A DNA stretch of 59,052 bases, filler included, from Sphacelaria rigidula (lineage: Eukaryota): NCBI GenBank assembly GCA_964200075.2. It is 7 parts of 7 records of this genome, joined end to end, with 100 filler letters (N's around TTAATTAATTAA, not from the genome) between each part and the next. Parts side by side here need not be neighbours in the genome. Positions count along the whole stretch, not along the records: positions 33,804 to 42,153 come from CAXNAA020011432.1; 6 more parts are not named here. One strand, written 5' to 3'. Below, in pieces: positions 1 to 59,052 of this stretch (position 1 is its first letter; each line of letters opens with the position of its first letter). Under the pieces are notes generated by a model, which did no database searches, had not been told where the DNA came from, and saw only the letters and a list, made by a program, of their open reading frames with translations. Position numbers and translations under genes: made by a program.

Positions 1-198
1 GAAAGCCTGAGAACGTGAGTAAACAAAGTAGTCGACTGGGTTTGTGTGATGTGAGTTGACGCGGTGCGGTAGTGCGGACCCAATCCGCGGGACCAAAATG
101 AAAGGCACGCACCGGGGGAAAGATGGGTCGATCCCTTGACATCACGGGCGCATCCCGAGGAAGGGAAAGGGTTCAAAGTGTGAGGAAAAAAAAAAAAA
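1..198 (+). mobile_element. tRNA-derived SINE, 3' part with poly(A) tail (5' end cut by contig edge)
   Basis: Body GCGGTGCGGTAGTGCGGACCCAATCCG..ACCAAAATG..ACCGGGGG..GATGGGTCGATCCCTTGA matches the copy at 36093-36416 that has a tRNA-like head; ends in an A run. Confidence 0.7.
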
Positions 199-214
199 GT
201 GCACGCGCCGCCAT

Positions 215-520
215 GCTCTTATTATAAGCTTCGGCTCTCGAGATGAAACCTTAGTCTCGAGGGATCAATCTATTTGTACCCCGGTGAGATACATCTTCGG
301 CGTTTTGGTATCATCACGGATTGCATCAGCACTCCCGCAGCGCTTCGACGTTTGTCAAGTTGTCTCTGGCTTCTCGTACTCCCGTCATGTTTTCAACGAC
401 GGAAATGTCCGATTTTCTCTTGAAGAACACGGACACATAAAAGGTGTATGGGTAAGGATCGAACCCCCGTGCTCCGCCGTAACTGATCTAATGATTTTTA
501 AGCGCTGGACCACGGGGGCG
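215..520 (-). mobile_element. tRNA-derived SINE, diverged full-length copy, tail-to-tail with 1-198
   Basis: Minus strand begins CGCCCCCGTGGTCCAGCGC (A-box-like) ... GGGGGTTCGATCCT (B box), then the core GCGCTGCGGGAGTGCTGATGCAATCCG..CACCGGGG..GATTGATCCCTCGA. Confidence 0.65.
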
Positions 521-3500
521 TGGCGCCATAGTGTTTGTAAAAAAAGGTTGGCAGCCTGCACGCACGAGGAGCGTGAACCCCTTCACCCTCAGCTCGATGA
601 GCTCTCCTGTGAAAACGGCAGCAACTAGTCGCGTGACCCTGCGCTTACAGCAGACCGGCCAATCGTACTAATCAGTAACAACTCCTCCCGCAAATTGTCG
701 TTCTCTGCGCCTCTGCCCGGTATGTTTCATCATTCCGTAAACAGTCATCGGAAGTCTTGGACACGCCCGCTCCCGCCGCGCCGGTTGAGGTGAGTGGTTC
801 CGCGCGAATCCCCTCCTCGAAGAAATAGTGATCCAGTGTTTTATACTGAGCTGTTTTTCGTGGTGGTCGTTGTACACGTGATGATCGTTTTGTTATCTAA
901 TAAGCGAGTAAAAATGTGCGTGAAAAATATCTGTGTACCTGAAAAAAACGGAATATATATATATGAAATGATGCCAAACGCGGGTACGGTGAAGCGTGAC
1001 CGGTGTTGTGATTCTTGGATGCCTGATTCACGTGAGATGAGCGTTAACAGTGCAGAAATTTGCTGTCGTTCTGCACTTATTGATGAGGGAAAGCCCGCGT
1101 GTGCACAGCGGGTTTTCACTCTATTCGTGCCTTTCTATCGCAGAAAATTGTGTCGCCCTCAACACCGCAGAGTAACATCACAAAAGCGGTAACTGTGGAT
1201 ACCACCACATTACAAGATGAGAATTCCGACACGTGTCCATCGAGCGCTAAACACTTTTACGTCGACGGAATTCACTATGGTCGTGTGTGCTTGTTGTGTT
1301 TTGATGAGCACTGGACCACTCACGCCATGGCTTACAACACCACGCTTTTCTTGAAGTATATGCTAGAACTTGCTCGTGTGATATATAAATGACCTGTTGT
1401 ATATGGTCTACTGTAAACTACTCGACACGTGCTGGGAAAAATTATTGACAACCTGGTGAATTTGTTTTGGTTGCAGGAGAGGAGTGATTTCCCCCCCCCC
1501 CTCCCCGAAAGTCATGATCGTTCAGCAGGACCATTTAGTACGAAGGATATGGTGGGCGCTGTAGCAGATCGACGTTTACCCGATTCCGGATAAGGTGCAT
1601 CTCGATGACCCACAACGCGTAAACCCGCGCGGTCTGTTGCATTGTGCTCTCCATGAGCTGTTTTTTCCCCCCGAGAAAACGCATTTTCGACATCCTTCAA
1701 GGAAGCTCTGAAGTGTCGACTTCGCTGAAAATATCATGTATTGTGGTTCGTGCGTATCCACCGTGGAGTTCAGCCAAAATGTTCAGTGCTTACGCCCGAA
1801 CGATGCCTTTCCGGAGGTCGCCGCGGCCTTGATATTGCTACATCGCAGTGAGGGTGAACATGTGCTCGATCAGTGGTTTCTGACGCCCCTAGAGTCTAGT
1901 CGAATTAATGACGGCTTTTCAGCAAGAGCTTGAAAACATATCAGCGCGCGCGAGGGGGGTGGGGGTGATCCGTGGTCGCGGGCATGCTAGCGTCCGGGGT
2001 GCAGGAGTGCCAAAACTGATGCCGACAGTAAAGAGGGACTAAACAACAAAGACGTGGAGAGGCTGAATCTCGGCCTTTGAAGGATGAATACACACAATGC
2101 AATGTGTGTGATACTGCTGCTACTGTTGCGTTTTAGGCGTTGAGCAGAGAGGTCCTTGCTGTATACAAAAGATGTGCATAGGCTCTTGATGACGAGCGGG
2201 ATTCGACAATATGCAATCAAACGTGAAATACATGAGTCATTAGAATAAGCGCGGTGACGGATCCACTTATTCTTGAAGCTATCACTACTGCAGACCACCA
2301 AATACGTGCACCAGTTTGAGGGGATGGCCGATGCCAGCACTGCACCGGATGGTGATGAGTCGGCTGGTGAAGTAAGAGTGTCGCAGGCAGTGCAGGAAGG
2401 CTTCGAAGTCTGGGATACCATCATGTAAATGGTCGATTGAAGATGATCTCATACCCTCCAAAAGTGAGCGTGGGCGTACGAGACAGGCGAGAAAGCGGTT
2501 CTCTTCAGATGTGTCACGGCCCCCAGCCCAAGTAGGTGGTGTTGCGGGTAGGGGTATGGGTTATGGCACCTGGCGGGCCTCTCCTCATCACCTCGTTTAC
2601 AAATGCATCAATATATTGTAGTGTGGGGTATTGCTCACGTACCAACCGGGGAGAGAATGATATGGTACTGATCTGCTCCGCGCGCGCAGTGGGGGACTCC
2701 GGACCGTAAGTGGATGTTCGAAGACTCATCGTGCGGGGCTAGTGAATCTCTCTCGTGCAAACAACTACCGCCATATCTGAGGCGTCCCTCGACCTACATA
2801 GCGCACATTGACACAAGCAGTCTTTTTGCAACATATACGCGTTTTTTTTTTTCTCAAAGAAGCACCCTCCAAAAATGATGAGTAGGGGTTCCTCGTATTC
2901 AGTGCTGACCTATCCCTGTGTCGTGAAGGTATTTTTTGTCACTGGTGGATATGACGTGAACACGTGGGGCACTACTCGAATGCACTCCGCACTTGAGGCC
3001 ACGTTACCGTGGCAAAGATCCCGCACAGGCGTGGATTCACAACCAACCGAAGCACATGGCAGCGGCTGCTATAGTCCCGAGGCGGCGGGATGCAACAGAA
3101 AGCCTCTGCATGTAGGATATTCCTCCTTCCGCTGGTAGCGTCACACATCAAGGAGTGACGACGTTAGACAATCCGAAGTCGTGAGCTTTTCGCCCTTGAT
3201 CTTCTTGCACATCCCTGGAAATCTTCTCCTTCAAGATATTCTGTAGATTACTTGCGGCGGAACTGGTTCTTTCGCCATTGCAGCCCCCTTTTCATAGAAT
3301 GGTGGTGTGCTGTAGTTCTCGACTACGGGTAGATAGCCGCGCAATATTCCTGCATGTCGGCGGATGGAGTTGGACGCGAAGCGCATGAACAGCAATCAGG
3401 ACATCACACCATGCGTCGGCCAGCTCAACTTTTTGCGCTAATGATTCATCTATCTTCCTCTGCATGCGCGCGTTGTCGTCATTCATTCATGAGTTCTTCA

Positions 3501-3574
3501 CATTGAACACAGTTTCCATTTTTTCCCTGGATTTTTCCCGTCTGACCTGTATCGATGCGATTCCACTCCACCAG

Positions 3575-5326
3575 GAGGCGACACCGGAGCCGCTAAAAGC
3601 GGCTGACTCCACCCCTGAGCCGACCCCGAAGACAACCCCAAAACCGACCTCGGAACCGACAGCAAAACGCACGTCCGAGGAGACCCCCGAGCCCACCGGA
3701 GAACCCACCTCGCCACCGGCAGCAAAACGGTCGTCGGAAGAGATCCCTGAACCGACCTCGGAACCGGCGACGAAAAAGGAATCGGAACAAACCCCGGAAC
3801 CGACCCTAGTACCGACGCCCGAGTCGGCGACAAAACGAAAATCGAAACAGGCCCCGGAACCTACCGCAGAACCGACTGCAGAGTCGACACAAAAGCGGAC
3901 TTCGGAAAAGACGCCGAAACCGACTCCAGAGCCGACGACCGAACCGGCACGGAAACGGACATCGAAGCAGACCCCGGAACCTACCGCAGAACCGACTGCA
4001 GAGTCGACACGAAAGCGGACTTCGGAGGAGACACCGGAACCGACTCCAGAGCCGACGCCCGAACCGGCACGGAAACGGACATCGAAGCAGACCCCGGAAC
4101 CTACCGCACAACCGACTGCAGAGTCAACACGAAAGCGGACTTCGGAGGAGACACCGGAACCGACTTCAGAGCCGACGCCCGAACCGGCACGGAAACGGAC
4201 ATCGAAGCAGACCCCGGAACCTACCGCAGAACCGACTGCAGAGTCAACACGAAAGCGGACTTCGGAGGAGACACCGGAACCGACTGCAGAGTCAACACGA
4301 AAGCGGACTTCGGAGGAGACGCCGGAACCGACTTCAGAGCCGACGCCCGAACCGGCACGGAAACGGACATCGGAACAGACCCCGGAACCTACCACAGAGG
4401 CAACTACAGAACGGGCAGGGAAATCGACATCAACACAGACTCCTGAACCGACCTCAGAAGGAACCATTGAATCATCCTCCGAACCGGCAGCGAAACAGAT
4501 ATCGAAGCAGACCCCGGAACCGACCCCAGAGTCGACGCCTGAACCGGCGGGAAAACAAACATCGGAACAGGCCCCCGAACCGACCTCAAAAGGGACCTCT
4601 GAGCCAAGCTCCAAAGCGGCAGGAGAACGGAGATCGACACAGGCCCCGGATTCGAGCCCGGAACCGGCAGGAGAACGGACATCGGAGCAGGCCTCAAAAC
4701 CGACGCCCGAACCGACGCCCGGACCGACAGCACGACAGACCTCGAAAGAGACATCAAAACCCACCTCGAAGTCAATTCCAAATCCGCGGGCAACACCCCC
4801 AGAGCCGACCTCTGAACCGCCTTTGCAGCCGACATTGAGACCTACTACCAAACCCACACCGAAACCGACCCCGGAACCTACCCCGGAACCGACGCCAAAA
4901 CCAACCCCAAAGCCAACCCCGAAACCAACCCCAAAGCCAACCCCGGAACCGACGCCAAAACCAACCCCAAAGCCAACCCCGAAACCAACCCCGAAACCAA
5001 CCCCGGAACCGACGCCAGAACCAACCCCAAAGCCAACCCCGAAACCAACCCCGGAACCGACGCCAAAACCAACCCCAAAGCCAACCCCGAAACCAACCCC
5101 AAAACCAACCTCACAACCAACTCCTGAACCAACCCCAAAGCCGACTCAAGAACTCGCCCCGAAACGGACGCCGCAACCAACTTTTGGTCCCACCCCTGAG
5201 CCCACCCCCAAACCCACGCCGGAACCGAGCCCAGAACAGTCGGAGCAAACTGGAGAAAAAACCTCGGGAGGAACCCGAGGTGTGACGCCACTGAAGACTC
5301 CTGACTTGACCCCTGGAACGACCGAG
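3575..5326 (+). CDS. Internal exon (584 codons) of a Pro/Thr/Glu/Lys-rich repeat protein (mucin/cell-wall-like)
   Basis: Stop-free ORF. Acceptor ccactccaccag|GAG at 3574/3575 and donor GAG|gtgtgt at 5326/5327, both phase 0. About 20-aa TPEPTxEPTxExxRKRTS repeats followed by (PTPK/PTPE)n. Confidence 0.8.
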
Positions 5327-5936
5327 GTGTGTTGACCCAGTTACTTGGACATTACTCTCGATGGACATTGGAAAAAAGGTGTCAGTGTTGCACACAACGA
5401 TCGCTTCCCTTTCTGCGGTCGATACTCGACTCCATAGCATGGCAGTCGAGTTCCCATACAAACTACTTTGCCGCTGACTGCACATTTTTCTGGAAAACCC
5501 TCATGAAGTTATTCGTAACCTGACCTGTACGGGTCGCTGCGTACTCAGAAAGTCAGAAATCGTGTTCGAGAAGCAGTGAAAACAATTTCTGATGGCGAAG
5601 GTGCCTCTGTTGAGTGTCGTCAACGAGGCCGGCTCTTCGTCCCCCACTCTTGACGTGCATGTGCTGGTCATGCTGGACACGCCCCATCGGTGCTCATATA
5701 GTACCCTCAGTTGCTCGAACGCACCGCGCAATGAACAAATTTTGGCTTCTTCGAGCTCAGTCACTGAAATATTAAGCCCATATATCGACGCTTTCCTTCT
5801 GTGCGTTTTCCGGATTATTTCTCCATCACGCGGCCGGGACAGCGATAAATGGCACTGCTAATTTTGTTCATTTTTCGGAACATCCTCGTAATTTTTGCCC
5901 TGTTTCGCCCTTGGTTTTGCTTCGTCGTTTATACAG

Positions 5937-8351
5937 TCTACACAAGCCCCTGTCCCAGCTGATCTCGACCTGAGGCCCGTAGGACCGAGACCCACCCCAG
6001 TGGAGTCGCCAGCACCTGTAGCAGCCGACCCAGCGCTAGCTCCAGAAGAGTTCCCAGGATCTTCACCAGTTGAAGTTACACCAGCTTCAGGTATTGTTGA
6101 GCCCGAGGAGCGCGCAACAGCTTTCGATGCGGATGAGGCCGCGGCTTCCGGTGCGAATGAGGATGATGTAGAGGGCACAGCAGCTCCTCCAGTTGAGCCC
6201 GAGGATCCAACACCGGCTCCGGCAGCGTCGCCCGCCCCTACGAAAGCTGAGCCTGAGAATCCAACGCCGGCTCCGGCGGCGTCGCCGGCCCCTACTGGAG
6301 CTGAGCCCGAGGATCCAACGCCAGCTCCGGCGGCGTCGCCGGCCCCTACGGAAGCTGAGCCCGACGATCCAACGCCGGCTCCGGCGGCGTCGCCGGCCCC
6401 TACGGAAGCTGAGCCCGAGGATCCAACGCCGGCTCCGGCGGCGTCGCCGGCCCCTACGGAAGCCGAGTCCGCCGATCCAACGCCGGCTCCAGCAACGTCG
6501 CCGGCCCCTACGGAAGCTGAGCCCGAGGATCCAACGCCGGCTCCGGCGGCGTCGCCGGCCCCTACGGAAGCTGAGTCCGCCGATCCAACGCCGGCTCCAG
6601 CAACGTCGCCGGCCCCTACGGAAGCCGAGTCCGCCGATCCAACGCCGGCTCCGGCGACATCGCCGGCCCCTACGGAAGCTGAGCTCGAGGATCCAACGCC
6701 GGCTCCGGCGGCGTCTCCGGCCCTTACGGAGGCTGAGTCCGCCGATCCAACGCCGGCTCCTACGAGAGGAGCTGAGCCCGAGGATCCAACGCCGGCTCCA
6801 GCAACGTCGCCGGCCCCGACGGAAGCTGAGTCCGAGGATCCAACGCCGGCTCCGGCGGCGTCTCCGGCACCTACGGAAGCCGAGTCCGCCGATCCAACGC
6901 TGGCTCCGGCGGCGTCTCCGGCCCCTACGGAAGCTGAGTCCACCGATCCAACGCCGGCTCCGGCGGCGTCGCCGGCCCCTACGGAAGGAGCTGAGCCCGA
7001 GGATCCAACGGCGTCTCTGACGGCGTCTCCGGCCCCTACGGAAGCTGAGTCCGAGGATCCATTACCGGCTCCGCGAGCGCCTCCGGCGGCGTCTCCGGCC
7101 CCTACGGCAGCCGAGTCCGCCGATCCAACGCCGGCTCCGGCGACGTCGCCGACCCCTACGGAAGCTGAGCCCGAGGATCCAACGCCGGCTCCGGCGGCGT
7201 CACCAGCCCCTACGGCAGCCGAGTCCGCCGATCCAACGCCGTCTTTGGCGGCGTCGCCGGCTCCCACGGAAGCTCAATCAAAGGATCCAACGCCGGCTCC
7301 GGCGGCGTCTCCAGCCCCTACGGCAGCCGAGTCCACCGATCCAACGCCGGCTCCGGCAGCGTCGCCGGCCCCTACGGAAGGAGCTGAGCCCGAGGATCCA
7401 ACGCCGGCTCCAGTGGTGTCGCCGGCCCCTACGGAAGCCGAGTCCGAGGACCCAACGCCGGCTCCAGCAGCGTCACCGGCCCCTACGGAAGGAGCTGAGC
7501 CCGAGGATCCAACGCCGGCTCCCGCAGCGTCACCGGCCCCTACGGAAGCTAAGTCTGCAGATCCAACGCCGGCTCCGGCAGCGTCGCCAGCCCCGACAGA
7601 AGCTGAGTCCGCAGATCCAACGCCGGCTGCAGTGGCGTCGCCAGCCCCCACGGAAGCCGAGTCCCCAGATCCAACGCCGGCTCCGGCAACGTCGCCAGCC
7701 CCTACGGCAGCTGAGTCCGGTGATCCAACGCCGGCTCCGGCGGCGTCGCCGGCCCCTACGGAAGCCGAGTCCGAGGATTCAACGCCGGCACCGGCGGCGT
7801 CGCCAGCCCCTATGAAAGCAGTGTCCCCCGATCCAACGCCGGCTCCGGTGGCATCACCGGCCCCTACGGCAGCTGAGTCCACAGATCCAACGCCGGCTCT
7901 GGCAGCATCACCGGACCCTACGGCAGCTGTGTCTGAGGATCCAACGCCGGCTCCAGCGGCGTCGCCGGCCCCGACGGAAGCCGAGTCCGAGGATCCAACG
8001 CCGGCCCCTACGGCAGCTGAGTCCGCTGATCCAACGCCGGCTCCGGCGGCGTCGCCGGCCCCAACGGAAGGAGCTGAGCCCGAGGACCTAACGCCGGCTC
8101 CAGTGGCGTCACCGGCCCCGACGGAAGCTGAGTCCAAGGACCAAACGCCGGCTCCGGCAGCGTCTCCGGCCCCTACGCAAGTTGAGTCCACCGATCCAAT
8201 GCCGGCTCCGGCGGCGTCGCCGGCCCCTACGGAAGGAGCTGAGCCCGAGGATCCAACGCCGGCTCCAGTGGCGTCGCCGGCCCCTACGGAAGCCGAGTCC
8301 GAGGATCCAACGCCGGCTCCGGCAGCCTCACCGGCCCCTACGGAAGCTGAG
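5937..8351 (+). CDS. Next exon of the same protein: acidic 18-aa repeats EAEPEDPTPAPAASPAPT (AGP/mucin-like), truncated by contig end
   Basis: Pyrimidine tract plus atacag|TCT at 5936/5937, phase 0 matching the upstream donor (610-bp intron, CTAAT branch-like site near 5857). The 54-bp tandem units keep frame; indels are multiples of 3. Confidence 0.85.
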
Positions 8352-8451
8352 NNNNNNNNNNNNNNNNNNNNNNNNNNNNNNNNNNNNNNNNNNNNTTAAT
8401 TAATTAANNNNNNNNNNNNNNNNNNNNNNNNNNNNNNNNNNNNNNNNNNNN
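8352..8451. other. Artificial 100-nt linker (N-TTAATTAATTAA-N); also at 16803-16902, 25254-25353, 33704-33803, 42154-42253 and 50604-50703
   Basis: Identical linkers with stops in all six frames; the intervening piece lengths are non-increasing from 8351 to 8349. Confidence 0.97.
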
Positions 8452-8520
8452 CGCCCACATATCCCGAAAAGGGTAGACTGGCGCCCAGAATAAATGGGAC
8501 GTCAACACACACACACACAT
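8452..8520 (+). mobile_element. Retroelement-like 3' end with AATAAA and (CA)n tail; second copy at 33804-33886
   Basis: GGCGCCCAGAATAAATGGGACG.CAACACACAC is shared by two contig starts. Confidence 0.6.
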
Positions 8521-8802
8521 ACTTTGCCGGCCAAACCTGAGTCGTGCTGCACCATTCCACATAGCCCCTACTCGTGGTCCCCCACGGCCCTGGTCGACTC
8601 GACAATCGTGCGGCTCCCCCTCAAACTGCTACTAACTGAGAGGAGAGCATGACGTTTAAGGTGGTTACCCACAGAAAACGTAAAAGGGTGGAATAAATGC
8701 GAAATAATCTGTCGATACATTGCAGGTCGTCCTCAGAACAAACTTTCGCAACGAAACGTGAGTATTATACGCGATGCCAAGAACCCTCGTTGTGCGGATC
8801 AC

Positions 8803-8892
8803 CTCGTCATGGTAGTCGGTGAGATATACTCGACGCGCTACGCGTGCAGCCACTAGCCCCGCCAACCCTGGTCCCGCGCCGAGCTCCAACAC
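8803..8892 (-). CDS. METTL22: METTL22 exon 2 (SAM-binding motif I): VLELGAGPGLAGLVAARVARRVYLTDYHDE
   Basis: Canonical family-16 methyltransferase motif VLELGAGxG..TD; cag| acceptor and |gtgatc donor; 90 nt, phase 0/0. Confidence 0.9.
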
Positions 8893-9117
8893 CTGAACAA
8901 GAACGGGGGAAGGGTCATTGGCATGCTTGATAGGGTTACACGATTTCAACGGAGAGAAAATAAGCCTCAAGACGAAATATCGAGCAGGTTTAGCTGAGTT
9001 CCGACAAACATTGCGTCATACTCAAGGGTGGACACAAGTGGAATGTCTGGATTGACTTCAAATAACAAGATCCGGGGAGAACACCACAACCATCCGTCTA
9101 CGCGTATCTGAAGATAC

Positions 9118-9408
9118 ATTTCCTTTTCGTCGTTTTTTCCACAGCTTCAGTTCCTCAGGACGATCCCGCAGTGCTAAGTGATCAAACCATCTCGCATTAC
9201 ATGCCTGATATTTTTGTGTTGCAGTGTGAATCAGTGCTCCTGCACCGCACGACTCACTTCAAGTTTTCTCTGCCACTTACGCCCTCACACGTTCAACGAC
9301 AAGATAACTCATTTTGCTCCAACAGATAAAAAAAATCCATGTCGGGAGTCAAACCGGGGACGTTACGCTTTGACTGACGTTTGGTGTACCAGCTGGACCA
9401 CCCTGGCG
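9118..9408 (-). mobile_element. tRNA-derived SINE in METTL22 intron 1
   Basis: Minus strand has GGTGGTCCAGCTGG (A box), GGTTTGACTCCC (B box), the core GTGCGGTGCAGGAGCACTGA..GAGATGGTTTGATCACTTAG and an A-rich end. Confidence 0.65.
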
Positions 9409-9586
9409 TGACGGCTGTAGGAGGGGTAAATTACCACAAGTACCTGCCGCCGAGGATCCATCACCTTGTTACATCGGCGACAAAGGTCTCCTCTAATAAG
9501 CTCTGATCGTCACAGGAAATACATGAAAAGGCTCATAAGATGAGGTGCGCGCAGGCGCGTGTGCGTGCGCGCGCGGGGGGGGGGGG

Positions 9587-10108
9587 ATACTCATGATATA
9601 GCATGCCGTAGTCATCAGATCATTGACCTTACGTTCCCATTGAGCCGGGACGGAGCATGCCGGGTTTTCGCCGGGCCAGGCTCGCAGACAATCACCAAGT
9701 GCGAAACGCCATGATGTGTTCGGCGAGTCGCAGGAGGGGTGAGCTGCATCCCGCTAAGATTGTTCGGCACGAAGTGTACTGATTATCTTGCATATAGATG
9801 ACAGCCTCCAATGGGTTGCTTGATTTTCTGCTATCGCCTTTCCCAGGGACAGCAGTGGGCTGCACTGCCTCATGGGTGTCCCACCATACAGAACTGCGTA
9901 GTACGATCATTCCCTTTGCGCGGAGTTGAGGTTCTCCACCCCGAATTATATGATCCCACTCGACCACCATCAAAATAACCACAACAAAAACGCAATTGAG
10001 AAAAAAACCGGTAACCTGGTTGCCTAGCTTACGCAGCGAGTGGTGTGATTTATAGCGTCGTTGCCAATCGACGCCGACCCATAAAGGGAGGATGAGGCGC
10101 GAAATAAG
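9587..10108 (-). mobile_element. 5'-truncated poly(C)-ended non-LTR retroelement, family D
   Basis: Homologous to about 41225-41695, 28326-28679, 42075-42153 and 58980-59052. Ends ..ATGAGTAT+C run on the minus strand; flanking direct repeat GCGCGCGGG at 9569-9577 and 10109-10117. Confidence 0.7.
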
Positions 10109-10736
10109 GCGCGCGGGAGAGGGGTTGGCTTGGATACTACCCTAAGGGGTAAAGTAACACAAGGTTCAGTCACCTCATGTGCCGGTGTGTTGCTCTCGTT
10201 GTTCTGGGCTCCAATGTCACTAGAAATTCTTTTTTTCTTGAATATTAAAGTGCATGTCAAATCTGTTTGTTCACGGGAAAAATTAGCGCAAGTCATCTCG
10301 CACGATACTGTGACTCCATCGACCCCTCGCCGATAACACAGTAGTTTCGACCTGTTCTTTTGCGGCTTTTATTCCCACCTCTTGTCATTGAACGGACGAT
10401 TCTGCACGTTAATCGCTGTGCCGCTTAACTATCAACGACGCATCGTGGAGAAGACGGAGGAGTGCTAATGTAAGCACGACCTCCGATGGTATTTCACTCT
10501 CCTACACGGCAAAACGCGACTTAGAAGGGCTCTGCCTAGCCCATCAATATGAATACCTCTGTGACTGTGAAGGGCCCTATGGTGTATAAATACCGTACTG
10601 TAAGTTCCTGGTGGCGTATGTGAGTGCTTGTATTGGTTTGCGCGCTCGGTGGAACGAAAGGGGGGACCTCGGGAACAGCTCGAGTACTGAGGAGGGCAAT
10701 GTATTTCAGCTGAGATGGCATGGCTCTGGAGTAATA

Positions 10737-12237
10737 CAGGCTGGTTCACGCTTATCACCCAAAAATGTATCATCAGCAAATGCCTTTCGCAATACCCACC
10801 CAATAGTCACAAACATGATATCATACTAACCGTCATGGACAGCTGAAGAGCATGGCATAGTCGGATTTGTGTGTAAGGCCATAGTGGTAGCACTAAGGGC
10901 GAAATGTACATCGACCAATCAGCGCCCGTCACGTTGTTCCGAGATCAAAANNNNNNNNNNCCCAACTTTCACCCAATCTCCACATGCTTCAAATCGTTGT
11001 AACCGCCATCGGCTCGGGAATCTAACGAAAAAAACATATTTTCAAACGATTACTACGGGGGTCGAATTATACCCGAAACCGTGATGTTCCGGCGATGTCG
11101 AGTGTTGTCTTCTAATTTTGACTAATGATACGCACGAAAGACCAAGGGAGCCTCGTGACGGTGTCCCCTATATCTTTCGTAGAAAAGCTCAGATCGCCCT
11201 CAAACTTGGCATTTCCGTAGGTATTGATAATCCAGATGGAAAAATTGTACTCTTGACAATATTTCATGATTACTCCGTTCTTTACCGGCTTCCGGGGGTC
11301 CCAGAATGAAGACCCCGGAAGGCGGCACAGAATGCCCCAAAAGAAAAACAATGAAATGATGCGTCCCGGGATAGTCCAGGGAACACATGTAAAACGTTTG
11401 GTCGAGAAATAAGAAAACGTCATACAGTTTTTGTTGCCTTGACGTAACATTCACCAAAAAATACGTTTCCATACTAAAACGAAGTAGTCAGGAGTTGCAC
11501 ATTTCAAGCCCACCTCCTCCACAAACGCGCAAATCTCCACGCCGTTATTAGAAGTTAGACGCTGAAATTTTGCACAAATATGCCATGTGCCATCACGCAA
11601 CTTTCTTTGAACGAGGTTTTTGTACTTCTTGAGTTTTTCACCGTTTTTCGGGGGTCCGACGGGATCCAAGTCGTTTTTCGAAGTAGTCTCCATCCTGCAA
11701 CCCCAGGAAACCGGCACTACGATATATATTTTTGATTTTTTCGCGCACGATTCTTCGCCGCATTACACAAGGAAGGGCCCCACAAAAATTTGTCGCAAAA
11801 ATCGATCAACTGATGCTTGAATTTTCATGTTCACGTCAGAGAAGGCCCAAAAACGCCTTTTTGGTATAAAAATGAAATGGTTTGCGGTTTCACTGCGGTA
11901 CGCCAAGGTTTATCGCACAAAAGCGAATAACCCCACGCCATTTTAAGGAAATAGCCCCTGAAATTTTGCACATCTATTCTATGGGTGATTGCGCAACTTT
12001 GGAATAACGAGTTTTTTTCACCGCTGTACGGGGGTCCGATTGGATCGATGTTTTCCCGAAAAAATGGGCACCCCCGGAAAACGGTGAAAAATTCAAGGAG
12101 TAAAAAAGAACTCGTTCTTCGAAAGTTGCGTAATCACCCATATAACATCTGTGCAAAATTTCAGGGTCTAACTCCTTGAAACGGCGCGAGGTTTTGCCGA
12201 TTCAGTATTTTTTGGGTTATGAGCGTGAACCAGCTCG
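10737..12237. mobile_element. Non-autonomous Tc1/mariner-type DNA element (family B1), complete, about 1.5 kb
   Basis: TA|CAGGCTGGTTCACGCTTATCACCCAAAAA ... TTTTTGGGTTATGAGCGTGAACCAGCTCG|TA; homologous copies at 16903-18170 and 36429-37557 (inverted). Confidence 0.85.
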
Positions 12238-12399
12238 TATGAAGATTGTGGTTTTGGTGGTACAGAGATCGCAACACCGCCTCAGAGAGCGCCGTGCACA
12301 TAGCAACCAATTTGATACTGGCTTGTGGTGATACAATGAAATGACAATGCCTTGCCTGGATCAGACTGCTTTGTGTGAATAACAATTATTGCATTGGAA

Positions 12400-13360
12400 A
12401 TCTCGCTTGCCGTTGGCACTCCGATCGAAATGCGCACCACTCTATTGACGCAACTAGTCCATTTGCCGAGTGTCGAAACCTCGAGAATATGGAAGCTGGT
12501 AGGGAGGCAGTGCCACGCAAGCTACTTGGACGCGGTCTCGTGTATCATCATGAGAGACCAGGAGCCACTAGCACGAGGTCCTCCTCGGGTACACCGGAGG
12601 GAAGGGAGTTGATCCCTTGCTGAAGGGAAACTTTGTCACCCTGCCAGAGCCGACCATCACGCCCTCTGGCCAGGAACTTCAAGCCAGTCCAGCTCATGTG
12701 GGGCGCAGTGCGGTCGCCAGTGTTGACATTTTGTCGAAGGTACGTCCGGGTAAGTGAGTGTAGTTGTCGGGCGCGACGACAGCGAGGACTCCCCAGCGAC
12801 GGGAGTGTATGATGTCGAGCGGGCATGCATCTACGGTGGACGGACGTAGGGTAAGCGGCCCATAGTTACTCTTCTTTGAGATCTCGCAGCGCCCAAGAGA
12901 TCTTCACTGAGAGTGGCTGTGCGCGCCGCTTGTCCTGCGCGTTCACTCCCTCAAGCATCCCAGCTCCAACTATGTTCCCCTCTTGCCTGAGGAGACAACG
13001 TTGGCGTCGAGCCCGAGAAATGATCCCCAACCTTTGGCTTCGGCGAAAACCAAACATGGTGACTGTAAAGTGCTCCACATGGGCTCGATGAGCTTGACGT
13101 TCCTGGAGTCATGATGGTCAGCTGCAGTAGGGCGACAAAGCTTACACTCAGCAAGGGGTAGATCATATCCCCCCCTGTGGGGCGAAACCAGCGCAACGCG
13201 CCAGTCGGCGGAGTTCTCCAGCGCGTGTCCACGATACTCCGTCAGGGGGATGCCTTGCGCGGATCCGCCTCCATATCAGCCTCCATGTTCTAGAGGCTCC
13301 TTCCTCAGCAGGCAGATGTAAGAAGCGCGGAAGCACTCTGCGACACATGCACTTGGGCAC
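12400..13360 (-). pseudogene. Degenerate coding remnant, probably the 3' part of a restriction-like-endonuclease (RLE) non-LTR element
   Basis: Broken frames with fragments such as GVNAQDKRRAQPLSVKISWALRDL and KFLARGRDGRLWQG that resemble the zinc-knuckle/RLE region; weak similarity, from memory. Confidence 0.3.
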
Positions 13361-13430
13361 AGGTCCTCAACACGAACAGCCAAAAAAAACACCCGCGACT
13401 ACTCAGTTATTACAAGTACCGGTTACGCAC

Positions 13431-13937
13431 CTGCGCCCCAGCGAAGAGTTCTCGATGTGTGAGCACGAAGTCACCGAGCAAGAACGCAGCAGACCACACT
13501 TGCTGTCCCACCAACTCCAGTGGCGTTGCCATTTTATGCACGATGGTCAAAACCTCATTGGTTGGCCTAGAGCTAGTCTGGTCCCGTGAACAAGTGTCGG
13601 CTCCGTCTCGCATACTGGGACTGCCGAAGCGAGGGCGTTTGCGCGAGGGGCGGCGGCGGCGGCAACGTTCAATGGAACACCCATCGGACATTTCTTCCCC
13701 ACTTGAACTGCTACAGATATCGTTGAGATCATCGTTGCTGCTACTGTTGCCGCCGTGATGTTGTGCTGGTGTAAGGTATCTGTATCGCGATATCACTGTT
13801 CCTCTCATTCCCAGCTCTTCTCGATGGTGGTCTTGGCGTTCGGGATCATCGTCATTATCTGCTTGCTCTCCCAGGTGAACTTCCGACAACACCAGGCGCC
13901 GTTCGTTCAGGTCCAGGTCGCTCTCCGCCGCGAGCAT
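13431..13937 (-). CDS. METTL22: METTL22 (protein-lysine methyltransferase) exon 1
   Basis: ATG at 13937. LVLSEVHL and IVHKMATPLELVGQQVWSAAFLLGDFVL match METTL22 hallmarks. Donor CAG|gtgcgt is phase 0 and joins exon 2 across a 4538-bp intron; basic NLS-like RRRRPSRKRPR. Confidence 0.9.
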
Positions 13938-14734
13938 TGCTGATGACAAAATAACGCGGCTTGATTGCGCTATATGGGCCAGTGTCCCCTTCTCTTCTCG
14001 TGCCGTGTCCCGTCACTTGAGTTACCGTGAAATTACTGGTCCAGAAAGAGATTTGGGGGTCACAGGTTACAGGGCGAGTGAAGGAGAGATTGAGATGGTT
14101 GTGCGATAATCCACCAACCGCGAATAGGGGTGTTATATACCGTATGATAAAAGCACAATCCAGTACGATGTAGAGCAGTTTGGACACAAGGAAATGTCAG
14201 CAACCACAGCACAACGGTGAGCTGCTGATGCACTACTCCAAACATGGCTGTCTCGACTTGTGGGATGGTCGGCAACGCATTGTTGTGCTGCAATGTTGTG
14301 CTGTGTACGACAGTCTGTACCATTCGACACAACAACTCGTGAATCATGCACCGTCCAATATTTTGCACAATCGCACGGAGGTTGGTCGACTCGAACACAT
14401 ACAGCAGCCCCTCGCTCTCACCAACAGGACCGCTGGATGCACCATGAAAAATTCCCAGCTAAGTTTCCTCATACGCACACGCAGTGCTGCTGGCTAGTTG
14501 CACCGTGCGCTGTGTATTGTCCGGCCGCTCCGGTGTGTTTTCAAGCTTCAGCCAGCAACACAGAGTAACAGAGGCGTTATTTTGAATGCTGTAACGGAGG
14601 TGCTGCCAATTTCGCCGCATTTTTGTTTTTTTGTACACGAGCGGAACCCATTTCCAAAGGTTGCTTCGGGAATTACGAACGCAACTGGTACACGGACAGC
14701 ACGGATATTTAGTATTTGATAGCTATAGATAGTC
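13938..14734. promoter_or_regulatory. Divergent (putative bidirectional) promoter/5'UTR region
   Basis: About 800 bp between oppositely oriented start codons; no recognised repeats. Confidence 0.55.
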
Positions 14735-15370
14735 ATGGAATTATTAGTCTTACTTTTACTGCTGGTCATGTTTCTGTGTCTACAACATGGTACCCCTGCG
14801 CAGGGAGCAGCAACATTCGAAGATGCGGAGAGCAGTGGCGCGACAAAAGCATTATCACGCGGTATTGGGACCGAGTATCTTGTCCAGCAATCAGCACCAA
14901 ATATCAGGAAATTAGAAGGACAAACTAAAAATGTTGCTCAAGGCCTCGGCGATCATTTTTATCAGCGGCAGCGACCTAGTCAACGGCGGCGCTTGGCAGA
15001 CCAGGACCCGAAGGCGTTAGCGGATGCAACACAGCCGGACAACTGGCTGAGAGACAGCCAGGATGAGAACTCTGTTTCATACCACTCGCGCTTTGCCTAT
15101 GTAACGGTGCTGCTATCCGACGGAAATGCCGTCGGTGTTAGGACGCTTGGGGAGTCGATACTGGACACCGAAACGTATGCTGACTTGGTGATGTTACTGG
15201 GCCCCGCTGTAGCTGCCGACACAGAAAGTAAGATACGGGAGCGGGGGTGGGCTGTGAGGCGATTGGAGGTCGGTGAAGGAGGAAATGAAATACATCAACA
15301 GAGAATTGCTGTCGGTGGAGGTGGCGGCGGTGGCGGCGGCGGTGGCGGCGGCGGCGGTGGCGTTACTGAG
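14735..15370 (+). CDS. Glycosyltransferase family 8 (glycogenin/PGSIP/IPUT1-like), first coding exon
   Basis: Signal peptide MELLVLLLLLVMFLCL; GT8 N-terminal motif AYVTVLLSDGNAVGVRTLGESILDT..DLVMLL..GWAVRRL; poly-Gly; donor GAG|gtgacc, phase 0. The DxD exon is not seen on this contig. Confidence 0.8.
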
Positions 15371-16733
15371 GTGACCCATGTACTACACGGTAGCGTAGCG
15401 GTTCAGTTCTCACTAGAGAAAGCGTGAACGTGTGTATATTCTGGACGGACTGTACATGAAGAAATTGTTCTTTTTTGCTCACACTGTCCGTTACACGCGA
15501 CGAGGCGAGGGGCTACCTGGATGGTTGCTATTCACCAACTGCTATTTACATGTATGTAGACGACACACGACAATTTTTTATCCAAGCTTTGGTGTATGTT
15601 AGCTATGCGGTTTCAAGAATGCCTGCCTGTATGTTAGTTAGTTTTGGACGCAGTGATTGTATGTGTGCGGTGTGATTGATCGTTTCGTGAGGTTGACTTG
15701 AAATTGTCCCGGTGCCGGCGCAACTGAACCGGAGCACTTGTCGATGGCGGCCTCACACCCTGACCTGGTGACTAAATCGCAGCACATTATGCTTCTCTCC
15801 ATGAACCGAAGTCTGTCGGCTGTATGTTCCATATTCGGCCTGTGGCACTAGGTATTCTTCAGACAGAAAGTACAGGCTGGGCCGCCCAAGAGACGCGAAC
15901 AGGAATATTGACACGCGATTTTATCCTGCTCAATTTTGGCTCGTTCACCACGAAGTTTTGACACGATATACGGGACGTACAGTAGTGGGCGGTCTAACTA
16001 TTCAGGGGTGTTTTGGGGTCTTACTCGCGTTCTACCCTTCGATAGAACTCGAAATTGCTAGCGTTGGTAGATTTTGGTACAAGAAACACATCATCCTCGA
16101 AACACAGTCTCCAAGTCACTGTTAGTTGGTGTTATCGGGCGATACGAGTAAATACCCCGTTTATCAGGAGGGTGTTATTGACCATGAAATTTAGTTTTTC
16201 GGCTCGAGTGCAATGAGTAGGTAGAATTAATAAATATGAAACTGTACATTTCTTCACAAATAGGATCGTGACAGGCTCTATTGACCGAAAATACCGAAGA
16301 GTAAGAATCTGGGCTGAAACGTGGCAGGATCCCCGATGACCACTCAGCCCATAAGTCACTCAATATTGAGTACAGATGAGTTTCTTTTATTGGAAGGTGG
16401 AGTGGATACAAATATATTCAGATCTTTGATGTGATAAGCGGTGGCAAGCGAAAAGAGCCCAAGAAAATCGCCAATTACGGGGGGAAAAAAACCCACAAAA
16501 TGAATCGTTAGATCGCCCACAAATGTATGTGCGAAGACCCCATCTTTTTTCCCTTGCCATTTTTTTTTCGTGAGTTATTGGCGACGAAACATTTTAGGAA
16601 GTTCTGAAATGTTCCGCAGCATAATCGCGTTTTCTTGTCGAAAAACCGGTTCCTATGTCGAGATAGACTAGCCACAAATAATTGAAACGTGGTCATGATG
16701 TTCACTTTCAAGTTGTTTTCCATTAAATTTTAA

Positions 16734-16802
16734 CCCTTTGGGAACTCTCCCCTCCCGTCCCCGGCCCAGACGCCTCATTATGAGAAGCCCTGACAAAGAA
16801 GA
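16734..16802. mobile_element. piggyBac-like left end (cut by contig edge); diverged homologue starting near 27434
   Basis: TTAA|CCCTTTGGGA..; CGCCTCATT..AAGCCCTGACAAAGA is shared with 27434-27505. Confidence 0.55.
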
Positions 16803-16902
16803 NNNNNNNNNNNNNNNNNNNNNNNNNNNNNNNNNNNNNNNNNNNNTTAATTAATTAANNNNNNNNNNNNNNNNNNNNNNNNNNNNNNNNNNNNNNNNNN
16901 NN

Positions 16903-18170
16903 CTTCAAATCAAGTCTAACGAAAAAATCATATTTTTCGTCAGTTACACGGAAATCTAACGAAAAAATCATATTTTAAAAACGGTTGCTACGGGAGTCAA
17001 ATTATACCCGAAACCGTGATGTTTCGGTGATGTCGGGTGTCGGCGTCGGCTAATTTCTACTTATGTTCCGAACGAAAGACTCGGGGAGCCTCGTGACGGT
17101 GTCCCCTATATCTGTTGTAGAAAAAGCTCAGATCGCCCTCCAACTTGGCAGTTCCGTAGGTATTGATGCTCAAAATGGAAAAAATGTATACTTGATAATG
17201 TTTTCTCCGTTCTCTTACCGGCTTCCGGGAGTCCCAGCATGAAGACCTCCGGAAGGCGGTACACAATGCCCTGGAAAACAAATAATGAAATGATGCGTCC
17301 CGAGAGAGTCCAAGGAACACATGTACACAGTTTGGTGGAGAAACTCGGAAACCTCATACAGTTTTTCTTGCCTTGACGTTAAATTCACCCCAAAATACGT
17401 TTCCATAGTTGAACCAAGTAGTCAGGAGTTGCACGTTTCAAACCCACGTCCTCCACAAACGCGCAAACTTTCACGTCGTCATTAGGAGTGAAATCCTGAG
17501 ACTTCGCATAAATATGCCATGTATCATTACCCAACTTTCGACGGGCGATGTGTTTTGTACTTCTTGAGGTTTTCACCGTTTTTCGGGGATCCGACGGGAT
17601 CGAAGTCGTTTTTCGAAGTAGTCTCCATTCTGGGACCTCAGAAAAACGGCACTGCTATATTATTTTTCATTTTTTCGCGGACTATCTGCCTCCGTAGAAC
17701 CCAACGATGGGCTCCACGAATTTTCGTCGCGAAACTCGATCAACTGATGCCTGAATCTCCATGTTCACGTCAAAGAAGGCCCAAAAACGCCGTTTTGATG
17801 CTAAAATCAAGAAGTCTGCGGTTTCACCGCGGTACTGCAAACTTCATCGCACAAAAGCAAAAAACTTGAAAACGCTTTGAGGAGTTAGACCCTGAATTTT
17901 TGCACAACTCTACTTTGGGACATTACGCAACTTTGCAGGAACGTTTTCTTTCTGGTTACCGTTTTACGGGGGTCCGATTGGGTCGAGATTCCCCCAAATA
18001 ACTGGGACCCCCGAAAAACGGTGAAAAAGTAAAAATTAAAACAAAAACGTTCTGCAAAGTCGCTTGATGACCCATAAAACATTCGTGCAAACGTTCAGGG
18101 TCTAACTCCTCAAAACGGCGTGAAGTTTTGCCGATGAGTATTTTTTGGGTGATACGCATGAACCAGCCTG
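16903..18170. mobile_element. Family B1 mariner-type element, left end cut by contig edge
   Basis: Collinear with about 10990-12237; right TIR TTTTTGGGTGATACGCATGAACCAGCCTG. Confidence 0.85.
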
Positions 18171-18849
18171 TTCGTGGTTCGTCACTTTGTTAAAACGTCA
18201 CAAGTTGTACCGCTATTCTTTGCTGCTACGACTTCATTCAAACGCAATGAATAGACTATACAATCTAGACTCGCAACAAAGGGCAGGTATTTGTATGTAT
18301 GGAACCGTGGTCCGTCGCGCGATTAGGCGTTCGTTTCTACTCGAACGTGCTCCCCGACCGAGTCATGCTACGATAGGGGGGGAGGAGGGGATTTTGGGCC
18401 GTTTTCTGCAATGAGAGTCCACTTCAATCGTCGTCAGAAGCAGCCAACGGCTGTTCGAATGCGCCTGCTCCCGATAAATAACGCTCATACATACTGCTTG
18501 ACACCGCTTTTACCCAAGTACAAGCGCACTGCGAGCGCTTTTTTGGTCGTTTGACGTATCCATGGGCCCATTTTTTCATGGAATCCCCCACCCCCCCACC
18601 TCCCTCCGCCCGTCACCCTGCCTTAGCATGACTCGACCATGCTTTGAAATGTACCTACACAAGGCTCCTCTCGGAGCGTCCTGCCCCCTGCCCCTCTCCA
18701 ACGTTTTGACGCACAAGACCTACCGCCCGAGTTACGCGTGCAGCGGTGGTATCAGTTCACACTTGGGCAAGACACACACCTACGGCCATATCCCACGATG
18801 GGCGCCGACATAACAACATAGTATATTTACACCGGGCTTCCTTTTAGCT

Positions 18850-20500
18850 GCGTCAACGATTCCGTATAATCGTACCGTCGAGGATGGCGGAGGCCATCGC
18901 TTACCGAGCGACCCCACAAAATTTCCATCCACATCTTTCTTGATGCGAGAAGCCTTCCGCATCACCGTCAGCAACGATGTAGTGACCTAATCGGCACACA
19001 GCCCAGTATCCGGGCCCTGGAATCCCCTTGTACATCAGCAACTATCAGCCTCTTCTTCGCCGATGCCAAAGCCGGTATCTGAAAGCATAGCAAAATATGG
19101 GTGACCGTTTCGTCCGTAAATTTATAACAAACGTATTGGGGCGTTTTCGGCGCAAAAAAGGACGCTGCGACGAATTTACTGGAAACTGGTCCGGAGCTTT
19201 CAGCTTGTCGAAGCACAGCCTACGCGATCATCGGACGGGGTGGAATACGCAAGCCACCAAGTCCCACACTTTTTGTGGTGAGCATGGTGCTCGCCACACG
19301 GTGTCAACGAGCCATTTTGTGGATGGCGGCGACCCTCGCCACTGTTCCTAGAACTACGCATTCGATGTTACTTCTTCCGCGAAGAAACAAAGATTTCCTC
19401 GACTACTTGATGTATATCCAGCATCATCCTCTTTCCCGCGGGGATCGGTACTAGTTCGAGCATAACTCCACCAAGAGATATCGACCCGAGTCTTTCACAA
19501 TGCCATACAGCATCAACCAGGCAAGCGAATCTACCTCGCCGCCTATCTGCACTGCACATACACACGTAGGCACACATCGTTGACACAGCAGGTGTCGGCC
19601 TCACAGATCGAAGCGTCGTCAACGCAACCTGCGCAGGGCAAGCGAGTGCAAACTCAAACGGTTTCGCAGAAGGACTCAGTAAGCAGTGGGGAATGCTGAA
19701 GCGAGGGCGGTGGAATACACACAATCTCACCAGAAACGGGTAGTCAGTCGGTTCCGCGCTTGGAGCTTAGCCGATCAACTGCTAACAATGTTTTCGTGAG
19801 ATTGAGAGTAGAGGATACGATTGAGGGTGAAAAGCAGTCAATTAGTGACTGAATCGTTTCAGTTCCAAAACGCACCTCCGTGAGGCCCGATATGTTTTAT
19901 TTAGTAGCTCGCCACTGAGGCCCTTGATATCCCTGAGTAGGATATCGACATGTAGCTGTAAGCACACGCTAGTGATAGAGACAGAAAAGCACACACGGAA
20001 TGAAAAATTGGCTAAGTTAATGCGAATGATCAAAGCCACTCTCAAGCAGCATTCTACTCTCAATCTCACGAAAACGTTGTTTGCTGCCGAGATACCCCCC
20101 CCCCCCCCCCCCCCCCCCCCCCACCGCACCACAAGAAAGAACGACAGAAAAGACNNNNNNNNNNCGTTGTTTGCGGCCGGGATCCCCCCCCCCCCCCCCC
20201 AAACCGGCCAAAAACGTGCACGGAGACGATGATCATAATTCCCGTTTGAGCTGGTTTCGTGCTGCACGCCGCGACTCATTTGGCGTTCTAGCTGTTTTCG
20301 GACTGCTACACGCCTCTCATGTGGGCGAAGTTGCTGCAAACAAGCCCAAAAGTGGGATCGCAGCCGATTTGTCGGACGGTCTCCGGTGCACGTTTTGTGG
20401 GGGGGCTATCTTGGCATTCGTTCATCACGTCCTCGACATCTCTTGCCATCCTGGATCGAGGCGATAGTGTTGTGACGTCCCGAACCACGGAGTCAAGGGC
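18850..20500 (-). pseudogene. Highly degenerate non-LTR (RT/RLE-like) remnant
   Basis: Interrupted frames with fragments such as KKRLIVADVQGDSRARIL, GNFVGSLGKRW and MSRGVQH; weak. Confidence 0.25.
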
Positions 20501-21329
20501 ACAGGTTTAATCCAGCTCGGAGAAATGCAAGACATGAGTCCTACCACCACAATACCAACTCCCACGCATTTTGCTGTAGCAATACGAGGATGATACCCTC
20601 GACAGTAATTTCCCCAATGCCCACTCTTACACTAGGACAGGGGTGACGGGCGTGCGCGGCAACGCAACATGAGCAGGAATTAGAGAAATGACGACAGAGT
20701 TTTTGCAAGCTCGTGTAACACTGGCAAGGGCACCGACAGTCTCTCCCAATCAATATCCGCGTTTCCCCACATGCAAACCGTTTCAGGTGCGTAGGTTTCT
20801 ATTCAGAGCGTAAATGGGTACATTTTACTCCGGTTCTATACTGATTGCTTTATGCCAATCCCAGCATAGTTTGGTACTACCGTTCGACAGTATTTTCGCA
20901 CGTTTTACCGAACCCAATACGACCTCTTTACCGCACCTCTTGAGAGTCCTTTACCTTGTGGAGGTTGACTCGAAAAGATGGATCTATTTAATGTTTACAA
21001 CCCTTGTCGATTTCGGTTTTGTTACGAGATAACTATACAGACGACAGTCAGTACATTAGAGCAACAAAAGCTAGCTGTGACGGGGTTCATCTGGCGTGTA
21101 TTGCCGCCAGCGTTGCTTGAAAGCCACAAGACCTTTGCGGTCGGCGGTTGATGGCGTGGGTCTCAAATGAAACGACACATGGTTGATCATAGAGCACTCT
21201 TGTTTCTCGTGAAACATATCTCACCCCAGCTTGTATTGAATGCCTCCTCACTCGGGAATTATCGAAAGCTGCCGTGACACACGCAGCGGGTGGGTGGGTG
21301 CCCAAGATTGCAGCATGGAGGAACGCCCA

Positions 21330-21935
21330 TGCGCCATGTCAGGCATCGTTTTCATCCCGCATAACAAGAAAGTCTTCACAAGTGCTTGATCTCTCATATA
21401 CTCCCTAACTGGCGTGTGGCGTGCTCTTGTCGTCGCGCACGCACAGGTACGAGTACACATGTCAGGTAAAATCAATGATGAATAACATTCCCCGAGTTGC
21501 GGTTGGATCTATTATTGCCGCAGCACCGTCCTTGCTGCACGATGGCATGTGTGTGACAGATAACAGTAGCGGTGACGAGAATATCGCCCTTGGTCTCAAC
21601 GACGTGCTCTGCAGCGCATAGAGGTATGTCCTGTTCGAACAAGGAGAGGTAGAGAAGAATCGATCTCTGCATTGGCCAGCTCCACAGGCAATAAGAGACG
21701 ACACCTCGGCACCTCGTTGTTCTTTGGGGGGCTATGCAGCAATAACCTGCCTACCGGCGCATGGGGCATTGGGCACATGCTGGTAACATACATGATGCCA
21801 GTCTCTAGAGCTATTGAGAATCACTGAGCGAGGACACATAGAGGATACGGGCGAGGATGTCTCTCTCTCTGTTGTTGCTCCTCTGGTGATATCATCATCG
21901 ACACGCGTGTGCACCGCATTCGTTCGGTACACGTA
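21330..21935 (-). mobile_element. Degenerate repeat, probable RLE non-LTR 3' remnant; inverted homologue at 24250-24800
   Basis: For example CTCTGGTGATATCATCATCGACACGCGTGT versus ACACGCGTGTCGATGACGATATCACCAGAG; a DGAAA fragment occurs in both. Confidence 0.55.
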
Positions 21936-23407
21936 GCCACAACTCCTTACTACTGCGGATTTTGGGGGGGAAGATGGTTTCCTTTGGTCTAACTATTAAG
22001 CGCCATTACTGCAAAAAAGGATATGCCTCGTAGACCCCATTTTCATGTTCGATCCCAAGAATTAGAATCGGCTGTTACACGTCCATACCATGGTTTACAG
22101 CGCCACCAGTCAAGCATTCAGTAGCAAACGGTGGGTAATGGCGTAGTGGCGTTCGTTGATCTCGCTGGGTCCGTATTCGATGATGATGTTGCAGTCGTTG
22201 TGGCGTTCGTTGATCTCGTTCGGTCTGTTTTCGGTGGTGTTGTAGGTGCTCGCCTCAGTCGGTGCCCGTACTCTGTCGTAGTTTCTGTAATACGTGGTGG
22301 CCGTGTAAAAGTTCTGAAGAGTGAAACACCGTGACTTAATCGCACGAACATGTGTTGCGTGGAATGAAAAACATGGGACGTTCAAGCGACGTCACAAACA
22401 CGTGTCCGAAGATGCTGTGGTGCCTGCTGCGCGCCGAGAGGATCGATGTTCCTGGTGATGCTAGTTTGTGCTAGATATGTGCCTCTGGATGCTGGTTACG
22501 CGTGAGTGAGTGCTGAACTCGGACTTGCTGGTGGAGTCATTTGGAATGGTTGCTTGAGAAAGCAGATGGTTTTTGCTTGTACTGAGTTCCCTGGCTAATG
22601 GGTATTTTCTGTACCGCGTCTTCTGCACTCGATGTTCCTGGGACGTTGAATCTCCCCGCTTTTCACATAGGCAGGTAATGAGGCTAGTAATTGGATGCAC
22701 GTAAATCCAGGTATTCCGGGAGGACCTCCACGACGGCGTAGAGGGGTTCAATTGGGTAGAAGCCCGTGGGTAGAATCCTTGATGTATATATATTCATTAA
22801 TGGATATTAAATATTGACGAACTCGGTGTGACCGACTGAATGATGGACGACTTGACCTGGATGCTGCTGATGTATAGTAGCGAACTGGAACGGACTGGGA
22901 CGAACACTGAATACTGTGGGGAAACCTAACCGCACAAATCGGGAAAATCTATCTCCCTTCCCAGCCATCAATCACACGAGCGCAACACAACCACACATCC
23001 TATAACTGCGTCACACATCATAATCTTACATGAACACATATAGTACCATAAAACCATAAAAAAAAAATCTGGTTGTTGCTACACACCATAAGCGACCGTG
23101 CCTATACCACGAATTATCATGTGTCGCATCAGAGATACTCTCATTTTCCGCCGAATTTAACCGTTGCAAACAGTACCCACACTTGACCGCTTATACCCGA
23201 TCCTCAACCGAGGTACAAACCTACTCCAGGCAAATCCAACCAACCATGTATATCATACTTGAGTGTGAGTATATTCGATTAGCTAGCCCTTACTGTAGTA
23301 CTTATGGATCTGTTTTCTGGATGCCAAGCACTTCTCTGATGTACCCTGTCTTCTATCTCATGTTTGTGTTACTTTGATGACGGAGTTGTCTTGGAGTGAT
23401 GCCCCGG

Positions 23408-23535
23408 GATGCTGGTGCTGGTGCTGGTGCTGGCGCTGGCGCTGGTGCTGGTGCTGGTGGTGCTACGACTGCGGGTGCTGCTGATACTGATGCTGATCCT
23501 CATGTTGATGATGACGAGGATGATGGTGATGATCA
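23408..23535. repeat. Degenerate (GCTGGT)n/(GAT)n microsatellite
   Basis: Direct reading. Confidence 0.85.
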
Positions 23536-24249
23536 TCACGGTCCTTCGGCCGTCAAGGTATGAGTATTTTTGTCGTAGAAGATGGGACAACGTTAGTTCC
23601 TGTTCCCCAGTCGTAGTCGCTGCGCCTGCTGTTGTGTGCGGTTGCAGAGTTGACCCGCTTGTTCTTCTCGTGAAATTTCACCTTTCCTTTACTATCTGTA
23701 CTGTTGTGTGCAGTTGCAGGCTTGGCCCGTGAAGATCTAATTTCACCGTGACTTCGACTTTTTTCTCATTTTAGCGGGTAAACCGCACGCTATTTTTACT
23801 GTTCTGCCGAATCCTGTCGGACGTGGTTCTGCTATCTTGACCGCTCCTGTCGGTTTGACGTCCGGTGAAGATACTCCTGCTGATAATGCTGTGCCCGCCC
23901 CCGTCGATTCTCCGGATACTACCTTGGTCGTGAGTCCTGACCCGATTTTTTTCGTTCGAGGTTTTCCAATTTCGAACAACCTGCATACTCATACAGTGTA
24001 ATGTTCGACCACAGCTGCTAATCGCAATTGTAAAATTTCCGAGACCTCATAGGAATTAACCCAAAAGACGCTTGAGACGACTTTTGTCAATGCCTCTACA
24101 GAACAAAAATATGTCTCTCCAGACCTGGAGCAACCACGGCAGGAAGCTGAACAGAGCGCGGAGTCCCTTCAAAATCAATGACGATGGTGTAAATAACGCC
24201 ATTTCCCTGGACTACGGGCACCGCGGTCCAAGGGTTAAGCAACTCTGGC

Positions 24250-24800
24250 TAGGTGCACCCAACGAAATGCAGTGTACACGCGTGTCGATGACGATATCAC
24301 CAGAGAGAGAAGCAACGACAGAGAGGAAGCTCCTCACCCGTGCCCTTTGTGTGTCCCCGACTACCGAACTCTCGAGAGACTGGCATCCTTGATCTTACCA
24401 GCATGTGCCAAAATTTCCATGTCCCGAAACACCAAGCTGCGGAGAGTTTCCGTCGTCTCTTCGTCTTGCCTGAGCACCTACCTCATCATCGATGCGAAGA
24501 TCAGTTTCTCTCTGGCTCTCTTTTTGGACAACACGCGCCTCTGTGCGCTGAAGAACATATCCCTGAAAAACAGGGCAATATTTCCGTCACCGCTACTACT
24601 GCTCTCTGACACACAAATGCCCGCGAGGATGGTGCTGCTGCAAAACCAGGTAGATCCAATATGAACTTAGGGGGTGTTATTCATCGTCGATTGTCCGCCA
24701 CCCCGACCGGGCGCTTGACCACACGCGAGTTGGGGGGAGTGCACGAGAGATGAAACACTTGTGAAGAACTTCTTGACATGCAGAGTGAAGAATCATACCT
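24250..24800 (+). mobile_element. Second copy of the degenerate RLE-like remnant
   Basis: Inverted homology to 21330-21935; HPCPLC zinc-knuckle-like fragment and ASWGECTRDETLVKNFL. Confidence 0.55.
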
Positions 24801-25353
24801 ACGGCGGTGACCTAACTGTTGCTAGCATCGTGCAGAGGGGTGCGTCAGCTGCGATCTGGAGCTTTGGTTGATTACTCTACCTCCCGTCGGCAGACGTCTG
24901 CCTATAGAGGTCACACTCGGTATTGATATCACATATGTTGTTATATACCCAAATTTGGAACACCTTTGAAAACGAACGAGTTCGTTTTTTCAAAGTACAT
25001 CGACATGGTTGAAATGACTCTTCTAACCCGAGGGGAAGTGTCCGCTTTGGGTCCGTTCAAGCGTTCGAAGATACTGTCGAACAGCTCTATGAATCTTTCC
25101 TGTCATTGGCATCTGCGAATCAGTACAGTTTAATCACAAATCGACATTTTAACGTCCTTATCAGAAACCAACGGGCACCAAAGTGTTTGCAGTTGGGAAG
25201 ACTGGCATTTTCATAGAGGAGAAACTCTGTGTTCCCCCGTGGCCGCTACATGCNNNNNNNNNNNNNNNNNNNNNNNNNNNNNNNNNNNNNNNNNNNNTTA
25301 ATTAATTAANNNNNNNNNNNNNNNNNNNNNNNNNNNNNNNNNNNNNNNNNNNN

Positions 25354-25417
25354 GACGCCAGACACGTCATTCCTGACCAGCCTCATTGGTCGTTCTGGAG
25401 GCCCGGTCCCAAAAGGG
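25354..25417. mobile_element. piggyBac-like right end at contig start
   Basis: ..GGTCCCAAAAGGG|TTAA, approximately complementary to the CCCTTTGGGA left-end type. Confidence 0.5.
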
Positions 25418-25636
25418 TTAATGTATATGTGCAACACATTACGTTCAAACGGTAACACGATTATATTTACTGACACCATATATATGGGCGTCTGACTCGT
25501 GTAAGCGCGACATATGCGTGCGTAATATCAATATGACTTCAATTAACAACAATCATGGACGCTGTGGTCGCTGTTGCCAGTTTGCAGCCTTCCGCAGGGC
25601 ACATTGTTCTCCGGCCCTCCTGTGTTCCTTACATTC

Positions 25637-26145
25637 GATTCCCCGGGGTTCTGGGTTCGGTGAATATAACAGCCGATTTACCGCGGTTCGGTGAATTTTG
25701 GAGCCGAATTATATTGTCTCTGTCCTGGCCGTCTATTTTTTCGTAAATTGCTGTCTATCCTCAAGTTATTTGCAAGGAAGGTTCGATGAATTTCGGAATG
25801 GCGTGCTTCTTTGTCTCTTTCCGCCAGGTTGTCTCTGACTTGGGTAAGTTTTAGAACAAGTATACATTTCTTTCGTTGCTTTTCTCGTCGGCCTTTCTGT
25901 GTTCCTTAGATTCAATTTCCCGGGGTTCGAGGTTCGGTGAATTTAACAGCCGATTTGCCGCGGTTCGGTGAATTTTGGAGCCGAGTTTTACATTATATTC
26001 CCTGGCCGTCTATTTTTTGGTAAATTACGGTCTATCCTTGAGTTATTTGCAAGGTTCGGTGAATTTCGGAACGGCATGTTTTTTTGTCTCTTTCCGCCAG
26101 GCTGTCTCTGGCTTGGGAAAATTTTAGAACACGTACACATTTTCC
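25637..26145. repeat. Tandem duplication of an approximately 278-bp unit with internal GGTTCGGTGAAT motifs
   Basis: TTCCCCGGGGTTC..ACAGCCGATTT.CCGCGGTTCGGTGAATTTTGGAGCCGA recurs near 25639 and 25917. Confidence 0.85.
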
Positions 26146-26299
26146 GCATTCCGTTGTTCCAACGTTTTTTTTCGTCAGTGTTCCGTTTGAAAAGGTAATT
26201 AAAAATTGCGGGAACGAACGGGTCAAGCATTACGTGTTCGCGTGCGCGTGTACTTTCATTTTTCAACCTTTTCACCATTTTAGAGACCATGGAGACTAT

Positions 26300-27420
26300 T
26301 GCTCCTGTTTCCCTGTCCTAGCTTCTTAGACTTTCCCCCAACAAATGCAAGCCCAGCCAGTACTCTGAGCCTCGGGTCTCTATCAAGCCGCTCGCGATCG
26401 TTGATGACGGCAACCCCGACTGTCGAATATTGTATAGGTTTATGTTGGAGCGAATTTCAACCAACAGTTGTACATAGGGATGTTGCTCTTTCGTAAGCAA
26501 AATATCAACTCATGAGCAAACTCCTACTTTTGAAGAACGAATCCACTTTTTTCCCCATCCTTCAGCATTTTAAAATCAGAACGCATTGTCTGCGACACAT
26601 TCGGATCTTCCGCGTTCTTCACGCTTTCAAAACGTGGAACAAAATTCAGTGTGTTTCATGCATCCACCATTCCGCGCTCTCAACGCTTGCGTTCCTTAAT
26701 CCCAATCATGCCACACCCATGCCATGTCTTCCTTCTACTTATCACATATAGCACAGTTTCATAACCGATACATACATCAAATTTCTGGCCCAACCTCTTG
26801 GTAGGAGTCATTATCTTTACCATATCCCAAATTAAATTCATTCCTTTCCACGCCTTTCGTGGAGGACAGCGGCCCCGTCCGATCCTTGTATCATATGCGG
26901 TTACGTAGTATTATAGTACGGGTGCTGTCTGTAGACCGTACATTGCATCAGCGTATTACACTGCACTTTATGTAGTGGTCACGACGGAGTTTTCAAATTT
27001 AAAATCCATCAGCTGCGCCGCCAGACATGCATGCAAACGATTGTGCCATTCTCCAGTGCGACAAAAGCAATTGAGATGCTTTTTTTTCAAGCGGATTGTA
27101 CACTCCATATACTACGCCTTGGATGCGGTGGTGCGCTGAAACACCAAGCGTGGTCGCCACCTATCGTCATACAATTGGGCCCGCACCGAGCAACATCATG
27201 CACACCACCGAACGCGGGATATGATCACGTTCTCAGCCTGCAACTTGTACCGGCGATCCAGCCTTGAACATAGCTTTCCAGATATGTCGTGTGTTGAGCC
27301 GTAGGTCGTCCCTCTGGGGCACCTCGCTCGTGTGAACTACACCTACTTTGCGGATGATCCAAGCTGGTAGTTCATACAATGGTTCTTGTATGCGAAAATC
27401 GGCGTACATTTGACGTTTTT
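26300..27420 (-). pseudogene. Degenerate LINE C-terminal remnant (CCHC-like CAICDK*KEDMAW)
   Basis: Stop-ridden frames; C-x2-C-x4-ED zinc-knuckle pattern near 26760-26710. Confidence 0.35.
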
Positions 27421-28145
27421 TTCTTTTGGGCAACACTGTTGGGACCCTTCCCTCCTGTCCCCGGGCCAAACGCCTCATTGTATAAGCCCTGACAAAGAGG
27501 AAAAGATGGAAGCAAAAAAGGCCGACGGCAACCATTACATAATGGAAGAACGCAGAAGAATCCAGCAGCACACGCAGCGGGTGCAGGAAAAATGTCCTTC
27601 CTCCCTGGAGAGGTTGGGTGAGGTTTGTCCAATCATACCACGCAACGGATGAAATGTGTTCAATTGTATCCATCGACAATAATTATCAAAAACACTATGA
27701 AACATCCCATTCAAAAAACAGCAATGGGTTTCAGGGCCTGATACGGCACATCAGTGAACAGGAAACCTTCTTTGGTTTCACTTGTCACTCGCACGGGTCT
27801 GAAAAATACGCATTCGGTAAATGTTGTTGCGCCTGAGCTGTAAACCATCAACCATATATTGCTCAAAAACCGTCAATTGCAAATTATCAATTTTCCATTG
27901 TGAGTTTCTGTGAATCGGCATCATTTTGACTTGAAAATGACTGAAACCAAGGAAAAGTGAGATCGGGCGCTCATATGATCGCAATCAGAAGGAAGTGAGG
28001 GATGGTGACGTTGGTGGGGGGTGGGGGATCCCTTACCACCTGCCCGTCATGGACGTCACGATGCCCAGTAGAGTTTGTCATAAAGAAGACCGTACTTATT
28101 ATAGTTAGCAGGTTCTATCAGAGCGCACATCCCTATTATAGTTAG

Positions 28146-28879
28146 CAGTGTTGAAAATCGGGTATCGAGTATCGAGTATCGATTGGTGTTGTCGGCAATT
28201 CTCAGTATCGGAATCGCGAGCTGGTAAGCCGATACTTTTCGATACACAAAATGGCTCTCTCGGGGGCCCCGCCTGCTAAAAAGGGGAGGGGGTCATGCAT
28301 TCACATAATTGTCTCCCTCCCTTTTGGGGGGCAGCGACCTCCGCGCGAAGGGGATGATCGTTCGACGTACTGTTTGAATGGTGAGACACCCATGATGCAG
28401 TTTATAAGCCGTGGCTGTATCTGGAAGTGGCAATACCAGAAAATGAAGCGACTCATCGTAGGCTGTCATCCAAACGCATGATTATCAGTGGGCCTCGGGC
28501 CGAAATATCTTAGCAGGATGCAGCTCACCCTTCGTGCGACCCGCCGAACACATCACGGCGCTTCGCGCTTGGTGATTGATTGCGAGTCTGGTCTAGCCAA
28601 AACCCGGTGTGCTCCGTCCCGGCTTTGTAGGGATGCGAGGTCAATTGTCAGAAAACGACAGCATGCACGACCATGAGTACCCCCCCCCCCCCCCCCCCTC
28701 CCCCTTTTATTTCCCAAACTAACCCTTCGAAGACAGCAAAAAAGGCCCAGAAAATCTGAAACCAGCTTGTGTGGCCATTTCCCAAGTATCGAAAAAATAT
28801 CGATATCGACGTTTTTTCGCCGATTTTTTCAAAAATTGTACTGTATCGAACTTTTTATTCCATTCGATTTTCAACACTG
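28146..28879. mobile_element. hAT-like MITE with a nested family D retro-insertion
   Basis: 15-bp perfect TIR CAGTGTTGAAAATCG / CGATTTTCAACACTG; 8-bp TSD ATAGTTAG / CTAGTTAG (7/8). Confidence 0.85.
28326..28679 (+). mobile_element. Family D poly(C)-ended retroelement, 5'-truncated
   Basis: Ends CATGAGTA+C run; flanks CCCTCCCTTTT (28315) and CCCTCCCCCTTTT (28696); encodes the remnant VIDCESGLAKTRCAPSR. Confidence 0.7.
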
Positions 28880-29040
28880 CTAGTTAGACATCCCAGATCC
28901 GTGTACATAATCGTACTCTGATTCAACTATCATAGATTTTTTCTCTTTGACCGCTCAGGTCTACGGGCTCTCCAAAGAACTACTGCATTGAGAAACTGTT
29001 CGGCCGATGTAACGGTATCGTCGTACACGATACTTTGGTG

Positions 29041-30580
29041 CGAGCTGGGCCAACCCAGGGGCGAACTTATAGTTTGCACGCCCAATATTTAGAGTTGGGC
29101 CGTAAAAATTGGTATGGACAATAAATAGGGCATAATTAAGAAACTACTCGTGCACACCAACATTTTGTTTATCGTAATTTTACGGCATTTTACTGATGCC
29201 TGAAAACTGATTATTACCTTTCAACTCGTGAAACAAACGAAATCTTTGTGTGCACGCGTTTTTTTTTTCTTCTCTCTATTATGCCCTATTCATGGTCCAT
29301 ACCAAATGTTAGGGTTTAACTCTGAATATCGGCCGGCGAATGGGCTGTTTAGTAACCCGGTCCGTAGAAATTCGGAACAGTATTTTGCAGGCCACTTACC
29401 GGCCCACGTCTGGTGTTTGTGTATAATTAGGGGCCCTAGAAGAAGGTGCTCTGGACAGAGGAGAATGTGTAGCAACTCTTCGGATTAATCTCAAATACAC
29501 TTCACTTACTCAACAAAAACCATGCAAGCTCCACCCGAGCTGCGTCCAAAGCCAAAATGCAGATATGCAGTATGCAAAAATGAAGTTCGGCTTGCTGGCA
29601 CGCATGCACCGTGCATCCCCTTATATGTCATACATTCAGTCATGAAACAATACCTTCCCGTCCCAAAATCCAGTATACTTTCGTCAAGCATTATAGTGTC
29701 CCCGAATCAATTCATGTTCATATGCCCCCGGATTTCAGATCGGCAATATTCTTATAGTGTATTGAAATTTTGTGTGGGATTTCTCTAGGGCGTAATGAAC
29801 AAAAACATGGGTAAGGTTGGTATTTATATGTTTTTTCACTGGTTTAAGGCGTTTTAATATGGTAACGGCCATTTTCTTACGAGAACGCCCGAACCTTCCC
29901 CCTCCCCCCCAAAAAAGATTGAAGGCCCATTTATTTTTATTCAGCATACCTCTGTGGTTATCCATGCTAAGTTTCAAATTACAATTCTAATGATTGAGCC
30001 AAAAAGTTGAGATGAGGCCCCAGATCAATGTTCATTTCTCCTCAAAACTCCTCTAAAAACACGAAAAAAATGAAAAAAAACGAAGAAAGAATAAAAAGTG
30101 GTTTTATTTTATAATGCAGTAGAGGTTCTCCATACGAAATCTCATAGGACAACTGTCACAAACTGAGACGCGACATCCAGATTCAGGGCATCTAGTGCCT
30201 CTGCTCGTAATATTTCGATTTTAGTATGGAACCTTATATGCGTCATATTCCGAGATAGATGACGAATTAGGTGAAGGTGAGGGTATCTATCGTCTCCCCG
30301 TGCTCGTGGGAATGTCCACACCAAAAATCATCGTCATCCGCTGAATGTATCGTTCGGGGTTTCATATAGATTTTAGTATGGACGCTATCTCCGTACGGTA
30401 TAGGAATGACTAAATATGGGGTGTAATCAACGAGAAAATATTAGCCCATATTTTTGAGGAGATGGGCACCTTTCCCTTGATAAAACGATTTTTACGACAT
30501 GCGGATCATGGCCCAACTCTTCTGTGTCGATGAGATATTGCTTTGAGAGCTTAAACCCGTTTCTAGGCTGAACCAGCTCG
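29041..30580. mobile_element. Non-autonomous mariner-type element (family B2), about 1.54 kb; partial copies at 50704-51332 and 58797-58950 (inverted)
   Basis: TG|CGAGCTGGGCCAACC ... GGCTGAACCAGCTCG|TA; about 29970-30580 is collinear with 50704-51332. Confidence 0.8.
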
Positions 30581-31570
30581 TATGCGATTCAAAAGCCACC
30601 TTCATGGTTCACGTGAAATTTACTCTTGTCACCCAGTGTTACGCCGGGGATTAGTGTCACGTTTCCCACCACCACCCCCACAATGAAGACGCGACGGAGT
30701 CAAAAATAGTGCACAGAGGATTATATTGCAAATAAAGCGATAGGTGGCTGTAGTATGTATCTGAAGCTACCTTCTCATCCCAGTCCGGCTCAATTCCACC
30801 CAGTACAGCTCACAAACCAGCGATGGATATCCCTAAAGAAAGTACTGCCTCGTTGTACAAGCGAGAAAGTCATTTTCCGACATGTCCCTCGGACACGCAA
30901 CCGAAGATTACTGATACTGTACAGATGCCTGCAAGCTGAAACTCTGCAGGGTGGTGTAGCTATCTACTAGCCGTCGTTTAAGCCTAAGAGCGCTTTGGTT
31001 GGGGGGCTGGGATAGTGCAGTATCTTCCGCGTAATATTTTCACTCTCCCCCCGTTTTTTCACCTGCCACAGCGGTCCGCGCTGCCAGAAACTGGAGGGCT
31101 GATAGGCATACGTTTTATCTACAGAGCAACTTGATTTGCCTCTGGAGCTGCCGTATCGAGATATTGCCATCTCGATGAGGGGTGTTGGAACATGTGGAAT
31201 GCGGTGTAAAAACCCATCCGGTCATAGTTGGTATTCAAATTGAGCGGTAAGTAATTGCGCCGCGTTCAGTTGGTTTTGGTTCATGCTACGATGCGGGACG
31301 CACATTTGGTCGCAAACCCTCATCATTCAGGATCTCCTAAGGCCAGGAATAATACAAGATTGAGGGTCAGGCTATTCTAGTGTCATAATCCAATCCGGAT
31401 ATCCCGAGCCCTCGGAAATGCTGATCGTGACGTGCTCATTTAAGTTACATGATGCAATATGTTTTCGGCCGACCGAGAAATGGAATGAGTTCGATTCCGA
31501 AATGCTTCGCTGGGCCTTATATGAGTACCAAAACGCTTTCTGTAGCAGGTTGCCATGAACCCTTTGATTA

Positions 31571-31603
<33 letters not shown>

Positions 31604-31650
31604 CTTCACATCAAAAACCGTTCCGATTTTCGATGCATGTGAAAAATGTG
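31571..31650 (-). mobile_element. Retroelement-like 3' end with (CAA)n tail; second copy at 43358-43600
   Basis: (TGT)n is followed by the shared TC(T)TTCA..AAAAACCGTTCCGAT in two contigs. Confidence 0.6.
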
Positions 31651-31727
31651 TTGACGCGAACCTGTAAGCGCACGACCGTGTTCCACAGAAGAAAAACGCG
31701 CACACATACACATACAAAATGAACAAG

Positions 31728-32160
31728 AGATTTTACAAATTGGGCATGGATTTTTTATGTAGGATGATAACTCGGAGAATGAAAATACTCTTGTCCACAC
31801 CAAATCTCCGAAATATGGTTTCACTCCATCACCTGCTGATATCTGTTGACAACTACTACACCTAATACAGATTTGGATCTCCTAATAACCGACATGTTCG
31901 GGTCATGGGTGAAGAAACAATATTGGGGAACTGAGATGATCCGATCAGATCGCCGAAATTCCCCAATATTGGTTTTTCATCAGGACCCCGACATATCGAT
32001 TATCGAGATCCAAATTTGTCTGGCGTGTACCAGCTGTCAATAGCTACCAGAAAATGAAGAAATAGAACCATATTTCGAAGTTTTGGTGTGGATACGAAGA
32101 TTTTAATTCTCCGGGTTTCTCATCCTCAATAAAAATCCATCCCCACTTCGTGAAATTCCG
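31728..32160. repeat. Foldback/MITE-like imperfect inverted repeat (about 95-bp arms)
   Basis: GGATTTTTTATGTAGGATGA..TCCACACCAAATCTCCGAAATATGGTT versus AACCATATTTCGAAGTTTTGGTGTGGA..TCATCCTCAATAAAAATCC. Confidence 0.65.
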
Positions 32161-33844
32161 TGTTGATGGCAAAAAATGGACAATTTGGAGTGAAACGTAA
32201 AAGAACAAAATCCCAACCAACGCTAGACTTGCAAACTCGCGAAAACCTTGTTATTACTCGTGGGTTGGATGAGATGGAGGGCACGTAATAATTCGACGCT
32301 CGGAAAATGGTTGTGCGCCCCTATACCGCAGCACCACTTCACGTGTACATCTTGGGGATATATATTTTCCGCAAACATACATGCAACAACCAACATTGCC
32401 CGCCAGTTGGAACTACGTTACACAGATGTGCATGCCGTTGTCTCTGGGGTGGCGCATGAGGTGTGCTTCCGGGATGGCCGTGCAACGTGTAACGCATGGT
32501 CACATCCCGCCGACTCGCTGTGTCGTCCGCAAGACCGTAAGCGTTCGGAATCGAAAGAGTGGTACCGCTGAAATGATGTCGGTCTTTGCTTCGAAGAATA
32601 GGTGGTCACATCGACTGTCCGGTGTGGTGCAGGCGGAATATCGATGAGGAAGTGGCACGTAGATAAGGAGGAAAAACATCATCCCACGTCATCTCTCTAC
32701 CGTTCAGCACATTGAAAATCAGGTCATCAAAATTGAGGGTGGAACTATTTTTTGAGGATGATAACCGGAAAGCTGAAATAATCGAATTCACAAAAATAGT
32801 TCAAAATATTGTTGCATCCCTTCACCCACCGGTAGCCATCGGTAAACACTGCACGCCGTACAATTCTGGGTTTCGCTCACCGAAATTAGGGGTCCCTGGA
32901 TGAATATATATATATATATATATGGGTGACATACGTGATACATAAGGATCGCCTACATTCCCCAACATCGCCTTTTCACCTTGGACCTCAAAGTTTCGGT
33001 TCTTTGCATCCACAATTGTTCGGCATGCAGTTGTCGCCAATGGCTGCCAGTACGTGAACGAATGCAACAAGGGGGCGAAGAATTGGTGTAGATAAAAACA
33101 TTTCAACATTCCGGGTGGCCATCTTCATCGAAATCCCAATTTTGAATATCGACTGCGATCGGTGTTACCAACGATGCCTGGCGGTTCGCCCGCTGTGCAG
33201 AACCAATTTTGACACAGCCTAACTCCTGGAGTCGATGCGCGTGCGGTGGCCGGGTCGCACAGTGCTCCAAGACGTCAAGTGCAAGTCCATGTCTTCCACC
33301 TGATTTATTTTCTCTGAATCGTTTGATTACTATCAATGCTTGCTTTCACGTTCAACCGGCGATTCGCCCAAGGGCATAGCCGGACTACTCGCCGTATTGA
33401 TGTGCACCCAAGGGCGCACCACTCCAAGCACAACATATCATTGCAGAAGCACACCGTGAAGTAAATCGGATTCCGAGTGCAGCGGGTTGGAGGGAGAGGA
33501 TCCGGTATCGGGAGCGGGCAAAGACCATGACGATAAATTCGCGTCTTGATCCAACCTGTGTAGGAAGTTGAAGACATGTATCGTGTAGATAGATTGCGCA
33601 GGTATATGTCTAACTGTGACTGTTGTTATCTTGGTGGGGGGGGGCTTCTCATGTGTTGCTTGCCTTAGTCGTTTGACCATTGACCACGCATCCCTTTTGA
33701 GACNNNNNNNNNNNNNNNNNNNNNNNNNNNNNNNNNNNNNNNNNNNNTTAATTAATTAANNNNNNNNNNNNNNNNNNNNNNNNNNNNNNNNNNNNNNNNN
33801 NNNCCCCACAGGGGTACACAGGCGCCCAGAATAAATGGGACGAC

Positions 33845-33888
<44 letters not shown>

Positions 33889-34253
33889 CTGTAGTAAATC
33901 ATGCTTGGCTCGGCGATAAGAATAAGATTTGAGCCTCGCCTCGAACTAGAGTTTCTTCAGTAGTAACGCCACCTGTAAGCATGGTGGTGATCATCACCAT
34001 CATCATATATATATATATATATATATATCGTCATCATTTTTATATGGGCGGATTATTATCACGTCGGAGCGGACCTTTTTTCATGCATCTCCGTGCAACA
34101 ACTTATCAACCCGGTTAACCATTCATCCGTTCATCCATCAACCTATTTGTTACTGAATTAAAATTATTCAATCAATCCAGACTAAAAAATAACTTCCAAG
34201 CAATTGCAGTTGACCAATCATATATCTAATCAATTCATCAATTGTGGACGCAG

Positions 34254-34410
34254 GAGCGTGAGGTTAGACGCTAGTGTCGTGGAATCTCAAGATGGCGAGG
34301 ACAAAGGAACGTCGGCCAAACCGGCATCATCATCATCACAGCCAGGCAGCGCCGGCCCTGGTGCGGCTACCGCGGCGCCCTCTGTCGACGCCGACGGGAA
34401 GAAAAGACAG
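34254..34410 (+). CDS. Probable isolated internal exon, low-complexity (SVRLDASVVESQDGEDKGTSAKPASSSSQPGSAGPGAATAAPSVDADGKKRQ); product unknown
   Basis: gacgcag| acceptor and CAG|gtactt donor; GC-rich island with a single open frame. Confidence 0.55.
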
Positions 34411-34452
34411 GTACTTTCCAGTGATTCTCCGATAGGGGGGGGGGGGGGGGGG

Positions 34453-34518
34453 CGTACTCACTTGTTGCTTGCCTCAGTCGTTTGACCATTGATCACGCAC
34501 CCCTTTCGAGACGGAGCA
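34453..34518 (-). mobile_element. Family E poly(C)-ended LINE 3' end (66 bp)
   Basis: G run + CGTACTCACTTGTTGCTTGCC..; direct repeat GATAGGGG at 34431 and 34519. Confidence 0.75.
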
Positions 34519-34761
34519 GATAGGGGAGGGTGAGGGGGGTGTTCGATTCCCCGAAACAAAAGGCTTATGGGTGTGTCAGACGACATTGAACACTCGCTGT
34601 GCGCTTGTATTTGGATAAAGACGGTGTCAAGCAGTATGAATGAGTGCTATTTATCGGTAACAAGCGCGTTCGAACAACCGTTTCAGCTTTCGACGACGAT
34701 GTGAATTGCATTATCGTGGAAGAAATGGCCCAAAACCCCCCCCCCCCCCCCTCCCCCTAGC

Positions 34762-34888
34762 TACGGAAGGAAAGTAATGAGCACCAAAATGTTGGAGGTG
34801 TCTCTATTAGGAGTAGGAACGGTGCTCCGTCTCGAAAGGGATGCGTGGTCAATGGTCAAACGACTAAGGCAAGCAACAAATGAATACG
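34762..34888 (+). mobile_element. Family E poly(C)-ended LINE 3' end (127 bp)
   Basis: Encodes VGGVSIRSRNGAPSRKGCVVNGQTTKASNK*; perfect 17-bp direct repeat CCCCCCCTCCCCCTAGC at 34745-34761 and 34889-34905. Confidence 0.85.
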
Positions 34889-36092
34889 CCCCCCCTCCCC
34901 CTAGCGTAGGACGACTCTTTCATGATTGATCATTGGAATGCCCCGCAGGTGGGAGGACACGTCGCTTGAGAGAGTCTGGCTGTCATTATGTCAAGTGAAC
35001 ATGAAAGACGGTTACAAAAATCCCAATACACACACACACGCACACGCATACACACACGCGTATACACAGGAGGTAGTTGGCGATCAGAAATCCCACACAG
35101 ACAATTCCTGGGCACGCCAAAGACTTCACGTTTCCCCTCCTTCACCCACAGCAAGTACTGGAGTCACATCTAAGATCAATAAGTCAACATAATCATGACT
35201 TCTACATGTATGCTCGTATACTTCCTCTGTCTCGTGAGTTAGGGTACCTAAATCTGTACAGGCCCTCAACCGTGGCCGATCTGTTGTTCGATTTTTTTGT
35301 CGAAATCTTCGATGTTTTTCGGGTAAAAAACGTTCTGTTTTTCAGCCGGCGCTTGAACCATGCGGCCGAACGGCCGAAAAAAACAGTCGTATTTCACGCC
35401 TTTCCCACGGGAAAGAAAGTGTCGATGGCCATTGCGTAGCGGTCACCAATCGGTATCTTGGCGCCCCGTTTGCGAGGTGGGGGTGTGCTGAGGAGCGAGT
35501 TCATCGCTAGAATGGTGTAGTGGACAGGTAGGGTACTAATTTTGGACGCTTTTGAGATTTTTTCGAGAACTCTCGAAAACATTCTCAAAAAATATCCTCA
35601 AAACTATCCTCAAAATAGGCCAGAATAGGGTATAATATAACCATGTCAGGTGAAGGAATTGAACCCCGTTTTTTCTTTCCTTCCCCTCGAGCTTCGTCTT
35701 CGTATTTTTTTTCTGACGAACCCGACTATACTATCCTCACCAACACGGTTGTACCCAGACAACATATTGCCCATGGGTACCCTAACTTATGAGACAGAGG
35801 AAGTACATGTCGTCTTTTTTTATCCATCAACTGCGGAGTAGGCTCATGTATCATCATGAGCCCTGCTCACTATTCCAGGGCGCTTTTTGCACGTGCGACC
35901 GCAACGTTTCAGTAGGATCCATGCGAAGTCCCCGACGACCGAAATTCACGGTTGACACCTGCTGCAGTATCATCAGAATGAGTAGCAGTCGCTGGGTTTT
36001 GTGTGGATACTTACGACTCACTTATCTGGATCTTCCGAGAGCTACCTCTAGGATTTTCCCGTTGTCCGCAGTACCCGTTTTTGGCTCGAACA

Positions 36093-36416
36093 CCCCGGTG
36101 GTGTAATGGTCCGCCTGTCGCCTTCGGGGTGGGGAGGTCGTGGCTTCGATTTCCGGTTCGTTGGGTTTTTCCGTCGAAGTATCTGATTTCCACCGTCGAA
36201 AGCGTCAGCACGAGAGTAAACAAATATTAGTTGACTGATTCTGTTTGACGACGGCCGACGCGGTACGGGAGTGTAGATAGTCATGACCCAACCAATCCCC
36301 GAGACTAAAATGCAAGGCGTGTACCGGGGGGGAGATGGGTTGATCCCTTGAGACAGACCACGGACTCGATCGTCGTGAGGAAAGGGAGGGGTTCGAAGTG
36401 CGACAATTGAAGAAAT
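36093..36416 (+). mobile_element. tRNA-derived SINE, full length
   Basis: A box GGTGGTGTAATGG, B box GGCTTCGATTTCC; body shared with 1-198 and about 40620-40782. Confidence 0.75.
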
Positions 36417-36428
36417 ACAAGGGGTGTA

Positions 36429-37557
36429 CGAGCTGGTTCAGATTGAATACCCAGAATTTATTACCCGGCATTTCCTCACGCCGTTTTTTCGAGTTGGACC
36501 ACGAAAATTTGCACACATGCTCTCGAGGGCACTATCTTGAACTCGAAGACCGGGTTTTTCTTTATTTTGGGTTTGGTGTCGAGATAGTCGGGATCTGACC
36601 CCTCCCCCGGCCAACTAGGTAAATCGCGACCTTGGATCAAAAGCCATCAACATGAAAAATTGAAAAAAAAAAAAAAACAGTTTTCGAGTTTTGGATAGTG
36701 CTCATCAGAACATGTGTGCAAATTTTCGTGGTCTAACTCGATAAAACGGCGTGAGGAAATGCCAAAACGTGCGCTGAAGTGTTAAAAAGTCTGTAATTAC
36801 TTGATTACAGTACATAATCGCCCTTTTCGAGGGTTGTTTACATGGTGGCAGACCCAACCGATTCAGTTTTTCGAGTTGAGCAACGAGAGTTGATACTCAT
36901 GTTCCTTGGGATACCACCTAACTCTGAGATGCCATGCTTTTGGTGCTGAGGCGTTCTTTACCGGTTTCCGGGGGTCTTTTTGCCGGGACCCCCGGAAGCC
37001 GATACAGAACGGAGGAACTTTGAAATCTTGCCAAGAATATTATTTTTCCATTTGGAGCATCAATACCTACGGAACTGCCAAGTTTGAGTATGATCTGAGC
37101 TTTTCTACAACAGAGAAAGGGGAAATCGTCAGGAGGCTCCGTGGGTCTTTCGTACGTATCATGGTTGAAAATTACACGACGCCAAAGCACCACATCACCG
37201 AAGTATTGTGGTTTCGGGCAACATTCGACACCGTTGGAACCGTTTTCACCTCTGTTTCTCTCGTTAGATTTCCAAGCTGATGACGGTTACCACGATTCAA
37301 ACCATGTGGAGATTCGGTGGAAATTGGGCTTGGAATTTGTTTTTTCAATTCCGAAACAGTTTGAAGGGCGCTGATTGGTCCAAACACACTTTTGCCAATA
37401 GCGCCACCGCTATGGCCTTGAACAAAAATCTAGTTATGTCACCCTTTTTGTCTGTTCATTGCGGTCAGTATGATACCACATTAGTGCATATTGGCCGGGT
37501 ATTGTGTTCGTCCTTAGCCAGGGAATGATTTTGGGGTATTCAATCTGAACCATCCTG
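36429..37557. mobile_element. Family B1 mariner-type element, complete shorter variant
   Basis: TA|CGAGCTGGTTCAGATTGAATACCC ... GGGTATTCAATCTGAACCATCCTG|TG; internal homology (inverted) to 10737-12237. Confidence 0.85.
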
Positions 37558-38899
37558 TGCCGGGGAAAGATAACATGGGTTGATACCTTGAGACCGCGGG
37601 CTCGTACCGAAGAACGGGAGGGATTCAGAGCACGACAAGAATGAAAAAAAAGCAAGGCGCACCTTTTCCTAGGGCACGGTCTGCACCCGCCGTGCCCGAG
37701 CGTTCACGGTCTGCCTAGAGATTGGGACTGAGTTCGGGTTACCCTTGGGGTTTTTGATAACATCAGAGATTGCGGTGGCCCCTCGTTTAGAAAACCTTGT
37801 CAATATGTCTCTCAATATTGAGTTATCCAGCAACCTTGGGTACAAAATGATTGAAAATGAAGCCGGGATGAGTTGAAAGAGACAGGGGAAAAGTACACAA
37901 ACAAAGAAACATAGCAAGATGAAACAGGAAAACACACAAACTAATCGCTTGAGAGTCTGATACTCTGAGCGCTAGCGGGTGCGCACACTGGCCGGTCTTT
38001 TTCCAAATCCCCGAGACCCATGCAAGCGGCGTTTGCTCAAAACGACCGCTCACACAAAAACACAAACACGGACGAGAAACAAGTAGTATCAATGGAGAAT
38101 CGCATGAAAGAGTGGATTTTTTCACCATCAAACGCAACTTTTGCAATTGATCCGTGAAGGGGAAATACTGATGAAAACCAGCACCAAAGCTATTCCCCAT
38201 TTTATTACAGTCACATATTCTGTCGGCTAAGAAAAACGAACTGGTCGCTTTGTCTCAAATATTCGCTCTGGTGCGCCACACGATGGTTGATTATCACCGT
38301 AGAGACAGTTGATTTAATTGGAATATGACGAGCGAGAAAAAAATGGTTCCACTCGGGATTTGCGTGAAGGAGGAGGAAATGTTTCCACGGCAAAAAAAAA
38401 AAAATCAGCTGTTTTCTCGCCCAATATTGAGACCCATGCATCAACCGGTGACGCGCTCAAAAGAAGTGTATGCACGGCGGGAAGGAAGCAGATTTGTTTC
38501 TTCACATGGAGGGATATAGAAAGTGAATAAGAAGAACGACTTGTGGCCCTTCGCGTTTCTCCGGACGACAGCAGCGCGCAAACTGATGGCGCGAAGACAA
38601 ATACTCATGGCGAAATCAAACTGTAAAAAAGATGAATATTCATGGCGAAATGTTTTTCCCGAGAGTATTCGCTGGAGCGTCAAGTGCTTCGTTGACCTGA
38701 AGAATAAATAGCTGGCACTCGTGCAAAGAAATCAATAGCAGGAAATGCACAAGAAATAGAACCTAGTCAACGACTGAAGGCCGGAAAATAATTTAAAAAA
38801 AACATGGATGAAATAAATAGTACATTTTTTTCCCGACGGTTGAAGTATGTACTGTAGTAGAAATTTCGTCGGTTTCCCAACCATGACCCGCATCAAGTC

Positions 38900-39250
38900 C
38901 ACTACAGAAATAGTAGTTGTAGTACTGACAGTACCAATCGCTCCCGATGGCGGACGGGAGCTCGGCACAGCAGAATGCTATGCACTGCTTGCAGTATTGT
39001 GAAGTGGTCACCCTTTTTCGAACGATGCGGTCCCGAAGACGGCATTGTTCTCTCCGTCAGCCTTGAAGTTGACCTTCACGACGCACAACTTCATGCCAGC
39101 CACATCCGTCTAATCTGTCCCACGAAGGCGTGCGGAGATATTCATTACTCCAGAGAGGAAGCACTGAGGTATTTGAAAATACACGTCAGTGTGGAAGATC
39201 GGTATCGATTTGCGAAAAATATCGCAATTGAACTCTCACTCACCACCACG
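38900..39250 (-). pseudogene. Possible piggyBac transposase C-terminal Cys-rich domain remnant
   Basis: RREQCRLRDRIVRKRVTTSQYCKQCIAFCC resembles the C-x2-C..T-x-Y-C-x2-C-x-C pattern; stops present. Confidence 0.35.
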
Positions 39251-40619
39251 CGATGATTGTTTGAGGGGGGGAGGGGCGTACTCATTTGTTGCTTGCCTTA
39301 GGCAAAGTGTTGGGGCGGGGCGGGGGAGTTGTTGCGGATTCCGCAATAACCGGTCCGCGGCGGCGTGCCCTCAAGCGTCCGGTAGCCCGGCTTCGAACGA
39401 CGATTACTATACTCCCTACCCACCGCGATTTCTATTTTTCATTCTCTTGAAGGAAGAAGAAGACCTGACCCAATGCTTACCCCGCGAGTGGGTTCGTGTG
39501 GCGATTACCCGGAGGCTCGGCTAGACTGGCTGGCGGTAGTCATGGGGGGTAGGCGCCTCGAGCGTTCGCAACCTTTGCTCAAGGCGGTGTTGGGGTCCGG
39601 CCCACTGAAGCCCCATATGTCAACTTGGTGCAGTTCACACGCCGCCCTACTATCATGAGATTCGGCCGTAGGGACCGCCTCGAGTTGTTGAGAAACCGAA
39701 GAGATTGGGCTATTTGTCTTGTTGTGGCTAGTCGTGCTGTGAGTTCGCATACACAAGGATATCAGCTTTTTGTCGCCAGCAAAAGCGAATTGATTTTGAG
39801 TGTTCTGAACCAGCACGGAACGAGGTGTTAGCTTTAGTTCGTTCTCAATTCAAGATTAACCTGCTATTCGTGTAAGCAAGGTTGTGCCGTGCGTTGGTAC
39901 TGGCTGTGGCTAGCACCCCCGCAGTTGGTCTGCAGCTGACACCGTGCGTTTTTTTTTTCTTCCTTTTTTGGTACTGTACCCGCAAACTCCGAAGCCTGAA
40001 GAGCGAAAAAAAATCAGAAATCATCATGCTGGGGCATCGGCTGTTGTACTCTATTTATTCAAATCAAAGATAGCAAAAAAGCGCGGCGGAACCAAATTTG
40101 ATGACTTCTTGATGAATCAATTGGGGTTAAAAAATTACACGATGAGGCATATCCTGTTTCGGGTGCTCCTTTTACCTTACTGGCCACGAGGAGCAGCACG
40201 TGGTCGTGAAACACGGGACGTTCATTTTTGTAGAGCAGCCGCAATCCTCAGTTTTTTACCAGCCACGTGTCATTCTCCACTGTGTGGAGCTCGTTGCGTG
40301 TCTCCAAAAGCTTCGGTTGCGTTCGGCGGAATAACGCGGCAATATCACCACCTAACCCGGGGGGAAGATGTGCAAATATTTTTGCTCAAATAGCAACGCC
40401 CTACTTCCTTTTGGCCACGGTACTATGTGAACACGGGATTTTACAAATTGCGGGCGTTTATCTTTTATTGAGGATGAACCTCAGTAAGCTTCAGAAGCAT
40501 ATGGATATTTTCGGAATAAAAATACAAATGCACTCTCCGGCCGTGGTGTGTTGCCTTGCTCATTCTCAAAAAAATCTATTCATGCAATAATTTGTGAAAT
40601 CCCGTGTGTATACAAGAAC

Positions 40620-40782
40620 ATTTTCGACCTCGGTCTCCCAAGTGAAAGTTTTTTCTTCGTAATGTATGATTTCCACCGTGAAAAGCGTGAGAACGTGAGT
40701 AAATAAAGTAGTCGACCGGGTTTGTATGAGGTGAGTTGACGCGGTGCGGGAGTGCTGACCCAATCCGCGAGACCAAAATGTG
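40620..40782 (+). mobile_element. SINE body fragment
   Basis: Near-identical to positions 1-100 (GAGAACGTGAGTAAA.AAAGTAGTCGAC..GACCAAAATG). Confidence 0.7.
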
Positions 40783-41224
40783 AAAGTTTTTTCGTCGATT
40801 TTGTAACACCGACATCCATGTACAATAGACGGGATTTTTTTTTATGGCAAGGTCTTCGCAAGCATAAGGTTCTTCTCATGGTACAGGGTCTGACTTGCCG
40901 AAAAACACTAGGGGTTGGAGTTTGCGGAGTTCCATCCATTTTCGGTTGTTGATTATGTCCTTAGTCGGTGGCTCCGCCGTGCCCACTGGTGTGTGTCTGT
41001 ATCTACTCTGCTGCCATGAACCCCTTAGGCCTTTTTTTTCTTTTTCTTTTTTCTTCTTTTTTCCCATAGTTTCATTGTATTTCTTTTTTACCTGGTTTGT
41101 ACTTTCCTCTTGTTTTCCTTTTTCTTGCTTTAGGTCGGCCATTTCTTTCTGTGATTTGCTTGTGTTGACTTTTTATTACTTTTCTTGTCACGACTTGGTC
41201 TGCTATATTGTCCTGTTCGACCAC

Positions 41225-41780
41225 CAGACCACTGACCTCCCATCCGTACCAAGCCGGGACGGAGCACGTCGGGGTTCGTCGGACCAGACTCGCAATCGCC
41301 AAGCGCGAAGCTCCGTGACGTGTTTCGGCGAGTCGCATTAACGGTGACCTACATCCTGCTGAGATTGTTCCGCATGAAGCGTACTAATTATCTGGCATAC
41401 GAATGACAGCCTCGAATGAACTGCTTCATTTTTTGGCATTGCCACCTCCAGAGACAGCCATCCTTACAAACGCTGCCTGACGGGCGTCTCCCCATTCCAA
41501 CATCACGCAGTCCCACGGCTCCCTTTGCGAAGGGCTAAGGTTCTCCACCCCGCACAATATGATCCGACTCGACCACCATCCATGGTTACAACAAAAAACG
41601 CAAGTGGGGAAGGAAGCAGTAACCTGGTTGCCTAGCTTACGCAGTGAATGCCGTATTTTACAGCGTCGTCACCCGCCGACGCCAACCTTCAACGGACGGG
41701 GAGGGGGGGGGTACTCATTTGTTGCTTGGCCTAGTCGTCTGACCACTGACCACGCATCCCTTTCGAGACGGAGGGGGGGG
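41225..41780 (-). mobile_element. Family D copy (41225-41695) abutting a short family E 3' end (41711-41769)
   Basis: The D part is collinear with 9620-10090; the E part is flanked by GGAGGGGGGGG at 41700 and 41770. Confidence 0.7.
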
Positions 41781-42305
41781 AGGTGGGGGGGATTTTCCGG
41801 GGAGCAAGCAATCAGCGGGCAAATCCCCACCTACGGAGCTAAAATCGAAGCGGGAAATGTTTCCCAAAAACGCGATAAACAGCGCGTCACCTGTGCCTCA
41901 GACGAAAGCGGTGAAATGACACCGGCCAGAGAAATGATTGATTGATTGATCGATTGTCGCACTTCAACTAATCCCCCAGGGGTCCAGCTGTGGTCTCATG
42001 ATAGACGTACCCACGAAAAACGAAACCTAAACACGCTCTGAGGAAAAATGAACATAAAAGAAAAGAGGGGTCGCCGCCTGCGAGCCTGGGCCGGCGAAAA
42101 CCCGGCGTGCTCCGTCCCGGCTACGTAGGGATGCGAGGTCAATGGTCTTATGANNNNNNNNNNNNNNNNNNNNNNNNNNNNNNNNNNNNNNNNNNNNTTA
42201 ATTAATTAANNNNNNNNNNNNNNNNNNNNNNNNNNNNNNNNNNNNNNNNNNNNCGATCTCGTTGGATCACCGATTTTCAGATTTCCGGTCTTGCAGTTTT
42301 TAGCA

Positions 42306-42431
42306 CCTTTGGATTCCCCCAGGTTGAAGCTCTGCTCCCTGTTGTACCTTTGGATTCTCCCAGGTTGGAGCTCTGCTCCCTGTTGTACCTTTGGATTCTC
42401 CCAGGTTGAAGCCCTGCTCCTTGTTGTACCT
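42306..42431. repeat. Minisatellite, 3 x 41 bp
   Basis: CCTTTGGATTC(C/T)CCCAGGTTG(A/G)AGC(T/C)CTGCTCC(C/T)TGTTGTA at 42306, 42347 and 42388, with no spacers. Confidence 0.9.
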
Positions 42432-43357
42432 ACCTGTTTTCCCCCTTGACTTTTGCTACGACGCCCAAGCAATTTGTGCTTTTCCGTTGATCGCTAGCAC
42501 GCCGAAGCACTTCGTGCTTCCGCGTTTCGGAGGAATTTGTTTTTCTTCTCCTCGAAGCAGTCTATGCTTTCCTTCTTTTGAGGTGTGGGAGTAGGGTACA
42601 GGATTGTTGGTACGGGAATGCCAGGTACGGGAGTGTTCCTTTAGGTATGCTTTAGTCGCTTATAACTTCACGAGTGAAGAAAAACCTTAGTTTTCGCTGC
42701 TTTGGAGATAAATCCTCGCAGCTGTAATAAAGGGTTGCCTGAGTGGGTTAGTGTCATGGAGACGCATATTAGTCTGCTGATGCCGCTTCAGACCCGTTGT
42801 CGATTCTAGCCATGGCATGTTTTTGTTTCGGAGACTACAGGTCTGTTCAGAGTTGGTCGGATACGAATGTGAACCTGTATAATCACAGGGATGATACCGG
42901 CATTGTTCGCTGTAGCCACGAACGAACCCCCCCTCATGAGCACTATCAACTGCTCCCCTCTGCTAGCCAGCAAAAGGAAGTCTAGCCATCGGTGAGAGAT
43001 ATTGGCTGGTCTGGGTTGGATTGATTGAGTGGGTATCGGAGTTAGAATCAAGATAATTATGAGAGAAGTGAAGAACCTATTGCGTGAACGTCGGCTGATA
43101 TTTGGATACTGAGCAGGTGACACGGTATCTACAAGTTGTAACAGCCTGATGGTTGTACACTTGCCTGCCAAGCTTTTGCCTTGGGTTGCAAGCTGTGTCC
43201 TTGCATTATACTGCCGCTTGCTCCTTATCACAAGTTTTGTGTAATGCCTGTCGTCGAGTTTTTTATGGGCTCCCAACATTACCGTCTTCAGAGTTGTTTG
43301 CTGTGGGCTCTGAACGACGTCTGGTTCGCGATCATCGCATACTCGGGATTTGTTCCA

Positions 43358-43429
<72 letters not shown>

Positions 43430-43622
43430 CTTTTCATTAAAAACCGTTCCGATATCTGGCGTACACAAAACGGAAACTCGAGAGGAGGGATACAATGCAC
43501 GGAAGAGACGAGGAGAAAACACACGAGGTAAAGTGTCATGCAATCGTTGCACACCTGGGCCCAGATGGCGCAGGGAAGGACCCTAGGTGGTACGCCCTGC
43601 TCTCGGGAAGGATTGGGGGAGC

Positions 43623-43833
43623 TGTAATGCGTGAGAGGACCGCGTGCGTAGAGGACCGCGCCGTATATCAAAACACCTCCGGATCGACGTTTTTCAAAAC
43701 CAATCGGGCCAGCCGCTGCAGGTACCACGCTCCTGACTCTAACCCCAACACTAACCCTGACCCTAACCCTGACCATAAGGATGTTCAAATTCCGATGCGG
43801 TCCTCTAAGCACGTGGTTGTCTCACGCATTACA
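43623..43833 (+). mobile_element. TGT...ACA MITE with internal CCCTAA-type repeats (Ginger2/TDD-like)
   Basis: TIR TGTAATGCGTGAGA / TCTCACGCATTACA; 5-bp TSD GGAGC. Confidence 0.85.
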
Positions 43834-43870
43834 GGAGCTACAAAACTAGCAGCGCAAGGATCAACCCCCT

Positions 43871-44069
43871 TGTGATGCGTGAGAGGACCGCGCGCCTAGA
43901 GGACCGCGCCGTATATCAAAACACCTCAGGACCGACGTTCTTCAAAACCAATCGGGCCAGCCCCTGCAGGTACCACGAACCTGACTGTAACCCCAACACT
44001 AACGCTGAGCATAAGGATGTTCAAATTCCGATGCGGTCCTCTAAGTACGCGGTCCTCTCACGCGTTACA
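43871..44069 (+). mobile_element. Second copy of the TGT...ACA MITE
   Basis: TGTGATGCGTGAGAGGACCGCG ... CGCGGTCCTCTCACGCGTTACA; 5-bp TSD CCCCT. Confidence 0.85.
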
Positions 44070-44407
44070 CCCCTTGCAATTTCAGCGGGCGGGTCGTTGG
44101 AAGTCACAAGCAAGCGTTCAAGGTTTACGTCAGAGCTGAAGGGGAGGGAGCGTAGTTCGTTTCGGAAGCACTAATACGTGGCTAACGAGAACGGTCTGAG
44201 GAAAGGTTTTAAAGAGCGTAGCTTATCGGGCCGCCTTAACGGGGGAAGTGTTGACCAGCTCCGAAAAAAAGGACGGGTCAACAACCACGAATAGAAAGTC
44301 ACGGATTAGCCCGATAGCTTGCGCACCCACCGCGAAGAGATCGCTGCCGGGCAGAGTCAGTCGGTATTTCTTTTGTTTCGTTTCTCTTTTTGGATCGCTT
44401 TCGAGTA

Positions 44408-44519
44408 GAGTAATGCTACGGTAGGGGTGCACTTTTTTCGCGAAATTATGTCTGGTTCAGAGGCTCCTAACAATTCTAAGCTCAGAAATTATTTATGTAC
44501 CCCTACCGTAGCATCACTC
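44408..44519. mobile_element. 112-bp MITE with GAG...CTC ends and a 4-bp TSD (Sola-like)
   Basis: AGTA|GAGTAATGCTACGGTAGGGGT ... ACCCCTACCGTAGCATCACTC|AGTA. Confidence 0.75.
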
Positions 44520-44594
44520 AGTATTGGGTTGCTGTTTTGATTTTTTCCAAGTCTTGACCGTGCCTTTAAAAAACCCATAATTCTCGAGCCTTAA

Positions 44595-44691
44595 CCCTTA
44601 CACCGCGAGGTTAGTCTTTGTTGAATCGGCATCAATTTCAAGTGAAATGAAGTGTGCATGACCCAGACAGACTAATCTTGCGGTCTAAGGG
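44595..44691. mobile_element. 97-bp piggyBac-like MITE
   Basis: TTAA|CCCTTACACCGCGAGGTTAGTCT ... AGACTAATCTTGCGGTCTAAGGG|TTAA. Confidence 0.85.
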
Positions 44692-45725
44692 TTAAACAAA
44701 GCGCAACAATTAATCAATTAAATCAACATCCGAAATGTCAGCAAGGATATCAAACAACGGTCGTGCTGAGGGACGTTGACGGGATATTCTTGAAGATTTT
44801 TGTTCGCCTTTTTTTCCGATTTTTTCCGAAATTTCAGAACAAGAAAAAAATCTAACCTCAGGTTCTCCGAGCAGTATGTATTTGAGGTCAAGTTGTTCTA
44901 TTCCTTGACCTGGTGGAGAAATCAGGTGTCACATTTTTTGGCGAAGCTTTCATTCCCCGAAGATGTCGGAAAATCTGACAAGATACAGTACTCGTACAGC
45001 CCCGGTAACCCTTACACACCACGATGCGGGTAGTCCATCTGGATCATGCATACGTTTTCAAGTGAATATTTGTACCGATTCAGCAGGTGACCGCCTACCC
45101 TCGGGGTCAAACGGGTTCTTCTTTTGACTGCGAGGATAGGCGATCCGTTGAATGGACTTGATCATCCTTTCCCGACGTCCACCATGCCGATTCAGCAGAT
45201 CGCCTACCCTCGCGTCAAATTGTTGGCAATGCTTTTTTTTTCGGATTCCCCCGTGATGTGTGATGTGTTCTTCTGGTGCCGAGCATTTCACTATTGTTAT
45301 TATTACTGCGTCCACGCTGCTTCTAGCGGGGGCATCGCATGCTTTTGTGCACACAGAATAAAGCACCGTGCGCGTTCCTCCCCACATTTTCCCGGTTGGT
45401 GCTTGCGCGGTTGTGTCGGCGACCAATATGTACATATATATGTTTAATCGCACGTAATGACTGTACCTCTGGTGATGGGCGCAGGTGTACCGTGTTCCCG
45501 GGAGCTCTGGGTTCACGAAGAGAAAAGGCACTGCATGCCCGCCAAGTTGAATGCCACAACAAAGTACACGATTGTAGATAACGACACCAGTGCCACAAAT
45601 AAGACTGAATATTGATTTCCGTAGACGTATATATTACCATCGCGTGTTGTGGCACTCATCGTGTTGTTGTGGTGGTGCTTGGTTGAGCATCCAATCCAGG
45701 GACAGGTGCAATCTTCCGGTCCGCC

Positions 45726-45835
45726 TGTTAACGCGTGAGCGGACCGCGTGTCTCTTGGACGGCAGCGGACTTCAAGCACCCCTATGGCTTAGGAAGTTCG
45801 GGGTTAGGGTTAGGGTTAGGGTTAGGGTTAGGGCT
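45726..45835 (-). mobile_element. Diverged end of the TGT...ACA family containing perfect (TTAGGG)5
   Basis: TGTTAACGCGTGAGCGGACCGCGTG terminus; TTAGGG x5 at 45804-45833. Confidence 0.7.
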
Positions 45836-48003
45836 CGTGAAAGATGTGTAGACGATTGACAAAGCTGTGCACAACCGAAACAAAATCACCTCCACATCAG
45901 CGGTCTTGAGTCGGCCGAGACCATTTTCAACGCTCAGAATGCGTTCGAAACTTCGAGAGCTGCCCAGAAACTATCGCCAAGGCGGGGTTTCAGTCTTCGT
46001 TCTGCTTCGTTCATTCGTTGTTGTACAGTATGTAGGACCCCTGCGAACCCCGGATCGCACCAACGGCCCTGGATTTCGACCGAATTTCATATTTGCGTGC
46101 ACGGCAATCTGGATAAAAAAATGCCGGTGACGTGATGTGTTGAGCTGGTCTGGTTGCAGTTGGGTACCCCGAGATCGCCATATAACCACCTTGACCCGTA
46201 ATTCTCGTCATGCATGTGGAGGTGACGACAGGTTTGACCGATGCATATACTGTATACCGATTCATGATACACAGGAAAGTTCCATGGTTGCAAAATCATA
46301 CGACCGTGTGTAATGTGTGTCTCTCAGCGCTGTTGGAAAGTACGACGCGCATGTAGATGGCCTCTCGCCAAAGCCTGAATGGTCATGATGGCCTTGCTTT
46401 CCCGCTTAACGTCGGCACCAAGATGAGCTCCGTTCCCGGTGTAGCATGATGAGTTGTTATGCCCACAAGCACTTGCAAGTGTCAAGCAGCGCCGCATGGT
46501 GTTGACGTAAAGGCAATAGATGTGACCAGTCTGACCATCTGCTTGTTGCAAGACAACAAAGACGCCGTATTGGGCGAGAGCGGGTATGCCTGGATAGCCC
46601 CTACGTGTGCAAAACGTCGTTTGCATGAACTGAAATCCTCCTCCGCTGCACACCGATGTGCAGCAACATGACGATGCGATACCGGCACAGAAGTCAAGGC
46701 TGCCACCCTCAACGCAGCGCCAAACGGCACGTTAATTAATGAGCAGTCCGCAGATCCAGGGAGTCCTAAAATGCCGGTGATCTTGAGCCCAGACTACGGG
46801 AAAATCTCAAAGTAATCATATCAGTCGATCTCGGTCTCGGTGTTATGAACAGGCGTTCATGACAGTTGTCGTGGCAGTCTGACCGCAGATGACCGGCACG
46901 CCCTGATCGCCTTTGCGGACAAGATCGCCGCGCAAAATAGTTGGCCGCAGCAGGCTTGCTGGTTACACGTGAAATGATTTCATGTTTTCTCAAAATTCGA
47001 GCTGACTCTACTCATGCTAGAGTTCTGAAACTTCGGTAGGGAAACGTCCTGACCGGCATAAAAAGAACCTCCGCTATACTTGGTGAGTTCCCGGCATTGC
47101 GGGAAAAAAACATGCTCCTCTCTTCGCGCGCTTGGTGTTTCCTGAAGGGTCACGTGGCTGGGAATGATGTATCACTACAGAGAAACAGAGCGGCACCGAT
47201 TGCAACCCTTCGAACAGGGCTACCGGTATTATGGGTACATCGGCCTTACTGTACCGCGCCTGGGTCGGGTCCCTCGGGAGTCAGTTGTTGATATGCGACA
47301 ATCAAAGCAAAGAAATAATTATGAAACTGCAGGTTGCTCTCGGTATATTTCACACCTTGGACAACAGGTGGTTAATAGTTGCAATAGACAAGAAAAGTAC
47401 TGCATAAAGTATAGGCCTATTGCGACTATTTTCGGCCGGCAATGGTTGAAATAGGTCCATACTTCATGCACTGCACTTCTCGTCTATTGCATCTATTGAC
47501 CATATTTTATCCAGGGCGTGGTATATTTAGAACCCTGTTGTGAAATATACCTGGAAGCTCATGTGAGATGCTGATGCTTCTAAATGCTGCATGTTGCATG
47601 AGCAGACCGTGTGTCGCGGCAGAACTTCGAAGTATTCCAGAGAGGAGTTTTCGTTCTGGTAATAACGTAGGTCGTCGGCCAAATACGTTTTCTTTCTTGA
47701 CTCACGTTGTGTCATACATTATCCTCGATTTTCCCCGTTCTCATTCCAGTTGGGAGCTCGCCGAGGTGAGTAGGATACCCCGTCGGAATATTTGTGCTAG
47801 TCACGAGAAGCGCAGACGAGAGGTTCGTCATGTGCCGTTATTCGCACCAGCCCCGGCTAAGCGTTGGTCTATCTCAGCTGAGGGAGCAACTCCCGTTTCG
47901 CCACATCGCTCTCACTCATCTCAGCAACTGGACTTGCGGTGTCTCGCCGAAAAAAGACTCTGTCGGCAATCCCTCTCTCTCTCTTTGAAAGCTAGAGTCC
48001 ATC

Positions 48004-48088
48004 ATGAAGGTCAGCGGCAGGATGATGGTCGTCGTGCAGTTCTTGGCACTCATGCTGGCGGGCTCAGTGTCGGCTGAACACGGAGAAG
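48004..48088 (+). CDS. Exon 1 of an unknown secreted protein (MKVSGRMMVVVQFLALMLAGSVSAEHGE)
   Basis: ATC-ATG start context; signal peptide ending VSA; donor AAG|gtcagc, phase 1. Confidence 0.65.
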
Positions 48089-49116
48089 GTCAGCAGTCAT
48101 TGCGTAAAATGTTCTCGTGTGCGGTACGATTCATGGCAGAATGCTCCTCTTTAGCAGGCGGTGGGTGATGTTGTCACTGTGGTAGTGATACTTACAATAA
48201 GAGGGCGCCTCTTTGAAGCTGTTTTTTGCGCGGGTTTTGTTCGCATATGCAAGGATTGATTGCACCGCGGAATATCCCATCCCATGTTTGTTAGGTGGTC
48301 GGGGTGATGAAGCGGCCAGGGTTGCGGGGCCACACAACAAACAAGCAACTGCCTCCACGGTACATGTGTGCGAGATGGTGATTGTCGGAGATTTGATACG
48401 CCGTGATCTCTCATGTCAGGCTCGCCAGCAGTGTATTTGTTCAGAAAGCCACCATGATGAGCACACAGGGTGTTTGTGAACTGACACGCCGTGATTTGTC
48501 TTGCTAAGCCAACACGCGCTGAAATTCTCATTCATGGGACCATGAGCATAGATGTGCTCTGAACATATACTGGGGGTTTCCGCACTAACGCATCGAGTGA
48601 AGGTCATGCTGACTCAACAGATGACCTATACTTGCGGTCAACGGGTTGAGATTCGTTGAGTTGTAGTTCTGCCGAGTGCCATCTCATCGACGTATGACAA
48701 AATAGTGAAGTCAACATACGCCAAGGCGGGCTGGCATGCCGTACATCGACGTCCTGAACCACTCTGCATTGTGCAGCAGGAAGTTCACATGGTGACCCCC
48801 CCTCAGTCCGGAAGTTTTGAATCGCCTCGGAATGCACACACTCCAGGATCGACGTTTTCAAGACCACTTGAGCCAGTCCCTGCATGCACTGCGCTCCTGA
48901 CCCTATCCCTAAGTATAGGGGAGTTGAAACTCCGACGCGGTCCGAAACGCACGCGACCCTCCAACGCATGACACGGGTACTACTCCCCGAAAACTTGAGA
49001 AATAGTCGCGGTACATGGCTCTCCGTGGCATGGGTGATATTCTTGTCTAATGGCATATACATGCCATTGGAGGAACCATCTTGTAAAGTAGGGGTCGAAA
49101 TCTCGTATGTCGTATG

Positions 49117-49318
49117 TGTAATGCGTGAGAGGATCGCGAGCTTGGAGGATCGCGCCGTAGTTCAAAGCACGTCAGGATCGACGCTTTTCAAAACCGATCG
49201 GACCAGTCCCTGCGAGCCTAACCATAACACTAAAACTAACACTAACCCTAACCCTACTCATGGGGATGTTCAAATTCCGATGCGGTCCCCTGAGCATGCG
49301 GTCCTTTCACGCATTACA
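49117..49318 (+). mobile_element. TGT...ACA MITE copy in the intron (no matching TSD)
   Basis: TGTAATGCGTGAGAGGATCGCG ... GCGGTCCTTTCACGCATTACA, internal CTAACCCTAACCCTA. Confidence 0.8.
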
Positions 49319-49389
49319 GGAGCTTACCTACTATATCCCGCATGCACTATGGTTATCGCTCAATATCTTGCGATGGTTTGACTCTGCAG

Positions 49390-49469
49390 GTGAGACGTTC
49401 GAGATGGTCAACCAGGAAGACTCGGGCCCGACTGGAGCCCACCGCGGTCTCCGCCGCGATAGGCACAAG
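49390..49469 (+). CDS. Exon 2 of the secreted protein (GETFEMVNQEDSGPTGAHRGLRRDRHK)
   Basis: ctctgcag| acceptor, phase compatible with exon 1 (85+80 nt = 55 codons); AAG|gtgacg donor. Confidence 0.55.
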
Positions 49470-49727
49470 GTGACGACCTCTTGTATTACAGCAGTAGAGG
49501 TTTGGGTGTGTTCTGGGGGGTTGGAGTGATTCGGTTGCACAGCGTGTTCTGACCGCGCGCTTCGAGAACCACAACGGAGTGTGAATTATCCGGGACCGAC
49601 GTGTAAAGAGGACCGCCCGGGTCTACTGAAAGCAGTGGCCGCGCCCTGAGCACACCGTAGGCTCGTATTTATCGCACCAGGGGTAGCGAAGTCAGGCGAG
49701 ATGACTGAAGCAACACGACGGCAACGT

Positions 49728-49899
49728 TGTAATGCGTGAGAGGACCGCGTGCTCAAGAGATTTGAACATCCCTATGGTTAAGGTTAGGGTTAGGGTTAGG
49801 GTCAGGGTCATGATACCTCCAGGGACTGACCTGATTGATTTTGAAGAACGTCGATCCTGAGGTGTTTTGAACAACGGCGCGGTCCTCTCACGCATTACA
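49728..49899 (-). mobile_element. TGT...ACA MITE copy, inverted
   Basis: Perfect TIR TGTAATGCGTGAGAGGACCGCG; 4-bp TSD ACGT; internal TTAAGG(TTAGGG)3 TCAGGG. Confidence 0.85.
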
Positions 49900-51547
49900 A
49901 CGTAGTGTGTGTTGAGAAGGTGAACAGCGAGGATTTCAGAACGTGAAAATTGCAGACACCAGTAATCCGTCTAGGGGTCATGCTTGCAGGTGTAACGTGG
50001 TGAAAAGGGATTGACACCAGTGTATTTCATTACCAAGGCGCGGCGCCCACCACGTCGTCATGACCGCACCGATGAACGCATGCTCAGTACTTACATGTAC
50101 CAGCTGCGAGGAAGACTCGCAGACGACTTACTGGTGTCTGAATTACATAGTATTGAAATCCTTGCTCTCATCCTTTTTCGGGGAACACTGCGCTATCGTC
50201 GTGTCGCTGTCCTGCGGACACGTCGGCCCCAGGGTATTGAAACTCCGATGCGATCCTAAAGCACGCGGTCTGAACATGCGGTACACGGCAAAGTGTCTCG
50301 GTAGCGACCGATCCAACGTCAGAAGGAAGTGGCAATACAGAGCGTGGGAGCACGCTTTTGACCAAACCTGCGAGCAAAAACAGAAGAAGTCTCCTAGTTC
50401 TCACTCGCCATGATACGATGTGATGCGGGCAGACTGATGAGTGCCCGCCTGCCGTATGCTTCATGTTCAATTCCAGCGAGAAACATGCAAGCGTTTCGAG
50501 TGCCCACGCGACTGGAAGCCCATCGACGACGACCGAAAGGAGTGTCGCGGCGAGTGAGACAAAGACGAAGCATACGACCAGGGTGAAGGACGAGGAGTGA
50601 GGGNNNNNNNNNNNNNNNNNNNNNNNNNNNNNNNNNNNNNNNNNNNNTTAATTAATTAANNNNNNNNNNNNNNNNNNNNNNNNNNNNNNNNNNNNNNNNN
50701 NNNACTTTCAAATCACATTTCTAAAAATTGAGCAAAAACATTGAGATAAGGCCTAAGAGCAACGTTCATTTCTCCCCAAAACTCCACTAAAAACGCGAAA
50801 AAAAATGAAGAAAAAAAATAAAATAAAGAAAATGAAGAAAAAAGTGAAAAGGGCAGCAAGTACTTTTTATTTATTTATTATGCACTAGCCGTCCACCACA
50901 CGAAATTTTATAGAACAACTCTCAAAAACTGAGACGCAATATCCAGATTCAGGGCATGTAGTGCCTCTGCTCGTAATATATTGGTTCTAGTATGGAAAGT
51001 TATGTGCGCCATATCTCGGGATATATGAAGGTGAGGGTATCTATCGTCTCCCCTTGCTCCAGAGAACGTCTACACCAAAAATCGTCGTCATCCGCTGAAA
51101 GCATCGATCTGGGGTATCATAAAAAATTTAGTATGGACGCCATCTCTGTTATGTGTAGGAATTACTAGACATGGGGTTTAATCAACGAGAAAATATGGGC
51201 CCAAACTATTAAGCAGATGGGCACCTTCCCCTTGGTTAGACGATTAATACGATATGATCATGGCCCAACTCGTCTGTGTTGATGACATATTACTGTGAGA
51301 GCTTAAATTTGTGTGTAGGCTGGCCCAGCTCGTAGGGATGCGGGGTCAAAGGTCATGAGACCACGGCATGCATGATCATGAGTAGTACCCCGCCCCCCAC
51401 GTATTCGTCACACCTTGTTACCGTTTCGAGCTCTGTGTCCTGTGCCCGCATGCCCGTAACATCATTTCTTTCCGAGTGTTTGATTTTGGTTGATTCGACT
51501 CTTTGTCGCAGATTGCCTGACATCCTAAAATGGCAATATGAACATAC

Positions 51548-51754
51548 CAAGGGTAGGTCGAGTAGAGTATACTCAATTGCGGGGTATTTTGAAAGTCGTA
51601 CTTGGAGTACCCAAATTGGGGGTAGAGTTTCAGGAATCGCTTCCCAGCTATTTTTCAAGGGTACGACTCCCATCACTCTACCCTCACTTGAGTACCCCAA
51701 GTACGTACTTCAAAATACCCCGCAATTGAGTATACTCTACTCGACCTTACCTTG
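51548..51754. mobile_element. Palindromic MITE with CAAGG...CCTTG ends and an 8-bp TSD (P- or hAT-like)
   Basis: About 60-bp TIRs; perfect TSD GAACATAC. Confidence 0.9.
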
Positions 51755-52223
51755 GAACATACCAAAGGTGAAAAATAAATATAAATCTTGAACAGTCACG
51801 AGAGGAAATCTGTGACTTGTGAATCGATCAATGAGGACCTTGCAGACTTCGTTGAAGGCCGGGTTGTCAGTTCTTCTTGCACCTACCTACCTCATCTTGG
51901 TTTCTTCTCACGGGCGAAGCAGGGCACCTCTCGACCGTTTCCATTTGCGATTCTTCACGCGCTTTTGCTGCTGTTGTCTTATTCATGGACACTCGATATT
52001 TGAATTGTATGTCCCCCAACACACGAACTGCCCCTTGTCTTCAATTCCATTCGACGGAGCGATAGTATCCTTGTTGCCTCCTCCGGATTTTTCCATCGGA
52101 AGGCCGCTCCCTCTAACAGACAAAAATGAAAATCTGGCAAAGTGCCTTTCTTGGAGGTTTTACGTCGTTTCACGCCCCCAAAAAGAGCTAGGCGGATTTG
52201 GAATTACTGTCGGTACTCATTGA

Positions 52224-52658
52224 GACGGTTCCACGGGCAGGTCCGGTAGAGAAAACTCAATTGCGGGGTATTTCGAAAGTCGTGCTTGAAGTACACAGAT
52301 TGGGGATAGTGTTTTAGGGATCGCTTTCCAGTTTTTTTTTGGGTAGGACTCCTCACATTTCACCCTAATTTGAGTACCTCAAGTACGTCTTTGGAAATAC
52401 CCCGCAATTCAGTATACTCTACTCGACCTGCCCTTGGACGGTTCCAGCACGCCTGTGCGTTTTCCCGGTGGCTGCAGTTTATTTCCTGCCCAGACTTGCA
52501 TTTTTCTCGGAGATCGCTCATTTTTTTGGGGACGGGTCAACGGCAGAAAAACTTCGCATATATATACGTGGACTTGAGCGATCTCCGAGAAAAATGCAAG
52601 TCTGAGCAAGAAAAGAACTGCGGTCACCGTAAAAACGCACAGGTGTGTTTGAACCGCC
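52224..52658. mobile_element. PIF/Harbinger (Tourist)-like MITE with about 85-bp TIRs, interrupted by 52232-52436
   Basis: GACGGTTCCAGCACGCCTGTGCGTTTT..CAGACTTGCATTTTTCTCGGAGATCGCTCA versus TGAGCGATCTCCGAGAAAAATGCAAGTCTG..GTGTTTGAACCGCC; flanks TGA / TTA. Confidence 0.7.
52232..52436. mobile_element. Second copy of that MITE, inserted in the left TIR of a Harbinger-like MITE
   Basis: Homologous to 51548-51754; perfect TSD GACGGTTC. Confidence 0.9.
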
Positions 52659-52948
52659 TTACCGGATACCGCAAGTCGTTCCGAGGTGGCGAAATCCGCC
52701 TAGCTCTCTAGTAGGGCGTAAATCGGCTTGAAAGCTCCAAAAAGTACTTTGTCCAGATTTATAATTCTTGTGTGCTGTAAGGAGCGGCCTAAATGGGACG
52801 AGGTGTTTTTTCGTTGTGTACTTGACCGGACTGCCTTTTTTGGGGGGGGGGGTTGCTGCCGATGATCAAACTGCCGGGACTATATCCAGGGCTGTGGCCC
52901 GTGACACTCACTTACATCTGCCTCGTTTTTGGGTTTGTGTTATGTCAG

Positions 52949-53034
52949 GTGTTCGCGTTCTACCTCGGGAACCAAAACGATGGCGAGCTCATCCTGGGCG
53001 GCACGGACCCCAACCACTACGACGGTGAAATCAG
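52949..53034 (+). CDS. Aspartic protease (pepsin/cathepsin D family A1) exon: VFAFYLGNQNDGELILGGTDPNHYDGEI
   Basis: Typical FxFYL..GELxLGGxD..Y.G motif; tgtcag| and |gtatgt sites; ends in phase 2. Confidence 0.93.
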
Positions 53035-53478
53035 GTATGTAGCGCCCCGTGTTTCATTGTCCGTCGCGGGCGAGTCGTAGAAAGTTCGAGTTGAGGAGAG
53101 GTGTGTGGATTTTTCGGCAGGTGCATGCGATGAACTGAATCCATTCGGGTCTCGTACGCAGCTATCGCCAGACAGTCGTGTTGGACGTCTATAACCGACG
53201 TGTCGGGCTCCCCTTGACACCCAGCGCGTTACTCTACTTGTGCAATCCTATCCCTGTGTCGTATATATATATACCCGTTTTTCCACGCGCGCAAAATGCC
53301 GTTCATATTGGTCCAGAGTTGGTGTATACTGTCGAGGCGTAGCTGTCAACACTCACTTCAGGCATGCGTTTACCCGATGGTCCTTTATACCTGGTAACAA
53401 GAGCTACTTTCGGCTCCTTCTTCGCTCTATTGGGTATTTCATGGGGTCTACATCGCCCCGGCCGTGACCCCCCCCTCC

Positions 53479-53718
53479 ATAGTTGGGTTGATGGTAGCGA
53501 GAAAACGATTGTTTTTGTGGGAGATGGACGGTGACCACAGACGGCGAAACAAGAGGCGAGTATGATCTGTCAAAAGGTTTTGCGTAGTGTACGGAAGAAA
53601 TGCAGTGAGCGCGCAAATATTTTGGATATCTCCATTTGTGGTCGGAACGATGCTTTCCCTCGACAGGGGTGCGCGTGGTCAGAGGTTAAATTACTAAGGC
53701 AAGCAACAGATGAGAACG
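53479..53718 (+). mobile_element. Family E poly(C)-ended LINE 3' end (about 240 bp) in a protease intron
   Basis: Homologous to 56050-56243; direct repeat CCCCCCCCTCC at 53468 and 53723. Confidence 0.75.
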
Positions 53719-53775
53719 CCCCCCCCCCCCTCCCGGTGCTTACCTGGAATTATGCCTTGTTGGTGTCATTGGCAG

Positions 53776-53935
53776 CTACGTGCCCTTGAGCAAGAAGGCC
53801 TACTGGCAGATCGAGATGGACGATGTGGAAGTGTCGGGGTCCTCGGTTGCCAGCACCAAGGCTGCCATTCTTGACTCGGGCACTTCACTACTCGTGGGTC
53901 CTACCGAGGATGTCAAGGCCATCGCCAAACAAGCC
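53776..53935 (+). CDS. Aspartic protease exon with the second catalytic motif AILDSGTS
   Basis: YVPLSKKAYWQIEMD..AILDSGTSLLVGP; phase-compatible AG/GT boundaries. Confidence 0.95.
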
Positions 53936-53964
53936 GTGAGTACTGTAGATGGTTTTCTATCTAA

Positions 53965-53995
<31 letters not shown>

Positions 53996-54615
53996 TTCTT
54001 TTCCTCTCATTTTTTCTTTTCAAACATGTATGCCAGTGTATAAACGCCCGCATAGATGTGCCGGTAATGCGCCGACCGGGCGAGTATTCGCTGTGGATCG
54101 ACGACGCGATGTATCTTGAATGTAACGATATTTATTGCGGTCGGGGCGAGTGGTATGTTTGTCGTAACAGTACTTCTTGTGTCGTACAGTTTGTTTTGTG
54201 TCTGATGCAGCTTGTGTGCCACGCCACCGCTGTTGATGTCGTGAGCATTTTAACGGATTTTCATTCCGCAAGTGCTCCCTGACCTTGTATCAACCATAAT
54301 AATGAAGAATAGTAATGAGAGTGGCGCACCGTTTTGGGTGGCTGCGTCAACAGTTGCAGACAAACAACCATGTCTTGCCCAGGAAAACGTCAATTTAAAA
54401 TCACCATTTTTCCATCAACGGTTTCAGAGATGTGTACCATGTTAATTTATACCACCGGGGCGCGGCGGCGTCAGGAGGTTCAAACTACTTTTGCCTGCAG
54501 TTGATTCGTATCGGCGTTGGTAAACTTCTGTCCCCGTTGTCACACTTGTTACTCATGTGTTGCTCTGACTCCCCCGCCCATGACCCTTGATTATTTTTTG
54601 CCCCGTCACTTGCAG

Positions 54616-54699
54616 GGTGCATTCAAGTTCATCAACGGGGAGTACCTCCTGCCGTGCACGAGTAACCTGCCGCCCCTCACCTTCACCATTGGCGGCGAG
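54616..54699 (+). CDS. Aspartic protease exon: GAFKFINGEYLLPCTSNLPPLTFTIGGE
   Basis: GEY..C..LP.LTFTIGG motif; ttgcag| and |gtgaga, phase 0/0. Confidence 0.93.
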
Positions 54700-55854
54700 G
54701 TGAGATGGAGCTGCTCATGGTCGTCACATGTACAGTTCGCCTCAGGGTCGTTATAATCGGGCACGTCATGCTGTTTTTTTCTTTCAGACTTTTCCGTTGA
54801 AGAAAAAAAAATCCCCGAAGATGTGATGGCAGATTCCTCAACGAGGTCAAGGAACAGAATAATTCAAGACTGAAAACATATTTCTCGCATAATTTAGCGT
54901 CGTCTTCTCATTGTTCGCAAAGCCGGGGATTTTTCCGGAAGAAATTGAACAAGAATCGCGACCCCGGCTGACTTGTCGCGCTTACGTTTGCTTTTTTTTT
55001 TATCGTGACCACGCGGATAATGTGACGTGAAGACTACAGTAGTCAGTCACACTTGGTTACCACGACTCATATAATAGTGGTTTCTGTTTGATTCCAAATT
55101 TTGGGAATCGAGACACATGAGTATCCGTCACAAGCTTTGAAGAAACAAAAATCTAGTAGAAAAGTTGAAGGTGATGAGCGGGCTCACCGGTCTTTGTGGT
55201 CCTACGAGTGTACCACCCCCGTTTATCGCTCTATGATATTTTCGCTTGAACGAACCGATCCCGACAATTACAACGAACAATTTATCGTTTCCAGTTATTC
55301 AAATTTCTCTCTCTCTATATATACACATTGCGCTACAGCTGAAAATCCATTCTTTTGGATCGTATGCTGCGACTCCACCGATTCCCCCTTGCATGAGTTG
55401 GTGATTTGAACCCTGCTTTATAACTGCCACACGTACTCGTCATTTTCTGCCGTGAGACGAAACGTTTGCACGAAGAACACGAGGGGTTCTCCGGTGCTTG
55501 TTGCACACCACTTGATATCCTTGTACTCTTTCTCATCAAGGATAGGTTCGTGTGGCCGAACGCGGCGTGAAAAGAAATGCGGTCAATGACACCGCCTCGA
55601 AAAACGGGTTTCCCCCCTCCGTATCGTTCCGACAACCTAGTATTGAGTAATGTGTTCTGAGCATGACCTTCTTCTTCAACGCCCACCGACTCTCGAACTC
55701 TCGAGCGAAGATGGCAAATCGTCTCTCAAAACAATCTCGATTGAGTGAACACCAGTTTCGGAGTTTGACTAATGTAGATTTCTTCACTAGCGAAGTAAAA
55801 TTTGAGTCCGTTGAATGGCAAGATCCCGTTCATGCTGGTAAATAAGGAAGAACA

Positions 55855-56243
55855 CTTGGAGATATACGGGTGGACCAGTCGTCGAAAAGAGGAGGAAGTA
55901 GATGGACAGAAGTGCCCCACACATATAGTGGCAAAATGTGAACTATACAAGGGGAACGGGACGTGCTAGAGGGGGTAATGCGAGACGTGAACGAAGGTGG
56001 GATGAAATCGTTCAATGCAGTGGACTCTAAGAAGATGACGACGACTATACTGGGAGATAGATGGCCAGAGACGGCGAAACAGGACGGGGATAAGACATGA
56101 AAAGGTTTTTGTGTAGTGTATGGAAGAAACGATTCGAGCGCCGGAATGTTGGAGGTGTCTATTAGGAGTAGGAACGGTGTTTCGTCTCGAAAGGGATGCG
56201 TGGTCAATGGTCACACGACTAAGCCAAGTTGAAAATGAGTACG
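55855..56243 (+). mobile_element. Longest family E LINE 3' remnant, with the C-terminal ORF end and poly(C)
   Basis: Frameshifted reading EEEVDGQKCP-THIVAKCELYKGERDVLEG..TILGDRWPETAKQDGDK..RFLCSVWKKR..SIRSRNG..SRKGCVVNG; ends AAATGAGTACG+C run. Confidence 0.75.
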
Positions 56244-56778
56244 CCCCCCCCCCCCGCCCACCGCCCCCCCCACCACGTCCCCGCCACCGCCTCACCCCCC
56301 CCGCTCCTTACTACAAATCCTCTCTCCCCCTCCCAGCGATCATGGTCCGATGACTACACAACCCTTTTTTGTCGCTCGTCTGCTGAGCTCCATGTTTATC
56401 GAACACTCGTATAAAACCGGATCACTGGTGATGCACCTCTTTTTTTTTGAAAACGTGTACGTGAAGAGAGTATGGGCAAGACTCAAATAAGCCAGGGCTG
56501 ACATCTCCGGGAGTCGCGGGCAGCAGAGTTGATAGCACTCGTGGTGCTGTATAGCTTGTGCAAGACGTTTCTGTTTCGCGTATGCAATTGCTCGATTGCT
56601 CGAATGTGCTGGAATGTAAGATGGCCGTTGAACCAGCCCTCGCGTAAATATGACTGCTGCATCGTGGGTATCAAGATGACTGTGTAGCTGATGCTCCCTT
56701 CCCTTTCCCCTCATCTCAATAACATCCGATTTCTTTATCTAACTCTCAAACGGCAACGAAACTGGATGGGACTACCAG

Positions 56779-56970
56779 CGCTACACGCTGGAAGGCGACG
56801 ACTACATCCTCAGCGCGGGCAACGACAAAGTCTGCATCCTGGCTATCATGGGAATGGACATCGCAGAACCCGCGGGGCCCCTTTGGATCCTGGGCGACGT
56901 GTTCATGCGCAAGTTCTACACTGTGTTCGACTTCGGAAACGAGCAGATCGGGCTTGCTCATGCCGCGTGA
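56779..56970 (+). CDS. Aspartic protease last exon: RYTLEGDDYIL..CILAIMGMDI..GPLWILGDVFMRKFYTVFDFGNEQIGLAHAA*
   Basis: Hallmark WILGDVF.R.FYTVFD...IGLA; taccag| acceptor; stop TGA at 56968-56970. Confidence 0.96.
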   Translation, partial: RYTLEGDDYILSAGNDKVCILAIMGMDIAEPAGPLWILGDVFMRKFYTVFDFGNEQIGLAHAA

Positions 56971-59052
56971 ATTTCCTCCTCTGTGGCACGGGCTCGTGAA
57001 TAGACCCGTGACTTGAGATACGATTTTGGGAATGATGCCAGCGGGAAGAGTACGGCAGGACACGTACGCACGCTCAGCACTGAAGTGTTGTACTAGGCGC
57101 GACTTTTGCCGGCACGTAGCTACCTTTATCCTTCCACGAGGAAACCAGACGCATGATGGCTCACTCGCCGGTTACCGTTGCGTTCTCTTGACTGTGGGCT
57201 TTATGATTACCTTTTTCGTGACGTGCTTATTTCGCTGGCACCAGGGTGTACAGAAGATGTTCAAATTCCTCTCGTGTCGCGGTGGTATGATTGGGTGTTC
57301 TGATGGTTCTATTATTTTGATTCTCAAGTTGTCAAGTTAACTCGTCCAGTAGTACGTTTTGAAATAGAAACGGTGCAAAGCCTAGGGTGAGAGATGGAAG
57401 CCGGAGTGGTATTCGTTGGTGTGAAGGCGGTAGTCGTTGCGCCCTTCGGATTTCAATGCACGGGAGAAGAAGAAAAAGGTTGGAGAGGTGTCATGATCAT
57501 TACGCCACAAGTCCCAGATGCAACGTGGTGAGTATTGTGTGTTGGCCTGGGGTAATCCGTAATTTGTGTACGCGATTCGCCTTCCTCGTAACCACTGTAC
57601 ATCTGGGCAGTTATTTTTTTTGTATTTTTGCTGAGCACCTTGGATTTTTCAACACAGCCTTGAAGCGGAGTATGGAGACGGTTGTCTTCTCTTCCCTCAG
57701 CCGTCCGCCACGTTCGCAATGCCGTGAGATATTGCGGAGATAGATGGTAGCTTCCGCGCTTTTTCTTTGGTCTGTCGCAGGCTCTCGACGCAGCCTGTTG
57801 CGGTGATGCGTTTTCTGTTGGGGTGAGATTCGGGTACAGGGGCGCAGTATACAGGTATTGGGGCACAATAAGTGCATTTAGTCAACCACGCATGGTTTTT
57901 GTGTGCGTGTCTTCTTGGTTTAGTTCCCTGCGAACTGTAGCCCGCAGGAGATGTTCTCTCATGCTCTGTACTTGGAAGAGCTAGCAAGGACGTTGACTGG
58001 GCATAAAGAAGACGTTGTACAGGATCCAGATTAATATTGTTCACATTTTTTGCCCGTGTATGCTATTGGGCCGGAAGTGATGGCGGTGCTGAAGTTATTG
58101 CTGACGAGCTGTCGTGAAAATAGTGGAGAAATGTCGAAGTTGTCATGATTTTGTCTCCCATACGTGTACAGACTTCCTCTCGCGGCTGGTTGTACCATAA
58201 ATGATGCACATCTTACCTTGGGTTGTTGAGCTTGACCGTCGCGCGTGGGTCCCTCATCTCCGTGTCCTATCTTGTCTTTTTTCACATTCGACACGAAATG
58301 ACGATCGTGGGCTTGACCAACAACACGGCGCTATTTCTGATTACATGGATGCGAAAGCTGATCTTGATGAGCTATTTTGAAGGCAACTTCAAAATCGATG
58401 GGGGTTGAGGTCGTATCTTCCCGATACCAAAAAAAAGCGGGAAAAGAAACAGGCGCCCAAAAATAGCATGTTCATTGATCGCCAGGTGGGTTCATGGTTG
58501 GGGTGACTGATCAACATGCTGCTTTTGGACGTATGGTCCTTTTCAAGCTTATTGCGTTCTCGGTCTCGACGTTGATCATAATTATTTCCGCACATAAGTC
58601 CGATCTCTCGAATCTGAGGTCAAACGTACGGTTGATTGCCTTCCCAGTATCGTACCTGCTATTCCTTTCAAGACGTGGGTCCTCGCATTTTGTTTTAGAC
58701 TCCAGGCTTACTACACGAACAGACATCAGAAAACAACTAAAACCGCACCAAAAATGAAAACTAGAAGAAAGATGCCAACAGAACATGTGGGAGGTACGAA
58801 CTGGTCCGGCCTAGACTTAAGCTCTCGGAGCGATTATCTCATCGACAAAGACGAGTTGGGTCGCGACCCAAATATCGTATATCTGCTCAAAAGCCTGGGC
58901 CATTTTTTTTCGTTTAATAAACCCCATATCTAGAAATTTCTATACACTTATTGCGGTATCCCCCCCCTCCCCCCCCTATATGGTGAGACACCCATGAGGC
59001 AGTGCAAAAGCTGTGGCTGTCTCGGGAAGTGGCGATACCAAAAAATAAAGCA

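Follow-up and report, generated by a model that had tools for sequence, protein, structure and literature searches.

Pairing between the RNA tail and the target is central to how LINEs choose their insertion sites, and work on it has dealt almost exclusively with poly(A) and a small number of A/T-rich repeats. Mammalian L1 carries a poly(A) tail and nicks its target at TTTT/AA. The eel elements UnaL2 and UnaSINE1 form a pair of the stringent type, which shares a conserved 3' stem-loop together with a short tail repeat, the tail being variable in length. The RTE elements are characterized by a very short 3' UTR.

LINEs of the RTE clade and their SINEs possess simple-repeat tails such as (CAA)n, (GTT)n, Tn, and (ACCTTT)n rather than poly(A), and passages of the same source describe a first nucleotide of the target-site duplication (TSD) that matches the repeated tail nucleotide, as well as partners that share the 3' end of the LINE (PMC13295347). 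RTE-X is given in the main text of another study as the most abundant LINE group of Ectocarpus, where the non-coding RTEX-N1_Ec32, approximately 600 bp long, has a 3' end common to RTEX-1 and RTEX-2 (PMC12477816).

The window, which is the whole stretch of 59,052 bases from Sphacelaria rigidula that was analysed here, contains fragments of two related families, E and A, with a C run at the 3' end. Family E is a LINE. It would resemble L1 in that the nick frees a homopolymer complementary to that of the RNA tail, the two pair, and the TSD starts with the tail nucleotide, and both are heavily 5'-truncated and have non-coding partners mobilised in trans, which is presumed for A. The differences from L1 are a pairing of C/G instead of A/T, a tail that does not come from polyadenylation, a conserved 3' box of the stringent type, and membership of another clade; a poly(A) tail with an A-starting TSD, as in L1, was found in neither E nor A. 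UnaL2 and UnaSINE1 are likened to E and A by a 3' stem-loop and a tail repeat common to the LINE and its partner and by length variation of the slippage type, but the tail unit of E is a single nucleotide (C) instead of a pentamer, and its 3' box overlaps the end of the ORF.

The LINEs of the RTE clade and their partner SINEs (Bov-B/Sauria SINE and legume RTE/SINE) have APE and RT in one ORF, like E, and share with E and A a non-poly(A) simple tail, a partner with a common 3' end, and a TSD start that matches the tail, as far as passages of PMC13295347 describe them. Unlike these elements, E has a C homopolymer as its tail, a C run at the TSD start, and a longer ORF that includes an N-terminal domain as well as a CCHC motif. 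The RTE/RTE-X-type features present in E are a 3' UTR of 5 nt, a simple-repeat tail, and a single APE-RT ORF that lacks RNase H. Likewise, the pairing of the Ectocarpus RTE-X elements with RTEX-N1_Ec32, as outlined in that account, mirrors the pairing of E with a 522-bp copy of A; the main text of PMC12477816 leaves the tail and target of the Ectocarpus elements unmentioned, whereas E has a C tail. Given the RTE tails and the TSD rule in those passages of PMC13295347, the C-tailed family can be seen as a variation on the RTE tail scheme.

A literature search, whose scope left out Repbase Reports and most subscription journals, found no description of a C-tailed LINE or SINE. A LINE of this kind, which inserts next to C runs, departs from the usual pattern, yet it can be understood as a variant of a mechanism that is well known. 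The reading preferred here is that E is a 5'-truncated, (C)n-tailed autonomous APE LINE, that A is its partner, presumably mobilised in trans, and that the 3'-OH of a G run primes on the C run of the RNA, and taken as a whole it is considered probable.

Copies in the window

The window is made up of seven pieces of approximately 8351 bp each, with spacers of the form N44-TTAATTAATTAA-N44 between them. It is repeat-rich by self-BLAST, and long ORFs are scarce in it. Copies were called by self-BLAST and by BLAST against the full-length relatives described below, which gave 13 fragments in total, seven of family E and six of the family-A type, on four of the seven pieces (2, 4, 5, and 7; Table 1). 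The original prediction had spoken of at least 12 fragments on five contigs; the number of fragments agrees, while the contigs are reduced to four, piece 3 having only other C-run-ended repeats. Its list of lengths is matched by copies of 28, 63, 66, 127, 240, 352, 406, and 522 bp, and the arrangement that it described, in which ..ATGAGTA(CG) is a constant end leading into a C run and the opposite end varies, was recovered in the window copies, with lengths of 28–522 bp.

Table 1. Copies of families E and A in the window, with the TSDs assigned to them (positions count along the whole window).
Feature	Position	Strand	Description
E1	33636..33703	-	3' fragment (33648-33703) truncated where piece 4 ends; its tail reads G9 on the + strand
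E2	34435..34518	-	66-nt 3' fragment (34453-34518) with 18-nt tail (G18 on + strand)
E2 TSD	34431-34438 and 34519-34526		GATAGGGG
E3	34762..34888	+	Last 127 nt of the LINE; ORF end ..GCVVNGQTTKASNK and stop, then ATACG
E3 5' TSD copy	34745..34761	+	17-bp CCCCCCCTCCCCCTAGC, inside the C-rich tract of an older repeat (F1)
E3 3' TSD copy	34889..34905	+	Begins with a C7 run abutting the element end
E4	39265..39304	-	28-nt 3' fragment (39277-39304), tail CCCCTCCCCCCC; no clear TSD
E5	41698..41773	-	63-nt 3' fragment (41711-41773), C8-9 tail; TSD CCCCCCCC(TCC)
E6	53468..53733	+	Fragment of ~240 nt (53479-53718), C12 tail
E6 TSD	53468-53478 and 53723-53733		CCCCCCCCTCC; on re-alignment the homology extends to the TSD
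E7	55838..56255	+	Degraded fragment of ~406 nt (55838-56243) with CCHC remnant, C12 tail; no TSD found
A1	9575..10108	-	522-nt non-coding copy (9587-10108), C12 tail (G12 on + strand)
A1 TSD	9569-9577 and 10109-10117		GCGCGCGGG
A2	28328..28698	+	Copy of ~352 nt (28328-28679), C19 tail
A2 TSD	~28315 and 28696		CCCTCCC[CC]TTTT, inexact
A3	41252..41687	-	Copy with degenerate 3' end; abuts E5
A4	42078..42153	+	Fragment cut by the end of piece 5
A5	58960..59052	+	5'-truncated fragment (58976-59052) cut by the window end; C8TC8 directly before it
A-like, short	51335..51398	+	3' fragment (51335-51388; GGGATGCGGGGTCAAAGG..ATCATGAGTAGTA), tail CCCGCCCCCC; abuts the end of an unrelated repeat

The seven E copies, which are 28–406 nt long, have their 3' end at the same base and are truncated at variable points on the 5' side. 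There are ten copies with a 3' end that is readable inside a piece, and in all ten a C-rich run lies at most 3 nt after the fixed end; their tails are C9, C18, C7, C4TC7, C8, C12, C12, C12, C19, and C3GC6. The copy at 41252–41687 was excluded from the readable ends because of its degenerate end. The pattern ATGAGTA-N0-2-CCCC is found at five loci in the window against 0.05 expected, a number reached by none of 100 shuffles, and the remaining 14 ATGAGTA sites, which are without the 3' box or the C run, were set aside. When the ten window ends are taken together with four from outside, a C run is present in all 14 readable 3' ends and an A run in none of them.

The bin that contains A4 (41895–42153) has a summed word depth of 1.8 million, compared with approximately 67 in unique bins. 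Such summed depths exceed those of adjacent unique bins by a factor of 3e3 to 7e4; they do not measure copy number, may be inflated by poly-C words, and are read only as a sign of high repetition.

The ORF of family E

Public assemblies were scanned for exact matches to the E tail, which recovered the metagenome contigs L001 and L002 together with L003, a contig in a bacterial MAG. A fourth outside copy (L071) is truncated to 335 bp and has the tail C10TC9. L001, L002, and L003 each possess one long ORF on the element strand, of at least 1253, 1426, and 1382 aa, respectively. Pfam recognizes RVT_1 in this ORF (E = 1.1e-30 in L002 and 7.7e-33 in L001), and Exo_endo_phos, the APE domain, lies N-terminal to the RT (E = 6.7e-13 and 3.1e-11); the only Pfam domains at E ≤ 0.01 are RVT_1, Exo_endo_phos, and Exo_endo_phos_2, with RNase H absent. 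Among 20 homologues, FADD is invariant, the APE catalytic positions N, E, D-N, and D-H are conserved, and so is a C-x-C-x8-H-x4-C (CCHC) motif. The element thus encodes a single ORF of approximately 1380–1430 aa in the order N-terminal domain, APE endonuclease, reverse transcriptase, and C-x-C-x8-H-x4-C.

The C-terminus in L001–L003 reads ..CPCGKAIESRTHIVAEC..GCVVNGQTTKASNK and stop (..GCVVNGQ.TKASNK and stop), followed by GTACG and then by C8, C10, and C13. The stop codon of E lies inside ..AAATGAGTACG, which leaves 5 nt between the ORF and the (C)n tail, without poly(A). E3 shows 91–93% identity to these 3' ends in BLAST. The original prediction had placed the stop about 5 nt before the C run, which is precisely the distance in the three contigs, and had described an ORF remnant, which was located as ..KEEHLEIYG..CP-THIVAKCELYK.. 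in 55838–56243; the end that it gave for this remnant, ..GCVVNG.TTK.S.K and stop, is also present, the E copies ending in ..GCVVNGQTTKASNK and stop.

Neither an LTR nor a TIR was found in L002 and L003, the repeats in them being limited to short ones expected by chance and to a 5'-terminal tandem of 62 bp. The three contigs stop short of the true 5' end of the element, and CCTTATCA, initially taken as a TSD of L002, was discarded when the homology to L003 was seen to run further upstream. Intact APE and RVT_1 ORFs in three contigs that carry the exact E tail support the earlier interpretation as non-LTR retrotransposons, and the opposing case that had been named with it, paired TIRs with a DDE transposase, is contradicted by L002 and L003, which lack TIRs and have ORFs for APE and RT. 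Between APE and RLE, the two endonuclease classes that had been put forward for checking, the Exo_endo_phos match decides for APE. With an intact ORF for APE, RT, and CCHC and a stop 5 nt before the C run, the window copies of E are 5'-truncated derivatives of an APE-type LINE.

Over 3.8 kb, L001 and L003 share 95% identity and their frames are open, so the family was recently active somewhere. The MAG with L003 has a single copy of the element, and two patterns gave no match among viral contigs. Among named proteins, the nearest homologues of the E ORF, with 55–66% identity, come from the brown alga Ectocarpus, in keeping with a host that is probably a brown alga or a near relative, and a cluster at 69% identity includes Ectocarpus members. 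This homology, along with the published TE census of that genome, hints that E may be RTE-X rather than RTE or LINE/Unknown.

A sister family with a different tail

More distant relatives, with 36–59% amino-acid identity, were found in records titled as bacterial or archaeal MAGs, which are probably eukaryotic contigs binned in error. These sister relatives keep the 3' box ..GTGCGTGGTCAATGG..GCAGCAACATGAGTA at the ORF end. In a 16-Mb record (G002), 30 loci of the sister family were fetched, and the 19 ends recovered by pattern all have tails of the TAT/TATT type, a C run being found in none of the 19. The sister family of this record agrees with E in its 3' box and differs in its tail, which is of the (TAT)n/(TATT)n kind there and (C)n in E. 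Since the relatives keep the 3' box and carry (TAT)n-type tails, the tail behaves as an exchangeable module, as it does in LINEs of the RTE type.

Family E keeps its RNA recognition box while the tail and the target preference have moved to C/G, and its close sister still has (TAT)n. The two constitute a natural comparison for the protein or RNA part that sets the choice of nick site and for the way in which tails are replaced.

Family A and the common 3' box

Family A has no reading frame. The 3' box that it shares with E is composed of GCTCCG .. G(A)TGCG(T/A)GGTCAAT, a small hairpin, and then CATGAGTA, and the stretch GCTCCG..GATGCGAGGTCAAT..CATGAGTA of family A can be aligned to both E and the sister LINEs. 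Applied to 13 ends, RNAalifold predicts the small hairpin after GGTCAATGG, with compensatory changes at three of the eight pairs. The description of two related families can accordingly be made more specific: E represents the coding 3' terminus of an autonomous LINE, whereas A lacks a coding function but has the same 3' box.

A head of the Pol III type (tRNA, 5S, or 7SL) was not found in A by Rfam and ARAGORN. Rfam returned nothing in family A at the gathering threshold and only unrelated weak matches at E ≤ 10, and ARAGORN detected no tRNA genes. Family A is presumably mobilised in trans, but it could just as well derive from the long 3' UTR of a different LINE.

Target-site duplications

Six TSDs had been proposed from the window alone, of which five are exact and directly adjacent to the element (CCCCTATC, CCCCCCCTCCCCCTAGC, CCCCCCCC(TCC), CCCCCCCCTCC, and CCCGCGCGC; 8, 17, 8–11, 11, and 9 bp, respectively), while the sixth, that of A2, is inexact and contains a 2-nt indel in its C run. 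A TSD is absent in two of the six evaluable E copies and in the L071 copy. In all six cases the TSD is preceded by A or T; that this base is not C follows from the way in which the TSD is delimited, and the preference for A/T over G is not significant.

Two controls were applied to these matches. With random upstream flanks, words of at least 8 nt were found in 27 of 16000 trials, compared with five of eight real copies. With mismatched flank pairs, words that include at least three non-C letters were found in none of 56 pairs, compared with three of eight real pairs. Mismatched pairs reach 8–23 nt via C runs alone, and because C-only matches of this length are common among C-rich flanks, the TSDs of the copies at 41711 and 53479 are weak when taken singly.

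An independent view of the insertion is given by a paralogue of the repeat that hosts E3, at 18300–18420 on the minus strand, in which the C-rich..TA(G/T)C tract is found once and continues into GTAGCATGACTC. The same tract at 34745–34905 is duplicated on either side of the E3 insert. As judged by this alignment of paralogues, the empty site confirms the insertion at 34762–34888.

Origin of the C run

All six TSDs start with at least three C, and a run of at least four C lies within 20 nt upstream in seven of the ten copies by hand count, from which it follows that the target is C-rich on the sense strand. The same observations favor an explanation by the target alone, in which the RNA ends in ..GAGTACG without C, the endonuclease is specific for existing G/C homopolymers, and the C run at the junction is target DNA; E3 and E5 do lie in C tracts of older repeats, E5 in the C tail of one. 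It is opposed by the copies in which C was gained at the 3' junction only, namely E2, with four C in the upstream TSD copy against 18 in the downstream run, and A1, with three against 12, although post-insertion slippage of the homopolymer could also lengthen tails. Moreover, the short fragment at 51335 possesses the tail CCCGCCCCCC, but its upstream flank is not C-rich. The gain in E2 and A1 indicates that C is acquired on insertion and that the target is insufficient on its own, and this explanation is therefore considered unlikely.

Some non-LTR reverse transcriptases add untemplated nucleotides, and a tail length that ranges from 7 to 19 would fit such an activity. On this second explanation, the RT would add G's to the nicked bottom strand before engaging a tail-less RNA, and the tail of the donor would be irrelevant. 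Non-templated addition alone makes no prediction of TSDs that start with C. Furthermore, the four outside copies carry C8–C13 or C10TC9 after GTACG, and read-through transcripts would include this run, while the tails of the sister elements, (TAT)n, look templated. This explanation is held to be no more probable than the previous one.

Oligo(C) might also be added after transcription by a cellular or element-encoded nucleotidyl transferase, as a counterpart of polyadenylation. Such tailing would account for the uniform C tails on E, A, and the other C-ended repeats, with nothing direct in its favor; the ORF has no domain of this kind, the Pfam matches being confined to APE and RT, and templated tails are a simpler account, which makes this third explanation very improbable.

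The least credible of all is that the repeats are not retroelements but a MITE-like DNA transposon with G-run and C-run ends, a Penelope-like element or retrozyme, or an artefact of poly-G sequencing: the G-rich 5' end and opposite C run of the neighbouring repeat F (34524–34752) and the CTGATGA inside A1 may be cited for it, and against it stand the full-length copies that encode APE and RT without TIR or LTR, by which it is refuted for E, C runs that are internal, flanked by TSDs, and present in at least five independent assemblies, and the lack of any Rfam ribozyme at the gathering threshold or at E ≤ 10. The idea of a ribozyme or Penelope-like element had been prompted by that CTGATGA and was rejected for want of an Rfam ribozyme match; as to the hallmarks of Penelope-like elements and retrozymes, GIY-YIG and a hammerhead, the endonuclease found is APE and no ribozyme matched.

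These observations are best read as pairing between an oligo(C) end of the RNA and a G-run primer, a model that is plausible but unproven. In the mechanism proposed, the transcript would carry the templated C run of its donor copy, and the endonuclease would nick the bottom strand at a position that leaves a 3'-OH terminating in G (top strand W|CCC). Base pairing of the freed G's with the C run in the RNA would then start reverse transcription. Such G/C pairing would lead to a TSD that begins with C, and the new copy would gain C via the tail and slippage. The C-rich end of the top strand would subsequently find the first GG in the cDNA and prime the second strand there, through microhomology at the 5' junction. 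Old tails would in turn become new targets, with copies piling up in the C runs of each other and seeding C/G homopolymers.

A truncation hot spot is relevant to the second-strand step. There are 11 listed joints that lead from a C-rich run directly to approximately 34823, in contigs of runs X1, X2, X4, and X6; the joint from 34757 to 34823, for instance, is found in 22, 3, and 16 contigs of X1, X2, and X4, respectively. Two window copies begin at the same truncation point. The last 70 nt of E contain a single CC, which lies in the GCTCCG at this point, approximately 66 nt from the end, and priming by the C-rich end at the first GG of the cDNA may explain why truncation at approximately 66 nt is very common.

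C/G homopolymers

In algal genomes, long C/G runs cause gaps in assemblies and errors in sequencing and create potential sites for G-quadruplexes or i-motifs, and the E/A elements deserve recognition in brown-algal repeat annotation. A broader version of the preferred reading holds that the oligo(C)/G-run pairing is obligatory, that a (TAT)n tail was replaced by (C)n within one clade, and that the thousands of G/C homopolymers in brown-algal genomes originate mainly from these elements and their partners, which would re-target their own tails; this version is tentative, and the balance is judged to tilt slightly against it. Within this genome, much of the surplus of long C/G homopolymers is accounted for by the E/A elements.

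In the window, 36 C/G runs reach a length of 7 nt or more, compared with approximately 5 expected by our own estimate from base composition. The suggestion that these elements could generate the many G/C homopolymers here is confirmed in part: by hand classification, 14 of the 36 are tails or TSD/5' flanks of E/A copies, and another six belong to other C-run-ended repeats.

LINEs in MAG-titled records

LINEs with both APE and RT are present in a number of records whose titles describe them as bacterial or archaeal MAGs (L005-L069 and G002). One of these, a 16-Mb 'Nitrospirales' record, has Mb-scale contigs, and a single LINE 3' end recurs in it at least 41 times; such bins probably contain eukaryotic host DNA. 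In L003, a public contig with a long family-E LINE ORF, the 5' end of the element (L003:5109-5259) carries a 62-bp unit repeated in tandem at least 2.5 times, an arrangement that recalls the monomer-type 5' UTRs seen in certain LINEs. A similar unit lies at the contig end of L002, another contig of this kind.

Other repeats and long ORFs

The two copies of repeat F share 77% identity, with homology extending approximately 16 nt beyond the C run that follows ..GGCCCAAAA. The 5' end of F is G-rich and includes GTTCGATTCC, similar to the tRNA T-arm. F may be a SINE-like partner or another kind of element.

Other features of the window, with coordinates
Feature	Position	Strand	Remark
Repeat F, ~230 bp	34524-34752	+	one of two copies
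Repeat F, ~230 bp	18375-18604	-	one of two copies
Short repeat, ..GTTGTTTGCTGCCGAGATA + C28	20060-20122
Short repeat, ..GTTGTTTGCGGCCGGGAT + C17	20165-20200
G11 run adjoining TTGCTGCCGATGATC	52842-52870	-
Dispersed repeat, 1.2 kb	11015-12234; 16949-18167		copies 81% identical
Pieces related to the 1.2-kb repeat	10790-11339; 36947-37504
Repeat X, ~630 bp	50706-51334; 29972-30582; 58795-58946(-)
Very abundant repeat, other than families E and A	36165-36403; 40648-40780; 1-183
Two long ORFs	3464-5335; 5895-8351	+	Pro/Thr/Glu/Ala-rich tandem repeats

The two short repeats look like an additional C-run-ended family; they are separated by an N10 assembly gap, which the homopolymers themselves may have produced. 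Read on the opposite strand, the G11 run becomes ..CGGCAGCAA + C11, similar to the ..CGGCAGCAAC portion of the 3' box of the sister LINE family in G002.

Repeat X terminates in ..CAGCTCGTA, without a C run, and in one copy a short, C-tailed fragment of family-A type is inserted precisely at this end. For the very abundant repeat, the summed word depth in sequencing-run contigs, a sign of high repetition rather than a copy number and possibly inflated by poly-C words, is approximately 4.8e5 in bin 40500-40778 vs. approximately 67 in unique bins. Its upstream loose ends (..GGGTTCGATTCCCGATG..) are tRNA-like.

The products of the two long ORFs resemble mucin-like proteins of the surface or wall. 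GC is as high as 70% here, and the tandem repeats of the second ORF have a period of 18 aa (54 nt).
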